Both the position numbers and the translations under genes were made by a program. Under the pieces are notes generated by a model. The model did not search any database. It worked only from the letters and a program-made list of their open reading frames with translations, and was not told where the DNA came from. A DNA stretch of 64,000 nt from an uncultured Dehalococcoidales bacterium (GTDB lineage Bacteria > Chloroflexota > Dehalococcoidia > Lucifugimonadales > Lucifugimonadaceae). The stretch's first letter is position 1. Every line of letters starts with the position of its first letter. Location: contig CAYYRD010000008.1 in NCBI GenBank assembly GCA_964474025.1, positions 53,593 to 117,592 of the forward strand, in the 5' to 3' direction. Shown piece after piece: positions 1 to 64,000 of this stretch.

Positions 1-929
1 ACCCCGGATGCTTCAGCGGGTACCCCGTACCGGGCGACGATGACGCTGCACCGGTTGAACTCTGCGCGGGGTATCTCTTCGCCGATATAAACAGCAGCAC
101 TGCCGTCGCTCGGCGCTCCCTCCGTGAGCTCGTGCAGCGCGTCTTCACTGTCGAGCACTTCTGTCAATTCAACGCCGTAGTTGTCCTGAGACAGTTCAGG
201 GGTACCGAGCAGGCGGCCCAACCCTTCAATGTTGTAACCGGAGATCTTCTGCTGGTCTCGTTCTCTGAGGGCGCTTACGGTCGATTCGAGGACGATCGAC
301 TCGAGTCCCTGGCCGGCGGCGTCCTTTCCCCTCTGTTGTGCGATCTCTTCTGCGGTACGACCGGTAACTGCATCGTGGACACGGTTGCGGACGCGGTAAA
401 GTTCGTCCTGCGTTGTGGGAGATTCCAGGGGGATCAGTTGCTTGACGACCGTCGTCTCGTGAAGGATAAGGACCAGCATGGCGGTCAGGTCCTGCATCCA
501 CAGCAGATCCAACTGCTTGATCCGCGATGCGTCCGCCCGCGGAGTCGACGCGAATGCCAGGGTCTTGAGAAGCCCCGCCACGATGGAAGCGGCGGCGTCC
601 GCCCACTCTTCCATGTCACGCCGTCGTTGTTCCAGGGCGGCCTGTATCGCGGCGAAGTCCCGTGCGTTTGGCCCGCCATACGCGGTTTCCAGCCCTTCAA
701 CGACGAACCGATACCCCTTGTCCGCCGGTATGCCGCCTGCGGAGCTGTGTGGGCGAGTAATATATCCGTCATCTTCCAGACTGACCATCTCGTTGCGCAC
801 GGTCGCCGGGCTGACCCTTACGTCAAGATCCGAGGCGACCACCGAAGACGCGACCGGCTCACCGGTCGCGATGTACCCATCGACGATCAGCCTGAGTATG
901 CTGCCCCGGCGCGGGCTGAGGGTGGTCAT
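1..929 (-). CDS. hrcA: Heat-inducible transcription repressor HrcA (C-terminal end lies beyond window start)
   Basis: Minus-strand frame from ATG 929-927 reads MTTLSPRRGSILRLIVDGYIATGEPVASSVVASDLDVRVSPATVRNEMVSLEDDGYITRPHSSAGGIPADKGYRFVVEGL..., the typical HrcA winged-helix N-terminus. The frame stays open to position 1. It is absent from the ORF track because the window edge truncates it. Confidence 0.85.
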   Translation of the reverse strand, partial: MTTLSPRRGSILRLIVDGYIATGEPVASSVVASDLDVRVSPATVRNEMVSLEDDGYITRPHSSAGGIPADKGYRFVVEGLETAYGGPNARDFAAIQAALEQRRRDMEEWADAAASIVAGLLKTLAFASTPRADASRIKQLDLLWMQDLTAMLVLILHETTVVKQLIPLESPTTQDELYRVRNRVHDAVTGRTAEEIAQQRGKDAAGQGLESIVLESTVSALRERDQQKISGYNIEGLGRLLGTPELSQDNYGVELTEVLDSEDALHELTEGAPSDGSAAVYIGEEIPRAEFNRCSVIVARYGVPAEASG

Positions 930-998
930 TGACGCTCTCCCGGGAGAAGCGATCCGGACTGAGATGACGGCCGCAGGTCGGGCCAGCCGATCGTGGCG

Positions 999-1027
999 AA
1001 CGTAGCACGGCCCAAAAGGGGTGTCAA
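999..1027 (-). promoter_or_regulatory. Putative hrcA promoter (-35 TTGACA, 17-nt spacer, -10 TACGTT) overlapping a degenerate CIRCE-like inverted repeat
   Basis: Minus strand reads TTGACA-ccccttttgggccgtgc-TACGTT about 65 nt upstream of the hrcA ATG. TTGACACCC-N8-CCGTGCTAC resembles CIRCE (TTAGCACTC-N9-GAGTGCTAA) only weakly, about 6/9 per half-site. Confidence 0.3.
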
Positions 1028-1173
1028 CACGATTGAGTTACGTTGACCGCCCAATGGGGAGCGCGTAGAGTGGAGCGTGGTCATACGGGCCCGTATTTTG
1101 TGGCCGTATCGGCCTTCATCCCGCCGATTTTTTTGCACCCTGCTTGCGCAACGCGCGCCTTCGGAATCACTTT

Positions 1174-1815
1174 ATGGAAATTCGCTGGCTGGCCGACAGG
1201 TCGATCATAATCAACGCCGCCGCGGGGACGCTCGTGATGGACCCGTTACCCGGATCAAGTCCCGGTCCGGATATCGATCCCGGCACCGCCGTGGTGACCG
1301 TGAGTCACGCCGCCGCCCTTCCCGGAGTCGATGGGTGGCAGGACAAGGTTCAGGTGATCCGAGGGCCGGGCGAGTATGAGATTTCAGGCCTGGGAGTGCG
1401 CGGTATCGCCGTTCCACTCGGTGATGCCAGTGATCCCAGGGCGCTTAATACGGTTTACGCCTTGGACGCCGAATTGATTACTGTCTGCCATCTGGGCGCC
1501 TTGAACGGGCCGCTCACCACACAGGCGGTGCAACTGATCGGCCATGTGGACGTGCTGATCACTCCCGCCGGCGGCACGGATCAGGCGCTATCGGCTGACC
1601 AGGCGGCGGCCGTTACCCGGGCGCTGGAGCCGCGCGCGGTCATCCCGTTGCACCCGGGAGTTCCATCCGACGGATCCGATTTCGCTGCACTAGATCCGTT
1701 CGTCTCTGAAATCGGTCTGCCGAAGCCGGAACCGCTAGCTCGGGTCGCGTTTACACGTAGCAACCTTGGAGAATCCCAACGCCTGGTCCTTTTGCGGCCC
1801 CAGGGCAGCATCTAA
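1174..1815 (+). CDS. MBL-fold (COG2220-like) hydrolase-family protein with a degenerate metal motif
   Basis: MEIRWLADRSIIINAAAGTLVMDP... resembles the N-terminus of beta-lactamase-fold hydrolases, but the HxHxDH position reads VSHAAA. Start taken at the ATG at codon 11 of ORF 1144..1815. Confidence 0.55.
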   Translation: MEIRWLADRSIIINAAAGTLVMDPLPGSSPGPDIDPGTAVVTVSHAAALPGVDGWQDKVQVIRGPGEYEISGLGVRGIAVPLGDASDPRALNTVYALDAELITVCHLGALNGPLTTQAVQLIGHVDVLITPAGGTDQALSADQAAAVTRALEPRAVIPLHPGVPSDGSDFAALDPFVSEIGLPKPEPLARVAFTRSNLGESQRLVLLRPQGSI

Positions 1816-2036
1816 CGGCCAGCCGGACCCGTATTCCGCGGCACGATATATCCGCGTGATCGCCAGGCGTTTCCGGGTCGCCGTTCCACATCACGTCTGT
1901 GAGTCAAACGACCGCGTACGCGAGGTTCGTACGGCGCGAGTTCTCTCTCACACTCGCTGGACCTGAGCGGCGATGTCCTGGATCAATCCGCCTCGGTCAC
2001 GCGTTGCAGAAGCCGAACCTGGCGTACACGCCTGAA

Positions 2037-3158
2037 CTATCCGTCCTGTTCGGCTGCCGGAACCGCAGTCCTGCGCCTGATTCCTACCCATAACGCCAGG
2101 GCAACAGGCGCCAGCAGCAGGCCCATCTGGCCAGCAGATGCCGGGCCTCCCGGATTGGCGCTGCACAGCCCGCCGCCCTCGTCTTCATCAACCTCCGCCA
2201 CCGGCGTTGAGGTTGCCTCCGGTTCTGGCGTCGATGTCGGTGTCGGCTCCGGAGTTGAAGTTGGAGTTGGAGTTGGAACCGTGGTCGCCGTCGGCGGGAT
2301 CGGGGTGGGCGTTGCAGTGGGCGTCGGCGAAGGCGTGCTCGTAGGCACCGGAGTCGGCGTCCGCGTCGGCTCGGGGGTCGCCGTCGGCAACGGTGTCGCG
2401 GTCGGAAGCACCGGAGTCGGCACCGGAGTCGCCGTGGGGACCCGCGTCGGTACCGGTGTTGGCGTCGGCAGGGCGTCGAAGGTCAGAATGATGTTCGACA
2501 CGATTTTGCCCGGCTGATACGGCTCGGTCTGATTGGCCTTGTTGCCGGCCAGGAAGAACTCGATAGGCTCGCCGGCGAGAGCGATGTCCTGCGGATCCAC
2601 GATGATAGAGAATTCGCCGCTGGAAATATTCCCCCCTGTGACTTCGTATTCCGAACCGATTCGGATCGTGAAGGGAGTCGAATCTGGCGGGCTCACACCA
2701 CCCGCCTGTATGAATCCCGAATAACGGGCGGGAAGACTCGGTATCGGAGTCGGCTCTAAAGGCGTGGCGTTAAACACCACGTCGAATACGCGGGATGCCG
2801 GACACGGCTCTGGACCACAGTTCGGCAGGATGTAGGTATCCCGATCCGTGGCGATTACCTGGTTCTCAAGAATGAACTCCACATCGTTGCCGCCCGCGCC
2901 CTCGACGGGTCCGACCTGGAGGGCGTTGTAACGGCCGCCCCTGGTCTTCACAGGCAGCGACACGTAAGAAGTGCCGACTATCCGTGCCTGGATGTCAAGG
3001 CCGTCTGGCGCGGGCTGGCCTTCCACCGTGACGAAACCCTGATAGAGCGTGAACCCAAGACTTGGAAACCCTTGAGCGCGAGTCGTCGTGAAACCGGCCG
3101 TGATCACGCCGACAAGCATGACAGCCAGCAATAAGGTCGAGACAACTCTGCGCTTCAT
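2037..3158 (-). CDS. Secreted surface protein: signal peptide, two beta-rich domains, about 100-aa Pro/Thr linker, C-terminal Cys + TM + RRR sorting-type anchor
   Basis: N-terminus [30 protein letters not shown]. Long PTPTPVPT... low-complexity run. C-terminus [42 protein letters not shown] Shine-Dalgarno before ATG 3158. Confidence 0.75.
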
Positions 3159-3218
3159 GATTCCTCCTGGACCGTTGCGTAGACCCGATTAAGTTTACGC
3201 ACCTCCCAGACAAACACA

Positions 3219-3250
3219 CACCCCCCTCCCCAATAAAGGGAAGGGGGGTG
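3219..3250 (-). terminator. Intrinsic terminator hairpin downstream of the S-layer-like gene
   Basis: CACCCCCCTCCC-loop-GGGAAGGGGGGTG (12-13 bp G/C stem) lies 28 nt after the stop at 3278. On the minus strand it is followed by TGTGTGTTTG. Confidence 0.6.
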
Positions 3251-3277
3251 CGTCTGATTCCCGATTAAGGGTCTCGA

Positions 3278-6169
3278 TTACGGGACGATCACGTCCGCTG
3301 CCGTGGCGTAGGCCCAGTAGGCCTCACCGGTGATAGCGTTCGGACCGAGTTTCGGTGGCGTGCTAGACCGGGTCGACAACTGTTCCCAGACCTTGTCGGT
3401 CGCGTCCCAGGAGTACACCTGGGTGACCTTGGACGGGAAGTAGTCCAACCCGGACTTGACCGTGTTACCCGGCTGACGCAGGGCGCCACCGGTACCACCG
3501 GTAACGTCCGTCACGCCGACGAGGTTCCAGCCCTTGACCAGATCGATCGACGGTGGGATCGACGACGCGGTGAGGGACGGGATGGCGACCACGAGGGCCG
3601 ATACCGCGTCCGCTACCACGATGTAGCCGACTCCGCTTTCGATGCTGGTCAAGTTACCGGCCAGGTCGTTGCTCTCGGAGTCACGTACGGCGCTGGAGAA
3701 GGTTCCAGCTGTCGCATCGTATGACGATACCGAGACGATTCCATCCGGCGAGAACACCGAGTTGATGTCCGTGTCAGACGGGGTCAGCGGGAACGACACC
3801 AGGGTCGTGCCCGGCAATACGGTCAACTTGAACTCTGCCCGCTTGGCGATTACGAACGTCTTGGACAGGCCAGTGGCCGTGTTGCCCGCGAGGTCGGTCG
3901 CCGTGGCCGTGGCCTTGTATGTGCCGAGGGCCAGTGCAGAGGTCGCCCGGATGAACGTCTTGCTGTCGCTGGTGCCAAGCTCGGAAGTGACGTTATCCAG
4001 CGTAGTAGCGGACGAGAGTCCGAACTCCGCCTTGGAAACAGTCACTTTCTCGCCGAAGTCCCAGCGGACGAACGGACTGTTGTCCGAGATCGTACCGCTT
4101 GGCGACAACGACAGTGTCGGCGGCGTCTTGTCCAGGGCAAAGGTCACCGCCCCCGAAGCGAGGGAGTTTGCCTTGCCCTTGACCGTCTGGCCAATCGTGG
4201 CAGAGCCAACGGCGGTGTCACCACCAACCTTACTGGATACCGCGGTCAGCGTAGCGGCGTCGTTCGCCGTCACGACTACTGATTTCTTTTTGCCGTCTGC
4301 GGTGGATCCGTCATAGGAACCGCCGGCGAAGGTTGCAATCCACGTGTTGCTGCCCTGGTTGACGGCAGTAACTGAAGGCTCGCTTGCGCCAGCCGTTGCG
4401 GAGTTTGCGGCCTCGTTGTAGATCGCGACCGTCGGGTCAGACGAGAGGTTCTCGTCCGACGTGATCGTGATCGTCATCCCGCTCTTGGTCAGGGTCGCAG
4501 GCGCCGTGGCGGACGAGCCGCCGGACAGTGCAACCGTGATTGTCGGAGCGATAGCGTCCTTCGACGTGGTGTCGGCGATCGCGACAGCCGTGTTACCGGC
4601 TGCGTCCGTGATCGAACCAACGACCTTGATCTTCGGTGCGTCCTTCGTCGCCAGGGCGGTGCCCAGGGTCAGGAAGACACGGTCTTTGAACCCGGTACCA
4701 CCGACTTCGGCGGTGGTCGGAACCTGAGTGACGCTGCCGACAACCACTTCAAAGTCGGTATTGGCAACCGACGTAGCGTCGAGGTCGTCATTGAAGTTGA
4801 CTTCGATCGCGTTCTTGACGTTGAACTTGCGAACGACTGGACTCTTCGTCTTGTCGAGCGCAAAGCCTGTGTAGGCGGCTGATACCGACGGGATGATCTG
4901 GTCGATCTTGACGGTATTCGGCTGCCCAAGGCCGGCAGTGTTGGTCTTCGTGGTGCTCGAGTCGCTCCAACCGATGTTCCCTGCCAGGTCGGATGCCCGA
5001 ACCTGCCAGTCGACGATGTGGTCGGGTTTCTGCGATGACGCAAAGCCGGTCGGGACATCGCTCAACGTCTTTGAGAACGTCGTGCTGGTAGCCCCGTCTG
5101 CCGTACCAACCGGCAAGACTAGAGCCGTCCCCGTCGTCCCTTTCGTCACCACAACACGGCTCGTGTTGGTCTGGTCGTTGCCCTGGTCCACGAACAACTG
5201 GATTTCAGTGATGTCCAATGCGGAAGTGCTGTCAGACACCGATCCAGTGAACGTCGGGTTACGGAGCTGAGTCGAACTGCCGTTCGCCGGCGCCGTGAGT
5301 GTCACCAGCGGAGCGACGGTTTCTGCCGTCGCGGTGGAAGTCTTGTCAGCTCCGGCCGCCTGGCTGCCATTTTCATTCAGGTCGTCGTAAGCGACGGTAA
5401 CGACACCACCACTCTGGATGCCCTTGGCGTCGGCAGAGATAGTCGTGCTCTGGATGTCTTCAAGGTCTATGTACCCCTTGAACACACCTGAGCTCGCGGT
5501 AGTTTCGGTCAACGTGCGAGTCTTGACTGTCGTGGACTGGGTGGTCGTGACTTTGACGTTCACCGTGTCCTGGATACTCGTCGCCCAGTTAAGGATCACA
5601 GCTCCTGCGCCGCCCGAGGGCGCCGTGGCGCCGGTCTGAACCAGGGTGATCGTGCCGGGGGAGGTCTTCGAACCCGCTACTGCGTTAGACAGAGCGACTC
5701 GAGTCTTCTCGGTCCCGGTAATGGTGATGTCTACACCATCCGTGATACCAAGCGTGCCGGTGTCCACGATCGGACTATCGGCGGTGGACAACACAACGGT
5801 CGCCGTTTTACCGGGCCCCGTGAAATCACCGACGCTCGTGACCGTGGTCGACTTCGCCGTCGTCGTGTTCTGGTCCGCGTCTTCGACAAAGATCGTCACC
5901 CTGTCGGCGTTCGTCTGGATTGTCGACTGCGCGGCCGCCGAAGAGGCGTTTACTTCCACAAAAGTGGAGTAAACGGTCCCCGTTGTAGAAGTGTAGCCAG
6001 TGAGAGCAGACGGGTCGTTGGTTATCTTCGACCACTCATTCGCCACATAGACCTTGGCAGTCGTGTTGGCTGCACTGGCCTCTGAACCTGACGATGTCAG
6101 GCCCACTAGCCCCACCACAAGCAGCACGAATGCTGCCAGAGCGGTTATCAATTTCACCGAAAGTTTCAC
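3278..6169 (-). CDS. Large S-layer-like / cell-surface protein (963 aa, Thr/Ser/Ala/Val-rich, Ig-like repeat character)
   Basis: GTG 6169-6167 is preceded by GGGGGA at 8-nt spacing. The signal peptide is VKLSVKLITALAAFVLLVVGLVGLTSSGSEASA. The upstream part of track ORF 3278..6325 (MGRITGRRRR...) is unlikely to be coding. I recognised no enzymatic motifs. Confidence 0.8.
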   Translation of the reverse strand: MKLSVKLITALAAFVLLVVGLVGLTSSGSEASAANTTAKVYVANEWSKITNDPSALTGYTSTTGTVYSTFVEVNASSAAAQSTIQTNADRVTIFVEDADQNTTTAKSTTVTSVGDFTGPGKTATVVLSTADSPIVDTGTLGITDGVDITITGTEKTRVALSNAVAGSKTSPGTITLVQTGATAPSGGAGAVILNWATSIQDTVNVKVTTTQSTTVKTRTLTETTASSGVFKGYIDLEDIQSTTISADAKGIQSGGVVTVAYDDLNENGSQAAGADKTSTATAETVAPLVTLTAPANGSSTQLRNPTFTGSVSDSTSALDITEIQLFVDQGNDQTNTSRVVVTKGTTGTALVLPVGTADGATSTTFSKTLSDVPTGFASSQKPDHIVDWQVRASDLAGNIGWSDSSTTKTNTAGLGQPNTVKIDQIIPSVSAAYTGFALDKTKSPVVRKFNVKNAIEVNFNDDLDATSVANTDFEVVVGSVTQVPTTAEVGGTGFKDRVFLTLGTALATKDAPKIKVVGSITDAAGNTAVAIADTTSKDAIAPTITVALSGGSSATAPATLTKSGMTITITSDENLSSDPTVAIYNEAANSATAGASEPSVTAVNQGSNTWIATFAGGSYDGSTADGKKKSVVVTANDAATLTAVSSKVGGDTAVGSATIGQTVKGKANSLASGAVTFALDKTPPTLSLSPSGTISDNSPFVRWDFGEKVTVSKAEFGLSSATTLDNVTSELGTSDSKTFIRATSALALGTYKATATATDLAGNTATGLSKTFVIAKRAEFKLTVLPGTTLVSFPLTPSDTDINSVFSPDGIVSVSSYDATAGTFSSAVRDSESNDLAGNLTSIESGVGYIVVADAVSALVVAIPSLTASSIPPSIDLVKGWNLVGVTDVTGGTGGALRQPGNTVKSGLDYFPSKVTQVYSWDATDKVWEQLSTRSSTPPKLGPNAITGEAYWAYATAADVIVP

Positions 6170-6529
6170 GTTGCTTGTCCCCCTATGACTTTCGCGTTTC
6201 TGACCACCGCCGGCAGGGTTACCTGCCTGTGGGTCTAGGCCTCGCCGTGATCCCAAGATGAACACTTTCCTCCACAGGATCGCTCCGCCTTTTGATCGAC
6301 GGCGCCGGCCCGTGATACGTCCCAATACTTCACATGGAAAACGCGCACATATACGCGCGGACTCCCGGGACTGGAGCCGAGCAGATGGATTCTTACACTC
6401 CGGTTAGGAGGCTGTCAAGAAGCCGGAAGCGCGCCAAACTGGGCGTTTCAGACAGGTTTCCAAACTCTTATCCGGTAGCGGATGAAGCCCCTCTGCGGGG
6501 CGCCCGACTCGGTTGTCGTGGCGGTCGCG

Positions 6530-6559
6530 AGAATACGTGTACGGACAGATCAGTGTCAA
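6530..6559 (-). promoter_or_regulatory. Putative promoter of the S-layer-like gene, giving a 5' leader of about 350 nt
   Basis: Minus strand reads TTGACA-ctgatctgtccgtacacg-TATTCT (18-nt spacer) in the only AT-rich patch between the rho stop and the S-layer start. Confidence 0.35.
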
Positions 6560-6644
6560 CGACATTTCGGACACTTAATTTTCACTTAAGGGCGTGTTTT
6601 CCACGGTTGTCGGCTCGTCAATCGTGGAGATACATACGCGGCGA

Positions 6645-6706
6645 GGCCACCGTTTCACTGGATAACGGTGGCCCCACGATAAAATCCACTTTGTGCGGAA
6701 GGGCAA
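6645..6706 (-). terminator. Two hairpins just downstream of rho (candidate rho terminator region)
   Basis: GGAAGGG-caaatt-CCCTTCC at 6687..6706 lies 18 nt after the rho stop. A perfect 10-bp stem GGCCACCGTT-N9-AACGGTGGCC lies at 6645..6673. Neither has a clean U-tract. Confidence 0.35.
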
Positions 6707-6724
6707 ATTCCCTTCCAAAGCCAA

Positions 6725-8029
6725 TTACCCCACCTTGTTAATCGAGGCCAGGAATTCCTGGTTGTCCTGCGTCTTGGACATACGCTCGATAACACGCTCG
6801 GTGCCGACCGTGTTATCGCCGCCGGAATCCGAGGCAATTATCGACACCATGCGACGGAGCAGCCATATCTGGCGCAAATCCTGCTCGGAAAGCAACAGCT
6901 CTTCGTGCCGGGTGCCGGATCGCTGGATGTCTATGGCGGGGTAAACGCGGCGTTCGGCGAGCACGCGGCTGAGATGGAGTTCCATGTTGCCGGTTCCCTT
7001 GAACTCCTCGTAAATCAGGTCATCGAGCCGGCTGCCCGTGTCGATGAGACAGGTCGCCAGTATCGTGAGGCTGCCGGCTTCATCGCAGTTCCGGGCCGCT
7101 CCGAAGAATCCTTTTGGCGGATACAGGGCCACCGGGTCCATTCCGCCGGAGAGGGTCTTGCCGCTTCCGGGGACCGAAAGGTTGTAGGCGCGCGCCAGCC
7201 TCGTGAGGCTGTCTACGAGGATTACGACGTCTTCACCGGCCTCAACCAGGCGCTTGGCCCGGGCCAGGGCCGCTTCCGCCGCGCGCGTGTGGTCCTGTGG
7301 GGGTTCGTCGAAGGTTGAGCTGAAGACCTCGCCTTCGATCGATCGACGCATGTCGGTGACCTCTTCGGGTCGTTCTCCGACCAGTGCCACGATAAGGCTC
7401 ACCCCGGGGTTATTGGCGGTGATGCCCTCTGCGATCTGTTTGAGGAGGATGGTTTTGCCGGCCTTCGGCGGGGCGACGATCAACCCGCGCTGGCCTTTCC
7501 CGATGGGGGCGATCAGGTCGATCAACCGTGTCGCCATGTTTTTCGGCGTGGTCTCGAGCTTTATCAGCTCGTCGGGGAAGATCGGGGTGAGGGACTCGAA
7601 CTTGGTCCGGTTTCGGGTTGACTCCGGGTCCTGGCCGTTGACGACCTCCACCCGGATCAGGGCGTAGTAGCGTTCTCCTTCTCTTGGAGCACGGACCTCG
7701 CCGGCTACCTGGTCGCCGGGCCTCAGGCCAAATCTCCGGACCTGGGCGGGGGAGACGTAAACCTCGGTGTCGGATTCGCTCCCGCTGCCGGTCGGCTGGC
7801 GCAGGAAACCGTGCCCGTCGTTGCTCACCTCAAGGACTCCCATGCCCAGGAGCTGGTCGGCTTCTTCGGCGTGGCGGGCGAGGATCTGGAGGACCAGGTC
7901 CGATCGTTTTCTCGGAATTCCGTTCCGGAGGCTCAGCTCAAGCGCCCGGGAACGGAGTTCGTCCATCGACATGGCGCCGACGTTTCCGAGTTGCGAGCCA
8001 CCTTCGTCGTACTGGATATCCTTCGGCAA
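6725..8029 (-). CDS. rho: Transcription termination factor Rho
   Basis: Rho_N-like [34 protein letters not shown]-binding region [14 protein letters not shown]. Walker [16 protein letters not shown]. The start is uncertain: TTG 8029, ATG 7972, or CTG 8122 (see findings). Confidence 0.95.
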
Positions 8030-8570
8030 TCCCGCCGGTGTTCCACGGCCGCGGCCGTTTGATCGGCGTCCCCGGTGCGATGACCGGCGACGGCGGCTGC
8101 GAGACTGGCTCTGTGTAGTCAGCTTAATTCCTCCAGGTTGTGCCTGTTATGGAGACGAGGGTGTGAGTAGCCAAACGCGTCTCGTATGGACCCGGCGTCA
8201 ACGACGGTCGTCGTGGCTGGCTGGCGCGAGGCCAACCAACCCGGCGACGCGATGCGCTGTGCGCTGGGTTCGGGATGATCTATTGAAAGAGTGTGGGGAC
8301 GGAGTCTCGTTAGAGTCGATCTCCGGAGGAATCGGCCTGTGTTTGCCGACGCCGCATATCCGTCTGGTTGCCCTGTGGACGGTTTACCTCTTGACCGGAT
8401 GGTCCGCCGATTTTCGGCGAAGCCCGCGACGCCAAATTGCGTTTGTATGCAGACAGGTACCGGGAGGTGCCCAGGGATGGGAAGGCCGGAAGTCCCGACC
8501 GATGCGCCTTACCAGTGACTTCAGGTGGTGTGCGCCTCTCGCGACTATAGCACAAGGTTCCCGTAATCCA

Positions 8571-10262
8571 CTACGTCGAGATTCCTGATCGCTCGATCAT
8601 ACCCGCCGATGGTGAGACGTTTCCGTTTTCAGATTCGTCCAGGGGCATTGTGTGCTGTGCGCCCTCCCTGAGGGTATCGACAGCCGCGCCCACAAATTCA
8701 CGGAACAACGGATGTGGCCGGTCAGGCCGGGACGCGAACTCCGGGTGGAACTGTGAGCCGACCATGAACGGATGGCCCTCCACCTCGCTGATCTCCACCA
8801 GGGAATCGTCAGGGGCTGTTCCGCTCGATATCAGGCCGGACTCGTTGAACCGTTCTCGATAGTCGTTGTTCAACTCATACCGGTGGCGGTGGCGTTCGTT
8901 GACGAGTTCAGCGCCGTAAGCATCCGCGGCGATGGTCCCAGATGTCAGCTTGCACGGGTAAAGACCGAGGCGCATCGTGCCCCCGGTCGTGCCCAGCTCA
9001 CGTTGCCCGGGGAGATACGCGATTACGTGATCTTCCGAACCGGGATCAAACTCCGCGGAGTTTGCGTCTTCCAGCCCGAGAACGGACCGGGCGAACTCGA
9101 TCACCATCACCTGCATGCCCAGGCAGAGTCCGAGATAAGGAATCCCGCGCTCGCGTGCGTAGCGCGCGGCCGAGACCATCCCTTCTACGCCCCGCTCTCC
9201 GAATCCGCCGGGAACCACGATCCCGGATGCACGGCTGAGCACGTGGTCGGGACCCTGCTCTTCAATGTCCTCGGCCTTGATCCAATCGATCACGACCTCA
9301 CAGTCCTGGGCGAGCGCGGCATGTCGGAGCGCCTCTATAACGGAGAGGTAGGAGTCCGGTAGTTCTACGTACTTGCCGACGATGGCGATCCGTACCGCCC
9401 GTTTGGGGTCGCGAAGTTTCTCGACCATGTCGGACCATGCCGAAAGGTCAGCGCTTCTGGTGATACCCAGGCGACCGGCAAGGAAATCGCCGAAACCCTG
9501 CTCTTCAAGGCTTAGCGGGACTGCGTAAACCGTGTCCAGGGTTTCCAGGCCGATGACGGCCTCGGTCGGCACGTCACAGTAGAGGGAGATCTTTTCTCGC
9601 AGGCCCAGGTCCACCTCGTAGTCACTCCGGCAGATTATGGCGTCTGGCTGTATGCCGATGCCGCGAAGCGCCTGGACGCTGTGCTGCGTGGGCTTCGTCT
9701 TCAACTCGCCGGTCGAGCCGAGATAAGGCAAAAGGGTGAGGTGGACGTATGTGGCGTTGTCCCGTCCTACGTCGTTCCGCATCTGCCTTATGGCTTCTAG
9801 GAAGGGTAGGCCCTCGATGTCACCCACGGTGCCGCCGACCTCGATCACGGCGACATCCGCTCCGCTTTCATCCGCGAGCTGGTGGATCCGTTCCTTTATA
9901 AGGTTGGTAACGTGGGGAACGGTCTGGATGGTCCCGCCGAGGTAGCGGCCGTTACGCTCCCTGGAGATGACGTCTGAGTAAATCTGCCCCGCTGTGACGT
10001 TGGAGACGGCGGTTAGCTCGACGTCGATAAAACGCTCGTAATGACCGAGGTCCAGGTCGGTCTCCGAGCCATCTCCGGTCACAAATACCTCGCCGTGCTG
10101 GTAGGGAGACATCGTCCCCGGATCCACGTTCAGGTAGGGATCGAGCTTCATCACGGCGATGCTGGCGCCGCGATTCTTGAGCATCCGCCCGATGGAGGCG
10201 ACGACTATTCCCTTGCCCAGGGAACTAACGACGCCGCCAGTCACGAACACATACTGGGTCAA
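8571..10262 (-). CDS. pyrG: CTP synthase
   Basis: [31 protein letters not shown]...[22 protein letters not shown] plus a glutaminase domain (GLCLGMQ). TTG 10262 is preceded by AAGGAGG at 7 nt. The track ORF start at 10322 is probably too long. Confidence 0.95.
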
Positions 10263-10752
10263 GGTCGTGCCTCCTTGGAGGAACCGGGGAGCTCTGGGGA
10301 TTCGGGGGATACGGAAATGCAAGTTGGCGCAGAGGGGTTCAGAAACATCTGATCAACACCGGAGGCCCCGAACGAGAAATGTTGATTCTGACCGCCAGCC
10401 GTGACGCACGTGAGGCGTTGAGACGAGCAGCGGTCGGGTGAGTCGGGAGGAAGCCGCAGGCCGGAGGAACCGGCTTTTCAAAATGAAATCTGCGGACTCT
10501 GCGACTGATGGGGGGGGTTACCTCAAGTGGAGCCTGACACCGACTCCGAATTCGATGCTCCGAGGTTACCAGACGACCGGCTTCACGGCGAGGCCCGGGC
10601 TGGAAACCGAAACGTGGAACGGGAGAGCATGATGGCGCAGAAGAATTGCGCGAGCATTTGCAGCGCTCAACGAACGGGAGCGATCCGATACGTTCGTTCC
10701 CATCGACATACAGGATCCCAGAACTGGCCTCCCGCCGGTTACGGAGTTAGAA

Positions 10753-11922
10753 GTGAAGATCACAGACATCAAGGTCTTTCCCACGCAGGTGGGCAATCAC
10801 AGTCAGTTCCTGGTCAAGGTTGAAACAGACGAGGGATTGTACGGCTGGGGCGAGGGAGGACTGGCCAACCATGATCGGGCGGTCCGCGGGGTGATCGAGT
10901 ATTTCAAAGGCTTCTTGATCGGCGCCGACCCGCTCGACCGCGGGGCCCACTGGCAGCGCATGTACCGGGGCCAGTACTTCGAGGGCAGCCTGATCCTGAC
11001 GGCGGCGATCTCGGCCATAGACATCGCCCTGTACGACATCGCGGGCAAGGCGATGGGCGTACCCGTTTACCAGTTGCTCGGCGGCAAACAGCGTGACTAC
11101 GTCCCGGCCTTCGCCACCGTCACAGCTCCCGACGGACCCCGACTTGTCGAAGACTGCCAGATGCTCGTGGAGAAGGGTTGGAACGCGATTCGCCGTAATC
11201 TCCCGCTCATGCCGGACGGCAGCGCTGGCAGGGGGAACGAACTGTATGAGCCACGCGAGTCGATCGCCACCACAGCCGTCTGGCTAACGAAGGTGCGCGA
11301 GGCCCTCGGACCGGAACCCGTCCTCGGCATCGATGTACACCACCGCTTCTCCGTCGCCGAGGCCGCGTCCTTCTCGCAGAAGATGCCGCCGGGAACGCTC
11401 GACTTCCTGGAAGAGCCCATCCGTTCCGAGTCGCCGGAGGCCTACGAATCGCTCAGGTCCATGACCGACATCCCGTTCGCCATCGGCGAGGAGTTCTCCT
11501 CCAAGTGGGCCTTCATACCCTTTATAGAGCGTGGCCTCACAAGCTTTGTTCGCCTCGACATCTGCAACATCGGCGGCTTCACGGAGGCGATGAAGGTCGC
11601 CGGGTGGGCGGAGGCCCATTACATTGACCTCATGCCGCACAACCCCCTCGGCCCCATCTGCACCGCGGCGAGCGTCCACATGGGCGCGGCCGTCACCAAC
11701 TTCTCGTGGCTTGAGTGCAGGAACTCCCCCACCGAAAACCTGGGCAGGGACGACCGTGAGCTATTCCCCCAGCTTCTGGAACTGGAGGGTTCCCGGTATC
11801 CAGTGCCAACGGGTCCCGGGCTGGGTGTCGATGTCGACGAGAAGGTCGCCGGCGCTCGGTCAGCCGAACCGGCGCCGTTCACACATCTGCACAGGAGAGA
11901 CGGCTCGTACACAAACTTCTAG
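10753..11922 (+). CDS. Enolase-superfamily enzyme (mandelate racemase/muconate lactonizing family, sugar-acid dehydratase-like)
   Basis: MKITDIKVFPTQVGNHSQFLVKVETDEGLYGWGEGG...AISAIDIALYDIAGKAMGVPVYQLLGG. GTG start with GGAG at 6 nt. Confidence 0.85.
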   Translation: MKITDIKVFPTQVGNHSQFLVKVETDEGLYGWGEGGLANHDRAVRGVIEYFKGFLIGADPLDRGAHWQRMYRGQYFEGSLILTAAISAIDIALYDIAGKAMGVPVYQLLGGKQRDYVPAFATVTAPDGPRLVEDCQMLVEKGWNAIRRNLPLMPDGSAGRGNELYEPRESIATTAVWLTKVREALGPEPVLGIDVHHRFSVAEAASFSQKMPPGTLDFLEEPIRSESPEAYESLRSMTDIPFAIGEEFSSKWAFIPFIERGLTSFVRLDICNIGGFTEAMKVAGWAEAHYIDLMPHNPLGPICTAASVHMGAAVTNFSWLECRNSPTENLGRDDRELFPQLLELEGSRYPVPTGPGLGVDVDEKVAGARSAEPAPFTHLHRRDGSYTNF

Positions 11923-12083
11923 ACGGACCGCATTACGGTGATATCGTTACGGCCCCGAGTTAACCGGGGCCAGTAACAACCATCGAGCCGGCGACCCCGG
12001 CTAGGTGAACGATTAGCTCGATCAACGAAGCGGGCCCCGTTCGCCGATCGACCTTTCTCAATCACAGGAAGCCGGAGCCGCCA

Positions 12084-12860
12084 ATGACGAAACTGGATCT
12101 CACCGGGAAAAAGGGGGTCGTGTTTGGCGTGGCCAATGCACGATCTATCGCCTGGGCGATCTCCCAGGAACTGGCGGACGCAGGCGCTGAACTGGCTTTT
12201 GCCTATCAGAACGAACGCTTGCTTGAACCCGTCAAAAAGGCGGTCTCCGCGCTCGGCGAACCGTGCCTCGTGGAATGCGACGCTACCGACGCAGCACAGG
12301 TCGAGGCCGCGTACGAAAAGGCCGTGGGCGCGCTGGGCGGGCTGGACTTCGTCGTCCATTCAATCGCGTACGCGGAGCGGGGCGATCTTGGCGGGAATTT
12401 TTCCGAGACCGGAATCGACGGTTTCCGGACGGCGCTGGAGGTCAGCGCATACACGCTGATCCCGATCACTGCGCTCGCGGTCCCACATATGGGCGAGGAC
12501 GGAGGGGCGGTTGTCACGCTGACCTTCGACGCCTCCCAGAACGTGTACCCCGGGTACAACGTGATGGGCACGGCGAAGGCGGCGCTGGAGAACACGGTGC
12601 GCCAGCTCGCTGCCGAGTTCGGGCCGAGCTCGGTGAGGGTCAACGCGGTATCCGCCGGTCCCCTGCCGACTCTCGCCGCGCGCAGCATCCCGGGCTTTAA
12701 CGAGATGCGCCGGTCGCACGCCGCACGCGCGCCGATCGGGCGCAACATCACGCACAAAGAAGTCGCCGACGCATCGGTATTTCTGCTGAGCGACCTCGCG
12801 ACGGGGATCACCGGTCACGTGCTGCCTGTGGACGGCGGTTACGGGATCATGGGCATATAG
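12084..12860 (+). CDS. fabI: Enoyl-[acyl-carrier-protein] reductase (NADH)
   Basis: LTGKKGVVFGVANARSIAWAISQELADAGAELAFAYQ... and YNVMGTAKAALE, an SDR-type FabI signature. Confidence 0.9.
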   Translation: MTKLDLTGKKGVVFGVANARSIAWAISQELADAGAELAFAYQNERLLEPVKKAVSALGEPCLVECDATDAAQVEAAYEKAVGALGGLDFVVHSIAYAERGDLGGNFSETGIDGFRTALEVSAYTLIPITALAVPHMGEDGGAVVTLTFDASQNVYPGYNVMGTAKAALENTVRQLAAEFGPSSVRVNAVSAGPLPTLAARSIPGFNEMRRSHAARAPIGRNITHKEVADASVFLLSDLATGITGHVLPVDGGYGIMGI

Positions 12861-12965
12861 AGGTCCGTGAGACCTTGAATTTGGATTCCGGAAAGCCTGA
12901 TCCAGGGAATTCCGGAACCGCACGCTCCCGAGTATCAACGCTTTCAAATATATAAGGAGAAGACA

Positions 12966-13685
12966 TTGGCCGAGCCGACTGCCCCACTTACCGAAGCTGA
13001 ACTGGACGCAATCCGACAGCTCGACACGCCGACTATCTCGAACGCCCTGGAGTTGATAGACGGACTACGGCCCTGGACAGACGGTTTCACGCGGCCCGAT
13101 ATCGTGTGCCGTTTCCCAGAGTTCAAGACGGTAGTCGGCTATGCCGTGACCGTAGAGATCGCCTCCGCCGTTCCCGGCCGCAAATCCGTCCCGCGCGATC
13201 AGTACTGGGATTCGATAGTCGCCCAGCCCTCGCCCCGCATGATCGTCATCCATGATCGAGATGAGAAACCACTCGGCTCTTTCTGGGGCGAGGTGAACGG
13301 AAGCATCGCCAAGGGTCTCGGAGCCGTGGGGGTCGTTACAGACGGCACCGTCCGCGACCTGGACGAAGTCCGAGAGATGGGCTTCCAGTTCCTGTCGAAA
13401 GAGGTCTGCGTTTCGCACGCTTACGTGCATGCGGAGGCGCTCGGGACCACGATCGAGGTTTCCGGGATGAAGGTCAGCCCGGGCGACCTGATCGCCGCCG
13501 ACAAGCACGGCGCTATCCAGATTCCGCTCGAGGTCGCACGGGACGTTCCCCGACTGGCCGAGTTGATGGGTGTTTACGAGGCTCCCATGATCAAGGCGGC
13601 GCAGGCCCCGGGGGCGACGCCGGACAAACTGCGCGCAGCCGCCGCGGAACAGGCAGCCGTCAGAGAGAACAACGCGGCGTATTAG
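12966..13685 (+). CDS. RraA-family protein (RraA / 4-hydroxy-4-methyl-2-oxoglutarate aldolase-like)
   Basis: GSFWGEVNGSIAKGLGAVGVVTDGTVRDLDEVREMGFQFLSKEVCVSHAY matches the RraA-like fold core. Confidence 0.75.
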   Translation: MAEPTAPLTEAELDAIRQLDTPTISNALELIDGLRPWTDGFTRPDIVCRFPEFKTVVGYAVTVEIASAVPGRKSVPRDQYWDSIVAQPSPRMIVIHDRDEKPLGSFWGEVNGSIAKGLGAVGVVTDGTVRDLDEVREMGFQFLSKEVCVSHAYVHAEALGTTIEVSGMKVSPGDLIAADKHGAIQIPLEVARDVPRLAELMGVYEAPMIKAAQAPGATPDKLRAAAAEQAAVRENNAAY

Positions 13686-13933
13686 GACGTATTACTCACC
13701 GTGGGGAGTGACCGTCCCGATCCGTTGGCCCCGTCCGGCGACCGGTGCGGAGCGGCGTTGGTCCACGGTGCGAACGTCGACGGCCTTGAAGGCTGGCCTG
13801 TGCTGGCGGGCGGCCGGGCGAGGCGTGGCAACGCACCGGAGCCGGAAAGACGCAACTGTCACACACCAATTTGACGGGTGTGGGAAGTTCGGCGGCGGTC
13901 TCTCCCTCGAATGCTGTCTATCCGGCCGCGCCT

Positions 13934-14737
13934 TCACTCGCGTTTGCTTCCCGGACGCCGATCGAAGTCCGTGGTGAACCGAACGCCGAGATCGGACTCG
14001 GTACGTCCCACGTCGAACTTTTCACGCGCCCCGGGCGCTCCGATTAGATGGTATCGACGTAACCCGCCTTTCGGTTCGGAAGGCATGGATAACGCGCCGA
14101 GGCAGGCGCGGCCCACATCGTAGCGATCTATCCACGCGTCCTCGTGCATCGACCGCTCCCAACCGTCGTCGCCCCACTTCGATCTCCCCTGCTTCACATC
14201 CACGATGTCGCCCAACCGCAATCCGATCACGTCCATGCCATGAATAGCGGCGAACCAGGCGCCGACCTCTTCCTGCAGGTGCTTCGTGAGGTCGTAAATG
14301 TCGTCAGGCTGTCCGTAGTAAGGCGTATCGCCTGTTACTGATTCACCCGCCGGGCGTGTGACGTGCGTCTCTGCCGACGCGATGAATATCACCCGCCCGA
14401 TACCGGCCTCCCGCGCGGCCTCGAACACGTTGAATGTGCCGCGAACGTTCACGTCGAAAGGTTCTGCCTCACCGGCGCGGTAGTGGCCGTGTGCCAGCGT
14501 GCTCCGGACGGCGGCGTGAATCACCGCCTCCTGCCCCTCCATGGCGGCTCTCATCCCGATGTAATCCGTGATCGAGCCCGGAGTGGTTTCGACTTCCGCG
14601 TCCTCGGGCAAGACCGGGGATTCGACCGGAATATCGGGAGCCGCCAGATCAAACGCACGCACTGCGTGCTCCGTGGCCACGACCTCGGTCACGGCCTTGC
14701 CAAGCCAGCCGCGTGCGCCGGTGATCAGAACCTTCAC
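13934..14737 (-). CDS. NAD-dependent epimerase/dehydratase family protein
   Basis: MKVLITGARGWLGKAV Rossmann motif. GTG start lies 6 nt after the upstream stop. Confidence 0.8.
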   Translation of the reverse strand: MKVLITGARGWLGKAVTEVVATEHAVRAFDLAAPDIPVESPVLPEDAEVETTPGSITDYIGMRAAMEGQEAVIHAAVRSTLAHGHYRAGEAEPFDVNVRGTFNVFEAAREAGIGRVIFIASAETHVTRPAGESVTGDTPYYGQPDDIYDLTKHLQEEVGAWFAAIHGMDVIGLRLGDIVDVKQGRSKWGDDGWERSMHEDAWIDRYDVGRACLGALSMPSEPKGGLRRYHLIGAPGAREKFDVGRTESDLGVRFTTDFDRRPGSKRE

Positions 14738-14743
14738 TGCGGA

Positions 14744-16429
14744 TCAGGCACGGTCGTGTATCTCCACCGTTTGTGACGGGCCGTTAGTCATCATGACCAT
14801 GCTTTTCCCGGCGGGCCCGCCGAACGACACGATCTCGATCCGCTCCGGACGGTTGAACGCCGGGAAACTGGTGCGGGCCGCTTCTTCCGGGGATAGCTCC
14901 AGTAACCAGCGCCAGGGCGGCAGCAGCCAGTCCGGGTTGGCCTTGAACCCGTTGTGGAGTCCGGCCGCCGTCACGCGGGTCTTCGCCCACAGGTAGTCGC
15001 GCACCATGTCCTTTGACCATCCGGCATCTGTGCACACCCGGGCGTGGTCCGGGCAGAGGATCACCAGCGCCCCGCCCCCACCCTCGCGGTCGTACGGATC
15101 CGGGTCAGACCATCGGATGCCGAAATATCCGCCACCGCCTCGAATCCCGCCGGCCACGGTGTTCAGCACGCGCTCCGGGGTGAAGTTGTTAAGGTCCGCG
15201 GCGTCGATCAAGTTGCGCACCCCGGCCACCGTCACGGTGGAGGCACTCTTCGGGAATCCGCGCTCTTCAGCGAGCGACTCCCACGGGCCGCCTTCCACCG
15301 GCTCGGCGGCGCACAGCGAGAACTTGGAAGGCGCGCCGATGGTGTCCATGTCCATCTCGGTCGGGTAGTTGTGGCCGACATTCATCAGCACCAGCCGAAA
15401 CGCCCGCCCGAGGACGATGTTGACCCGCGACTGCTTGCCGGGACCGAGTGATGCCTTGCCGGTGTTCAATCCCAGTTCGTCCACGATAGGCCCGTTGAGC
15501 AGCATGATCGGCGCGTCCGGGCTTGTCGACATGAGCCACTGCCGCGCGCGAGAACCCATCTTGATGACCGCCTCACACGCGGCGATCAAGGCCGGGAGGT
15601 GTGACGGTTCGCATCCCGCCATCGCGGCGGATACAGCGATCTTCTGGACCGTCGCTATGCCCATTCCCGGGGGCAATATTCCGACGATGTGTTCCGGATC
15701 CAGTGACGTGCCGGACAGTATTTCGTTAACGCGTTCCGGTGTCGGCGGGAGCAGCGGGAGTCCATCTCCCCATCCGTTTTCCAGGAAGGCCTCGTTGAAC
15801 TGCGCCAGCGCGTCCATCTGATCTGTGCCGTCAAAATCAAGCGGCCCACCCGGCAACCGCTCCGGCAGGGGTCCGGAGTCTGCGAGGCCGGGCAGCGCTT
15901 CGGGATCGGTCAATCCCCGGACCACCACATCGATGCGCTCCGCAATGCTCGCCCGGGACCGTTCCGGCGGCACGCTCGTAATCACGTCCGGCACGACGAC
16001 GAAGGGAGCGCGAGGCATGCCGAAAACGCGTGCGCTCGCCACGGTGTCCTTCTCAAAGCCTGCGGACGCCACTGATACCGTGGGGATGCCCTTGCGCTCC
16101 AGGTAAATCATGTCGTGGACAAGCCACGACGTGCACTGCCCTCAGTCGCTTGAGGAGCCGACCACAACGTCACACTCCTCGGCCGCCCGGTCCAGCATGT
16201 CCGATGGTGTCGGGATGCTTCCCTGGTAGGTGGCCAGCTCGACGCCCGAGAAACGGTCGCTCAACATCGTACCCACCTGATCAAGGATGGCGTCTCCACC
16301 CCGTTTCCGGTTCCAGACGAGTCCCACCCGCAAACCGTCCAAGGTTGTGGGACGCGCTGCGATTTCCGTCTCGATTCCGGCCCCCTGCAGGGCGGCGACC
16401 GGGTTCATGACTGTGAGTTGGTGAGCCAT
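14744..16429 (-). CDS. GrdB/UGSC-like selenoprotein candidate (561 aa if the in-frame UGA at 16144-16142 is read as Sec)
   Basis: Track ORFs 16142..16429 and 14744..16111 are in the same frame (16144-16111=33) and separated only by TGA. The context is ...CDVVVGSSSD-U-GQCTSWLVHDMIYLERKGIPTVSV. GAGAGG Shine-Dalgarno before ATG 16429, but none before ATG 16111. Confidence 0.6.
16112..16130 (-). promoter_or_regulatory. SECIS-like stem-loop 11 nt downstream of the in-frame UGA
   Basis: mRNA GUCGUGG-CUUGU-CCACGAC: perfect 7-bp stem, 5-nt loop containing GU. Confidence 0.45.
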
Positions 16430-16622
16430 TTGGAGCCTCTCTGGCTGGTTCTGAGCGTATTACGTGCCGACTGTCTCACGAAGCTAGTCCCGCGCCCGCG
16501 GGCCGTCAACCGGAGCGGCTGTTTCCCGAACGTCACGCCGATCTCACTCTCGACCTGAATCCAGGAGATCACGGCGCGGTAACATGCCGCCGTCATGACA
16601 AGCGAACGCCTCCGGAAGCGAA

Positions 16623-18254
16623 TTGAAAGGGATGCGGCAGTTAAACAGCATCGCCCTGCGGCTAAGTCCACTACGGACCACTGATGAGCTGCGGTCATCG
16701 GTTCTCTGGGTCCGTGACGAGTTCGGCTACGACGCGATCGCTATTTACCACCATGACCCGGCCACAGGAGGCCTGCGGCTGGTGGCCGGCGGGGAGGATC
16801 TGGACACCGCAACCTGCCTGAGGCTTTTGGTCGACGCAACGACGGCGCCCGGCAAGGCGCTCATGACCGAGAAGACGGTGATGATCGCTAATGCCGCGGC
16901 GGAGGCTGATCCGGATTCAAGGTTGGCTCTCCGGAACGCCGGATCCGAGATGGCGGTCCCGATGCGGATCGGGATGCAAATGGTCGGAGTGCTTGACATC
17001 GCCAGTACCGAGACCGGCGCATTTGATGACATCGACCGGGAGACCGCAGAGGCGCTGGCCCAACTGGCAGCGATCGTGATCCAGAATGCCCAGTTGCACG
17101 GAGACCTGCAAAACGAGGTCGAAGACGTGACGGTGCTGGTCGCTATCGGACGGATCATCAACTCTTCGCTGGAAATCGACGACGTGTACGAGCCGTTCGC
17201 GCTGAACGTTGCCCGGGTGATTCCGTTCGACTGGCTGCACCTGACAGAAGTTGACACCGATCTTGACAGGGCGAGACACATGTTCATGGTGGGGCAGGAG
17301 TTCGCAGGTCGCGGTCGCGGCGAGTGGTGGCCGCTGGGAGGCACGTTTACCGAATACGTCATCGGGCACCGGACCGGCGTTACGGTCTCCGGGGAATCGC
17401 CGGAAAGGTTGAAGGAACTTTACCCTCTGCTGGCGCCGGTGATCGACGGCGGGGCGAAGTCGTTTCTGTCGGTGCCTCTGATCGCCCGGGATGAGGTGAT
17501 CGGAGCGCTACAGATGGGAACCAATGAGGGGAGTGCGTATTCACCCCGCCACATGGCGCTCGCCGAAAGGGTCGGAAACCAGATAGCCCGCGCCGTGGAA
17601 AACGCCCGCCTGTTCCGGGAGAACCGGGACCTGGGAGTTCTGGAAGAACGGAACCGGGTGGCGCGGGAGATCCACGACACCCTGGCCCAGGGATTCACCG
17701 GCATAGTGTTGCAGCTCGAGGCGGCGGAGCAGGCGCTGCAGGAAGCTCCGGAGGAGGTCTCCGAACACCTTGATCGAGCGAAGACACTGGCCCGTGGGAG
17801 CCTGCAAGAGGCGCGTAGATCCGTGTGGGACATGGTCCCGGAGACGCTGGAGCAACGGTCACTGGACAACGCGCTCGCCGACGCGGTCCGGGAGTTCGCC
17901 GAGACCGGTCCCGAGGAAACCACGTTCACGGTCGAAGGAGAGGTACGGTTCCTGCAAACAAGTGTTGAAACGGCGTTACTACGGATCTGCCAGGAATCAC
18001 TTACAAACCTGCGGAGACACGCCGGGGCGTCAGTGGCCAGCGTGAAGCTGAGTTTCGAGTCCGGCCGGGTCAAGCTGACCGTGAAGGACGATGGCAGGGG
18101 ATTTGATACAGCGGTGGCACGAGGTCGGGACGATGGCGGCGGGTTCGGGTTTATCGGGATGGAACAACGGGCACGTCTGCTACAGGGGAACCTCCTGGTG
18201 ACCAGCGGCCAGGGGGACGGAACGACTATCGAGGTAACGATGCCGACGGGATAG
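16623..18254 (+). CDS. GAF-domain sensor histidine kinase (HisKA_3 / NarX-type)
   Basis: Two GAF-like regions, then REIHDTLAQGFTGIVLQLEAAE (H-box) and an HATPase region (VKDDGRGF...GFGFIGMEQR). Confidence 0.9.
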   Translation: MKGMRQLNSIALRLSPLRTTDELRSSVLWVRDEFGYDAIAIYHHDPATGGLRLVAGGEDLDTATCLRLLVDATTAPGKALMTEKTVMIANAAAEADPDSRLALRNAGSEMAVPMRIGMQMVGVLDIASTETGAFDDIDRETAEALAQLAAIVIQNAQLHGDLQNEVEDVTVLVAIGRIINSSLEIDDVYEPFALNVARVIPFDWLHLTEVDTDLDRARHMFMVGQEFAGRGRGEWWPLGGTFTEYVIGHRTGVTVSGESPERLKELYPLLAPVIDGGAKSFLSVPLIARDEVIGALQMGTNEGSAYSPRHMALAERVGNQIARAVENARLFRENRDLGVLEERNRVAREIHDTLAQGFTGIVLQLEAAEQALQEAPEEVSEHLDRAKTLARGSLQEARRSVWDMVPETLEQRSLDNALADAVREFAETGPEETTFTVEGEVRFLQTSVETALLRICQESLTNLRRHAGASVASVKLSFESGRVKLTVKDDGRGFDTAVARGRDDGGGFGFIGMEQRARLLQGNLLVTSGQGDGTTIEVTMPTG

Positions 18255-18309
18255 GATGGCGTTAACCGCCGGACTCATCACAGGCCGGGAACAGTTTCAG
18301 GAAACAGGT

Positions 18310-18954
18310 ATGGAAGAAATCAGGTTGCTAATAGTCGATGACCACATGGTGGTCCGGGACGGGCTGGTGGCGATGCTCCAGCGCGAACCGGATCTGACGG
18401 TGGCCGGTGAGGCGCGTAACGGGCGTGAGGCGGTCGATAAGGCCCGTGAGCTGGAACCGGATGTGATCCTCATGGACCTCCGGATGCCGGAACTGGACGG
18501 CGTGGGCGCGATGCGTGAGATTCGCGAGGGCAATCCTGACGCCCGTTTTCTTGTGCTCACCACGTATGACACGGACGAAATGATCTTCGATGCGCTGGAC
18601 GTGGGGGCGAAGGGCTACCTGCTCAAAGACACGTCCCGGGAAGAGCTTTTCCGAGCCGTGCGGGCGGTGCACAAGGGCGAGTCCCTCATCCAGCCTGCGA
18701 TCGCAGCGAAAGTCCTGAACAGGCTCTCAGAGTTGTCGCACCCGCCTTCAGAGGCGGAGGGACTTTCGGATAGGGAGCTCGAGGTCCTGCAGGCCATGGC
18801 GAAGGGCGCCGGCAACAAGGACATCGCCGCATCGCTCTTCGTGACCGAGAGCACGATAAAGACCCACGTGGCCAACGTTTTTCACAAGCTCGGGGTGAAC
18901 CGGCGGACGGAGGCGGTGACCGAGGCGCTTCAGCGCGGGATCATCAAGCTTTAG
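18310..18954 (+). CDS. NarL/LuxR-family response regulator
   Basis: MEEIRLLIVDDHMVVRDGL...DVILMDLRMPELDG receiver domain plus a C-terminal LuxR HTH (LSDRELEVLQAMAKGAGNKDIA). An alternative ATG at 18256 abuts the kinase stop. Confidence 0.9.
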   Translation: MEEIRLLIVDDHMVVRDGLVAMLQREPDLTVAGEARNGREAVDKARELEPDVILMDLRMPELDGVGAMREIREGNPDARFLVLTTYDTDEMIFDALDVGAKGYLLKDTSREELFRAVRAVHKGESLIQPAIAAKVLNRLSELSHPPSEAEGLSDRELEVLQAMAKGAGNKDIAASLFVTESTIKTHVANVFHKLGVNRRTEAVTEALQRGIIKL

Positions 18955-19200
18955 CCTGCCGTCCCGGGCCGCGCCGCGCCGAACCCGTCAAAACCGCGGG
19001 CATCGTTCCTCGATGGCTGGGCCGAAAGTACGAGTCCCGGTAGTACTAACGGGGGAGACGGTACCGGGCCAGTTCGGCTTGCATGGATCAGACGGGCGAC
19101 CGATGGTGTTGTGCTGGTTCCGAGAAGACCATTGTGGCAAAGGGGCGCACCGCTTGCCTGCCCCGGTACTTCACGAAGCCGGTCGCTTCGGGAGAGTCAC

Positions 19201-19578
19201 TTGCCTCCAATCACGGTACTGGTCGTAGACGCCGCCGAGCCCATCCGCCACGGCCTGCGCGGCATCTTGAGGTCGGCCCCCCACATCGACGTTGTCGGAG
19301 AGTCCGCCAGTGGAGTTGACGCGATCGTGCAGGCGGAGAGGCTTCGCCCCGATGTGGTGCTGATCGATGCGGCCATCGCCGAACCCGGTGGCTGTGACCC
19401 TTGCGGCCGCATAAGGGAGATTGCTCCCGGATCGAAGTTCTTGTTCCTTCTCACATACGAGGAACAGCTTGACGCGGGCCTCGCAGCCAGGGCGGATGGT
19501 TACTGGCTAAAGGACGGCGGGCGCGACGCTCTCGTCCAGGCCATACAGTCCGCGGCCCCGCCGGAACCCGGCGCCTGA
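19201..19578 (+). CDS. Stand-alone receiver (REC) domain protein with an altered acidic pocket
   Basis: ITVLVVDAAEPIRHGL...DVVLIDAAI...FLFLLTYEE...GYWLKD. TTG 19201 is preceded by GGGAGAG. There is no output domain. Confidence 0.55.
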   Translation: MPPITVLVVDAAEPIRHGLRGILRSAPHIDVVGESASGVDAIVQAERLRPDVVLIDAAIAEPGGCDPCGRIREIAPGSKFLFLLTYEEQLDAGLAARADGYWLKDGGRDALVQAIQSAAPPEPGA

Positions 19579-19868
19579 TCGCTCTTTCCCTGTTTCTGCG
19601 TTTCTGCGCGCCCGGAGTCACACTCGCTTTCGGTTGTTCGCGCGGTTGATAGACGGACAGCGTCTCGGCTCAGCTGGGCGGCAATGGACAGAGAGCAGGC
19701 CATTGGCCCGGTCACCCAAAAGTATGAGCGGGGCTAGACCGTGTGGATGAGTGGAGGTTCGGATGTTTTGCCCACCGTATTTCAACTGACCTCCCGATGC
19801 TCTGGACCTGCGCCATCCCCAGAATCGTTCTCAACGAAAAGACGGGACCTGAATTACGTGAGGGCATC

Positions 19869-22169
19869 ATGCAGACCGCACAGTCATACAAGGGATCGAA
19901 TCTCTCCGCCACGGGCCGACTGGCGTCATGGAGCGCCCGGCACAAGTGGTGGGTACTCGGCCTGAGCATCTTCGCGATCGTCGTTTCGATGGCGGTTTCC
20001 AGCGCTGTGTCGCCGAAGATACTCGGCGATAACGACGCCGGACTGAAATCTGATTCCGCAAAGGCGGTCCAGCTGATTGACGAGCGGTTCGAGTTCGGTG
20101 TCGAGGACAACGAGCAACTCGTGTTCACGCACGGGTCTTATGACGCCGACGCGGGCGCCTACAGGGCGGTCGTTGAAGGCCTCGTCGAGGACCTTCGGAC
20201 CCTTCCAGAAGTCGCATCGGTCGTCACCTACTACGACACGGGTGATCGCGATGGCATGGTCGCCGATGACGGGCGCGTGCAGCGTGCTGATGTCGTCGTC
20301 GCTGATTCCGGCACAATCGCCGGTCCCGGGTCCGATATTGACTACGCCGAGCGCGTTAACCCGATTACCGAAACAGTATTCGCGGCCCGGGAAGAGGCCG
20401 AAGCGGCCGGGTTCACGATCGACATCGCAGGCGAGCTATCGATCAATACAGAGATCGACGAAATGGCCGAAGAGGACCTGGGCAGGGTGCTCATCATCTC
20501 GCTCGGTCTTGGATTGATTTTCATGCTCCTCGTATTCAGGGCTGTCGTGGCGGCGGTAATACCGCTCACACTGGCCATCGGGGCCATAATCATCGCCAAC
20601 GGTATGGCTGCGGTCATCAGCCAGTCGTACGCTCTTAACGAGTCCTACGGCGAGATGATTACGCTGCTGGGCCTGGCCGTAGGGATCGATTACTCCCTCT
20701 TCATCGTCAGCCGGTTCCGCTCCGAGCGGAAGGCCGGCGCTGCGAAGCTGGACGCCATTACCGTGGCGAGCAACACAACGGGTCGGGCGGTCTTCTACGC
20801 CGGGATCACCGTACTGCTCTCGCTCAGTGGACTGGCGCTGACCAACAACGCAATCTTCATCTCACTGGCCCTCGGCGCCATCCTGGTGGTGGCGGTTGCG
20901 ATCGTCGCTTCCCTGACGACACTGCCGGCGGTCCTGGCGATTCTTGGAGACAACATCAACAGGCTCCGCATCCCCTTCCTGAGCCGTGCAAATGGCGACG
21001 GCGTCTGGAGCCACATCGTTACACGTGTGATGGCCCGGCCTGCGATCTTCGCCGGCGTCACGGCCGCAGCCCTGATCGCCGTGGCCCTGCCGGTCCTCTC
21101 ACTGGACCTCGGTTTCAGCACCGGCTCTGCGGCGCTGCACGAAGACATGGAGACCAAGCAAGCCGTCGTCCTGCTTGAAGAGCACTTCACCGGCGGCCTG
21201 GCTGCCCCGGCTTACCTCGTCGTAGACGCTCCTGACGTAACCGCTCCGGAAGTGCGGGCCTCGGTGGCGCAGATCGTCGCAGCCGTCGGCCAGAACGAAG
21301 CTTTCTACCCGGCTTCGGATCCGGTACAGGGTCCGGCGGGCGATGCCCTTTTCATCGCCATCCCGCTCAGTGGAGATAGAGACGCCAACGAGGCGGCTGT
21401 AGACCTCCTCCGGAATGAAATCGTCACCGATGCCTTTGAGGGCACCGGCGCACGCGGACTGGTCACCGGAATGACCGCCTTCAGCATGGACTTCACGGCC
21501 CAGATGAAAGGATCAACCCCTTACGTATTCGGATTCACCCTCGGGCTGGCCTTCCTGCTCCTGCTGGTCATGTTCCGCTCGATCGTGATCCCGGTGAAGG
21601 CGATCCTCCTGAACCTGCTATCGGTAGCAGCCGCATACGGAGTCGTGGTGATGGTGTTCCAGTGGGGCTGGGGCGTAGGGCTCCTTGGCTCAGAGGCCGG
21701 AGTGATCGGCGCATGGTTGCCGCTCTTCCTCTTCGCCATCCTGTTTGGCCTGTCCATGGACTACCACATGCTCCTACTCAACCGCATCAAGGAAGGACAC
21801 GACAAGGGACTTTCGACAGATGAATCAGTCTCCCAGGGAATCCGGCTCACCGCAGGTCAGATCACGAGCGCAGCGGCCATCATGGTCGGAGTGTTCGGGT
21901 CCTTCGCCCTCGGACGGAACGTTGAGATGCAGCAGTTTGGAATCGGGCTTGGCGTGGCGGTCCTGATCGACGCCACCCTGATCCGCTCGATCCTGCTTCC
22001 GGCATCGATGAAGCTCATGGGTGACTTGAACTGGTACCTGCCGAACTGGCTCCAGTGGCTCCCCGACGTCAGCGTCGAGGGACCAGAGGCGGAGCCGGCC
22101 ACAAACACTGCCACGGTCCCCGGACCCACACCGGCTGCGGAAGCGATCCCGGTCGGAATGGGCGACTAG
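19869..22169 (+). CDS. MMPL-family (RND superfamily) membrane transporter
   Basis: Two blocks of about 6 TM segments each with large loops. Motifs GIDYSLFIVSRFRSE and GLSMDYHMLLLNRIKE. ATG 19869 follows GAGGG. Confidence 0.9.
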   Translation: MQTAQSYKGSNLSATGRLASWSARHKWWVLGLSIFAIVVSMAVSSAVSPKILGDNDAGLKSDSAKAVQLIDERFEFGVEDNEQLVFTHGSYDADAGAYRAVVEGLVEDLRTLPEVASVVTYYDTGDRDGMVADDGRVQRADVVVADSGTIAGPGSDIDYAERVNPITETVFAAREEAEAAGFTIDIAGELSINTEIDEMAEEDLGRVLIISLGLGLIFMLLVFRAVVAAVIPLTLAIGAIIIANGMAAVISQSYALNESYGEMITLLGLAVGIDYSLFIVSRFRSERKAGAAKLDAITVASNTTGRAVFYAGITVLLSLSGLALTNNAIFISLALGAILVVAVAIVASLTTLPAVLAILGDNINRLRIPFLSRANGDGVWSHIVTRVMARPAIFAGVTAAALIAVALPVLSLDLGFSTGSAALHEDMETKQAVVLLEEHFTGGLAAPAYLVVDAPDVTAPEVRASVAQIVAAVGQNEAFYPASDPVQGPAGDALFIAIPLSGDRDANEAAVDLLRNEIVTDAFEGTGARGLVTGMTAFSMDFTAQMKGSTPYVFGFTLGLAFLLLLVMFRSIVIPVKAILLNLLSVAAAYGVVVMVFQWGWGVGLLGSEAGVIGAWLPLFLFAILFGLSMDYHMLLLNRIKEGHDKGLSTDESVSQGIRLTAGQITSAAAIMVGVFGSFALGRNVEMQQFGIGLGVAVLIDATLIRSILLPASMKLMGDLNWYLPNWLQWLPDVSVEGPEAEPATNTATVPGPTPAAEAIPVGMGD

Positions 22170-22442
22170 GACCAACGCCGGCCTGCAAGGCCGGCAAGAA
22201 ACAACGGGGCCGCGTCTCTCCAGCCCTCACGAGACACGGTCCCGTTTTCTTTTGGTGTGGGAGTCAGACTCTGCCCTGAAGGCGTGGTCCTCGGGTTCCC
22301 GTTTCAGTCGTGGGGAACAGCTGCATCTATTGCTTCGGAAATTTCGCGCCGTCACTTGCGCACCCGGAGTTATCGGGGATCTCCGGGAACGCCACGGCAC
22401 TTCAGGCAAAAAGTTCCGGAACTGTGCGCCCTCATCGACCGG
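22143..22442. repeat. Direct repeat copy A (about 290 bp): MMPL 3' end plus downstream hairpins and palindrome
   Basis: Aligns with 25894..26183. Shared strings include cggaatgggcgac, gccggcaag, ccccgttttctttt, tgccctgaaggcgtgg and caggcaaaaagttccggaactgtgcgc. Confidence 0.75.
22203..22254 (+). terminator. Intrinsic terminator after the MMPL gene
   Basis: AACGGGGCCGCGTCTC-loop-GAGACACGGTCCCGTT followed by TTTCTTTT. Confidence 0.6.
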
Positions 22443-22662
22443 ATTCTTTCAATGGTCGCCTGGGCCATTCGCGGCCGTGCCATCCGTAAACTCGTTCCTG
22501 GTACAACTACTTCGATGACGAACATCGTCGCTGCTGGAATACCAACATATGAATCGGCAGACACGGGATGAAATATGTATGAATAGGGACAGTCAGATGG
22601 CCGTGAGTGGGGCAGTCCGGGCAATTCCTTGGAGAGTCACGAAGGAGTGATCGGACGAAACG

Positions 22663-25557
22663 CTATTCATGACCTGATTCGCCAGAATCGAATTGAGGGT
22701 CTTCGCCCGCCAGTCCGGTGCGGGTGGCAAAAGCGGCCGCTTCGGCGCGATTTGCTGCGCCGGTCTTGGCGAATATGTTCTGCACGTGGCGAACAACCGT
22801 GTTTGGCGAGATAGTGAGAGCCTGGGCGATTGCCCCATTGGTAAGACCACTGGCCACGAGCACAAGGACCTCGACCTCGCGCTCGGTCAAACCGGCGGCG
22901 TACGTCGTCCTCCCCCCGCGTCGCACGGGCGCCCGGTCGCTGAGCTCCGCGAGGCGTGCTTCAAGGGGCCGCATGCCAATCTCCCTGGTTATGGCGAGTG
23001 CCTCGTCGAGCAGCCCGAACGCCATTTCACGATCGCCAGGACCGGCGCGCCCGAGCAAGACTTCCGCGGCTCCCCCACACGCCCATGCCAGCCAGGGCCG
23101 GTAGCCCGCGTTTCTCGTGGACTCGATGACCGTCTCGAAACGGGCAAGCGCGTCATCGGCCCGCCCTACGGCTGCCGCCGTCCACGCAAGCTCACGGTCG
23201 CGATCCGGGACATCGGCGATCTCATCGTAAAACCGTTCGGCATCCGCCATATCACCGGCCTGTGCCAACACCTCGGCAAGCGCCCGTTTGGCATCAAACT
23301 CTATCGTCGTTAATGATCCGGCGCTGAGTACTTCCTCCGCGGCCGACCTGGCGATGGTTCGGAACTCGTCCAGATCAGTAATGCGAATGGCGTGGGGTAG
23401 CGTCGCCGTTAGCTGTGGGGCGGCGCCTGGATATGCCATGGCCTCGGACTTACTGCCATAGGATTCGCGCAACTTCTGGAGACGGGTCACGTAACTCTTG
23501 CCCTCGGTGACTTCTCCGACCTCCAACTCGACCAGCGCACGACGGGCGATCGCGCGTGCATCGTCCGCCCAGGCCTGCTGACTTCGGCCTAAGAACTCCC
23601 TGGCCCGATCCCACTCACCGAGGTTTGATGCCAGATCCCCTGCCATAAAACAAACGGTCGAGATCCGCTCCCTGTAACCAGAGCGTTGCGCCGCGGCAAT
23701 TCCTGCTTCGTACTGCTTGAAAGCTTCCTGGGGGTTGCCGCCCATGGCCAGGTCGTTTCCGGCGATGAAGCGAACCCCTGACTCCGTCAACGGGTCGTTC
23801 ACGGTTTCCGTCAAGTCAACGGCCCGCGCCAGGTATTCTGGATTCGGGCGGGCCCCTCGGATGGCAAACGTCTGCGCCAGCAACGCCATCCACAGCGCCT
23901 GAAACTCCAACGAGTGGTTGCCACGATCTTGAGCTATCTGCAATGCCCTGTCCACGGACTCGAGAACGACCTCTATACCTCGTTCGGTCGACTGGGCCAT
24001 TTGCAGCAGTATGTGGCCCTCATCCAAAGATCCGGGCGCAACCAGTTTGAGGGCTCGCTCACGAACGGATAGCAAGGCGTCGGCGATTTCGACGCTTACA
24101 CTCGGAAGCCGGGCGACGCTCACGGCGTCGCGGTTCCCACCTGTGGTTTCGTAATATTCGAAGGCGGCGGTCAGATCCGGAACCGCTTCCTCGAACTTGC
24201 GCAATGCCAGGTTTGCTCTCCCACGCCCGAAGCGAAGATCGGCAATCTCGTTGTCGATTGCATCGTCGCCCCGTGCAGCGAAAGCACGGTCGAAGTGAAC
24301 AACGGCTTGTTCGACACCTCCGGATTCCAGAGCCCGTTCACCTGCCGTTCGGCTGTAATGTATAAGTTTCGCTGTTCCGAGAACCGATTCTCCTTCGGCG
24401 AAATGCCTGGCCAATTCGGCGGCATTTTCGTCGGCGTTGTCGCCGTGAAACGATTCCATCTTGGTCGCGACCCTGGCATGTACTCGCGCGCGTCGCGTTG
24501 CTGAAAGCCTGGCGATCAACGTTTCCTGTATGAGCGCGTGAGTAAAGCGATAGAGGCCGACCGCGTCGGGGATTTCTTCTATCAGAGAGGTGCTCACGGC
24601 CCCTTCGAGCTGGTCCAATAAATTTTGGTCAGCGGCGTCGCCCAAAAGAATTTCCAGGTGCGAAGCCCGGAACTCTCTCCCCAGTACGGCGGCGACGATC
24701 AGCGCATCATTGGTCGATTCAGGCAAGCGGCGAAGACGGCGGCCTATAGCTTCCCGGACTCCGACCGGCACCCGGAATCCGTTTGGTCTTGAGTTGACCG
24801 AACGGCTCTGGCTCTCTCCTCCCGAATCTGCAAGATCACTGGCTATTTCCGACACGAAAAACGGGTTTCCAGCGGTCCGATCTTCGATATCCCGCAGTAA
24901 CTGTCCGCCGGGTGGGGTACCCGTCACGGCTGCGACGAGTTCACTGACCCCCTCGGTGTCTAATCCGCCCAGTGCGATCCGATGGAACAAACGGCCAGTC
25001 CCAATACCTCCGAGGGCTTCGGTTAAAGGGTGATCACTGGATGGATCGACGTCACGGTACATCCCGAGGACCATCACGTGGGACTCGTCGATGGAAGTGG
25101 CCGCAAATTCAAGAAGCCGGATCGAAGCCGTGTCCGCCCAGTGCAAGTCCTCAAGGATGAGCAGCACAGGCTTCTCTTCCGACGCCCGCCGAATAATCGA
25201 AGTGATGGCGTCAAATTGAAGAAAACGGACCTGCTCCGGGTCTGCGGTTTCAGGCCTCGTCGTGAAGTTTCGAGAACGCCCGGCCAACTCCGGCATTAGT
25301 CCGGACACGATGGGCGCGTGATATCCGAGTACGGCTTCAATCCGCTCATCGTCGAGTTCGCCGACGAGAGTCCTGAGCATCTGCGTCCACGGCCAGAAAG
25401 GAGGGGCGCCTGATTCTTCCGGACACCGACCCCACAGAATCAACGCATGGTGCCGGGCTGACGCCGCCAATTCTTCCGCCAACCGAGTCTTTCCGATACC
25501 CGGCTCGCCCACCAACATCGCGATTTGGCCGCGCCCCCTTTCGCTGCTTGAAAGCAC
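22663..25557 (-). CDS. LuxR/LAL-family regulator (AAA ATPase + TPR-like repeats + C-terminal LuxR HTH). The N-terminus is split by a frameshift.
   Basis: Walker A LVGEPGIGKTRL. C-terminal LTEREVEVLVLVASGLTNGAIAQALTISPNTVVRHVQNIFAKTG. The expected N-terminal 30 aa (MAAQRGQDQIIGREGEIGRLEECFQAAKGG) lie in another frame at 25536..25622. Confidence 0.85.
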   Translation of the reverse strand: MLSSSERGRGQIAMLVGEPGIGKTRLAEELAASARHHALILWGRCPEESGAPPFWPWTQMLRTLVGELDDERIEAVLGYHAPIVSGLMPELAGRSRNFTTRPETADPEQVRFLQFDAITSIIRRASEEKPVLLILEDLHWADTASIRLLEFAATSIDESHVMVLGMYRDVDPSSDHPLTEALGGIGTGRLFHRIALGGLDTEGVSELVAAVTGTPPGGQLLRDIEDRTAGNPFFVSEIASDLADSGGESQSRSVNSRPNGFRVPVGVREAIGRRLRRLPESTNDALIVAAVLGREFRASHLEILLGDAADQNLLDQLEGAVSTSLIEEIPDAVGLYRFTHALIQETLIARLSATRRARVHARVATKMESFHGDNADENAAELARHFAEGESVLGTAKLIHYSRTAGERALESGGVEQAVVHFDRAFAARGDDAIDNEIADLRFGRGRANLALRKFEEAVPDLTAAFEYYETTGGNRDAVSVARLPSVSVEIADALLSVRERALKLVAPGSLDEGHILLQMAQSTERGIEVVLESVDRALQIAQDRGNHSLEFQALWMALLAQTFAIRGARPNPEYLARAVDLTETVNDPLTESGVRFIAGNDLAMGGNPQEAFKQYEAGIAAAQRSGYRERISTVCFMAGDLASNLGEWDRAREFLGRSQQAWADDARAIARRALVELEVGEVTEGKSYVTRLQKLRESYGSKSEAMAYPGAAPQLTATLPHAIRITDLDEFRTIARSAAEEVLSAGSLTTIEFDAKRALAEVLAQAGDMADAERFYDEIADVPDRDRELAWTAAAVGRADDALARFETVIESTRNAGYRPWLAWACGGAAEVLLGRAGPGDREMAFGLLDEALAITREIGMRPLEARLAELSDRAPVRRGGRTTYAAGLTEREVEVLVLVASGLTNGAIAQALTISPNTVVRHVQNIFAKTGAANRAEAAAFATRTGLAGEDPQFDSGESGHE

Positions 25558-25893
25558 TCTTCAAGCCGCCCAATCTCACCCTCACGGCCGATTATTTGGT
25601 CCTGCCCGCGCTGCGCCGCCATCACTGCGGATGATACAGGACCGAAACATCACCGATTGGCACCGTACCGAGATCACCCTGCCTCATCAGACGACTGGGT
25701 AGCAAAAACGGTCGCAACTAATCGTGCGGTGAGGTAGATCCAATCATGATATTCAAGGATTACTAGTCCGTGGACGGCAGAAATCACCCGAGATCCGGCC
25801 CGGTCCGCTCACTCGCTTGTGAGGCTGGGCGCGAGGCTCCCGGTATGACCTTCACCCCGAATCTCGTGCCTGACTAAAGGTTAGGATTCCGAG

Positions 25894-26183
25894 GCGATCC
25901 CGGGCGGAATGGGCGACCAGGATCACCGCCGGCCCGCAGAGCCGGCAAGCCACAACGGGGCAGCGTCCCCTGAGGGCAGGAAAGACGCAGCCCCGTTTTC
26001 TTTTTGTTGAGGAATCAGACTTGCCCTGAAGGCGTGGCTCTCGGATCTTCTCATCAGTTGTGGGAGACCGGCACGACGGTTGCTTCCGGGAACTCCGGGA
26101 ACTCCGGGAACTCCGGGAACTCCGGGGACTCCAGAGGACATCAGGCAAAAAGTTCCGGAACTGTGCGCGATTCCTGATACCGG
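25894..26183. repeat. Direct repeat copy B (about 290 bp) upstream of the MFS gene
   Basis: Same order of blocks as copy A. It includes a relic of the MMPL C-terminal codons (gcgatcccgggcggaatgggcgaccagg versus gcgatcccggtcggaatgggcgactagg) and a terminator-like hairpin at 25954..26006. Confidence 0.75.
26085..26132. repeat. 9-nt tandem repeat (TCCGGGAAC x4, TCCGGGGAC, TCC) inside repeat copy B
   Basis: Read directly from the sequence. Copy A has only 1-2 units (ggggatc tccgggaac gcc). Confidence 0.9.
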
Positions 26184-26217
26184 CCCATCCGGGCCTTCGC
26201 TAGGATGACCCGTACTT

Positions 26218-27504
26218 ATGTCATCCCGGCAATCTCCAATAAACGTCACGGACAACATCGGCCCACTCTCCCCCGCCTACAACCGGTGGAAATTGCGCGC
26301 CCTTTTTGGGTTCGTCGGCTTCTACGTGTTTGTCTACATGGGCCGATTCGCCCTCTGGCCCGCTGCACCGGTCATCAAAGACGACCTGGGGTTTACACAC
26401 GTCGAAATCGGCATAATCAACGCCGCCGTCCTGTGGGGATTCGGGTTGGGCGACCTCGTGCATGGACGAATGGCCGAGACCTACGGACTGCGGCTATGGG
26501 TAATGCTCGGCGCAATCTCGACCAGCATATTCGCCGTAATCACGAGCTTCGCAAACGGGATCTGGACCTTCGCCATCCCGTGGGGATTTGCCGGCTTCGT
26601 CAACGCCACTGCCTGGGCTCCCGGAGTATCCCTGATCACACAGTGGTGGCCCCGCACCCAGCGCGGGCGCGCGCTCGGTGTCGTTGGATTCGGGGCCGGA
26701 AGTGCCATGCTCGTGATGTGGCTCGTCACGGGATGGGTCGCGTCGGAGTGGGGCTGGCGTGCTGCCTTCAGGTATCCACCACTGCTGATCGGCATCGCCG
26801 GGGTCGTCTATTTCCTGGTCGTCCGGGACCGGCCATCTGACGTCGGGCTGGAGCCGTACGAAGAGGACCCAAATTCATATACAGGCCGCGCGGAAGCGGC
26901 TTCGGCCGGCCAGTTAAAAGGATTCGGCCCATACAAAATCCTGTTCACCAACTGGCGCTTTCTGGCCGCATCCCACGTCAAAGGCCTTGAGAACATCGTT
27001 CGATACGGGCTGACGACCTGGGTCCCAATCTACTACTTCGAAGAGGGTGGGCTATCGATCGAATCCACGGTGCTGGTGACGGTTGCCCTGCCTGTCGGAT
27101 ACCTGACCGCCCCGCTGTTCTCCGGCTACATCTCTGACAGGTTCCTGGGTAGCCGACGCCGACCCATGACTCTGGCATCTGCGTTTATCAGCGCCGCAGT
27201 GTTGGTGATCATCGCGTTCACTCCGGCAAACAACGAGTTTCTCGGAGCATTTCTCTTGCTCATCGGCGGGTTTGCCATGAGCCTCACTCTCATAGCCGCG
27301 ACCGCCGTCGACATCGGTGGTCGGCACATGGCGGCGACCGCCAGCGGAGTGCTCGACGCCCACGGATACGCTTACGCCGGCGCTCAGGCCCTCATATTCA
27401 GCGTCATCCTGGATGCCAGCGGCAGCCCGTGGGAAATCGTGTTTATCGCGATGGCCGGAGTCCGGCTCATCTCGGCCGGAATCATCTGGCTGGTGCGCAT
27501 CTAA
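26218..27504 (+). CDS. MFS transporter (sugar-phosphate/organic-anion permease-like)
   Basis: 12 predicted hydrophobic segments. GRFALWPAAPVIKDDLGF...GFGLGDLVHGRMAETYGLR resembles the MFS_1 loop 2-3 motif. Confidence 0.85.
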   Translation: MSSRQSPINVTDNIGPLSPAYNRWKLRALFGFVGFYVFVYMGRFALWPAAPVIKDDLGFTHVEIGIINAAVLWGFGLGDLVHGRMAETYGLRLWVMLGAISTSIFAVITSFANGIWTFAIPWGFAGFVNATAWAPGVSLITQWWPRTQRGRALGVVGFGAGSAMLVMWLVTGWVASEWGWRAAFRYPPLLIGIAGVVYFLVVRDRPSDVGLEPYEEDPNSYTGRAEAASAGQLKGFGPYKILFTNWRFLAASHVKGLENIVRYGLTTWVPIYYFEEGGLSIESTVLVTVALPVGYLTAPLFSGYISDRFLGSRRRPMTLASAFISAAVLVIIAFTPANNEFLGAFLLLIGGFAMSLTLIAATAVDIGGRHMAATASGVLDAHGYAYAGAQALIFSVILDASGSPWEIVFIAMAGVRLISAGIIWLVRI

Positions 27505-27584
27505 GCCCCGTGTAGACTGCGCCGAGCGAAAGCGCCTTGATGCGACGGTCATGGCAGCTACTTCGTCAGCCAGGGAGGTGTCTG

Positions 27585-28676
27585 ATGCGGATACCACGCA
27601 CCACGGAAGAGATCACGCCGGAGTGGCTGACCGAAGCGCTACGCGCCGGGGGACACCTGGACGAAGGGCGTGCCGAGTCTGTCCAGTTCGAGCGCATCGG
27701 TATTGGACTCGGATTCGCATCACTGGTGGCGCGCGGCGTCGTCCATTACGCAGACAATTCAGGGGATGCGCCAACGACAATCGTCGCGAAGTTGCCGTCC
27801 GGTCATGCTGAGACCGATGAACTGGTCACACGCATGGGATTTGCCGACCGTGAAGTCCGGTTTTTCAGCGAAATTGCCCTCAACGTTGGCGTCCCTGTTC
27901 CGCGCCATTACTACGCCGACAGCGATCGCTTGACGGGTGAATACGTTCTGTTGCTGGAAGACCTGTCCGAAGCGCGACCTGGCGATCAGGTGAACGGGTG
28001 TTCACCGGAAGACGCGGAACTTGTCGTCAGGAATCTCGCAATGTTGCACGCCCGGTGGTGGGAGAGCGGCCAGCTGGATAGTTTGGATTGGCTATTCGCT
28101 ACGGCAAATCCGGAAACACTTGGAGTGATAGCCGACAACTATAGATCCAACTGGGAGCGGGTCGCTGCGGCAGTCGGCTCCCGATTTCCTGACGGTGTTT
28201 ACACAATCGCCGAGCGTCTGGGGCCGCATTTCGAGGGAACGATGCGGCCACTCGGTGAATCTCCCGTCACGCTCAATCATGGCGACGGCCGACTCGGCAA
28301 CCTGTTTTTTCGAGACAACGGTGGGAGTCCCGAAGTCGTACGGATCGACTGGCAGTTGGCATCACAATCCCGTGGCGCAGCCGACCTGGCTTATTTCATC
28401 ATCTTCAGCTTTTCGCTGGAGGAACGGCGGCGACATGAAGGGGCCCTTCTACACATCTATCACGATGCGCTGGCGGAATACGGAGTCAGCGGTTATTCAT
28501 TCGATCAGCTGAATGACGACTACCGACTGGGATTGTTCCGCTTTCTGACGATAGGCGTCGGTGCGCTCGCCAACCTCGATATGGACAGCGAGGCCGGTCG
28601 AGCCACAATCGAGGCGGGGTTACCACGCCTGACGGGACTGGTCGACTGGGATTGCGGCGCGCTGATCCCGGATTAA
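27585..28676 (+). CDS. Phosphotransferase-family protein (APH / CHK / EcKL-like kinase), paralog 1
   Basis: MRIPRTTEEITPEWLTEAL..., catalytic LNHGDGRLGNLFF and IDWQLASQSRGAADLAYF. GGGAGG lies 6 nt before ATG 27585. Confidence 0.8.
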   Translation: MRIPRTTEEITPEWLTEALRAGGHLDEGRAESVQFERIGIGLGFASLVARGVVHYADNSGDAPTTIVAKLPSGHAETDELVTRMGFADREVRFFSEIALNVGVPVPRHYYADSDRLTGEYVLLLEDLSEARPGDQVNGCSPEDAELVVRNLAMLHARWWESGQLDSLDWLFATANPETLGVIADNYRSNWERVAAAVGSRFPDGVYTIAERLGPHFEGTMRPLGESPVTLNHGDGRLGNLFFRDNGGSPEVVRIDWQLASQSRGAADLAYFIIFSFSLEERRRHEGALLHIYHDALAEYGVSGYSFDQLNDDYRLGLFRFLTIGVGALANLDMDSEAGRATIEAGLPRLTGLVDWDCGALIPD

Positions 28677-28744
28677 CGTGGCACTTAGACTGCGTGGGCC
28701 GATGAACGTCGTCGACCTACCGACACAGACGGAGAGTTAGACCC

Positions 28745-29800
28745 CTGGCGATCCCCCGAACGCTGGACGAAATCACGCCCGAATGGCTGTCATCGGTGCT
28801 GCGCGTGAGCGTGGATTCGCTGATAGTCGAACCCACAGGAAACGGGTATACCGGTTCCCTTGGACGCCTGACAGTTAGTTATCCGCGCGACTCCGCCACA
28901 CCCGCCACACTCATCGCCAAACTACCGTCCACAGATTCCCAGATCCGCCGCTACGCCATCGATGATGGCATGTATCGCCGGGAAACCCGTTTCTATCAGG
29001 AGCTGGCGGCAGACTCCAGCATCTCTGTCCCGGACTGCTACCACGCGGAATTCGATAATGACTCCGGCGAATTCGTTCTCCTGCTCGAAGATCTGGTCGG
29101 ACTGGAAGAAGGCGATGAGCTCGCCGGATGCTCATTGGAGCAAGCGGCAAACGTCGTCCAGAGCCTCGCCCGTTTACACGCGGCCCGGTGGAACGACCAC
29201 CGCGTCAGCACACTTCAATGGCTCGTCGGCCCTGACTCTCCGTCGTCGACCGCCACCGGGCTTCAAAACATCTACGTGGATGCCTGGCAAAAAACGTCGA
29301 ACACCCTGGCCGAAATTTACCCGGCAGAGACGTATAAAATCGCGGACCGTCTCGGACCCGGACTCGCTTCCGTCCTGCGGACGGCAGAAACAGGGAACCA
29401 GGCGCTCAATCACGGCGATGCCCATCTCGGAAACACCTTCTTCCGGGGAGACGAGGCCGTATTCGTGGACTGGCAAAACGTCATGGTAACCAGCCCCGCG
29501 CTCGACATCGCTTACTTCGTACAGGGCAGCCTTCCCGTGGAAACGAGGCGCGCTAACGAACGCGATCTGCTCGACATCTACATGGACACGCTTGCCGAAA
29601 ACGGCGTGACCGGATACAGACAAGACCAGCTGATTCAGGATTACAGGCGAGGCCTCCTGAGAACCCTGATCCCATCGGTGTTGTCGATGGCCAACCTGGA
29701 CATGACCGCGCCAGAATCCCGCGATCTCGTGGAGACAATCGGCGCGCGCATGATCGGGATTGCAGACTGGGACTGCGGAGCGCTAATCCCGGCCTCATAA
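28745..29800 (+). CDS. Phosphotransferase-family protein (APH / CHK / EcKL-like kinase), paralog 2. Probable CTG start.
   Basis: LAIPRTLDEITPEWLSSVL aligns residue for residue with the paralog 1 N-terminus. LNHGDAHLGNTFF and VDWQNVMVTSPALDIAYF. The first canonical start (GTG 28796) would remove the conserved N-terminus. GGAGAG lies 8 nt before CTG 28745. Confidence 0.75.
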   Translation: MAIPRTLDEITPEWLSSVLRVSVDSLIVEPTGNGYTGSLGRLTVSYPRDSATPATLIAKLPSTDSQIRRYAIDDGMYRRETRFYQELAADSSISVPDCYHAEFDNDSGEFVLLLEDLVGLEEGDELAGCSLEQAANVVQSLARLHAARWNDHRVSTLQWLVGPDSPSSTATGLQNIYVDAWQKTSNTLAEIYPAETYKIADRLGPGLASVLRTAETGNQALNHGDAHLGNTFFRGDEAVFVDWQNVMVTSPALDIAYFVQGSLPVETRRANERDLLDIYMDTLAENGVTGYRQDQLIQDYRRGLLRTLIPSVLSMANLDMTAPESRDLVETIGARMIGIADWDCGALIPAS

Positions 29801-29848
29801 AATTGAACCACACACAGACATGGCCTCACCGCCCTCGCGGGTCTATGA

Positions 29849-30817
29849 TTGCGGGCGCGGAATTTCGGCACACTTTTTTCGGTCAGGAGTCCCTTGGCAT
29901 CTTCGGAAGGTAATGCGACCCCCGGGCTGAGCCTCCTTGAAGCGGCCCGACGCTCCGGTCTCGACATCGCCGAGGCACACGAGCCCGCCGACAAGACCGT
30001 CGAGCTAAACGGCCTCAAGTTCCACTACCTTGACTGGGGCAATGACCACCTTCCAGACCTGCTCTTTTTGCACGGAACGGCGCAGCAGGGCCACTCCTGG
30101 GACTTCGCTTCGCTGGCGCTGCGGGATCGTTTCCACTGCATCGCCCTCGACCAGCGCGGCCACGGCGATTCCGAGTGGGATCCTGACGGCAACTACGGCG
30201 CGCCAACCTACGTTCCGGACGTAGCGGCCTTCGTTGACACGCTCGGTTTGCAGGACTTCGTTATGGTCGGCCACTCGATGGGTGGTCGTAACGCTTATAC
30301 CTACACATCCGCAAACCCGGACAAAGTCCGCGCCCTGATCGTCGTGGACGCCGGGCCCCGGATGGAAGAGCCGGGCGGCGCACGCGTCCGAAACTTCATG
30401 GCCGGACAGAGCCAGTTCGACACGTACGATGATCTCGTCGAGCGCGTCCACTCTTACCTTCCGTCCCGGCCCATCGAACAGTTGCGCGGGAGCCTGGTGC
30501 ACACGACCCGGCAGTTCCCGAACGGAAAATGGGCCTGGAAGTACGACCCCAACATCCGGCGACCGGTCAACGGCCCGGACGATTCCGAGGAAGCCCGCTG
30601 GGAGACGCTCTCAAAAATCACCTGCCCGACCCTCTACGTAATCGGCGGGGACAGTGAGATGCTCACCCCGCCGAGTATCGAGCGCATGCTGGCGGTCATC
30701 CCCGGCAGCAAGGCCGAAACGGTGGAGCGGGCGGGTCACCTGGTGGCGGGCGACAACCCGGCCGGATTCCATGCGGCCGTATCGCCCTTCCTGGATTCTT
30801 TGACGACATCGGCGTAG
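29849..30817 (+). CDS. Alpha/beta-fold hydrolase
   Basis: LLFLHGTAQQGHSWD...LDQRGHGDSEW...MVGHSMGG nucleophile elbow. TTG start is uncertain. Confidence 0.85.
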   Translation: MRARNFGTLFSVRSPLASSEGNATPGLSLLEAARRSGLDIAEAHEPADKTVELNGLKFHYLDWGNDHLPDLLFLHGTAQQGHSWDFASLALRDRFHCIALDQRGHGDSEWDPDGNYGAPTYVPDVAAFVDTLGLQDFVMVGHSMGGRNAYTYTSANPDKVRALIVVDAGPRMEEPGGARVRNFMAGQSQFDTYDDLVERVHSYLPSRPIEQLRGSLVHTTRQFPNGKWAWKYDPNIRRPVNGPDDSEEARWETLSKITCPTLYVIGGDSEMLTPPSIERMLAVIPGSKAETVERAGHLVAGDNPAGFHAAVSPFLDSLTTSA

Positions 30818-30976
30818 TTTCGGGAGCCGTTAACCACGTCGATCTTCGGTAAATCGAGCCCGGCGCATGAGACCGCGGAAGAAGATTCTGCGGAAGGCGC
30901 TGAACGCAAACCCAGGCTCTTTCACGGCTGGTGGATCGTCGGCGCCGGCGGCCTCGTCCAGGGTTACGCATCTGGC

Positions 30977-32236
30977 GTGTTCTGGCAGGGTTTCGGCGCG
31001 TTCTTCACGCCTATAGTCGACTCCTTCGGTTGGAGCCGTGGCGCCACAGCCCTGGCGTTATCGTTCAACCGCATCGAGTCTGGCGGGATGTCGATCGCTG
31101 TCGGTTATCTGCTCGACAAGTACGGCCCGCGCAAGTTGATGACATTCGGGCTGTTCGTCACCGGGCTCGGCTTCATCGGCATGAGCCAGATGCAGACCCT
31201 CTGGCACTTTTATGTCGTCATGGCCGTGCTCACTTTCGGCATGTCGTTCGGGACATTTATCCCCATCGTTGCGACGGTCGGAAACTGGTTCGTTCGAAAG
31301 CGAAGCCGGGCGATCGGATTCCTGATGTCGGCCTCCGCGGTCGGCGGTATGACCGCCCCACTCCTCGTGTGGTTCGTCGATACGCTCGGCTGGCGCGACG
31401 CGTTGTTATCGGTCGGGATCGGTTTCTGGGTGATCGGGATCCCCGCGATACTCGTGATGGTCCGGCAGCCGGAAGATGTCGGGTTGCGGCCCGACGGCGA
31501 TCCGGCGCCGCAACGGACGGCCAGCGGGCTTGAGCGACCCGTCATTCCAGAGCGTCGGATTCCAATCTTCACCGCTCTTAAAACGCGGTTCTTCTGGCAA
31601 CTCGCTGTCGGTACCAGCCTCGGCCACCTGGTCAGTTCTACGACCCTGCTGCACATCGACGCGATGCAGTCGTTCGATATCAGCCGGACCACCGCCGGCA
31701 TCGCCGTCTTTGGTTTTGGCCTGGGCAGTTTTATCGGCAGGCTGGGATCGGGAATCGTCGGAGATTACTGGGACAAGCGCTACATCATGGCCGCTGCGTT
31801 TTACATGCAGATCATCGGGGTACTGGGGCTCGTCTCATTGAACGCCACGATAGGCGGTGTCTTCCTGGGACAGTGGGGCCTCGTGTTCTACGCCGCCTTC
31901 TTCGGAGCGGGATTCGGATCAAGTATTCCGGTCAGGATGGCCATGATCGGCGATTACTTCGGCCGGCAAACCTACGGATCAATGCTAGGAATCATGAGCA
32001 CCGTGAACGCTGTGTTGGGCGCGCTTGGTCCCGTGTTCGTCGGCGTGATGTTTGACGTGACGGACACCTACCGCACGCCGTTCTTGCTACTGCTCGTGGT
32101 ACTGCTCGCGAGCGGCCCGATGATGCTGACGCTGGAGAAGCCGGCGAGGGTAAAGGCCCGATTCCGCATCGCAGCGCACAAGGCAGATCTCGCCGCCGCC
32201 GTCGAGGCCGAGGAAGCCGAAAAGTTTCAGAACTAA
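30977..32236 (+). CDS. MFS transporter. The N-terminus (TM1) lies upstream of the first canonical start.
   Basis: Hydrophobic 12-TM pattern. The same frame stays open upstream and reads RKPRLFHGWWIVGAGGLVQGYASG (TM1). ATG 30867 is in a different frame (see finding). Confidence 0.8.
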   Translation: MFWQGFGAFFTPIVDSFGWSRGATALALSFNRIESGGMSIAVGYLLDKYGPRKLMTFGLFVTGLGFIGMSQMQTLWHFYVVMAVLTFGMSFGTFIPIVATVGNWFVRKRSRAIGFLMSASAVGGMTAPLLVWFVDTLGWRDALLSVGIGFWVIGIPAILVMVRQPEDVGLRPDGDPAPQRTASGLERPVIPERRIPIFTALKTRFFWQLAVGTSLGHLVSSTTLLHIDAMQSFDISRTTAGIAVFGFGLGSFIGRLGSGIVGDYWDKRYIMAAAFYMQIIGVLGLVSLNATIGGVFLGQWGLVFYAAFFGAGFGSSIPVRMAMIGDYFGRQTYGSMLGIMSTVNAVLGALGPVFVGVMFDVTDTYRTPFLLLLVVLLASGPMMLTLEKPARVKARFRIAAHKADLAAAVEAEEAEKFQN

Positions 32237-32403
32237 CGCAGGCCTGTGCTGATCACGTGAATGCTCAGACCGGCCGCAGCCAACCAAGTCCGGACCAAGT
32301 CTGGCGCAACCGATAAAGTCCAAACTACGTCTGGTCCCAACGGCAAACCTTCGTCCAGCAAAACCCACCCCACCGCAGCGGATAAGGTCCAGGCCCCGCC
32401 TGG

Positions 32404-33549
32404 CTAAGTCTGGTAGCGGGGGACTTCCGGCACGGCAGCGCCCTTGCAGAAGAACATCTGCGGATGGTCGCGTCTCAGGTTGACGAGCACTCGTTGACCA
32501 ACCTCGATAGTGAGTAGGTGCGGCATCTGGCAGTGGATGTGAAGACCTGAGTCGAGCCTGACATCGTAGGTGTAGGCCCAGCCCTGGAAGACGCGATCGA
32601 TCACGACACCCTGGCCTTCTTCCGATGGCGCCAGCACGAAATCATCGGGGCGCGCCATCACCTCGAGCGATGCGTCCTCGGGCGGCTCGAACCCCGGGAC
32701 GGCGCGGGCCGGACCGGCCTCGGTGACGAGACGGGTTCCGAGCGCTTCGACCGGCAAGAAGTCCGCCATGCCCATAAACCGGGCGACCACGGTCGTGGCG
32801 GGCCTGTGAAATACCCGTTCTGGAACGTCCACCTGCTCGATACGGCCGCCGACCTGCACGCCCACGAGATCGCCCATGAAGAGCGCTTCCTGCTGGTCAT
32901 GCGTCACGAACAAGGTAGTAGTCCCGGCTGCCTTCAGGATCTCCCGGATTTCGGCCCGGACGCGTTCCCGCAGACCGGCATCCAGGTTGGAAAACGGCTC
33001 GTCCAGGAGCAGTACGTCTGGACTCGATGCCAGCGTGCGTGCCAGGGCGACCCGCTGTTGCTGTCCACCCGATAGCTCGCTCGGCAGCCGTTTGCCAAGC
33101 CCCTCCAATCCCACAAGTTCCAGTACTTCCTCGACGCGCTCGGTCCGGCCCTTTCGTTCGAGGCCGTACCCGACATTCGCCTCGACCGTCATGTGCGGAA
33201 ACAATGCGTAATCCTGGAACACGATGCCGACGCTGCGCTTGTCCGGTCCCGTGTGCAGCCAGCTGGACGCCACCAGTTCTCCGCCGATCTCGATACGGCC
33301 GGTATCGAGCGCTTCCAGTCCGGCGACCATCCGCAACACGGTGGTCTTGCCACATCCACTCGGCCCGACGAGCGCGAGTATCTGCCCGCGTTTAACCTCG
33401 ATATCAAACTCTTCGACCGCGACGACATCGCCGAACGTCTTACTGACGCCCGCACAGCGAAGAGCGACGTCGGTAACGGCGCTGTCGCGCCGCTTTCTCC
33501 TGATGCCGGTTATTCCAGTTAATCCAGTTATTCCGGGCAGCCCGATCAA
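32404..33549 (-). CDS. ABC transporter ATP-binding protein (Fe3+/polyamine importer type)
   Basis: GPSGCGKTT Walker A, LSGGQQQRVALAR signature, LLLDEPFSNLD Walker B, C-terminal TOBE-like region. TTG start overlaps the permease stop (TTGA). Confidence 0.9.
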   Translation of the reverse strand: MIGLPGITGLTGITGIRRKRRDSAVTDVALRCAGVSKTFGDVVAVEEFDIEVKRGQILALVGPSGCGKTTVLRMVAGLEALDTGRIEIGGELVASSWLHTGPDKRSVGIVFQDYALFPHMTVEANVGYGLERKGRTERVEEVLELVGLEGLGKRLPSELSGGQQQRVALARTLASSPDVLLLDEPFSNLDAGLRERVRAEIREILKAAGTTTLFVTHDQQEALFMGDLVGVQVGGRIEQVDVPERVFHRPATTVVARFMGMADFLPVEALGTRLVTEAGPARAVPGFEPPEDASLEVMARPDDFVLAPSEEGQGVVIDRVFQGWAYTYDVRLDSGLHIHCQMPHLLTIEVGQRVLVNLRRDHPQMFFCKGAAVPEVPRYQT

Positions 33550-35198
33550 TTGCTTGACCTTTCACGTAAAACCAGGAACGCCATCGGGGCGGCTGACGCC
33601 AGAATCAACAGCAGCGACGGAGCGGCAGCGCGGGCGAAGAAAGCCTCTTCCGCGGCGGTCCAGATCGAAGTCGCAAGGGTCCGAGATTCTATCGGCCCGA
33701 GGATCAAGGTAGCAGGAAGTTCCTTCATCGTGAGCAGGAACACCATGATCGCGGCCGCCGCCAGCCCGGGCCGTATTACTGGCACCGTCACGGTCAGGAA
33801 CGCGTTGATTCGGGAACGGCCGAGGCTCATCGCGGCCTCTTCCATTCTCGGGTTGACCTGGAGCAGCGAGGATCGGATTGACCCGACCGCCACCGGCAGG
33901 AAAAGCACGACGTAGGCGAACACCAGCAGGTAAACGGTCTGGTAGATGTCCGTGGCGTACCTGATCCCGAAGAATACGAGGCCGAGACCGACGGCGATCC
34001 CGGGCATCGCAAAACCGACGTAAGAGAACCGCTCCAAACCCGCCGAGAGCAAGCCCGGACGCCGGACCGAAAGTACGGATATGGGCACGGCGGCGATAAC
34101 GGTGGCGATGGCGGCGGCCATCGAATACTGGACGGAGTTGTACGCCGCTCCCCAGTCGAACAGTGCGGACTCGCCGGCGTTTATTCCTCTCCCGAGCCAG
34201 AAGACGAGCACGAAGACCGGTACCCCGAGCGCCAGCAGCGTGACGAGACTCGAAAAGACGAACGCGGGGGTTCGCCAGCGACCAAGCCGGACAACCCGGC
34301 GCTCCCGCCGGGCGGCGTTTGCCCCGGCGTAGTAACGGGCACGACGGCGAGCGGAAGCCTCGATCAGGATCAAACCCACCGCGACGCCAAGCAGCACGAG
34401 CGATAGCGCGGCAGCGCTGGCCCGGTTGAACGCGCTGTTGTACTCGTTGAAAATCACCCGGGTGAAGGTGTCGTACTGGAGCAGGGCCACGGCGCCGAAG
34501 TCGCTCAGGGTGTAGAGCGCAACCAGCAGCGCGCCCGCGCCGATCGCCGGGTACAGCAGGGGCAGTGTCACCCGTCGGAAGGTCTGCCAGCGGGATCGGC
34601 CCAGCGACCACGACGCCTCTTCCATCTCTGGTTCGAGGCGCCACAGGGTCGCCCGGACGGTCAGGAACACGTATGGGTAGCTGAGCAAGATCAGGACCAC
34701 GGTCGCGCCCGTGAGACCGTACAAATCGGGGAGACGTTCGACGCCAAACGGACCTTCAAGCCAGCCCTGGAGCAGCCCTTTTGGCCCGAACGCCGATATA
34801 AAGGCCAGCGCGCCCACGTAGCTGGGTATGGCCAACGGCAGCACCGACGCAACGACCCACGCGCGTCGGAACGGCAGATCAGTGCGAACGGTAAGCCATG
34901 CCAGCGGTATGGCGATCAGCACCGATCCCAGGGTCACGAGGACGATCAACTGGATCGAGCGCCAGAGGATGGCCGCCGTATCGGCGTCGAATATCGATTC
35001 GACGGCCGCGTCGCCTGAGTCTGCGGCGCGAGCGGCCAGGTAAACGACGGGCAATGCCGCGGCGCCCGCCACCGCGATGGCGGCCAGCCATAACGACAGC
35101 GGTTCACGCCTCAGCCAGGGCGGCAGCAACCTGCGGGGCGTCCAGATGGCTCCGGACGGCAGGGGAAGCTGCTCACCGATTACCCGGGGACCGTTCAT
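33546..35198 (-). CDS. ABC transporter permease, duplicated (two-module) Fe(III)-type
   Basis: 550 aa, about 12 TM segments, two BPD_transp_1-like modules. Overlaps both neighbouring genes by 4 nt. Confidence 0.85.
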   Translation of the reverse strand: MNGPRVIGEQLPLPSGAIWTPRRLLPPWLRREPLSLWLAAIAVAGAAALPVVYLAARAADSGDAAVESIFDADTAAILWRSIQLIVLVTLGSVLIAIPLAWLTVRTDLPFRRAWVVASVLPLAIPSYVGALAFISAFGPKGLLQGWLEGPFGVERLPDLYGLTGATVVLILLSYPYVFLTVRATLWRLEPEMEEASWSLGRSRWQTFRRVTLPLLYPAIGAGALLVALYTLSDFGAVALLQYDTFTRVIFNEYNSAFNRASAAALSLVLLGVAVGLILIEASARRRARYYAGANAARRERRVVRLGRWRTPAFVFSSLVTLLALGVPVFVLVFWLGRGINAGESALFDWGAAYNSVQYSMAAAIATVIAAVPISVLSVRRPGLLSAGLERFSYVGFAMPGIAVGLGLVFFGIRYATDIYQTVYLLVFAYVVLFLPVAVGSIRSSLLQVNPRMEEAAMSLGRSRINAFLTVTVPVIRPGLAAAAIMVFLLTMKELPATLILGPIESRTLATSIWTAAEEAFFARAAAPSLLLILASAAPMAFLVLRERSSN

Positions 35199-36265
35199 GG
35201 CAAAGCGCCGACCTCGCGTAGAAGGTCTTGCGTCGCCGCCAGATCGCCCAGGTCAGACACGTCGATGTCCGGCGTATTCAGGTCGGATAGCTCGGGCAGC
35301 AACTCAGCGCGAGGCACGCCGTCGATCAACGGGTATTCGTAGGTCTCCTCGGCGAAGTAGTTCTGGGCATCTGCGCTCAGCAGGTAGTCCAGGAAACGCT
35401 CCGCTTCTGTGACGTTGTCCGCCGTTTTCAGGATCCCGACACCGGTGACCAGCACGGCCGAGCCGGGTCCACCTCCGGGGAGGAAGTAGTTACGGGCGGC
35501 AAAACCTTCTCCCTCTTCCGCCAGGAAGCGGTGGAGATAGTAATGGTTCACGAACCCGACCTCGATCTCGCCGGAACCGGCGGCGGCGACGGTCGGCGTG
35601 TTCTTGGCGTAGATGCGGGGTTCGTTTGCCACGATTCCTTCGAGCCAGGTCCGTGTCCGTTCCTCGCCCCAGATGAGGCGCATACCGGTGACCATCGCCT
35701 GGAATGATCCATTGGTCGGAGCCCAGCCGATTCGTCCTTTCCACGCAGGATCGGTAAATCCGTCGAGCGTCTCCGGCAACTCTTCCGGGGAGAGCCTGTC
35801 CGTGTTGTACACGACCGTGCGTGCACGACCCGATACGCCGACCCAGAGGTCGTCCGGCGAACGCGCCCAGTCAGGAACCCGGCCCGTAAGGTCACCTGAA
35901 AGGGGTTTGACCAGCTCAATGACCGAGCCAAGCCCACCCGGGTCCTGGGCGAAGAAGACATCGGCGGGCGAGCGATCCCCTTCTTCCAGGAGCGTTGCGG
36001 CCAGCGCACCGGTTCCGGCGTAGTTGACTTTCGCGTCGATCCCGGTCGCGTCCTCGAAGCGCTTGATCAGCGGGTCAACCAGTGACTCGCTCCGGCCGGA
36101 GTAGATAACAAGTTCGGAATTTCCTGATTCAGCTTCTGTTTCCGCAGAGGCGCTTTCACTTTCGTCTTCCGATGAACATGCGACCGCCAGGATCAGAATG
36201 GTTGCCAGGCCCAGCAGCAACAGAAACGGGCGCCGGGCCAGAGGATTCGAATTTTCGGTTGTCAT
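35195..36265 (-). CDS. ABC transporter substrate-binding lipoprotein (Fe(III)-binding, FbpA/AfuA-like)
   Basis: MTTENSNPLARRPFLLLLGLATILILAVACSS lipobox, then ELVIYSGRSESLVDPLIKRFEDATGIDAKVNY. The track ORF start at 36607 runs into the AT-rich intergenic region and is unlikely. Confidence 0.85.
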   Translation of the reverse strand: MTTENSNPLARRPFLLLLGLATILILAVACSSEDESESASAETEAESGNSELVIYSGRSESLVDPLIKRFEDATGIDAKVNYAGTGALAATLLEEGDRSPADVFFAQDPGGLGSVIELVKPLSGDLTGRVPDWARSPDDLWVGVSGRARTVVYNTDRLSPEELPETLDGFTDPAWKGRIGWAPTNGSFQAMVTGMRLIWGEERTRTWLEGIVANEPRIYAKNTPTVAAAGSGEIEVGFVNHYYLHRFLAEEGEGFAARNYFLPGGGPGSAVLVTGVGILKTADNVTEAERFLDYLLSADAQNYFAEETYEYPLIDGVPRAELLPELSDLNTPDIDVSDLGDLAATQDLLREVGALP

Positions 36266-36378
36266 TCCTCGCAGTGAAGCCTTTCGTAACGGGAGCCGAA
36301 AGCGCCTTTGCGATGATGCGGACGCAAGAGCGCTCGGTCCGGGTCGATCGAATTCAGCACGTCGTCTGAACCCTTCAT

Positions 36379-36567
36379 ATTTCGATAAATGCCTGGCATG
36401 TACGCACAATTTCGTGCTTGTGCATATACGATTTTGAAACTTCGTACGTGCGAAGTCAAATGAGGAGATCGTGAATATATTGATTCTCACACAGCTCTCA
36501 TATACACCATCAGGTAAAGCTAATCCAAGCGTAGTTCGTATACACGAATCAATTTGTTCGTCGATGC
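36379..36567 (-). promoter_or_regulatory. AT-rich control region upstream of the iron-type ABC operon, with reiterated TTCG-containing inverted repeats
   Basis: TTCGTACGTGCGAA (36441..36454) and TTCGTATACACGAA (36535..36548), plus further nTTCGn copies at about 36381, 36411 and 36556. Confidence 0.3.
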
Positions 36568-36682
36568 ATATCATGATCCCTCCATCATGGAGAATCGCGA
36601 CGCGCATCTTGCTTTAACGGCCAACGCGTTGAATAAGCGGCGCCAGCCGCTCCCGGGTTCAATGTGGATCCCGCCTGTGCCC

Positions 36683-38305
36683 CTAAACGAGTTGGAAGGG
36701 CGGCGCCATTATTGGCAGGCTGACATGGATCAAAAACGGCTCGTCCAGCGCCAGGGCTTCCTGCAACGCGGCCTTCAAGCCAACAGGCGTGTCCACGCCC
36801 TTCGAGCGGATGCTGAACGCCGCAGCAAGCGTGTCCCAGTCCGGGTTGAAGAACTCGGTTCCTATCTCGCGGTCCCCGTATCGATGCTCCTGATCCCACC
36901 GGGAGGCCCCGAAGGCGCCGTTGTCGAACACCACCACCACGAGGTTGATGCCGTGCTGTTTCGCCGTCGCCAATTCCTGCGGGCTGTACATGAAGCCCCC
37001 GTCGCCACAGAGGGCGACCACCGGCCGATCACCCGCCGCCATTTTGGCTCCGAGGGCCGTCGGGAAGCTGAAGCCGAGGTTGCCGAAGTAGCCGGAGGTG
37101 ATGAACTCGCCGCCCTCCCGCACATCGTAGGCGATGTGACTCCAGTAGCCGATATTGGTCATGCCGGCGATCAACACAGCGTCGTCCCCGGTAGCTTCCC
37201 TGACGGCGTTGACCCATGCCAACTGAACGGGCGCAGCGTCATCGAGGAAAGCCTGCAACTTCTCGCGGTACACCGACGCGCGTTCACCCGCCGAACCATC
37301 GCCCTTATCCACACCACATCCCTGGAGAGCATCGCAGACCGCCGAGATGCCTGCTTTGGCGTCCGCCTGAATGGCGATCGTGGTGCCGTGGTCCTTATCG
37401 AGCTCCCGTTGATCGACATCGATCTTGATGATCGTCTGCCCGTCCTTCGCCTTGAACCCGGGCACCATGAACCGCGTCCCAGCGACCAGGATCACATCGG
37501 AATCGGCGAGCAGCTCTCCGCTGACCCCGATCTGGGCGTAATGCACACCCACGTACTGCGGATGGCCTGCTGGAACGCTGCCTTTTGCCTGCTGCGTTCC
37601 GACTATCGGAGCATCCAGCATCTCGGCCATCGCGGCGACCTCCGGTCCCGCCTCCGCACGCAGAACCCCACCCCCGATAACGATCGCTGGCTTCTCAGCA
37701 CCGGCAAGCGCTTCGGCGGCGCGGGCGACAAGGTCATCCGCGGGTTGCTGCGCCGCGTAAAGCTCGGCCTCTATGATCTCGACCTCACCCGTGGCGGCGA
37801 GGATGTCCGGCGGGATCTCCAGTTCCACGGGCCGCGGCCGGCCGGTAGTCATCTGCTTGAACGCCTCGTGGATCGCGCCCGGGATCTCCGAAACGGACGA
37901 CACCCGTGTGTTCCATTTGACGATGGGCTTGAAAACATCAAGCTGTTCCTCGACCTCGTGCAGTTGACCTTCGCCTTTGCCGAGCGAACCGCTGGCTATC
38001 TGGCCGGAGATGAGCAACACGGGCGACGAAGCGGCGTAGGCCGTCCCGACCGCCGCGGTGGCGTTCAAAGCGCCGGGACCGGGGACGACGAGGGCCACGC
38101 CGGGTTTACGTGCGACGCGGGCGTATCCGTCCGCCATGTAGGCGGTTGTCTGCTCATGCCTGGTGCTGATTAGCCGGATTGACTGGCTGTCATGGAGTGC
38201 GTCAAACGCCGCCATGATCTGGACGCCGGGGAGCGCAAAAACCGTGTCCACGCCCTCCGCTTCAAGCGATCTGCGAAGTGCTTCTGCGCCGGTCATCTCG
38301 GGCAT
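36683..38305 (-). CDS. Thiamine-pyrophosphate-dependent enzyme (acetolactate synthase large-subunit family)
   Basis: MPEMTGAEALRRSLEAEGVDTVFALPGVQIMAAFDAL...STRHEQTTAYMADGYARV and a C-terminal GDGGFMYSPQELATA TPP motif. Start is ATG 38305 (codon 57 of the track ORF). Confidence 0.85.
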   Translation of the reverse strand: MPEMTGAEALRRSLEAEGVDTVFALPGVQIMAAFDALHDSQSIRLISTRHEQTTAYMADGYARVARKPGVALVVPGPGALNATAAVGTAYAASSPVLLISGQIASGSLGKGEGQLHEVEEQLDVFKPIVKWNTRVSSVSEIPGAIHEAFKQMTTGRPRPVELEIPPDILAATGEVEIIEAELYAAQQPADDLVARAAEALAGAEKPAIVIGGGVLRAEAGPEVAAMAEMLDAPIVGTQQAKGSVPAGHPQYVGVHYAQIGVSGELLADSDVILVAGTRFMVPGFKAKDGQTIIKIDVDQRELDKDHGTTIAIQADAKAGISAVCDALQGCGVDKGDGSAGERASVYREKLQAFLDDAAPVQLAWVNAVREATGDDAVLIAGMTNIGYWSHIAYDVREGGEFITSGYFGNLGFSFPTALGAKMAAGDRPVVALCGDGGFMYSPQELATAKQHGINLVVVVFDNGAFGASRWDQEHRYGDREIGTEFFNPDWDTLAAAFSIRSKGVDTPVGLKAALQEALALDEPFLIHVSLPIMAPPFQLV

Positions 38306-38457
38306 GTTGGGGTCTTTCTTATCTGGTGGAGGTGGTAGCCGACGGCATTGTAGGCCGGGAAAGACTGCATCCGACGCGCCCACTGCATTCTGAAGGCCAC
38401 GACCCACACATTGCGGCGATCCGTACAATCCACTGGCCGAGGGCCACCGAGAGGAAA

Positions 38458-39495
38458 TTGTTGTTGACTTCACATCCGTCCGGCGAAGGCCTGCCCGCCG
38501 GCAAATTGCCGGGTGAGCTGCTGGCGCGCTTGCTATCCAGGATCCAGCGTGACGATCCGCGGGTGATCGTCGGGCCGGGTGTCGGCGAGGATGCGGCGTT
38601 CGTCGACTTCGGCGAAACCCTGCTCGTCGCGAAAAGCGACCCCGTGACCTTCGCGACCGATCTGATCGGCTGGTACACGGTGCAGGTAAACGCCAACGAT
38701 GTTGCGTGTTGCGGTGCGGTGCCGAAGTGGTTCCTGGGAACGGCTTTGCTGCCCGTAGGCACCACGCCGGATCAGGTGGAACGCATATTCGACCAGATCT
38801 CGGATGCTTGCGACGCGCTCGGCATCACGATGATCGGCGGCCACACCGAGATGACGCTCGACCTGCCGCGCCCGATCGTTGCCGGGACGATGCTGGGTGA
38901 GGTGACAAAAGGCGAAGAGGTGATGACGGCGGGCGCACGCCCTGGTGACCGCGTGATCCTGACCAAGGGGATCGCCATCGAGGGAACGTCACTTCTCGCA
39001 CGTGAGATGCGTCCGCAACTCGAGCTTGCCGGGGTTCCGGCGGGCGTGATCGACCGGGCAGCAAACTACCTGTACGAACCCGGGATCAGCGTAGTCCCGG
39101 AGGCGCGCATCGCACATGCCGCCGGGGGTGTCACGTCGATGCACGACCCGACGGAGGGCGGGCTGGCCACGGCGCTGGCCGAGCTCGCGACGGCATCAAG
39201 CACCGGGGTCGCGATCGACGGAGACGCCGTCCCGATCCTGCCGGAAGCGGCGGAGCTTTGTGCCGCGCTCGGGGTCGACCCGTGGGGACTCATCTCGTCC
39301 GGCGCCTTGCTCATTACGGCCCGGTCGGAAAGCGCCGCAAAGATAGTCGATGCCGTAACCGCGGCAGGGATCCGGGCGACCGATATCGGCGAGATCAGGC
39401 CGGTCGGCGAAGGGCTACTGCTACGCCGGGAGGGCGTTGAAACGCCCCTCCCTGCGTTCGAGCGGGATGAACTTGCGCGCGTGCTGGGAGAATAG
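38458..39495 (+). CDS. AIR-synthase-related (PurM/HypE/ThiL superfamily) protein
   Basis: GKLPGELLARLL...VGPGVGEDAAFVDF...DLIGWYTVQVNANDVACCGA...GGHTEM. Three consecutive TTG codons at 38458-38466 follow GAGAGGA. Confidence 0.7.
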   Translation: MLLTSHPSGEGLPAGKLPGELLARLLSRIQRDDPRVIVGPGVGEDAAFVDFGETLLVAKSDPVTFATDLIGWYTVQVNANDVACCGAVPKWFLGTALLPVGTTPDQVERIFDQISDACDALGITMIGGHTEMTLDLPRPIVAGTMLGEVTKGEEVMTAGARPGDRVILTKGIAIEGTSLLAREMRPQLELAGVPAGVIDRAANYLYEPGISVVPEARIAHAAGGVTSMHDPTEGGLATALAELATASSTGVAIDGDAVPILPEAAELCAALGVDPWGLISSGALLITARSESAAKIVDAVTAAGIRATDIGEIRPVGEGLLLRREGVETPLPAFERDELARVLGE

Positions 39496-39589
39496 ACCGG
39501 GATTCCCGCGTAGTCAGGGCCACTTGGTGTCACTTGCCAGACATCGTAAAATCAGATGATTCTTGACGAGAAGTTGACCTAAGACGCCC

Positions 39590-41785
39590 ATGCCAGCCAC
39601 AACGCTCCTGACAAAGATCGACTCCTACCTCGCGAATGATCGCGCGGAGTTTGTGCGAGACGCGCTGGATTTCGCTACGACCGCTCACTCCGGCCAGGCC
39701 CGTCTATCCGGGGAGCCGTACGTGGAGCATCCGATCGCCACGGCTGAATTCCTGGCCGAGCGCCGCATGGACGCCACCACGCTCGCCGCCGCGTTGCTAC
39801 ACGACGTGATCGAAGATTGCGAAATCACCCGGGCGCAGATCGAAGACCAGTTCGGCGACGAGGTCGCGAAGCTGGTCGATGGCGTGACCAAGATGAACTC
39901 GATCGACGTACTGACGCGCGGGGAGCGGGTCAGTACGCCGGTCTTTGCGCTCGACGGTGAAAACCAACTGGATGAGCGAACAGCACGGCAGGCCGCCAGC
40001 ATGCGCAAGATGCTCGTGGCGATGGCCGAGGATGTCCGCGTCGTCTTGATAAAGCTGGCTGACCGGCTTCACAACATGCGGACGTTAGATGCGCACACCC
40101 ATGACCGCCGCATCGCCATCGCCCGAGAAACGCTCGAGATCTACGCTCCACTGGCGCATCGGCTCGGCGCATGGGACCTGAAATGGCGTCTCGAGGATGA
40201 AGCATTCCGATACCTTCAGCCGCGACAGTACCGCTCCGTTTACAGGTTGATCAATCGCAAGCGGGCCGAACGCGAGGAGTACACCCAGCGCGTCATGAAG
40301 ATACTTCAGGACGCACTCGACGAGCACGATATCCCCGCCGAGGTTCACGGCCGCCCGAAGCATCTGTACAGCATCTACCAGAAGATGCGCCGCTACGGCG
40401 AGCAGGGCCGCCAGTTCAACGACATCCAGGACCTGACGGCCCTCCGGGTGCTGGTCGGGTCAGAGGAAGAATGCTATCGCGTCCTGTGGATCGCCCATCG
40501 CCTGTGGCGGCCGGTCCCGGGCCAGTTTGACGACTATATCGCCAGTCCCAAAGAGAACCTGTATCAGTCCATCCACACCTCCGTCATGTGTGAAGAAAAC
40601 GCTCCCGTAGAAGTGCAGATCCGCACGCGCCAGATGCATGATCTCGCCGAAAACGGCGTGGCTTCTCACTGGGCGTACAAAGAAGAGGGCGATCCGAACG
40701 CCGACGATAATTTTGAGCAACGAATGTCCTGGCTCCGGCAGATCCTTGACTGGCAGAAGGAGTTGGAGGGGGACAGCGAGTACCTGGACACGGTGCGGAC
40801 CGACATCCTTCGCGACCAGGTGTATGTCTACACGCCGATGGGCGAAATCAAGGAGTTGCCGGGCGGTTCTACTCCGCTGGACTTCGCGTATCGTGTTCAC
40901 ACAGACCTCGGCCATCACACCGTCGCCGCCACGGTCAACGGACAACTGGTACCCCTCAATACGGTGCTGGAAAACGGCGACACGGTGGAAATCCGCAAGT
41001 CACGCAGCGTGCGCGGGCCAAAAATGGACTGGCTGAACCCGGATCTCGGCTACATGGTGACGGCGAGCGCCCGCGAAAAGGTGCGCACATGGTTCCGTCG
41101 GCGGCGCCGTGAGGAGAACGTCCAGCGAGGACGTGAGTTGCTCCGGAGGCAGGTAACACAACTCCGATCGTCGACGCCGGAAGAAGAGATCGCGGCAACA
41201 CTGATGTTCGAGTCGGCCGACGAACTTGCTGAGGCGCTTGGAAGCGGGACGCTCCAACCGTCGGATGTCGTACGCGGACTGGTGGATATCGCCGGCGAGC
41301 CCGACCTGGCGCCCCCCAGGAGCGACGACGATTCCCCGCGCCACGGCGTGGTGGTCCTGGATTCTGATCAGACGGTCACCAGGCTGGCACGTTGCTGCTC
41401 ACCGGTGTACGGGGACGCAATCACCGGATACACGACCCGCGAACGGGGCGTGACGGTCCATTTGCAGACCTGTCCAAACCTGCGCGCCCGCCTGGAGCCT
41501 GAGCGAACCGCCGAGGTCGCATGGGGCCACCTGGAGGAGAGATATCCGTCACGGCTCAAGATAGACGCGTGGGATCGCGTCGGCCTGTTGAGAGACCTGA
41601 CGGCCGTGGTGTCCCGGGAGCAGGCCAACATCCACCGTATCCATTCCAGTGAGCAGCCGACTGCCGGCCGTTCGACGGTCGAACTCACGGTGTACACTAG
41701 TGGGGTTGAGCAGTTGACCAGATTGTGCGCAAGACTGGATGCGGTCCCCGGCGTGCAATCGGTTCAGAGGCAGGGAGCCGGGTAG
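39590..41785 (+). CDS. relA: Bifunctional (p)ppGpp synthetase/hydrolase RelA/SpoT
   Basis: HD domain (HPIATAEFLA...LLHDVIEDC), synthetase region (RPKHLYSIYQKM...YQSIHTSV), TGS and ACT-like C-terminus. Confidence 0.95.
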   Translation: MPATTLLTKIDSYLANDRAEFVRDALDFATTAHSGQARLSGEPYVEHPIATAEFLAERRMDATTLAAALLHDVIEDCEITRAQIEDQFGDEVAKLVDGVTKMNSIDVLTRGERVSTPVFALDGENQLDERTARQAASMRKMLVAMAEDVRVVLIKLADRLHNMRTLDAHTHDRRIAIARETLEIYAPLAHRLGAWDLKWRLEDEAFRYLQPRQYRSVYRLINRKRAEREEYTQRVMKILQDALDEHDIPAEVHGRPKHLYSIYQKMRRYGEQGRQFNDIQDLTALRVLVGSEEECYRVLWIAHRLWRPVPGQFDDYIASPKENLYQSIHTSVMCEENAPVEVQIRTRQMHDLAENGVASHWAYKEEGDPNADDNFEQRMSWLRQILDWQKELEGDSEYLDTVRTDILRDQVYVYTPMGEIKELPGGSTPLDFAYRVHTDLGHHTVAATVNGQLVPLNTVLENGDTVEIRKSRSVRGPKMDWLNPDLGYMVTASAREKVRTWFRRRRREENVQRGRELLRRQVTQLRSSTPEEEIAATLMFESADELAEALGSGTLQPSDVVRGLVDIAGEPDLAPPRSDDDSPRHGVVVLDSDQTVTRLARCCSPVYGDAITGYTTRERGVTVHLQTCPNLRARLEPERTAEVAWGHLEERYPSRLKIDAWDRVGLLRDLTAVVSREQANIHRIHSSEQPTAGRSTVELTVYTSGVEQLTRLCARLDAVPGVQSVQRQGAG

Positions 41786-41844
41786 ACCAGAACCGGCAAC
41801 CGTGATACTTGAATTCACATGAGCCGGGTTCGCATATACAGCGG

Positions 41845-41881
41845 CCCGGCACGCGATCCGGCGCAGGGCGCCGGGTTTTTT
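41845..41881 (+). terminator. Intrinsic terminator between relA and rpsT
   Basis: CCCGGC...GCCGGG stem followed by TTTTTT. It ends 20 nt before the rpsT ATG. Confidence 0.55.
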
Positions 41882-41901
41882 CTGAGGAGAACTGACGAAT
41901 A

Positions 41902-42171
41902 ATGCCCGCAGCGAAGGCCCGAAGGGTCGCTGAGCGAAAAGCAGCACGAAATCGACCCATCCGAACACTGGCTCGAAACAGGGTTGCCGACGCACGTGCA
42001 GCGATCGAGGCCGACCCGTCGTCGGAAGAGGCCGTAACGGCCGTAGCCGCCGCGAAGAGCGCTCTCGCAGTGGCCGCGAGCAAGGGCGTGGTTCACAAGA
42101 ACAACGCAGCACGCCGCATCTCCCGCCTGGCCCGTCACCTGAACCGGGCAAAGGCAAGCCAGGACTCTTAG
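41902..42171 (+). CDS. rpsT: 30S ribosomal protein S20
   Basis: MPAAKARRVAERKAARNRPIRTLARNRV...KGVVHKNNAARRISRLARHL. GAGGAG Shine-Dalgarno. Confidence 0.9.
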   Translation: MPAAKARRVAERKAARNRPIRTLARNRVADARAAIEADPSSEEAVTAVAAAKSALAVAASKGVVHKNNAARRISRLARHLNRAKASQDS

Positions 42172-42201
42172 ACTCTTGATCCGGGTACACACGGCACTCT
42201 G

Positions 42202-42795
42202 ATGCAGCCCGATCACGGACATTCGCCGGGTCCGGCGCCCGGTGAGCCCAGGACTCATTACGCCTGGAGTGTTCATCACCCGTACAAAGGCGTGGAAAAC
42301 CATGTCGCAGTAGAGGTTCGCCCACATTTCGGATTCGTCCGGCACTGGCGATTTGTCCTTCCTAGCGACTACGAAGGAGTGGTGGAATGGGGCGTCGGAA
42401 GTCCGAACGGGCAGCCGATCGGAGATCGTCTTCGGGGCGAGGCGAGCGGCGGTCCGACGCAGTTGCTGAACGGGCCGGATGTTGTGTGGTTCGGCGCCGC
42501 CGAGCGGCTTTCCGCATCATCTCGTTCCGCCTACCTGGTTTTCAACGACCCGCCGCCTCACTACGTTTCGTTCGGTGAAGCGGACGGCCCGGACGATCCC
42601 CCGGAGTCTCTCGAAGGCATTTCTTTCGGCGATTCGCACGACCATGTGGCAGACGCCCACTCCGGTCACTCCCACGGCGAGCATGATCACGACCACTCAG
42701 GCCACGATCACGCGGGTCACGGGCACGATAATCCGGGCCATGAGCACCCGGGTCACAACCATGCCGGACATGATCACGGCCCGGGCGGCCACTGA
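42202..42795 (+). CDS. Hypothetical protein with an extremely His-rich C-terminal tail
   Basis: The last 52 residues contain 19 His (HDHVADAHSGHSHGEHDHDHSGHDHAGHGHDNPGHEHPGHNHAGHDHGPGGH). I did not recognise the N-terminal 145 aa. Confidence 0.65.
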   Translation: MQPDHGHSPGPAPGEPRTHYAWSVHHPYKGVENHVAVEVRPHFGFVRHWRFVLPSDYEGVVEWGVGSPNGQPIGDRLRGEASGGPTQLLNGPDVVWFGAAERLSASSRSAYLVFNDPPPHYVSFGEADGPDDPPESLEGISFGDSHDHVADAHSGHSHGEHDHDHSGHDHAGHGHDNPGHEHPGHNHAGHDHGPGGH

Positions 42796-43672
42796 CCTTC
42801 AGCGATCTCCGTACGAGCGTCTGGCAATCAGATTCCCAGCGCGACGTTTGATTCTGGCTGGCGCGGCGCTCGCTTTCGTGGCGCTCGTCGGATGTGGCAG
42901 TTCAACGGCAATTCCGCCGGAAGTTCCCGCCGTCACCACGGCCGTGGTGACGGCGTCAGCGAAGTCAGCCGCACCAACTCCGGATGTCGCGTTCATCACT
43001 CCGATTCCGCCATCGTTTCCGACTCCCGGCAACCTCCTGGCTGCGACGGTATCACCGTCGCAGCTTCCTCCCCCAACCGCCTCGCCGTCGGTCACGGCAG
43101 TCCCCACGCCCACCATCTCCACCCGGGCGTCTGCCGTGGCTCAACCGACGGCTATGAAACCGGTTACGCCAACGGAGTCACCGTCCCCGGTTCCGCCGAC
43201 GAGCACGAGTCCCCCGGTGCTGTCGACATCCACAGCGACACCTGATCCGGTGCAGCCCACCGCGACTCGTTTGGCCACAGCGAGTCCGGTCTCCTTGCCG
43301 ACGCCCACGCCCACGGTGGTTCATGTAGAAATAACCTGCATCTTCTTTGACGGAGCCGTTCCAACTTCAGAGTCAGACGAGTACGTCGAGATACTGAACG
43401 CGGGTGGCGCGGCGGCTGATATCGGCGGATGGACGCTCACCGATATAGCGGACGGGACGCCGGTATTCGCGTTCCCGGCGACGATCATTCCGCCGGGTGA
43501 GTCGATTCGTGTTTATACCGACGAGATACATCCGGAATCTGGCGGTTTTTCGTTCGGACGCGGCGCCAGCATCTGGAACAACGGCAGCCCCGATGCAGCC
43601 GGTTTACACGATCTTTCCGGCGCGCTCGTCAGCCGGAAAAGCTATCCGCCCGGTTGCCAGACACCGCCCTAA
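42770..43672 (+). CDS. Lipoprotein with Pro/Thr/Ser linker and C-terminal lamin-tail (LTD) domain
   Basis: RRLILAGAALAFVALVGCGSS lipobox. C-terminal VHVEITCIFFDGAVPTSESDEYVEILNAGGAAADIGGWTLTD...GESIRVYTD is LTD-like. The start is uncertain: ATG 42770, CTG 42824 or TTG 42851. The earlier part of track ORF 42479.. overlaps the His-rich gene and is not credible. Confidence 0.7.
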   Translation: MITARAATDLQRSPYERLAIRFPARRLILAGAALAFVALVGCGSSTAIPPEVPAVTTAVVTASAKSAAPTPDVAFITPIPPSFPTPGNLLAATVSPSQLPPPTASPSVTAVPTPTISTRASAVAQPTAMKPVTPTESPSPVPPTSTSPPVLSTSTATPDPVQPTATRLATASPVSLPTPTPTVVHVEITCIFFDGAVPTSESDEYVEILNAGGAAADIGGWTLTDIADGTPVFAFPATIIPPGESIRVYTDEIHPESGGFSFGRGASIWNNGSPDAAGLHDLSGALVSRKSYPPGCQTPP

Positions 43673-43689
43673 GCAGTGCCACGGCCGCG

Positions 43690-43744
43690 TTGACACGTTT
43701 ACAGGGCATTGCTAGATTTCAGAACATTAGTGCGGAATGTGCTC
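43690..43744 (+). promoter_or_regulatory. Near-consensus sigma-70-type promoter plus SOS-box-like inverted repeat upstream of lexA
   Basis: TTGACA (43690) -17 nt- TAGATT (43713), immediately followed by AGAACATTAGTGCG (compare GAAC-N4-GTTC) and the longer repeat AGAACATT-N7-AATGTGCT. Confidence 0.5.
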
Positions 43745-43800
43745 GGCAAACGCCGGGGGACGCCACTTCGCCACAGGGCAGCCCACGGACGGATCAACAG

Positions 43801-44439
43801 ATGCGAGAGCTCTCCGATCGACAGCAGCTAATGCTCGGCTTCATAGAGGAATTCATGGACGATTACGGCTATCCGCCGACGGTCCGTGATATCCAGTCCG
43901 GCTGTGACATCAGCTCCACCTCGGTAGTGGACTACAACCTGAAAGCCCTGATCCAGAAGGGCTTCATCAACCGCGATGCCGAAGTATCCCGGGGGCTTCA
44001 GCTTGTCCAGGGAAGCGGTCGCCGCGCCGAGTTGCCTGACACGGTTGCGGTGCCCCTGCTCGGCACTATCGCAGCCGGTGACCCGTTCCCCCTGCCGACC
44101 GCCGACGCGCAGGGCGCGGAGACGATCGACCTCCCGCAGTCGATTACGGGCCCGGGTGAAAACCTGTACGCTCTGCGGGTCAAAGGTGAATCGATGGTCG
44201 ACGCCCTGATCGCCGATGGTGATCTTGTGGTGATGGAGCAGACGAGCAGGGTCGAGAACGGCCAGACGGCCGCGGTCCGGCTGAAGCTGGAAGATGAAAC
44301 CACCTTGAAACGGTTCTATCGGGAGGGAGAGAAGATCAGACTCCAGCCCGAGAACAGCCAGATGGACCCGATCATGTGCGATGCGAGCAATGTTGAGGTG
44401 TTGAGCCGGCTAGTAGCCGTGTGGCGTTTCATCGGGTAA
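43801..44439 (+). CDS. lexA: LexA repressor
   Basis: MRELSDRQQLMLGFIEEFMDDYGYPPTVRDIQ (HTH), cleavage-site region VPLLGTIAAGDP, and protease Ser/Lys context LRVKGESMVDA...TLKRF. Confidence 0.9.
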   Translation: MRELSDRQQLMLGFIEEFMDDYGYPPTVRDIQSGCDISSTSVVDYNLKALIQKGFINRDAEVSRGLQLVQGSGRRAELPDTVAVPLLGTIAAGDPFPLPTADAQGAETIDLPQSITGPGENLYALRVKGESMVDALIADGDLVVMEQTSRVENGQTAAVRLKLEDETTLKRFYREGEKIRLQPENSQMDPIMCDASNVEVLSRLVAVWRFIG

Positions 44440-44571
44440 ACCTCACGAGTATTACGCGCCCTGAATCTGGGACGGGCGTATACTTGCTATCGGCACGGAC
44501 GTTCATTAAGCCTCAGTCGGGTCACGATTGTGTGCTCCGCAGAAATCCGTAATCGCCGGGAGTAGCGCGAG

Positions 44572-44766
44572 ATGCCAAGCATCGGCGGACCCGAACTTAT
44601 AATCATCCTCCTGATCGTCGTGATCGTGTTCGGCGTTGGACGCCTTCCCGAGGTCGGCGGTGGACTGGGCAAAGGCATTCGAGAGTTCCGGCGCTCGGTG
44701 ACCGGCAAGGGCGACGACCCTGCCGAGGAAGCCGACGAGACCGAGAAGGACAACGGCGCCGCGTAA
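44572..44766 (+). CDS. tatA: Sec-independent protein translocase TatA/E
   Basis: [43 protein letters not shown]. Confidence 0.9.
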
Positions 44767-44790
44767 TAGCGACAGGTCCAACCGGCAATT

Positions 44791-44823
44791 AAAGACCCGC
44801 CTCGTGAGACGGGTCTTTTTGTT
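44791..44823. terminator. Hairpin terminator between convergent tatA and tatC
   Basis: AAAGACCCG-N10-CGGGTCTTT followed by TTGTTT on the plus strand and A-rich on the other side, so it may act in both directions. Confidence 0.65.
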
Positions 44824-44852
44824 TGCGGATCACCGGGAGTGATCGATACCGG

Positions 44853-45611
44853 CTAACGGCCGACTTCGGACTCGACCTCACTGCGACTCGCACGCCTTGA
44901 CCCCATTCGTGCAAGCCAGTAGCCGATCTCGTACATGACGATGATCGGCCCTGCCACCAGCGACTGGTTCAACGGGTCGAACGTCGGGGTGATCATCGCC
45001 CCGGCCACAAAAGCCAGCACCACGACCCATTTGCGTTTGCTTGCGAGCCACCTGGGCGTGACCACGCCGATCTTGGCGAGGAAGAAGATCACTATCGGCA
45101 ACTCGAAGATGAGGCCAAGCCAGAACAACAGCCGGGTGACGAGCCCCACGTACGAGCTGATCCGGATCAACGGCGTCGCAATGTCGCCGCCAAAGTTCAG
45201 CAGGAAGTTGATGGCAGGAGGAAGCAGAACGTAATAGCCGAACGCCACCCCCAGTCCGAACGAAACGATGCTTGCGGGCATCAAAACCCACAGCCATCTA
45301 CGTTCGTTCGGCTTCAAACCCGGGGACACAAACCTGACGATCTGGAACAGCATGAACGGCGTGGTTGCCGCGATCCCGACAAGAATTGACACCTTCGCTA
45401 CTGTGCCCCAGAACTCGGTCAGGTCCGTGAAGATCGCCTGACCATCTGTGAACCTGTTCAGATCTTCGGCCGGTTCAAGCAACCAGCGGAGGATATGGCG
45501 GTGGAAAACGAATGCCGTCGCCGTCGTAACGACAAAAAACAGAACGATCCGGATGATGCGCCGTTTGAGTTCCCTGAAGTGATAAGAAAACGGATGACGC
45601 GGATCGTTCAC
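44853..45611 (-). CDS. tatC: Sec-independent protein translocase TatC
   Basis: HFRELKRRIIRIVLFFVVTTATAFVF... six-TM TatC pattern. Confidence 0.9.
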   Translation of the reverse strand: MNDPRHPFSYHFRELKRRIIRIVLFFVVTTATAFVFHRHILRWLLEPAEDLNRFTDGQAIFTDLTEFWGTVAKVSILVGIAATTPFMLFQIVRFVSPGLKPNERRWLWVLMPASIVSFGLGVAFGYYVLLPPAINFLLNFGGDIATPLIRISSYVGLVTRLLFWLGLIFELPIVIFFLAKIGVVTPRWLASKRKWVVVLAFVAGAMITPTFDPLNQSLVAGPIIVMYEIGYWLARMGSRRASRSEVESEVGR

Positions 45612-46009
45612 GCAGATCCCCCGGGCGAAGCCGACGAATCCTCGCCATCCCTTGAAACGCTCGGCGACACGCCTGGCCCTTCCTCATCGGAATCGTCATC
45701 CTGGTCCGTCACTGTCTGCATCCGGCCCCGCGGTCGGCTCACCGCCCCTGCCGGCGGCGCATGCGGTCCGGCGTCGGATGCCCTCGACGACGCCGTCCCA
45801 GATTTTGTGGCGTCCGAGGTGTCTGACGTGTCGTCATCCTCATACTCCTCCATCACCATCTTCGTGAACTTGTCCCGCTCCACCTTCAACTCACGGAAAA
45901 TCTTGCCGGCTTCGCGGCTCGTTTCGATCATCTTTTTCGGGCCAAGCAGGAAGAACGCCAGCCCGGCGATGACGATAAGCTCAAACCCGCCGATACCGAA
46001 GAAGTTCAC
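45608..46009 (-). CDS. tatB: TatA/TatB-family translocase component with an acidic C-terminal tail
   Basis: VNFFGIGGFELIVIAGLAFFLLGPKKMIETSREAGKIFRELK. GTG 46009 overlaps the maf stop (GTGA). Confidence 0.75.
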   Translation of the reverse strand: MNFFGIGGFELIVIAGLAFFLLGPKKMIETSREAGKIFRELKVERDKFTKMVMEEYEDDDTSDTSDATKSGTASSRASDAGPHAPPAGAVSRPRGRMQTVTDQDDDSDEEGPGVSPSVSRDGEDSSASPGGSA

Positions 46010-46629
46010 GGCCGAACGCTCACGGTGTTCACGGGCTCCGAACAGTCGTCGCATTGGACGTCCGGATTCATGCCGGCTAGTTCAAAAAGCTCGCCCGTCA
46101 GGCACAACGGCAGCCCGACTACGTTCAGGTAACAGCCCTTGATTCGCTCGGCCGGGCTGAAGAGCCGGTCCTGGATGCCGTAGCTGCCCGCCTTGTCGAG
46201 CGGCAGCCCGGAGCGCACGTAATCGGCGATCTCCCTGTCGTCCAGGTCACGGATCCGCACGTCTGTGGAAGACCATCCGGAGGATTTTCCGAGCGGACCA
46301 TCCAGCGCCACCGCAGTGACGACGCGATGAGCCCGGTCACGTAGCCGATGCAGCGTTGCTACCGCATCTTCCGGTCCGGAAGGCTTGCCAAGCACTTCGC
46401 CATCGATCACTACTATCGTGTCCGCCCCCAGCGTGACGGCGTCGAGCGATATGCGTGAAGCGAAGGCCGCCTTTTCGGATGCAAGCCGCAGTGCCCACGC
46501 CTCGGGTGTGCCGTCCGCGGGCGTGCGATGTTCCGAGATATCCGTGGGACGAGCGTCCGTCTTGATTCCCACCGAGGCCAGTATTTCGGCGCGACGAGGC
46601 GATCCGGACGCCAGCACAAGGTGCGGCAT
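46006..46629 (-). CDS. maf: Maf-like nucleoside-triphosphate pyrophosphatase (septum formation protein)
   Basis: MPHLVLASGSPRRAEILASVGI...GADTIVVIDGEVLGKP...KAGSYGIQ. Confidence 0.9.
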   Translation of the reverse strand: MPHLVLASGSPRRAEILASVGIKTDARPTDISEHRTPADGTPEAWALRLASEKAAFASRISLDAVTLGADTIVVIDGEVLGKPSGPEDAVATLHRLRDRAHRVVTAVALDGPLGKSSGWSSTDVRIRDLDDREIADYVRSGLPLDKAGSYGIQDRLFSPAERIKGCYLNVVGLPLCLTGELFELAGMNPDVQCDDCSEPVNTVSVRP

Positions 46630-46756
46630 GTTTCCGGTCCTTACGCGATGTAGCGGGCGATTGGACGGCGTCGGGGGTTCAATCATCGTGCTTCGATGAT
46701 ACGCCGAGGCGACTTGAGTCGCCGCCCCGGCGGCGTATGAAAGCCGTGTAAGAAAG

Positions 46757-48016
46757 TCACTCCTTGCGACGCAGAAATGACGCGTTTTCGATATGCCGGG
46801 TCTGCGGAAACATGTCTACGGGCTGTATCTCTTCGAGGACAAACGGACCGTCCACAAGAGCCGCCAGGTCACGGGCCATCGACTCAACATCACAGGAAAC
46901 GAGCACCACGCGATCGGGAGCAAGCCGCCCGACCGCGGTGATCACGTCCGGGTGGCAGCCCTTGCGAGATGGATCGAGTATGACGGCGTCCACGTGAGAA
47001 TCAAACTCGGACAGCACGGTCTCCGCCCGGCCGAGGACCATCTCCACATTGTCCAGTCCCTCTGCGTTTCGTTCCCCATCGGCTACGGCGGACGGAGAAT
47101 CCTCGATGGCGATCACCTTGCGCGCATAGGGCGACAACAAAACGGCAAACACGCCCACACCCGCGTAGGCATCGATCAGGACCTCCCGGCCGGATAGCTC
47201 CAGCCGGTCCCGGATCATCTGCACCATCCTTTCCGCCTGTGCGGTGTTGACCTGGAAAAAGGACGATCCGGCGATCCGAAACTCTCGTCCAAGCATCGAT
47301 TCGCGCAGGTGCTGGCCGCCGGATGCGATATCAAGTCCTTCGCCCTTGAGTTCCGGCTGGACCAGGCGATCGCCCGTCCCGGCGCCAACTCGCACCGAGA
47401 ACTGCGTCATGCCCTTTACCCGTTTCTGGGTGGCCGCGAGGACTTCGTTGATCGAATCGTGCATAAGCAGGCATCTGTCTACCGGCACGAGCGAGCGCGT
47501 GATGGCATTGACGTACCCGACCTCGCCGAATTTTCGGCCGACACTGAATCGGGCATGGTTGCGGTAACCAAGTTGTCCGGGAGCGGGAAGCGTCGGCAGC
47601 ACCCGCGCGTTTTTCACGGACGCATCGGACGCAAGGGCATCCGTCACCATGTCCCGTTTGAACTGGAGTTGCCTGTCATAGCTAACGTGCTGCCACTGGC
47701 ACCCGGTACACAAAGCGGCGTAGCGGCATTCCGGTTCGATGCGGTCGGGTGAGGCTTCCGCCACCGCCACTACGCGTACGCCGAGGTGTTCCGGGAAGCG
47801 CCGCAGGATTTCAACCGTGACGGTCTCGCCCGGGATGCCACCCTCAACCAGCACCTGGAAGCCCTCGTGTTCCGCCCACAACTCACCCCGCTCGTTCATC
47901 GGCCCGAGCACCAGGGCGAAGGTGTCGCCCCGGTCTATGCCGAGTTCATCCGTGGGCCACGGGCCTTTATACCTGCGCCGGCCTCTGGTTCTGTTTCTCG
48001 CTCGAGGGGAGGCCAA
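46757..48016 (-). CDS. TRAM-domain 23S rRNA (uracil-5-)-methyltransferase family (RlmD/RumA-like)
   Basis: Fe-S Cys cluster CRYAALCTGCQWQH. SAM fold VLIDAYAGVGVFAV. C-terminal VSCDVESMARDL. Confidence 0.85.
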   Translation of the reverse strand: MASPRARNRTRGRRRYKGPWPTDELGIDRGDTFALVLGPMNERGELWAEHEGFQVLVEGGIPGETVTVEILRRFPEHLGVRVVAVAEASPDRIEPECRYAALCTGCQWQHVSYDRQLQFKRDMVTDALASDASVKNARVLPTLPAPGQLGYRNHARFSVGRKFGEVGYVNAITRSLVPVDRCLLMHDSINEVLAATQKRVKGMTQFSVRVGAGTGDRLVQPELKGEGLDIASGGQHLRESMLGREFRIAGSSFFQVNTAQAERMVQMIRDRLELSGREVLIDAYAGVGVFAVLLSPYARKVIAIEDSPSAVADGERNAEGLDNVEMVLGRAETVLSEFDSHVDAVILDPSRKGCHPDVITAVGRLAPDRVVLVSCDVESMARDLAALVDGPFVLEEIQPVDMFPQTRHIENASFLRRKE

Positions 48017-48199
48017 TTCGACTCAAATCGTGACCGATGGGTGTGCGACCGGTTTCCGGAAGCAACCATGCTACCGCTGCCTCGCCCAAAAGCCGATGGT
48101 GTTCGATAGTCGTTGGCCCGTTTGATATGCTTTCCGTTCGTAAGAATGATAAAGCTGGCGATAGATCTGTCCGTTCAGATCGCCACCGGAGACGGATAT

Positions 48200-49099
48200 T
48201 TGGTAGTCGATTCCGGGAACACCGGCAGGAAAGTTGAACGCCGGCTCCCCGAGTGGTTCAAGGTCCCGATGCCGGCCGGAGAAAATTTCTCCGACCTGAA
48301 AAAGCGTATGCGAGGGGCAAGCCTGCACACGGTCTGCGAGGAAGCCGCCTGCCCCAACATCGGGGATTGCTGGGACCGGCGCACGGCGTCGTTCATGATC
48401 CTGGGCGACACCTGCACCAGGGCCTGCTCATATTGCAACGTGAAGACGGGTCGGCCGACCGAGACCGACTGGGCGGAGCCGTTCCGGCTGGCCCAGACGA
48501 TAAAAGACATGGAACTCAAGTACGCCGTCATCACCTCGGTCGATCGGGACGACCTCGAAGACGCCGGTTCGACGATATTCGCGATGACGATCAAGGCAGT
48601 CCATAAATCCACGCCGGGCTGCAAGGTCGAGGTGCTCATACCAGACTTCGGGGGCGACCGGGAGTCACTCCAGAGAGTTATGGACGCCCGGCCCGAGGTG
48701 CTGAACCACAACATCGAGACCGTCAGGCGCGTGTTCCGCAAGGTCCGGCCGGCGGGGGATTACGACCTGTCGCTTGAACTCCTGAGGCGTGCGAAAGAGA
48801 TGCGACCGGATGGAGTGACCAAGTCCGGGATGATGGTCGGACTCGGCGAGACGATGGACGAGGTGTTCGAGACGATGGGGGATCTGCGCGCCAACGGTTG
48901 CGATCTGCTGACCGTCGGCCAGTACCTCCGCCCGTCCAAACGGCACCACCCGATCATCCGGTTTTACAACCCGGCCGAGTTCGAAAGGATTCGTGAAGCG
49001 GGCGAGGCGATGGGTTTCAGCCACGTCGCATCGGGCCCGCTGGTGCGATCGTCCTATCATGCCGACGAGCAGCACGAAGCGTCTCTCGCCAGCCCGTAG
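48200..49099 (+). CDS. lipA: Lipoyl synthase
   Basis: LPEWFKV...LHTVCEEAACPNIGDCW...GDTCTRACSYCNV radical-SAM and auxiliary cluster motifs. TTG 48200 follows GGAGA at 7 nt. The track start at 48113 is also possible. Confidence 0.9.
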   Translation: MVVDSGNTGRKVERRLPEWFKVPMPAGENFSDLKKRMRGASLHTVCEEAACPNIGDCWDRRTASFMILGDTCTRACSYCNVKTGRPTETDWAEPFRLAQTIKDMELKYAVITSVDRDDLEDAGSTIFAMTIKAVHKSTPGCKVEVLIPDFGGDRESLQRVMDARPEVLNHNIETVRRVFRKVRPAGDYDLSLELLRRAKEMRPDGVTKSGMMVGLGETMDEVFETMGDLRANGCDLLTVGQYLRPSKRHHPIIRFYNPAEFERIREAGEAMGFSHVASGPLVRSSYHADEQHEASLASP

Positions 49100-49177
49100 A
49101 GTCACGGCGTTGGACGTGGTCCCTTCTCCAACACACGAGCGAAGTAGCGCATCCACAGGCCGAATACGAGAAACGGC

Positions 49178-49969
49178 ATGGATAACACCCCCGAAACCGT
49201 ACTGCCCACCAGGCTCGGCCCGATTCGAGTCCGCCACCCTGAGGGAACCTTCGTCCCATCGGAGGCCAGCCGGATCGCCCTGGTTGCGATCGGAACACAC
49301 CAGGAGTTGCTCCACGGCAACGGCATCGATTGGGGCAGTGGAAGCGGATGCCTGGCGATCGCGACGTCGAAAGTGCCTGCGGTGCGAAAGGTCACCGGCC
49401 TGGAACTCTCCGATGTCGGCGTAACCGCCGCTCGCGCAAACGCCCTCGTCAACGATGTGTCTGAGAAAACCCGGTTCATCGCGGCGAACTCGTTCGCGCC
49501 CGCGTCGGACGACGATGCGAAGACGCTCGATAGTCTCCGGGGCCACACAGACTTCCTCATCGCCAATCCGCCTTCGAGCGAGGGTGACGGGTTCGAGTTT
49601 TACCGACGCGTGCTGAGAGAGGCGGGGGAGTTCCTCGTAGACGGCGCGCCGGTCTTCATGACCACTTCCATCCAGTACGGCACGAAGCGGGTGGAAGGGC
49701 TGGCCCGGGAGTGTCCGGGATTCAGTTACGAGGGAATCCTGGCAAGTACGGACTGGGTCCCGTTTGACCTGGATCGCCCGGACCTGATGCATTGCCTTGA
49801 GCTTTACGCGCAAGTGGAAGACCGAGGTGGTCCCGAATACGAGTTCGGCGGGATAGAGGGCGGCGTCACCGGTATGACCGACGCCCGGACCGCGCTGGCG
49901 GAGTTTCAACGCAGCCGCCGCCGTCCCCTGACGAAGTGGCTGACGTACCTGTTCGTACGTCGACTTTAG
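49178..49969 (+). CDS. Class I SAM-dependent methyltransferase (HemK/PrmC-like small-domain type, NPPS motif)
   Basis: IDWGSGSGCLAIA (motif I) and DFLIANPPSS (motif IV). Confidence 0.7.
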   Translation: MDNTPETVLPTRLGPIRVRHPEGTFVPSEASRIALVAIGTHQELLHGNGIDWGSGSGCLAIATSKVPAVRKVTGLELSDVGVTAARANALVNDVSEKTRFIAANSFAPASDDDAKTLDSLRGHTDFLIANPPSSEGDGFEFYRRVLREAGEFLVDGAPVFMTTSIQYGTKRVEGLARECPGFSYEGILASTDWVPFDLDRPDLMHCLELYAQVEDRGGPEYEFGGIEGGVTGMTDARTALAEFQRSRRRPLTKWLTYLFVRRL

Positions 49970-50002
49970 TCGAACCGGGAACAAGCACGTCGGCGCCGCC
50001 GT

Positions 50003-51646
50003 TTAGCCGGTAGCCACGCCCCTGACGGTCTCAAGCCGCAGATCAGACGCGGTGCCGTTCGTCGGCGTCCATCCGCCCAGGTCTGATCTCAGACCGTATA
50101 CCTCGTGACGCCAGACGACGGGGATGGCCCAGTACTCGTTGTACATCTCGCGATTGAGATCGCGAAGCCGCTCGTCCCGCTCAACCGGATCCACGATCGC
50201 GCTCAACTCCTCAAACAGCCGGTCACCGCGCTCAAGGTCGTGATACGTGAGCAGGGCCGCCCGGTCCGAGGTCAGGTAACGTTTGATACCACCCAGTATG
50301 TCCGGCCACGTCTGGTAGTTCACACCGTGAAACAGCGGTGCAGGCGCGACATCATCGAACTGCTGCGGGCGTGGTGAGTGCCGGGCCAGGATCTCGGGAT
50401 AGCCCGAGGTCAGAACCTCGACATTCATGCCTATAGCGCGCAGGTTCTCGGCGATCATCTCGTTGATCTCTATGAGTTCCGTCAGGCCGTACGACGGAGC
50501 GGAGAAGATGAACACCGTCTCGCCGGCGTATCCAGCCGCCGCGAGCGATTCACGGGCCGTGGTGGGATCGTACGGATATGGTGGAAGGTCCGGGTCGTAG
50601 CCGTCCGAAAGCGGGCTGAAGAGAGCAGACCCGGCGGCAATCTCGGCCACTTCCGGCTCGTAAACGGCGTCGATGATCGCCTGGCTGTCGATCCCCAGTG
50701 TCAACGCTTTTCTGAAGTCGAGATTGTTGTTCAGGGACTCCGACTCCGAAGCGGAGAACAGCCGCATCACGGTCGTGTTCACGTACCTCGGGCCGTCGAT
50801 CTTGAAGCCCGCGTCGCGCACCGAAGGGACATCCCCCTGCGGCTCGTCGATAGACCACGGTCGCCCGGATGGCCTGAGCACGGTCATATCTACCTCACCG
50901 CGCTTCAGCATCCCCGCCCGTTCATCAGGCTGCTCCGCAAGCACAAGCCGCAGTCGTGCAAAACCAGGCACACGCTTCTTGTCCCAGTACTCGGCATTCG
51001 CCTCGAACTCGATCCACTCACCGTCGGACCGGCCTGACAGCTTCCACGGCCCGGTCCCGACCGCGGCATATTCACCCGCCGCATGCGCGGCAAGTAGCGG
51101 CATATCGCCGGCGACCGGGCCAAAAGCGTGCATTATCGACACGTGCGGCGTTTTCAGATTGAGCAATGCCGTCCGGGAGTCCGGCGTCTCGATGCTGTCA
51201 ACGACTCCGGCCAGTACCGGACACACGGCACAGCGAGCATCTTCACGAGTGTAGTGAGCAACCGAGTAAGCGATGTCGGCGGACGTGACATCGACCCCGT
51301 CGTGCCACTTGAGGCCCTTCTTCAGTGTCAGCGTATATGTGGACGCGTCGTCACCCGGGTCCCACGACTCGAGTAGCCCGTAGCTTTGATCAAATTTGCC
51401 GTCCGGTCCGACGCCGACCAGGTGGTCATACAGGTGACCGTGGTACTGGAGGCCGGGCTGTCCGTCCATGGACGGGTCTAGGGTCTCCGCCCAGAACGAG
51501 GGCAGCGCTACGGTCAGCGTCTGATCGAGCGGTTCGGCGCCGTCATCGGAACCGCACGCGATCGCGCCCACGATCAACAACGCGGCCAGGGGCCAGAGGT
51601 GGTGCGTGGCGACGTTTCGGGCTGTTGAGCTGGGCGACCGGTGCAA
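50003..51646 (-). CDS. ABC transporter substrate-binding protein, family 5 (peptide/nickel type), lipoprotein
   Basis: LAALLIVGAIACGS lipobox. LTLKKGLKWHDGVDVTSADIAYS is typical of SBP_bac_5. No cognate permease or ATPase is adjacent. Confidence 0.8.
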   Translation of the reverse strand: MHRSPSSTARNVATHHLWPLAALLIVGAIACGSDDGAEPLDQTLTVALPSFWAETLDPSMDGQPGLQYHGHLYDHLVGVGPDGKFDQSYGLLESWDPGDDASTYTLTLKKGLKWHDGVDVTSADIAYSVAHYTREDARCAVCPVLAGVVDSIETPDSRTALLNLKTPHVSIMHAFGPVAGDMPLLAAHAAGEYAAVGTGPWKLSGRSDGEWIEFEANAEYWDKKRVPGFARLRLVLAEQPDERAGMLKRGEVDMTVLRPSGRPWSIDEPQGDVPSVRDAGFKIDGPRYVNTTVMRLFSASESESLNNNLDFRKALTLGIDSQAIIDAVYEPEVAEIAAGSALFSPLSDGYDPDLPPYPYDPTTARESLAAAGYAGETVFIFSAPSYGLTELIEINEMIAENLRAIGMNVEVLTSGYPEILARHSPRPQQFDDVAPAPLFHGVNYQTWPDILGGIKRYLTSDRAALLTYHDLERGDRLFEELSAIVDPVERDERLRDLNREMYNEYWAIPVVWRHEVYGLRSDLGGWTPTNGTASDLRLETVRGVATG

Positions 51647-51803
51647 GTGTCACGCTCCCCGACAGCCGCAATTGATGTGTGGACGGATCCAAATAAACGC
51701 CGAACATGGATCAGTTGCCCGGGCGAAAATGCGGCATGACAATTGTGCCCCACCGTCACCCGGACTACGACCTACCTCCGGCGCTAGATTTCACTTTAAA
51801 ACC

Positions 51804-53012
51804 TTACCTGCGCGGCGCATAACCGGGGCGGCGTCCGCGTTCCCATACATGCTCCCGGGCGACTTCCTCGTTCAGGTCACCACCCCAGCCGGGCCGGTTC
51901 GGGATAATCACCTCGCCATCCTCGATCACGAGCGGCTCCGTGAGCAGGTCGTCCTTCCACGGCACGTCGTCGATGTCGATCTCGGAGATACGGATGTTCC
52001 CGACGGACGCGCAGAGCGCCATCGAGTGCAGCGTCGACAGGTGGCTGTAGTAGTTGTGCGGCGCCACGTTGATGTCGAAGGTCTCCGCCATGTCAGCGAC
52101 TTTCTTCGACTGCGTGAATCCGTTCCACGGCAGGTCGACCATGCACACGTCCATCGACCGGGCCTCAAAGTAGCGCCTGTATTCCCGAGACGTGATCAGG
52201 TTTTCGCCAGAACAGATCGGCACGGTCGTGGAATCTCGAATCTCACGCAACCCCTCCGGCTCGTAGATGTCGATCTCGACCCACATCATCCTGAACTCCT
52301 CAAGCGCCTTGACGATGCGTTTGCACGCCTCAACCCGGAAGTTAAAGTTCAGGTCCAGCGCGATGTCCACGTACGGCCCGACAGCGTCTCTCAGTGTTCC
52401 AATCTGGGTGCGGATACCGTCCAGGAATGCATTTGTCACGTTGCCGTCGGTCGTTCCGCCCCCGCCGCCAAAGCCACCCAGTCTCTCCCATGTCTTGGGC
52501 TCATCATGCGGGATCAAAGGGTTCGTCTTGAGAGCCGTGAAGCCGCGTTCAACGACCTCTTTGCCGAGCGCCGTAACGTCGCCCCACGTGTTGAGTGGCG
52601 GCACACCGATCAAATCGGCATTGCCCATCCGGGAGCTGCCGCAGTGTGACCAGTACACACGCTGGCGCTCACGCGTGGGACCGCCTGCCAATTCATACAC
52701 CGGCACACCGAGCGCCTTGGCCTTGATGTCCCAGAGAGCCATGTCGATCCCGGCGATCGCCTTGCCCGCGATGCCGCCCGGGCTCTGGCGACCCATCCGG
52801 TACATGTCCCAGTAACGAGCCTCCACCGGACGCGGGTCTTCGCCGAGGAGGATCGCCTCGAACTCTTTTGCCGTCTCCACGACGCCGTAAGGGTTCCGGC
52901 CGTCCGAACACTCTCCATAGCCGGTAATCCCCTCGTCGGTACGCACGGCGATGTACTGCCAGGGGCGCCACCCGGCGTCTACGACAAAGGTATCGATTCC
53001 AGTGATCTTCAT
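51804..53012 (-). CDS. Enolase-superfamily enzyme (mandelate racemase/muconate lactonizing family), second copy
   Basis: MKITGIDTFVVDAGWRPWQYIAVRTDEGITGYGEC...GIDMALWDIKAKALGVPVYELAGG. GGAGAGG lies 7 nt before ATG 53012. Confidence 0.85.
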   Translation of the reverse strand: MKITGIDTFVVDAGWRPWQYIAVRTDEGITGYGECSDGRNPYGVVETAKEFEAILLGEDPRPVEARYWDMYRMGRQSPGGIAGKAIAGIDMALWDIKAKALGVPVYELAGGPTRERQRVYWSHCGSSRMGNADLIGVPPLNTWGDVTALGKEVVERGFTALKTNPLIPHDEPKTWERLGGFGGGGGTTDGNVTNAFLDGIRTQIGTLRDAVGPYVDIALDLNFNFRVEACKRIVKALEEFRMMWVEIDIYEPEGLREIRDSTTVPICSGENLITSREYRRYFEARSMDVCMVDLPWNGFTQSKKVADMAETFDINVAPHNYYSHLSTLHSMALCASVGNIRISEIDIDDVPWKDDLLTEPLVIEDGEVIIPNRPGWGGDLNEEVAREHVWERGRRPGYAPRR

Positions 53013-53118
53013 TCCGGTGCCTCTCCAGTCGAAAGGGATTTCTCGAATGCGGTCTCGGCGTGACCAAGCGCGGTGCCCGCGGGCGGAGGGTACACCCCTT
53101 CTCACGAGCGCGGAAGCG

Positions 53119-53970
53119 TTACCTTGTCGACCACGTAACAAGCCAGCCTATTTGTGGCTCGGCCCATCTGAACCTGACGCCTTCACCGTTCGGTCCATTC
53201 GGGACAAGGCAGGCCGGGAGAAGCTCGGCCAGCCGCGTAGCGTTAGGCGAGCCGGGGTTCAGGAAAAGCCGCTGCGTAGAACGTGTCAGCGCATCTTCCG
53301 CGCTCCGGAACTCCCCGTGCGGGCGGTCCTCCAGCCGATGCAGGTCGTATTCGATATCGAGCGATTCCAATACCCGGCGGAACTCCGGCATGGCCGGGAG
53401 GGCGATCCGTTTCTCACCAAAGAGACGTTCAAAAAGCTCATGGTAGTTGCCCTGCGGTGGGCGCTCCCGGAGCATGACCGTGACCCGTTTTCTGGCGTGG
53501 TCGTGCGCTTTCTTCAGGAAGGTCAGGATCGGTCTGGCGGCGTACATGACGTGCGAGCACACAACGTGATCGCCCACAGGAATATCGGCGGCCTGCCACG
53601 TCTCGGGCACCACCTCGACATTGCGCACCCCGAGCTGGTTAATGGCCGAATCCATCCGCGCTCGCATCGCAGCAGAGGGCTCTACGGCGATCACCCGGGC
53701 GCAGCGGCGCGCCAGCGGGATCGCGAGTCTCCCGCCGCCGGCGCCGACATCAATTACCGTGTCGTTTTCATCCAGATAGGTCTCCACCACCGGAACCGCC
53801 GGGTCCAGGTCGGATTCGGCCTGGTCAGGAGGGTTGAAATTCCATGCCAGGCCGGTCCACGGGTCCTCGTCCGGTGGTGGATCCCGGAAGCGATCCGTCT
53901 GCTCATGCTCTCGAGTGACGAGATCGTCCCAATCACGAGCGCTTTCGATTGCGGCCGCTGTTATCTGCAT
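53119..53970 (-). CDS. Class I SAM-dependent methyltransferase
   Basis: VIDVGAGGGRLAIPLARRCARVIAVEPS. Confidence 0.75.
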   Translation of the reverse strand: MQITAAAIESARDWDDLVTREHEQTDRFRDPPPDEDPWTGLAWNFNPPDQAESDLDPAVPVVETYLDENDTVIDVGAGGGRLAIPLARRCARVIAVEPSAAMRARMDSAINQLGVRNVEVVPETWQAADIPVGDHVVCSHVMYAARPILTFLKKAHDHARKRVTVMLRERPPQGNYHELFERLFGEKRIALPAMPEFRRVLESLDIEYDLHRLEDRPHGEFRSAEDALTRSTQRLFLNPGSPNATRLAELLPACLVPNGPNGEGVRFRWAEPQIGWLVTWSTR

Positions 53971-54068
53971 AGACTTCTTTCACCCAGTTTTATCGGTAAT
54001 CTGGCCGGGGCCATTTCCTGGCCCGCGAAACCAAATACGGTCCCCGGCGCATCTCAAGATATACACAC

Positions 54069-54845
54069 ATGCCCTTCATTTCTTCCCGCGACGTTTCTAT
54101 CCATTACGAGGTCGAAGGGGATCCTTCGTCTCCCCCACTGCTGCTTCACCACGGCTGGACATCCGATATCGAGTCCTGGCGCGATTTCGGGTACGTCGCA
54201 GCGCTTCAAGATCGATTTCGGCTCGTCCTCATTGACGCGCGCGGGCACGGATTGAGCGAAGCGCCCGAGGAGGCGAGCGCCTACGCTCCCGAGCTATTCG
54301 TGGCAGATGTAATCGCCGTCCTGGACACGGTGGATCCCGGGCCGATCACGTTCTGGGGCTACTCTATGGGCGCGGCTATCGGGTTTCAGCTTGCGGTCAA
54401 CTCGCCGGACAGGTTGCGTCGCTTCATTGCGGGCGGAATGCACCCTTTCGGCAGTTCGCCAACAGGCGAGCCGCGGCCAACAAAGGCAACTGCCGAACTT
54501 CGGGAGCGAGGGATGGAGGGGTTCATCGAGGCGCGGGAACTGGACCTGGGTGGAAGGCTCGTCCCGAAACTCAGGGCACGTCTTCTTTCGAAGAGCGCAA
54601 TCGGCCTGGCTAACGCGGGTGAGGCGTGGGCCGGTTGGAAGGGCGTTGGCGAACGCATCGGCAATATCGCGATCCCAACCCTGCTTTACGCTGGGACTGG
54701 TGATACCGGGTTTCACGAAGGCGCGAGTAAGGGCGCCGATGAGATGCTCGACGCGCGATTCGTTTCCATACCTGGAATCTCGCACGACGCGGGGTTTGCA
54801 TCCTCAAGAACAGTACTGGCAGCGATCGGGGATTTCCTGGCCTGA
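54069..54845 (+). CDS. Alpha/beta-fold hydrolase
   Basis: PLLLHHGWTSD...IDARGHGLSE...FWGYSMGA nucleophile elbow. Confidence 0.8.
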   Translation: MPFISSRDVSIHYEVEGDPSSPPLLLHHGWTSDIESWRDFGYVAALQDRFRLVLIDARGHGLSEAPEEASAYAPELFVADVIAVLDTVDPGPITFWGYSMGAAIGFQLAVNSPDRLRRFIAGGMHPFGSSPTGEPRPTKATAELRERGMEGFIEARELDLGGRLVPKLRARLLSKSAIGLANAGEAWAGWKGVGERIGNIAIPTLLYAGTGDTGFHEGASKGADEMLDARFVSIPGISHDAGFASSRTVLAAIGDFLA

Positions 54846-54910
54846 GGAGCGGAGCTGATTACTAAACTCACACGCGACGCGTGGCCGCTACACTTCTCCC
54901 GGGTCTACAG

Positions 54911-55405
54911 ATGCATATGGAAATCAATCGAGACGCCCCGATCGTGCTCAGCCACGAAATTTCGATATTCGCACCCCCCAGGCAGGTGTGGGAGCGACTC
55001 GCGCAGGTCGAATTCTGGTCCAGGTGGCACCCGGACATCGGGAGCGCGGAGTGGACGGACGACGAGCCGATGGACCGGCGTGGTTTCACGTTCGGCGTGA
55101 AGGTGTTCCGGTTCAATGCCCGGCTGCGCATCTACGATGAGCCCCTGGTTATCGGATGGGAGGCCCGGCACATGTTCTCCAGCCACCGCCAGGTGTTCCG
55201 GCTTGATGGTAATTACCGCCAGACCGTTCTATCCAGCGAGGCGTCGTACGAAGGGCCTGCGATGAAGATGATGCCGGAACGACTGCGCGATCCGCTGGAC
55301 CGGTTCGGGCAGACCTGGCTCGCGGCCATCAAGACCAACATTGAATCGGCGCGTGAAAACGGGGTGCGCCTCCCGGGCGCCCGGCGACCGGGACGAAATC
55401 GATAG
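54911..55405 (+). CDS. SRPBCC-superfamily (polyketide cyclase/dehydrase-like) protein
   Basis: MHMEINRDAPIVLSHEISIFAPPRQVWERLAQVEFWSRWHPD. GTG 54881 is an alternative start. Confidence 0.65.
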   Translation: MHMEINRDAPIVLSHEISIFAPPRQVWERLAQVEFWSRWHPDIGSAEWTDDEPMDRRGFTFGVKVFRFNARLRIYDEPLVIGWEARHMFSSHRQVFRLDGNYRQTVLSSEASYEGPAMKMMPERLRDPLDRFGQTWLAAIKTNIESARENGVRLPGARRPGRNR

Positions 55406-55453
55406 ACGGGGTTCCAATCTCGGGACGCCGACGCCGCTAATGTAAGGAGTTCC

Positions 55454-56323
55454 ATGCTGCTCGGAGTGGCTGGGCTGACGCCCGGGGACTGGACGTCTGT
55501 CAACGGTGATGTCGCGCGGTCGGTGCGGGAGCGCGGATTTCGAGCGTTGCAGTTACGGGTCTCCGATCCGCTTGATCCCGATCCGAAGATCGTCTCCCGA
55601 GTCAAAGATGCGTTCATGTCCTCCGGCCTGTCCATTGGACAGACCGTTGGCGAATACGGCGGCGGTCTCGTCAGCGACGACGACGCGGTTCGGCGAGACG
55701 CGGTCGAGGCTCTGAAAAGGATGGCGGCCTTCACCCGGATCATCGGCGGATCAAACACCTACCTCAGGCCGGGATCGATGAACCCGGGAGGAGGCTGGCT
55801 GCCACACCCGGACAACCGGTCTGATCCTGTATTCGACCGGTTGGTCCAATCGGCGCGTGAAGCGGCCCGGACCGCGGCCGACGAAGGCGTCATGCTCGCG
55901 GTCGAAGGCGGCGTGGTCTGTCCCCTGTTTTCGGCTGAGCGAACCCGGGAGTTCTTTGGCGCGGTTGATTCGCCGGCGCTGGGATACAACATGGACCCGG
56001 TCAACTACGTCGCAAACCTGGAGATGGCTTACGACTCGACCTCCTTGCTGAACGACCTGTTCGACCAGCTGGGGCACGTGACGATCGCCGCGCATGCCAA
56101 GGATTTCACACTGGTGGAGGGCCTTTTGCCCCACTTCGAGGAAGCTGTGATCGGCGAAGGACTGCTCGATCAAGAGACCTTTCTGCACCGGATGCTCGCC
56201 GCCCGGCCAGATGCACATATCTACATCGAACATCTTCCGGACGACCTCGTTCCAGCGGCGCGAGTTGGCCTGAATGCGTCCGCGGCAAGGGCCGGGATTG
56301 AGTGGGACGACCCGCCCGGTTGA
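55454..56323 (+). CDS. Sugar-phosphate isomerase/epimerase (xylose-isomerase-like TIM barrel)
   Basis: Length and pattern (GFRALQLR..., LAVEGG..., IAAHAKDF..., IYIEHL) fit the AP_endonuc_2 fold. Assignment is by eye only. Confidence 0.6.
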   Translation: MLLGVAGLTPGDWTSVNGDVARSVRERGFRALQLRVSDPLDPDPKIVSRVKDAFMSSGLSIGQTVGEYGGGLVSDDDAVRRDAVEALKRMAAFTRIIGGSNTYLRPGSMNPGGGWLPHPDNRSDPVFDRLVQSAREAARTAADEGVMLAVEGGVVCPLFSAERTREFFGAVDSPALGYNMDPVNYVANLEMAYDSTSLLNDLFDQLGHVTIAAHAKDFTLVEGLLPHFEEAVIGEGLLDQETFLHRMLAARPDAHIYIEHLPDDLVPAARVGLNASAARAGIEWDDPPG

Positions 56324-56530
56324 TCCTGAGACAACGGGCGAGACAGCCGATTGTCATCCCGAGCGCACTGGCCCTCTCCCGGGGGGGGAAGAGGCCTGGG
56401 TGATGGAGAACCCCATTTAATCAACGACACCGCAAGTGCGAATGACAATTGGCTCCGGCCGGCAGATAACGGACTTGCGAGCTTATGGACACCTCTTGAT
56501 ATCCCCGGCACTCAACGAAGGATCACGCAG

Positions 56531-57274
56531 ATGGGACTGGACGGCAAACGAATCGTCCTGACCGGCGCCGCCAGCGGCATCGGCATGGCAACGGCGCGCC
56601 GCGTGGCGCGCGATGGAGCTCGCGTGGCGATGCTCGACGTGATGGACGACGCCGGCGATGAGCTCGCCGCTGAAATCGGCGACCGCGCCCGGTACTGGCA
56701 CGCCGATGTGGCCGATGAGGCCCCTGTGAAAACGGTGATCGCTGAGGCGGCGGACTGGCTGGGTGGGATCGATGTCCTGCTGCACATCGCGGGTGTGCTG
56801 AACGGCGCTGATGTCGACCTGGGAGAGTTTTCTGAGGGCACCTGGGACCGGGTGATAGACATCAATCTCAAGGGGTCGTTCCTGGTCGCAAAGCACGTCG
56901 CTGCGGTGATGCGGTCCGCCGAGCGGGGAACCGGGCGCGGCGTAATGGTGCTGACGTCTTCGGGCGCGGGCGTGAAGGGCGGCAGCTCGTCGTTCGCTTA
57001 CGGTTCCAGCAAGGGCGGGGTCCACGGGCTTGCGATGGTGTTGGAGCAACGTCTCGGGCCGTTCGGGATCCGCGTGAACGACGTAGCGCCGGGCAATATC
57101 GATACCCCGCTCAAGGTGACCCAGGTCCGGGAAACATACGAGAAGACCGGCGACGCCGAGCGCTTCGAGAAGACGATGGCGTCCCTGGCAGATCCTTCTG
57201 GCGTGGCGGCGGTCATGGCGTTTCTGGCGAGCGACGACGCCGACTATGTCCGCGGAACGATTTTCACTCGTTAA
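56531..57274 (+). CDS. SDR-family oxidoreductase
   Basis: KRIVLTGAASGIGMATARRVA, catalytic YGSSKGGV, PGNIDTPL. GAAGGA lies 8 nt before ATG 56531. Confidence 0.9.
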   Translation: MGLDGKRIVLTGAASGIGMATARRVARDGARVAMLDVMDDAGDELAAEIGDRARYWHADVADEAPVKTVIAEAADWLGGIDVLLHIAGVLNGADVDLGEFSEGTWDRVIDINLKGSFLVAKHVAAVMRSAERGTGRGVMVLTSSGAGVKGGSSSFAYGSSKGGVHGLAMVLEQRLGPFGIRVNDVAPGNIDTPLKVTQVRETYEKTGDAERFEKTMASLADPSGVAAVMAFLASDDADYVRGTIFTR

Positions 57275-57469
57275 CGGGTTACACGGTTCCGGAATCCGGT
57301 AATGACTATCCGGCTCAGGGCCGGATGAATAGGACTCTCCGGTCCGTGGCGCGATGAAAATTGATACGAGAGACTGATTTCGCCATTTCTCACACCTTTT
57401 TGATGTATTTCGTTGTGTAATCGATTTCACATAACGTTATCTTTACGACACCTCCTCCAATCTTCTGTA

Positions 57470-57922
57470 TACTGCGATCATCGTCCTGATGTCTCCGTTA
57501 TCGGGTGTCGGAGAAGGTCCACCGCTTGCTGACGAAGCGAGCCCGGCCCGGCGTAATTCTGCCCGACGAAAGGCGGTCGAGCGGTGCCACTAATTCACGT
57601 GCGCAACTGCAGATGGCAGGTTGATCCCTTAAGCCCCGCGCGGCGAAGATCAACGTCGAAGATCGCGGTACCGAGCGGGGCTTCTGGATCCCATCGCATG
57701 GCTCGAGATAGTTAAGCCGAATCGGGCTCGCACGGCCCGAGGGCCATCCGGCGGTTGCGCCGGCATTGAGGGTTAACGATGGAGTGCGGCCGGGAATGGA
57801 TTTGCGGCCGTCCGGGACCCAGGGAGGAAATGCCCGGGTCCTGAGGGTGGCGGGGAATATCACATCTCCACTTCGCCACGACGAGTAAGCCAGCGCCAGT
57901 ACGTCGCTGGCTTTTCGTTTTT
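57470..57922 (+). ncRNA. Candidate unannotated transcript (structured RNA and/or micro-ORF) ending at a strong intrinsic terminator
   Basis: An AT-rich promoter-like stretch (57350..57480, TATACT at 57468) is followed by about 440 nt of GC-rich sequence with many local hairpins. It ends at AAGCCAGCG-N9-CGCTGGCTT-TTCGTTTTT (57887..57922). It has no credible ORF of 60 aa or more and matches no RNA family I can recognise. Confidence 0.3.
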
Positions 57923-57952
57923 AAGTCCGATTCTGAAACAGGATTCGGGCCG

Positions 57953-58636
57953 TTAACCAGGTTTGCGCATGCGGGCAAGTATGTGCCGCCCACCACTGGC
58001 CGAGTACCGCCGGTTTCCTGAGTTCATGACCTCCACCAGTTGACGTGCGTCTATCAGTTCAGCATCAGCTAGAAGACTGGCCTCGATCTCTTTGGCCCTG
58101 AGGAAGCCGAGCGCCAGATCGGTAACGTCATGGGACAACTCAAGATCCATACCGTACTGGGCGGCGATTGACTCTCCGGTCACTTCACTCGATCCGAAAT
58201 AATCGGTCAGCAGGAACAACCCGCCAGGTTTCAGCACACGCGATATCTCCGGCGGATGATAAAAACCCTCCGTGGAAAGCACCACGTCAAACTGATCGTC
58301 GTCGAAGCTGAGCGCCGTATCCCGATCCGGAACGAAGCGGCACAGGTCTGAAATCCCCTCTATCTCAGCCAGGTCCTCTGCAGTCGCAAGCGCCGCCTCG
58401 TCAATGTCGTATCCCCACACCGTGCAACCGAACAGGGAGGCGAGCCATCGGGCGTTGCCGCCAATCCCGCATGCGGCGTCGAGCACTGTCATCTCCGGTG
58501 CCATCTCGACGCCCTGGAGCAGGATCCTCACAAGGGTCTGGTTGGCGCCGACGTGCTGGAACTCGCCGTAAGGCTCGGCATCCGGGCGCGATCGTTCCTC
58601 AAACCACTCCTGGAGCCGTTGTGTCTTGTTAGCCAT
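57953..58636 (-). CDS. Class I SAM-dependent methyltransferase
   Basis: VLDAACGIGGNARWLASLFGCTVWGYDIDEAAL. Start taken at ATG 58636 (MANKTQRLQEW). The track ORF begins at GTG 58684, directly after the cupin stop. Confidence 0.8.
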   Translation of the reverse strand: MANKTQRLQEWFEERSRPDAEPYGEFQHVGANQTLVRILLQGVEMAPEMTVLDAACGIGGNARWLASLFGCTVWGYDIDEAALATAEDLAEIEGISDLCRFVPDRDTALSFDDDQFDVVLSTEGFYHPPEISRVLKPGGLFLLTDYFGSSEVTGESIAAQYGMDLELSHDVTDLALGFLRAKEIEASLLADAELIDARQLVEVMNSGNRRYSASGGRHILARMRKPG

Positions 58637-58684
58637 GGCGCCCACTTTACCGGCTAAAGGGATTGCAGGCAGCTTTGGTCGCAC

Positions 58685-59080
58685 TCACACGTTTGGATAC
58701 CAGGCGCCTTCACACTCGATCGCCTCATCATCGCCGGGCCAGGCCGGGACCGTGGCGATCACGATTTCCAGTGGAGTGCTGCCGTCATTCGTGAACTGAA
58801 ATCGAGTCCCCGTAGCGATACTCGCCCCGGTGCCGGGAACCAGGTCAACCGTTTCCTGGACCCCATCCCGCGAGCGCCAGAGCCTGCCCTCGCCGGAGAT
58901 ACAGAGCCAGGTTTCAGCGACCGTCACGTGGTGGACAGCTTTCGTGGTCCCACCCGGTTTCAGCGTGCAGTGCACCATGCTCACCGCGGCCATCGCCACG
59001 CTCACCAGGCGGATTTCCGATCCATCTGGCGCAATTACGTCCAGCTCCTCAGAAATCTGCCGTGACTCAAACGTAGTCAT
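58685..59080 (-). CDS. Cupin-domain protein
   Basis: 131 aa, beta-rich, HHVTVAETWLCISGEG...GASIATGTRFQF. GGGAGGGAA Shine-Dalgarno. Confidence 0.7.
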   Translation of the reverse strand: MTTFESRQISEELDVIAPDGSEIRLVSVAMAAVSMVHCTLKPGGTTKAVHHVTVAETWLCISGEGRLWRSRDGVQETVDLVPGTGASIATGTRFQFTNDGSTPLEIVIATVPAWPGDDEAIECEGAWYPNV

Positions 59081-59168
59081 CGGTTCCCTCCCTCTTCTGG
59101 TCCCCGCCGGGACTCAGACCGTGCTCCCTGCGCTACAGTGCGCCGCTCCCATCCGCACTGGATTAACC

Positions 59169-59959
59169 TCAAGAAGTTGGAAGGACCGTACGCTTGATCC
59201 CCGCAACCTCTTCATCGGGTTCAATCCCGAAACCGTGAGTGCATCTTCGGGCAGCCATTTTCGACCCCGTTGTAGCCCTTGATCACGTCGGAAACCCAGG
59301 GCCCAAGGAAGTCGTCAAAACACTCCTGTATCAAAAATGTCGGGCGTCACAGCGCATATCTGCATGGCGATCATAATCTCAACCGGGCTTTCAGCGTTGT
59401 GCACGGCCACCTCCGCATGACGGGCGCGGACGTGATGTTCAGATATCCAGCGAGGTGAAAATCGTTCCAGGTGGCGTGCAACTCGCGCGGGTCCGGATGT
59501 CCGTGATCTTCGATGCGGCTCCAGAGTGGATTTTTGTACCTGTTAGCGGGTAACGAATACACGGTGGAGTGTCGACGGACGACGTGAGCCACCCTCCAAA
59601 TCCCCTGGCCGCGTATGCGGTTAAGGCCATCAGCCGCCTGGTCAGGTTCCGGCAAATCCTGTATCCAAATCCGCTAGCAGGTAACAGGCTCCCGGAATTA
59701 TGTTCTGGGAAACATTAACTTTTGCTGCCGGGGGATTCACCACGTGCCGACGCACACAGCGGGTCACATACATGCCTCCGAGGTCCTGACGGCCCTCGGA
59801 GTTCTGGCCGTAGCGCAGGAGGACGAACGTCCTGATGGCGAACTGGACGCGCTCAGCGGCGACGTGATGCACGCGCTCGACAACTTCCGAGAGTCGCGCG
59901 TCGAAACCGCCGCTTAGAGCTCCCTCGATCATGACCGCACGCTCCATACTCCGGGGCAT
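59169..59959 (-). pseudogene. Disrupted ORF of unknown function (4-5 coding-like fragments in different frames)
   Basis: Fragment 1 is MPRSMERAVMIEGALSGGFDARLSEVVERVHH... (59642..59959). Fragment 2 is LPEPDQAADGLNRIRGQGIW...HATWNDF. Fragment 3 is ...HHVRARHAEVAVHNAESPVEIMIAMQICAVTPDIFDTGVF. Fragment 4 is DDFLGPWVSDVIKGYNGVENGCPKMH. GC3-rich codons persist across frame switches that coincide with T3/T4 runs. Confidence 0.45.
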
Positions 59960-60007
59960 TTTTCGGTTGGCCCGCGTGTTTGGCCAGCCGGAAGTTGAGG
60001 GTTGCGC

Positions 60008-60523
60008 TCAGTAGGTGACCAGTGAGTGGATTTCGTGGCCTTCCAGCACGGTCCGTCCGTTCAGAGCCTCCAGCTCCACAACAAACGCCATAGCGAGGAC
60101 CTGACCCCCGACCCGTTCGATCAGGCTCGCCGCCGCCTCAGCGGTCCCGCCGGTAGCCAGCAGGTCATCCACGACCAGAACGCTGTCGCCCTGCTCCAGG
60201 GCATCGACGCGCATCTCCATGCGGCCCGTGCCGTACTCGAGCTCGAAATCAATCCCGATCACTTCAGGCGGGAGCTTTTTCTCTTTCCGGAGCGGGACAA
60301 AAGGCAGACCCAGCTTCAGCGCCAGTGGCACGCCGAACATGAATCCGCGTGATTCGATCCCCGCCACCGAGTCGATCGCCGCCCCGCCGTAACGTTCTGC
60401 AAGGCTGTCGATGGTGTAGTTAAACGCCTCTGGCGCTTTCCACAGCGGTGTGAGGTCCCGAAACAGGATGCCGGGTTGCGGGTAATCCGGGATATCACGG
60501 ATCCAGTTCTTGAGGTCCATCAT
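60008..60523 (-). CDS. apt: Adenine phosphoribosyltransferase
   Basis: MMDLKNWIRDIPDYPQPGILFRDLTPL...VLVVDDLLATGGTAEAA (PRPP motif). Confidence 0.9.
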   Translation of the reverse strand: MMDLKNWIRDIPDYPQPGILFRDLTPLWKAPEAFNYTIDSLAERYGGAAIDSVAGIESRGFMFGVPLALKLGLPFVPLRKEKKLPPEVIGIDFELEYGTGRMEMRVDALEQGDSVLVVDDLLATGGTAEAAASLIERVGGQVLAMAFVVELEALNGRTVLEGHEIHSLVTY

Positions 60524-60650
60524 TTTCTCCGTCGTAGGCTCGGAAAAGAGCGGCTGCGCCCCTTGCATCGAGATCTCGCCCGCATACGAGTCTAATCGCC
60601 GGTCCATAATCCAGCGACGACGAAATCCCTGATAAAGCCGCCCTCAAGGG

Positions 60651-61754
60651 TCAGGCCGGGTGGTAAAGCTCCGTCTCCGGGTAAAAGTCTGACCACGCGA
60701 ACCAGAACGACACCACGGAGTGAACGCGCTCAAGCTGCTCCCCTTCCAGCTCCCCGTCGATTCCACGCCCCGTGAACGGCAGGAACAGCGATCCCGTCTT
60801 CTTGTCGCGAAGCAGCGCAGTACCGTCATCAACGATCACCTGCTCAAACTCCAGGCGGCGTCCCTCCAGATCACGGTTGTAAACAAGCGCCGTATCAGTA
60901 TCAGGCTTGAAAAACACAACCACGTCCTCGCCGGCAACCCGATCATTCACGACCGGATTGTCGTCGAGAGCCGACAGCGGAAACGCCTTCGGACCGCCAT
61001 CGAAGCCGACTCCAAGGATCTTGTCCTTACGGGCCAATCGCTCATCGTAGACGGACTCGCCGATCACGCCGGCGTCGTTGTTGGCGTAGTAGCCATCGTA
61101 CGGATCGGACGATCCGCTTCGTCCCTTGTCCAGGATCGCGGTGTCGGGGTGTTCACGCACCCACTGGCCGAAAGTGGTCTGCACGAGTGGAATGATCTCG
61201 AGCCTTCGGCCGGCCAGTTCTCCTTTGACACCCTGTGAAAGGAACTGGCTCCAAAGAGTACCGCTCTGATGGTCGTACATCACGAGCGCGTTCTTGATCA
61301 ATTTTCCGGACACACCAAACGTGTGATCTTCGCCGTTTATCGTCCGGGCATACCCGATGCCGGTAAAGCACAGCGGTCACCAGGTGACGGCGATCGGAAC
61401 TCCGCCGACGGTGTCGTTGACGACCTCCCGCCCGCTCAGAAAGGGAATCGAGTAGGCACGGCTGTCGCCGTGGATCGATACGCCCAGGACGGGTTCATCC
61501 GCTGCGTATCGGGTTGCCGCCGCCGGCGTGATGAAGCGAGGGTTGAGAATCGCCTGGATGCCGTCACGCGGTAACAACGTAACCAGCTCCAGAGTGCGGT
61601 CGAAAGATGCCGGGTCGTCGGGATCAGCGGGCACGATGATTGTCTCCTTGCTCAACAGCGCGACTCGTAACGCCTGTGGTCCGTCCATGGCAAAGAAAAG
61701 GACGATTCCCGCCACGGCCAGGCCCATGAACAGATATGACTTCTGGATTCTCAT
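60651..61754 (-). CDS. Membrane-anchored DUF3179-family selenoprotein candidate (367 aa if UGA 61379-61377 is read as Sec)
   Basis: Track ORFs 61377..61754 and 60651..61313 share a frame (61379-61313=66) and are separated only by TGA. The junction reads GGVPIAVTW-U-PLCFTGIGYARTINGEDHTFGVSGKLIKNALVMYDHQSGTLWSQ. The N-terminal half alone ends exactly where DUF3179 proteins have their CPLC motif. Confidence 0.65.
61344..61363 (-). promoter_or_regulatory. SECIS-like stem-loop 13 nt downstream of the in-frame UGA
   Basis: mRNA CCGGCAU-CGGGU-AUGCC(C)GG: 7 bp with one bulged C, 5-nt G-rich loop ending in GU. Confidence 0.4.
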
Positions 61755-61955
61755 GTATGTCTCATCGTTGCCCGTGCTCAGCGAAAACGACGGAGGTCCA
61801 GCGCGTTTCGCTGGTCTTTCTCGCCCGGGAGCCTTCAGGCCGGGCGGGTCTATCTGCTCGATTAGATGTGCCCGGATGATTTACCGGTTCTCGAGCGACG
61901 CGCGGCTCGATATACGTGTGCACCCGGCCGCCGATGCTAAAATCCGTGCCTTCGC

Positions 61956-63224
61956 GTGGTCGTGGACAGTGCTCCCGCCAGCGGTCGTCACAAGAACATC
62001 CAGCTCGTACCCGGGACCTCGCACATCCGCATCACGAAACTCGGCCTTTCAAACTTCCGGAACTACCCGGAGTGTTCGCTCGAACTGGATCCCGGGATAA
62101 CGGTTTTCCAGGGACCGAATGGACACGGAAAGAGCAACCTGATGGAGGCCGTATATCTGGTCGCCATCGCCAAATCGCCACGGTCGTCTTCCGATCGTGA
62201 ACTCCTGGGCTGGGACGTAGTGCAAAACGGCGGTCACGTGCAGATCGCCGGGGTCGCCCGTGACGATGAGCTCACGGTGCAAGCTCAGATCGATTTCGAC
62301 GTGATCCCGCGTACGCCGGAACCAGGGACCGGCGGGGCGCGACCGGCGCCGTCCGTCAAAAAGGAGTTGCGCGTAAACGGCGTTCAGCGGCCGGCGTCGG
62401 AGTTTGTCGGCGCGGTGAACGTTGTGGCGTTCTCGGCCGATGACATAGAGCTGATCACCGGGGGCCCGACGGTCAGGAGACGCTACCTCGACATCCTGAT
62501 ATCCCAGAGTGATCCGCCGTACCTCAAGATGATCCAGAGGTATGGTCGCGTCGTGACGCAGCGGAACCATCTTCTGCGCCAGATGCGGGAGGGCCGCGTC
62601 GGTGCGGACGAACTGGATTTCTGGAACGATCGGCTGGTCAACGAGGGCGCCGCGATCATAGAGCGGCGCTCACGCGCCGTCCAACGACTCGCCGAGGAGG
62701 CAGCCCCGCGGCATCTTGCGCTTTCCGGGGGGCGTGAGCGGCTCGGGGTCCGGTATCGGCCACGGATATCGGCGGTCGCCGAGAACGGCCCGGATGAGAT
62801 CCCCGGTTCAACAACGGAACTGATCTCGCTCATGCGCGCGGCCCTCCAGGTGGCTCGCCCGCGCGAGATCGGCCAGGGCGCTACGGTCATCGGCCCGCAC
62901 CGGGATGAAATAACGTTGAGCCTGAACGATGAGCCGGCCGGGGCGTTCTCCTCGCGCGGGCAGGCCCGCACCATCGCGCTGGCGTTACGCCTGGCGGAAG
63001 GCGCGTTCGTAACCTCGGCGACAGGCCGCACCCCGGTGCTGGCGCTGGACGACGTGCTGTCAGAGCTGGATGAATCACGCCGCCGGCTAGTGCTGGAGAA
63101 CGTGGCTTCGTACGAACAGGTCCTGATCACTACTACCGACTTTGACCGCGTAGAAGATTCGTTCCTCTCAAACGCTACCCGCATGACGGTCGAGGCCGGC
63201 AGGGTGACCCGTGACATCGACTGA
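61956..63224 (+). CDS. recF: DNA replication and repair protein RecF
   Basis: ITKLGLSNFRNY...FQGPNGHGKSNLMEA (Walker A)...PVLALDDVLSELDESRR (Walker B). The N-terminal about 24 aa before the conserved start are uncertain (GTG 61956 or 61962). Confidence 0.9.
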   Translation: MVVDSAPASGRHKNIQLVPGTSHIRITKLGLSNFRNYPECSLELDPGITVFQGPNGHGKSNLMEAVYLVAIAKSPRSSSDRELLGWDVVQNGGHVQIAGVARDDELTVQAQIDFDVIPRTPEPGTGGARPAPSVKKELRVNGVQRPASEFVGAVNVVAFSADDIELITGGPTVRRRYLDILISQSDPPYLKMIQRYGRVVTQRNHLLRQMREGRVGADELDFWNDRLVNEGAAIIERRSRAVQRLAEEAAPRHLALSGGRERLGVRYRPRISAVAENGPDEIPGSTTELISLMRAALQVARPREIGQGATVIGPHRDEITLSLNDEPAGAFSSRGQARTIALALRLAEGAFVTSATGRTPVLALDDVLSELDESRRRLVLENVASYEQVLITTTDFDRVEDSFLSNATRMTVEAGRVTRDID

Positions 63225-63996
63225 AGTCGGCGCGGCGGCTCGACTCGTCAAGTCGAGCCAGTACGTGGTCGCCATTACCGGCGCCGGGATATCCGTCGAG
63301 AGCGGAATCCCACCGTTTCGCGGCCCCGACGGCCTGTGGACGAAACACGGCGCACCGGCCGGCAACGGCTACCAGAGTTTCCTTGAAGATCCGTCCGCGT
63401 GGTGGGCGCGGGAGATGGAACGAGCCGTCGAACCCTGGGTCACAGAGCTTCGCCGGTCCGTAAGAAATGCCCGACCCAACCCCGGACACAACGCCCTCGC
63501 AGAGATGGAGCGAGCCGGTTACGTGCGGTCGATAATCACCCAGAACATTGATGGGCTGCACTCCGACGCCGGGTCCGAGAAAATCGTTGAGATACACGGA
63601 TCGAGGCGCTTTCTGCGATGCGTTGAGTGTGAAAACCGAACGCCCAGACCCGAGTTGTTCGCCACGGGACCGGCGCCTCCGTGCGAGATATGCGGCGGTC
63701 CGGTGAAGTACGACTCGGTGCTATTTGGCGAACCGATCCCACCGACGGTGCTGAAATCGGCCCGTTCCGAGATCGATCGCGCTGACTGCGTGCTCGTGGT
63801 AGGGAGTTCGTCCACCGTTCGTCCCGCCGGCGGGCTGCCGCGAATCGCCCGTGCGAACGGCGCGAGCTTGATCGAAATCAACATCTCGGACACACGTCTG
63901 ACTCCGGCTTGCGACGTGGTGATCCGGGCGGCGGCGGCGACGGCGCTTCCGGCGTTGTTGACCGAGCTGCATCGCCGATCGACATACCCGGGCTAA
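63211..63996 (+). CDS. cobB: NAD-dependent protein deacylase (Sir2/CobB family)
   Basis: VVAITGAGISVESGIPPFRGPDGLW, QNIDGLH, Zn-ribbon CVECENR...CEICGG. GTG start overlaps the recF end by 14 nt. Confidence 0.9.
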   Translation: MTSTEVGAAARLVKSSQYVVAITGAGISVESGIPPFRGPDGLWTKHGAPAGNGYQSFLEDPSAWWAREMERAVEPWVTELRRSVRNARPNPGHNALAEMERAGYVRSIITQNIDGLHSDAGSEKIVEIHGSRRFLRCVECENRTPRPELFATGPAPPCEICGGPVKYDSVLFGEPIPPTVLKSARSEIDRADCVLVVGSSSTVRPAGGLPRIARANGASLIEINISDTRLTPACDVVIRAAAATALPALLTELHRRSTYPG

Positions 63997-64000
63997 TAAA

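Follow-up and report, generated by a model that had tools for sequence, protein, structure and literature searches.

One DUF3179 gene read across an in-frame UGA

Two adjacent open reading frames (ORFs) on the minus strand of the window, the whole 64,000-nucleotide stretch of DNA from an uncultured marine Chloroflexota bacterium analyzed here, very probably form a single gene encoding a DUF3179 protein of 366 residues whose residue 126 is selenocysteine (Sec). The complete coding sequence (60651..61754, minus strand, as for all parts of this gene given below) comprises 367 codons. It begins at ATG 61754, carries an in-frame UGA at codon 126 (61377..61379) in the context VTW-TGA-PLC, where it supplies the U of a U-P-L-C motif, and ends at a terminal TGA (60651..60653) shortly after the Pfam profile, whose match ends at residue 361 of 367. 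The partner of Sec126 in this UxxC pair, Cys129, is encoded by a TGC (61368..61370) and is invariant in close homologs. An earlier, sequence-only reading of this DNA had proposed such an arrangement, and its description of the locus held up in every particular: the 125-aa ORF at 61377..61754 on the minus strand ends in TGA, the next codons are CCG CTG TGC (P-L-C), and the frame stays open until the terminal TGA, with exactly one internal TGA between 61754 and 60651. The GTG at 61313, from which the downstream ORF was called, was likewise correctly described as lacking a Shine-Dalgarno sequence; none is found in the 25 nt upstream (aaacggcgaagatcacacgtttggt), and this GTG is the codon of the invariant Val148 in an FGVSG motif.

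A search of the read-through translation against PF11376 (DUF3179), which the sequence-only reading had suggested as a check, came out in favor of a single gene. With U replaced by C, the translation matched the profile at 278.5 bits (cutoff 27; E = 9.3e-83), the alignment taking in the whole profile (1-292 of 292) without a break at the TGA, and homologs mostly have Cys at the position aligned to the TGA. The tryptic peptide over codon 126 is EVVNDTVGGVPIAVTW-U-PLCFTGIGYAR.

The same reading had presented the gene as a candidate new selenoprotein family, a claim that has to be withdrawn. "DUF3179 domain-containing protein, pfam11376, UxxC/T" is an entry in Table 1 of Zhang et al. 2022 (PMC9312934), and a 2026 review places DUF3179 under "Predicted with high confidence" (PMC13188914). 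In their treatment of the family, both articles attribute it to Zhang & Gladyshev 2007 and class it as predicted, not experimentally verified. The name DUF3179 is absent from the 2007 primary paper, in which no matching family was identifiable. The parts of the two articles that deal with the family give no lineage distribution and do not mention Chloroflex, SAR202, or Dehalococc; selenoproteins as such are known in Chloroflexi (PMC1794560). In the window gene, the xxC/T motif opens with the one in-frame UGA, and the gene shares with the listed selenoprotein the Pfam domain, the single Sec, the U-x-x-C position, and a SECIS-type hairpin just downstream, with no essential difference. It is a member of the listed DUF3179 Sec form (UxxC/T), and the list of known selenoprotein families is unchanged.

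Conservation of the UGA codon and its flanks

The codon is TGA in 72 of the 80 species-representative Chloroflexota/Dehalococcoidia genomes, several of the 72 assemblies being complete long-read chromosomes, such as OZ240222.1 and OZ241984.1; its recurrence across 72 independent species-level assemblies is far beyond chance. Thirteen other gene copies among the related loci have TGT or TGC there, as more distant copies do. The sequence-only reading had named a CPLC motif in this family and had taken the TGA to replace its first Cys. Both points proved correct: Cys occupies the column aligned to the TGA in 41 of 46 full-length homologs and in 128 of 138 domains from a more diverse set of the DUF3179 family, and the Sec/Cys pairs seen in homologs agree with the proposed replacement. 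CPLC is the commonest 4-mer at the motif (104/138), and a few homologs in both sets have Ser at the Sec position. The Cys129 column is Cys in all 46 close homologs and in 119 of the 138 wider family domains, among which CPLT, CPLA, and CPLI variants occur; across these 138 domains, conservation is higher at the first motif position than at the fourth.

The Cys forms (CPLC) resemble the window gene in architecture, in the N-terminal hydrophobic segment, and in the invariant residues, at 38-62% identity, and a tandem Cys copy from the same lineage (P0001, at locus L004) reaches 79%. They differ in having TGT/TGC for TGA and in reading Y-D-R (UAC GAC CG) where the Sec forms read Y-A/S-R (UAU GCC/UCC CG).

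Constraint on the frame is of the same kind on both sides of the TGA. The entropy at the three codon positions is 0.53/0.33/1.42 before the TGA and 0.46/0.46/1.28 in the 21 codons that follow it, and in all Sec forms no stop interrupts the downstream frame for at least 189 codons. Before a restart becomes possible, at codon 148, this frame encodes five invariant residues (L128, C129, R137, F146, and G147).

A covarying SECIS-type hairpin downstream of the UGA

A putative bacterial SECIS-type hairpin lies within the coding sequence (61344..61363), with its stem starting 13 nt and its loop 20 nt after the UGA and the 5-nt loop CGGGU (61352..61356) at its apex. This is the hairpin CCGGCAU-CGGGU-AUGCC(C)GG that had been described from the sequence, and we could confirm it at that distance. 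We then aligned 71 distinct downstream sequences from TGA-form genomes. The stem corresponds to alignment columns 17-23/29-35, the window copy being shifted to column 36 with one bulged C. Pairing is preserved in 97.6% of the stem cells, compared with 12-54% in slid controls, and compensatory changes on both sides are found in three of the seven stem pairs; pair 18-34 is GC33/UA33, pair 21-31 is CG38/GU23/AU9/UA1, and pair 20-32 is GC69/CG1. The observed covariation score was reached by none of 500 shuffles, and RNAalifold recovers the same helix, a 7-bp stem with a 5-nt loop. The loop consensus is N-G-[G/U]-N-U, with G25 and U28 in 71/71 sequences and column 26 divided between G (39) and U (32). 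At the synonymous sites in columns 30 and 33, the entropy is 0.10, as opposed to 1.1-1.9 elsewhere. Sec forms keep on average 6.84 of the seven stem pairs and Cys forms 3.38, the hairpin being broken in the latter because their downstream sequence reads Y-D-R rather than Y-A/S-R.

The hairpin owes its significance to this comparative evidence and not to thermodynamics. On the folding check suggested along with the original claim, the hairpin is conserved and covaries in the relatives, and for the window itself single-sequence thermodynamics is uninformative: the 60-nt fold has -16 kcal/mol and is no more stable than shuffles (z = -0.39). The window hairpin alone, with a C-C mismatch or bulge, is worth -5.3 (5 bp) to -7.2 kcal/mol (bulged C); the bare hairpin averages -7.9 kcal/mol in the family, and 32 of the 71 sequences lie at or below -7.5. 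As given in the legend to Fig. 2 of the 2026 review, the bacterial SECIS consensus has a loop of 3-9 nt, a stem of 4-16 bp, a spacing of 16-37 nt from the UGA, a G at one or both of the first two loop positions, as a rule with G/U next, and a minimum free energy of -7.5 kcal/mol or less (PMC13188914). The DUF3179 element has a 7-bp stem capped by a 5-nt loop, an invariant G at the second loop position (71/71), G or U at the third, and a spacing of 20 nt (alignment columns 4-23). Judged by these features, the predicted hairpin fits the published consensus apart from its marginal stability. The comparison with orthologs that had also been proposed thus bears out the claim, with TGA or TGT/TGC at the same codon and the hairpin conserved in the TGA forms.

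A second in-frame TGA gene and the search for Sec machinery

The window holds a second gene with a conserved in-frame TGA, a UGSC-family selenoprotein gene (PF24696 / NF041046; 14744..16429, minus strand) in which the TGA stands at the family's U position. Both the TGA and a hairpin are kept in 19/19 relatives. Like the DUF3179 gene, it has its UGA in a UxxC-type motif (U-G-x-C) with a 7-bp/5-nt hairpin shortly downstream; unlike it, it belongs to an unrelated family, had no N-terminal hydrophobic segment noted, and has the hairpin loop CUUGU, with the G at position 4 instead of position 2. Its product continues into a C-terminal region of ~390 aa without a Pfam match. This gene, with its conserved TGA, shows that the same organism recodes UGA elsewhere.

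Around 60 pairs of ORFs in the window are joined by one TGA, nearly all of them overlapping or off-frame noise of GC-rich DNA, and only the DUF3179 and UGSC pairs have homology support. One further pair, a Cupin and a methyltransferase ORF meeting at TGA 58687..58685, was rejected as two adjacent genes that share a frame by chance. No selA, selB, selC (tRNA-Sec), or selD was found in the 64-kb window by ARAGORN, by Rfam at gathering and permissive thresholds, or by Pfam/NCBIfam searches of the ORFs, and the 81 fetched loci of relatives contained no tRNA-Sec; selA, selB, and selD were also not found in the fetched loci. For Sec machinery in this organism, the UGSC gene with its conserved TGA and hairpin, coming from a known selenoprotein family, offers indirect support. 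An ORF with AIRS/AIRS_C domains (38278-39495) was considered as SelD and discarded: it scores 75.8 bits against TIGR00476, whose cutoff is 125, falls below the thiL and hypE cutoffs as well, and has no GxGCK-type N-terminus.

Alternative readings of the UGA

Taken together, Sec/Cys pairs in homologs, a TGA shared by 72 species, a covarying hairpin that is absent from the Cys forms, equal constraint on both flanks, and another selenoprotein gene within the window make it almost certain, as far as comparative sequence evidence goes, that UGA codon 126 is decoded as Sec. The decoding claim of the sequence-only reading is accordingly upheld.

Three other readings of the codon were weighed against this one. 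The TGA could be a true stop, giving two polypeptides (125 aa and ~216-220 aa) or a pseudogene, or it could be an assembly error for TGC/TGT. Gene callers do annotate two ORFs, and stand-alone C-terminal fragments make up 75 of the best 120 database matches, although the start codons of such fragments are chosen arbitrarily and differ between callers. Codon 148, which encodes the conserved Val of FGVSG and lacks a Shine-Dalgarno sequence, offers the first in-frame start downstream of the TGA, and the 21 codons before it contain invariant residues and show coding-type constraint; the Pfam domain runs unbroken across the TGA, and a split would sever the first repeat of the protein inside a beta-sheet domain. 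Together with the TGA's recurrence in independent assemblies, some of them complete chromosomes, these observations render a true stop or a consensus error extremely improbable and refute it as far as sequence analysis allows. Reading of TGA as a sense codon throughout the organism, as in codes 4 or 25, draws on nothing beyond the in-frame TGAs themselves, and we give it practically no credence. A TGA also terminates the DUF3179 gene itself, directly behind the stretch matched by the Pfam profile, which refutes a genome-wide reassignment, since one UGA of the same mRNA is decoded and another terminates; neighboring genes with Pfam support (apt, recF, Maf, ABC permease, solute-binding protein, and epimerase) likewise end at TGA, the residue aligned in homologs is Cys and not Trp or Gly, and only two genes in the 64 kb have a convincing in-frame TGA.

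It is very unlikely, too, that the UGA is recoded to Cys or passed by near-cognate read-through, for example by a selC*-type tRNA-Cys(UCA) delivered by a SelB-like factor. Such tRNAs read UGA as Cys in some anaerobic bacteria (PMC5389517), and the lack of Sec machinery within the 64-kb window would suit them. They were reported from Firmicutes, Thermodesulfobacteria, Nitrospirae, and Proteobacteria, not from Chloroflexi, for which the same study reports a true tRNA-Sec (PMC5389517). Moreover, maintaining a TGA and a costly hairpin over 72 species merely to insert Cys would be unparsimonious given the tandem paralogs with TGT/TGC, as at locus L004.

Architecture and fold of the DUF3179 protein

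The sequence-only reading had also assigned the protein an N-terminal membrane anchor. A single hydrophobic segment is indeed present, at residues 6-25 (SYLFMGLAVAGIVLFFAMDG; 61680..61739), preceded by R2 and K5; it is the only one in the protein, has a Kyte-Doolittle mean of 1.89 over 19 residues, and may serve as a signal anchor or signal peptide. In the AlphaFold2 model of a homolog, residues 2-25 form an N-terminal helix. These features suggest an N-in/C-out topology, in which the product is probably displayed outside the cytoplasmic membrane.

The remainder consists of two DUF3179 repeats. The N- and C-terminal halves align over 127 residues at 28% identity (BLASTP, E = 4e-16), with VTW-C/U-PLC-FTG opposite VFF-K-PDT-DTA. 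Repeat 1 (residues 82-207; 61134..61511) carries U126-P-L-C129, and repeat 2 (residues 239-363; 60666..61040) has K-P-D-T at the motif position, without Cys or Sec. Sec126 and Cys129 are the only Cys/Sec positions in the whole protein. H109, E110, D114, D161, and H202 are invariant or nearly so in the homolog alignment.

We read the fold from the AlphaFold2 model of a Cys form with 62% identity (P0002; pLDDT 92.4), which is beta-rich with short helices and a duplicated domain. On this model, the DUF3179 protein consists of a beta-rich domain duplicated in tandem, and its predicted fold is not thioredoxin-like. Foldseek searches of the P0002 model against the PDB gave no match at E <= 0.001 (best E = 0.014), and no thioredoxin-fold structure was among the 50 matches listed; membership in the thioredoxin-fold thiol:disulfide oxidoreductases was rejected on these grounds. 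Sequence searches of the PDB returned no match with the single protein and only noise with a profile. The weak Foldseek matches were to Rieske ferredoxins and NirD-type domains (probability 0.9-1.0, target-normalized TM 0.45-0.61, ~90-115 columns), which resemble one DUF3179 repeat in a weak local fold and in a Cys-containing loop after a beta-hairpin. Membership in the Rieske [2Fe-2S]/NirD-like proteins was also rejected, with E values of 0.014 or higher, no profile support, no CxH...CxxH pattern, and U126 and C129 as the only candidate residues of their kind.

Proposed decoding and function

In the bacterial Sec pathway, the SECIS element brings SelB with GTP and Sec-tRNA(Sec) to the ribosome at the UGA. 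By analogy, the 7-bp/5-nt hairpin 13 nt after the UGA would act as a bacterial SECIS, recruiting SelB with GTP and Sec-tRNA(Sec) while the UGA occupies the A site, so that Sec would be inserted at codon 126 and translation would go on. The second UGA, 241 codons downstream and without a SECIS-type element, would lead to termination. The N-terminal signal anchor would place the product outside the cytoplasmic membrane, where repeat 1, which alone keeps U-P-L-C, could act on an extracytoplasmic substrate in a selenenylsulfide cycle in which Sec126 attacks and Cys129 resolves. SelB dependence, topology, and redox chemistry are all what we infer for this protein.

An extracytoplasmic thiol-oxidoreductase-like role for DUF3179, as the sequence-only reading had envisaged, is plausible. 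We tentatively regard a selenol/thiol redox enzyme as the most likely function of the Sec form, with somewhat less than even confidence. The CPLT, CPLA, and CPLI variants among the 138 domains keep only the first Cys, and the CxxC/CxxT/CxxA variation, taken with the placement of the Sec, suggests that the first residue of the motif is the catalytic one. Like DUF3179, DsbA-like, DsbG-like, and thiol:disulfide interchange selenoproteins have a UxxC motif whose N-terminal, nucleophilic residue is Sec; they too are predicted to be extracytoplasmic and have homologs in a Cys form, and the selenenylsulfide chemistry proposed here is the same as for these envelope selenoproteins of the thioredoxin fold. 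The fold differs, however, so DUF3179 may work alike but is not of their family. Conserved next to the gene are apt (37 loci) and recF (35 loci), followed by MazG-like, membrane protein, and amidohydrolase genes; no redox partner is found among them, and these housekeeping genes offer no functional clue. These neighbors, the non-thioredoxin fold with no significant PDB match, and the Ser that a few homologs have in place of Sec speak against the redox role.

U126 and C129 could instead form a metal site in what would still be a selenoprotein, for Cu(I), Hg(II), or Zn or as a remnant of a Rieske-like cluster loop, which would bind, pass on, or sense metal on the outer side of the membrane. UxxC motifs are also listed for cation-transporting ATPase, metal-binding protein, and CobW-related selenoproteins in the tables that list DUF3179 (PMC13188914). 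The only consistent weak fold matches are the Rieske ferredoxins and NirD-type domains, and the five conserved His, Glu, and Asp residues named above would suit such a site. The E values of all these fold matches, the profile search of the PDB, which gave no relevant match, and the missing Rieske ligand pattern argue against it, and the CPLT/CPLA/CPLI variants and the UxxT forms of the reviews are hard to square with a bidentate site. We consider a metal site rather unlikely, though a serious competitor of the redox enzyme.

The redox reading can be extended to a more specific proposal, which as a whole we hold to be doubtful: a non-thioredoxin class of extracytoplasmic selenol/thiol oxidoreductases, built on a duplicated, distantly Rieske/NirD-like beta-domain with an active U/CxxC only in repeat 1, whose Sec form would be carried by nearly all marine Dehalococcoidia, SAR202 records included. 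Were this true, Sec decoding would be a core, largely unannotated trait of a very abundant deep-ocean lineage, with implications for the selenium demand of deep-ocean Dehalococcoidia. Because the Sec form occurs in 72 of 80 species representatives and the window also holds the UGSC gene, the data suggest in any case that Sec use is common in the abundant marine Dehalococcoidia/SAR202-type lineage.

Annotation of the Sec form

The main practical value of these results lies in correcting the widespread mis-annotation of the DUF3179 Sec gene. NCBIfam has no model for the DUF3179 Sec protein, without which annotation pipelines cannot mark the Sec. The identical gene on JGI contig Ga0104999_1000172 is split into pieces of 125 aa and 216 aa, and truncated entries that begin shortly after the TGA and cover only the C-terminal part account for ~10% of the closest family representatives, as they do for the 75 of 120 best database matches mentioned above. 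Merging the two ORFs gives back the complete domain and, with it, the protein's only redox-capable residues.

A UGA codon within a continuous DUF3179 gene

The DUF3179 locus is one gene whose conserved UGA aligns with Cys in homologs, and a co-varying hairpin of SECIS type accompanies the UGA forms only. The coding sequence runs in one frame of 367 codons on the minus strand, from the ATG at 61754 to a terminal TGA at 60653..60651. Only one TGA interrupts this frame, at codon 126 (61379..61377), where the sequence reads ...GGVPIAVTW-TGA-PLCFTGIGYAR.... Read with Cys at the TGA, the product matched Pfam DUF3179 (PF11376) in one stretch over profile positions 1-292 of 292 (E-value 9.3e-83; 278.5 bits, cutoff 27). 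The first in-frame start codon 3' of the TGA is the GTG of codon 148, which encodes the invariant Val of FGVSG and is preceded by no Shine-Dalgarno-like sequence; the family-invariant residues L128, C129, R137, F146, and G147 fall between the TGA and this codon. A sequence-only reading had described the frame, the TGA context, the DUF3179-like region, and the unsupported GTG; every detail was borne out, including by the profile search that it had proposed across the TGA. Gene calling on the JGI metagenome contig Ga0104999_1000172 broke an identical gene into two products, of 125 and 216 aa, and each of them matches PF11376.

We scanned one genome per GTDB species, which yielded 80 loci, all from Chloroflexota/Dehalococcoidia MAGs (two of the records are titled SAR202 cluster bacterium). 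A TGA occupies exactly the position of codon 126 (...VTW-TGA-PLC-FTGI...) in 72 of the 80 loci, while 13 gene copies in 8 loci carry TGT or TGC (...TY-C-PLC...); one locus ends before the motif. The same reading had placed the TGA on a conserved Cys of a CxxC pair and proposed looking for orthologs with TGA or TGC at this codon, and the homologs agree. Among the best 120 database matches, the aligned column of the 45-46 full-length homologs holds Cys in 41, Ser in 4, and Arg in 1, and Cys129 is kept in all of them. The other 75 "proteins" (about 214-237 aa) all begin 3' of the motif, and are therefore truncated calls of TGA forms.

In one locus, L004 (JAQBUX010000064.1), a Cys-form DUF3179 gene (TGT; protein P0001, "partial" in NCBI) lies directly 5' of a Sec form (TGA); counted from 0, the two motif codons start at offsets 174 and 1344. 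Five further loci (L056, L072, L073, L075, and L077) have Cys-form paralogs in tandem, which fall into a CPLC-FTG and a CPLC-RSG subtype.

A covarying hairpin downstream of the UGA

We aligned, without gaps, 71 distinct 60-mers beginning at the UGA. These share a stem of 7 bp, in which columns 17-23 pair with 29-35, capped by a 5-nt loop. Standard pairs fill 97.6% of stem cells, a share that falls to 12-54% once the 3' arm is shifted 1-3 columns out of register, and RNAalifold independently predicted the same helix. Three of the seven pairs change on both sides: 18-34 (GC 33/UA 33), 21-31 (CG 38/GU 23/AU 9/UA 1), and 20-32 (GC 69/CG 1). None of 500 shuffles reached the observed covariation score. 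This covariation crosses the protein code, coupling the third base of a Gly codon (GGC/GGG/GGA) to an Ala/Ser replacement (GCC/UCC), and columns 30 and 33, which are the synonymous sites of the 3' arm, hardly vary (entropy 0.10 versus 1.1-1.9 at other third positions). Cys-form genes, which read UAC GAC CG at the hairpin site, keep 3.38 of 7 pairs, compared with 6.84 in Sec forms. The conserved ortholog hairpin that the sequence-only reading had proposed to look for is thus present, and it covaries.

As a yardstick, we used the bacterial SECIS consensus as worded in the Fig. 2 legend of PMC13188914. The DUF3179 element fits its loop (5 nt; consensus 3-9), stem (7 bp; 4-16), spacing from the UGA (20 nt; 16-37), and the G in loop positions 1-2 followed by G/U (G25 in 71/71; column 26 G 39/U 32). 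The window's own hairpin, which carries a C-C mismatch or bulged C, is marginal in energy (-5.3 to -7.2 kcal/mol versus a consensus of <= -7.5 kcal/mol), and its 60-nt fold showed no extra stability over shuffled sequence (z = -0.39). The case for a functional element is a comparative one, and by analogy with the established bacterial pathway, SelB with GTP and Sec-tRNA(Sec) would bind the hairpin and insert Sec at UGA126. The terminal UGA, having no SECIS-type element, would lead to termination.

Other explanations of the internal TGA were weighed against these data. A sequencing error, a pseudogene, or a split gene is excluded by the TGA conservation across 72 loci, the Cys homologs, and the even codon-position entropy of the 73 Sec-form genes on both flanks (0.53/0.33/1.42 in the 30 codons 5' of the TGA; 0.46/0.46/1.28 in the first 21 codons 3'), together with a frame that meets no stop for at least 189 codons 3' of the TGA in all 73. 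This disposes of the two alternatives raised beforehand, a consensus error and two separate polypeptides. Nor is TGA a general sense codon, since the DUF3179 gene and several Pfam-supported neighbors end in TGA. Recoding to Cys could run through a UGA-to-Cys selC* tRNA, and those reported come from phyla other than Chloroflexi (PMC5389517). We regard each of the following as very improbable: that the UGA is recoded to Cys, that the gene is split, that the TGA is an assembly error, and that the code is reassigned.

Sec machinery and a second recoded gene

The 64-kb window contains no tRNA genes; Rfam returned nothing at gathering thresholds, with tRNA-Sec absent even at permissive ones, and no ORF of the window matched SelA or SelB. 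An AIRS/AIRS_C (PurM-superfamily) protein at 38278..39495 (+) was considered as SelD, but its scores fall short of the curated cutoffs for selD (76 vs 125), thiL (107 vs 184), and hypE (100 vs 251); it is AIR-synthase-related and no confident SelD. Selenoproteins are on record for Chloroflexi (PMC1794560), as is their tRNA-Sec, with an unusual 8/4 structure (PMC5389517).

The window encodes a second gene with an in-frame TGA (16144..16142), at 14744..16429 (-), in the context ...VVGSSSD-U-GQC-TSW.... Its read-through product matches the Pfam "UGSC family" (PF24696; profile 2-171 of 172, E = 5.5e-37) and NCBIfam NF041046, "UGSC family (seleno)protein" (1-145 of 147; 103.5 bits, under the equivalog cutoff of 125). 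A hairpin of 7 bp and 5 nt (GUCGUGG-CUUGU-CCACGAC; 16112..16130, -) starts 11 nt 3' of the UGA. Both the TGA and the almost invariant hairpin, synonymous sites included, are found in 19/19 metagenomic relatives covering the site (57-93% protein identity). This gene offers good, if indirect, evidence that the organism probably decodes Sec. C-terminal to its UGSC domain lies a fused region of ~390 aa (14744..15900, -; approximately residues 175-561) that has no Pfam or NCBIfam match, and this architecture is kept in about 25 marine metagenome contigs at 57-93% identity.

Architecture and possible function

The sole hydrophobic segment of the DUF3179 protein, residues 6-25 following Arg2 and Lys5, looks like a signal anchor or signal peptide that would place the domain outside the membrane. 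The domain contains an internal tandem duplication (residues 82-207 vs 239-363, BLASTP E = 4e-16; window 60666..61511, -), and the motif occurs in repeat 1 only (VTW-U-PLC vs VFF-K-PDT in repeat 2). Apart from U126 and C129, the protein has no Sec or Cys. A PDB search by sequence gave nothing significant. We describe the fold from an AlphaFold2 model of P0002, the closest full-length Cys form (62% identity), which is confident (pLDDT 92.4, pTM 0.88) and mostly beta. Foldseek against PDB found nothing at E <= 0.001 for this model; the sole consistent weak local matches, resembling one repeat, were Rieske ferredoxins and NirD-type domains, and no thioredoxin fold appeared among the 50 matches listed.

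An exhaustive profile search recovered 16,141 family representatives at E <= 0.001. Across 138 diverse domains covering the motif, position 1 is Cys in 128, Ser in 9, and His in 1, and position 4 is Cys in 119, Thr in 8, Ala in 6, and Ser in 3, with variants such as CPLT, CPLA, and CPLI. By these counts the Sec position is the better conserved, and its partner is dispensable in some members. Such conservation fits a catalytic nucleophile whose resolving residue is optional, in agreement with the "UxxC/T" of reviews. Tentatively, the protein may be an extracytoplasmic selenol/thiol oxidoreductase cycling through a U126-C129 selenenylsulfide. The leading alternative for the function, a metal-binding site formed by U126 and C129, seems less likely. 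In about 35-37 loci the conserved neighbors are recF, upstream and divergent, and apt, on the downstream side; both have housekeeping roles and say nothing of function.

Relation to known selenoproteins and extent of mis-annotation

"DUF3179 domain-containing protein, pfam11376, UxxC/T" appears in Table 1 of Zhang et al. 2022 (PMC9312934), which that paper presents as a full listing of the prokaryotic selenoprotein families reported, and a 2026 review (PMC13188914) classes DUF3179, with one Sec, as "Predicted with high confidence". For DUF3179, both cite Zhang & Gladyshev 2007, from which the DUF name is absent. The window's gene shares the domain, motif, and Sec position of the selenoprotein in these reviews, and belongs, as an unremarkable member, to a family already known from computational prediction. 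The initial proposal of a selenoprotein thus holds, given the conserved TGA and hairpin, but that of a new family does not, as these entries precede it. Our additions are incremental: the Sec form prevails across the marine Dehalococcoidia lineage, covariation backs the DUF3179 SECIS quantitatively, the domain is internally duplicated, and the extent of mis-annotation has been gauged.

NCBIfam has no model for the DUF3179 selenoprotein. The 75 fragments among the best 120 matches begin at arbitrary codons just after the TGA, as do about 14-16 of the top 149 family representatives (sizes about 214-251 aa). They include the database matches P0003-P0011 and P0046-P0120, and P0150, P0162-P0170, and others; several carry the NCBI name "DUF3179 domain-containing protein" and no partial flag.

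Other genes of the window

One further TGA, the stop of a Cupin_2 gene (58685..58687, -), is in frame with the next methyltransferase ORF. We rejected it as a Sec site and judged it a coincidence because homology does not extend over the junction and two genes were called there on the identical JGI contig. Three long ORFs on the minus strand have no Pfam match at E <= 1e-5: 3278..6325 (1015 aa), which exceeds chance length, 2037..3158 (373 aa), and 48665..49984 (439 aa). The last overlaps an opposite-strand lipoyl-synthase-like radical-SAM ORF (48113..49099) and may be spurious. Finally, two adjacent paralogous EcKL/APH-type kinase-like genes (27537..28676 and 28796..29800, +) adjoin an alpha/beta hydrolase gene (29849..30817) and are flanked by MFS transporter genes (26218..27504 and 30977..32236).
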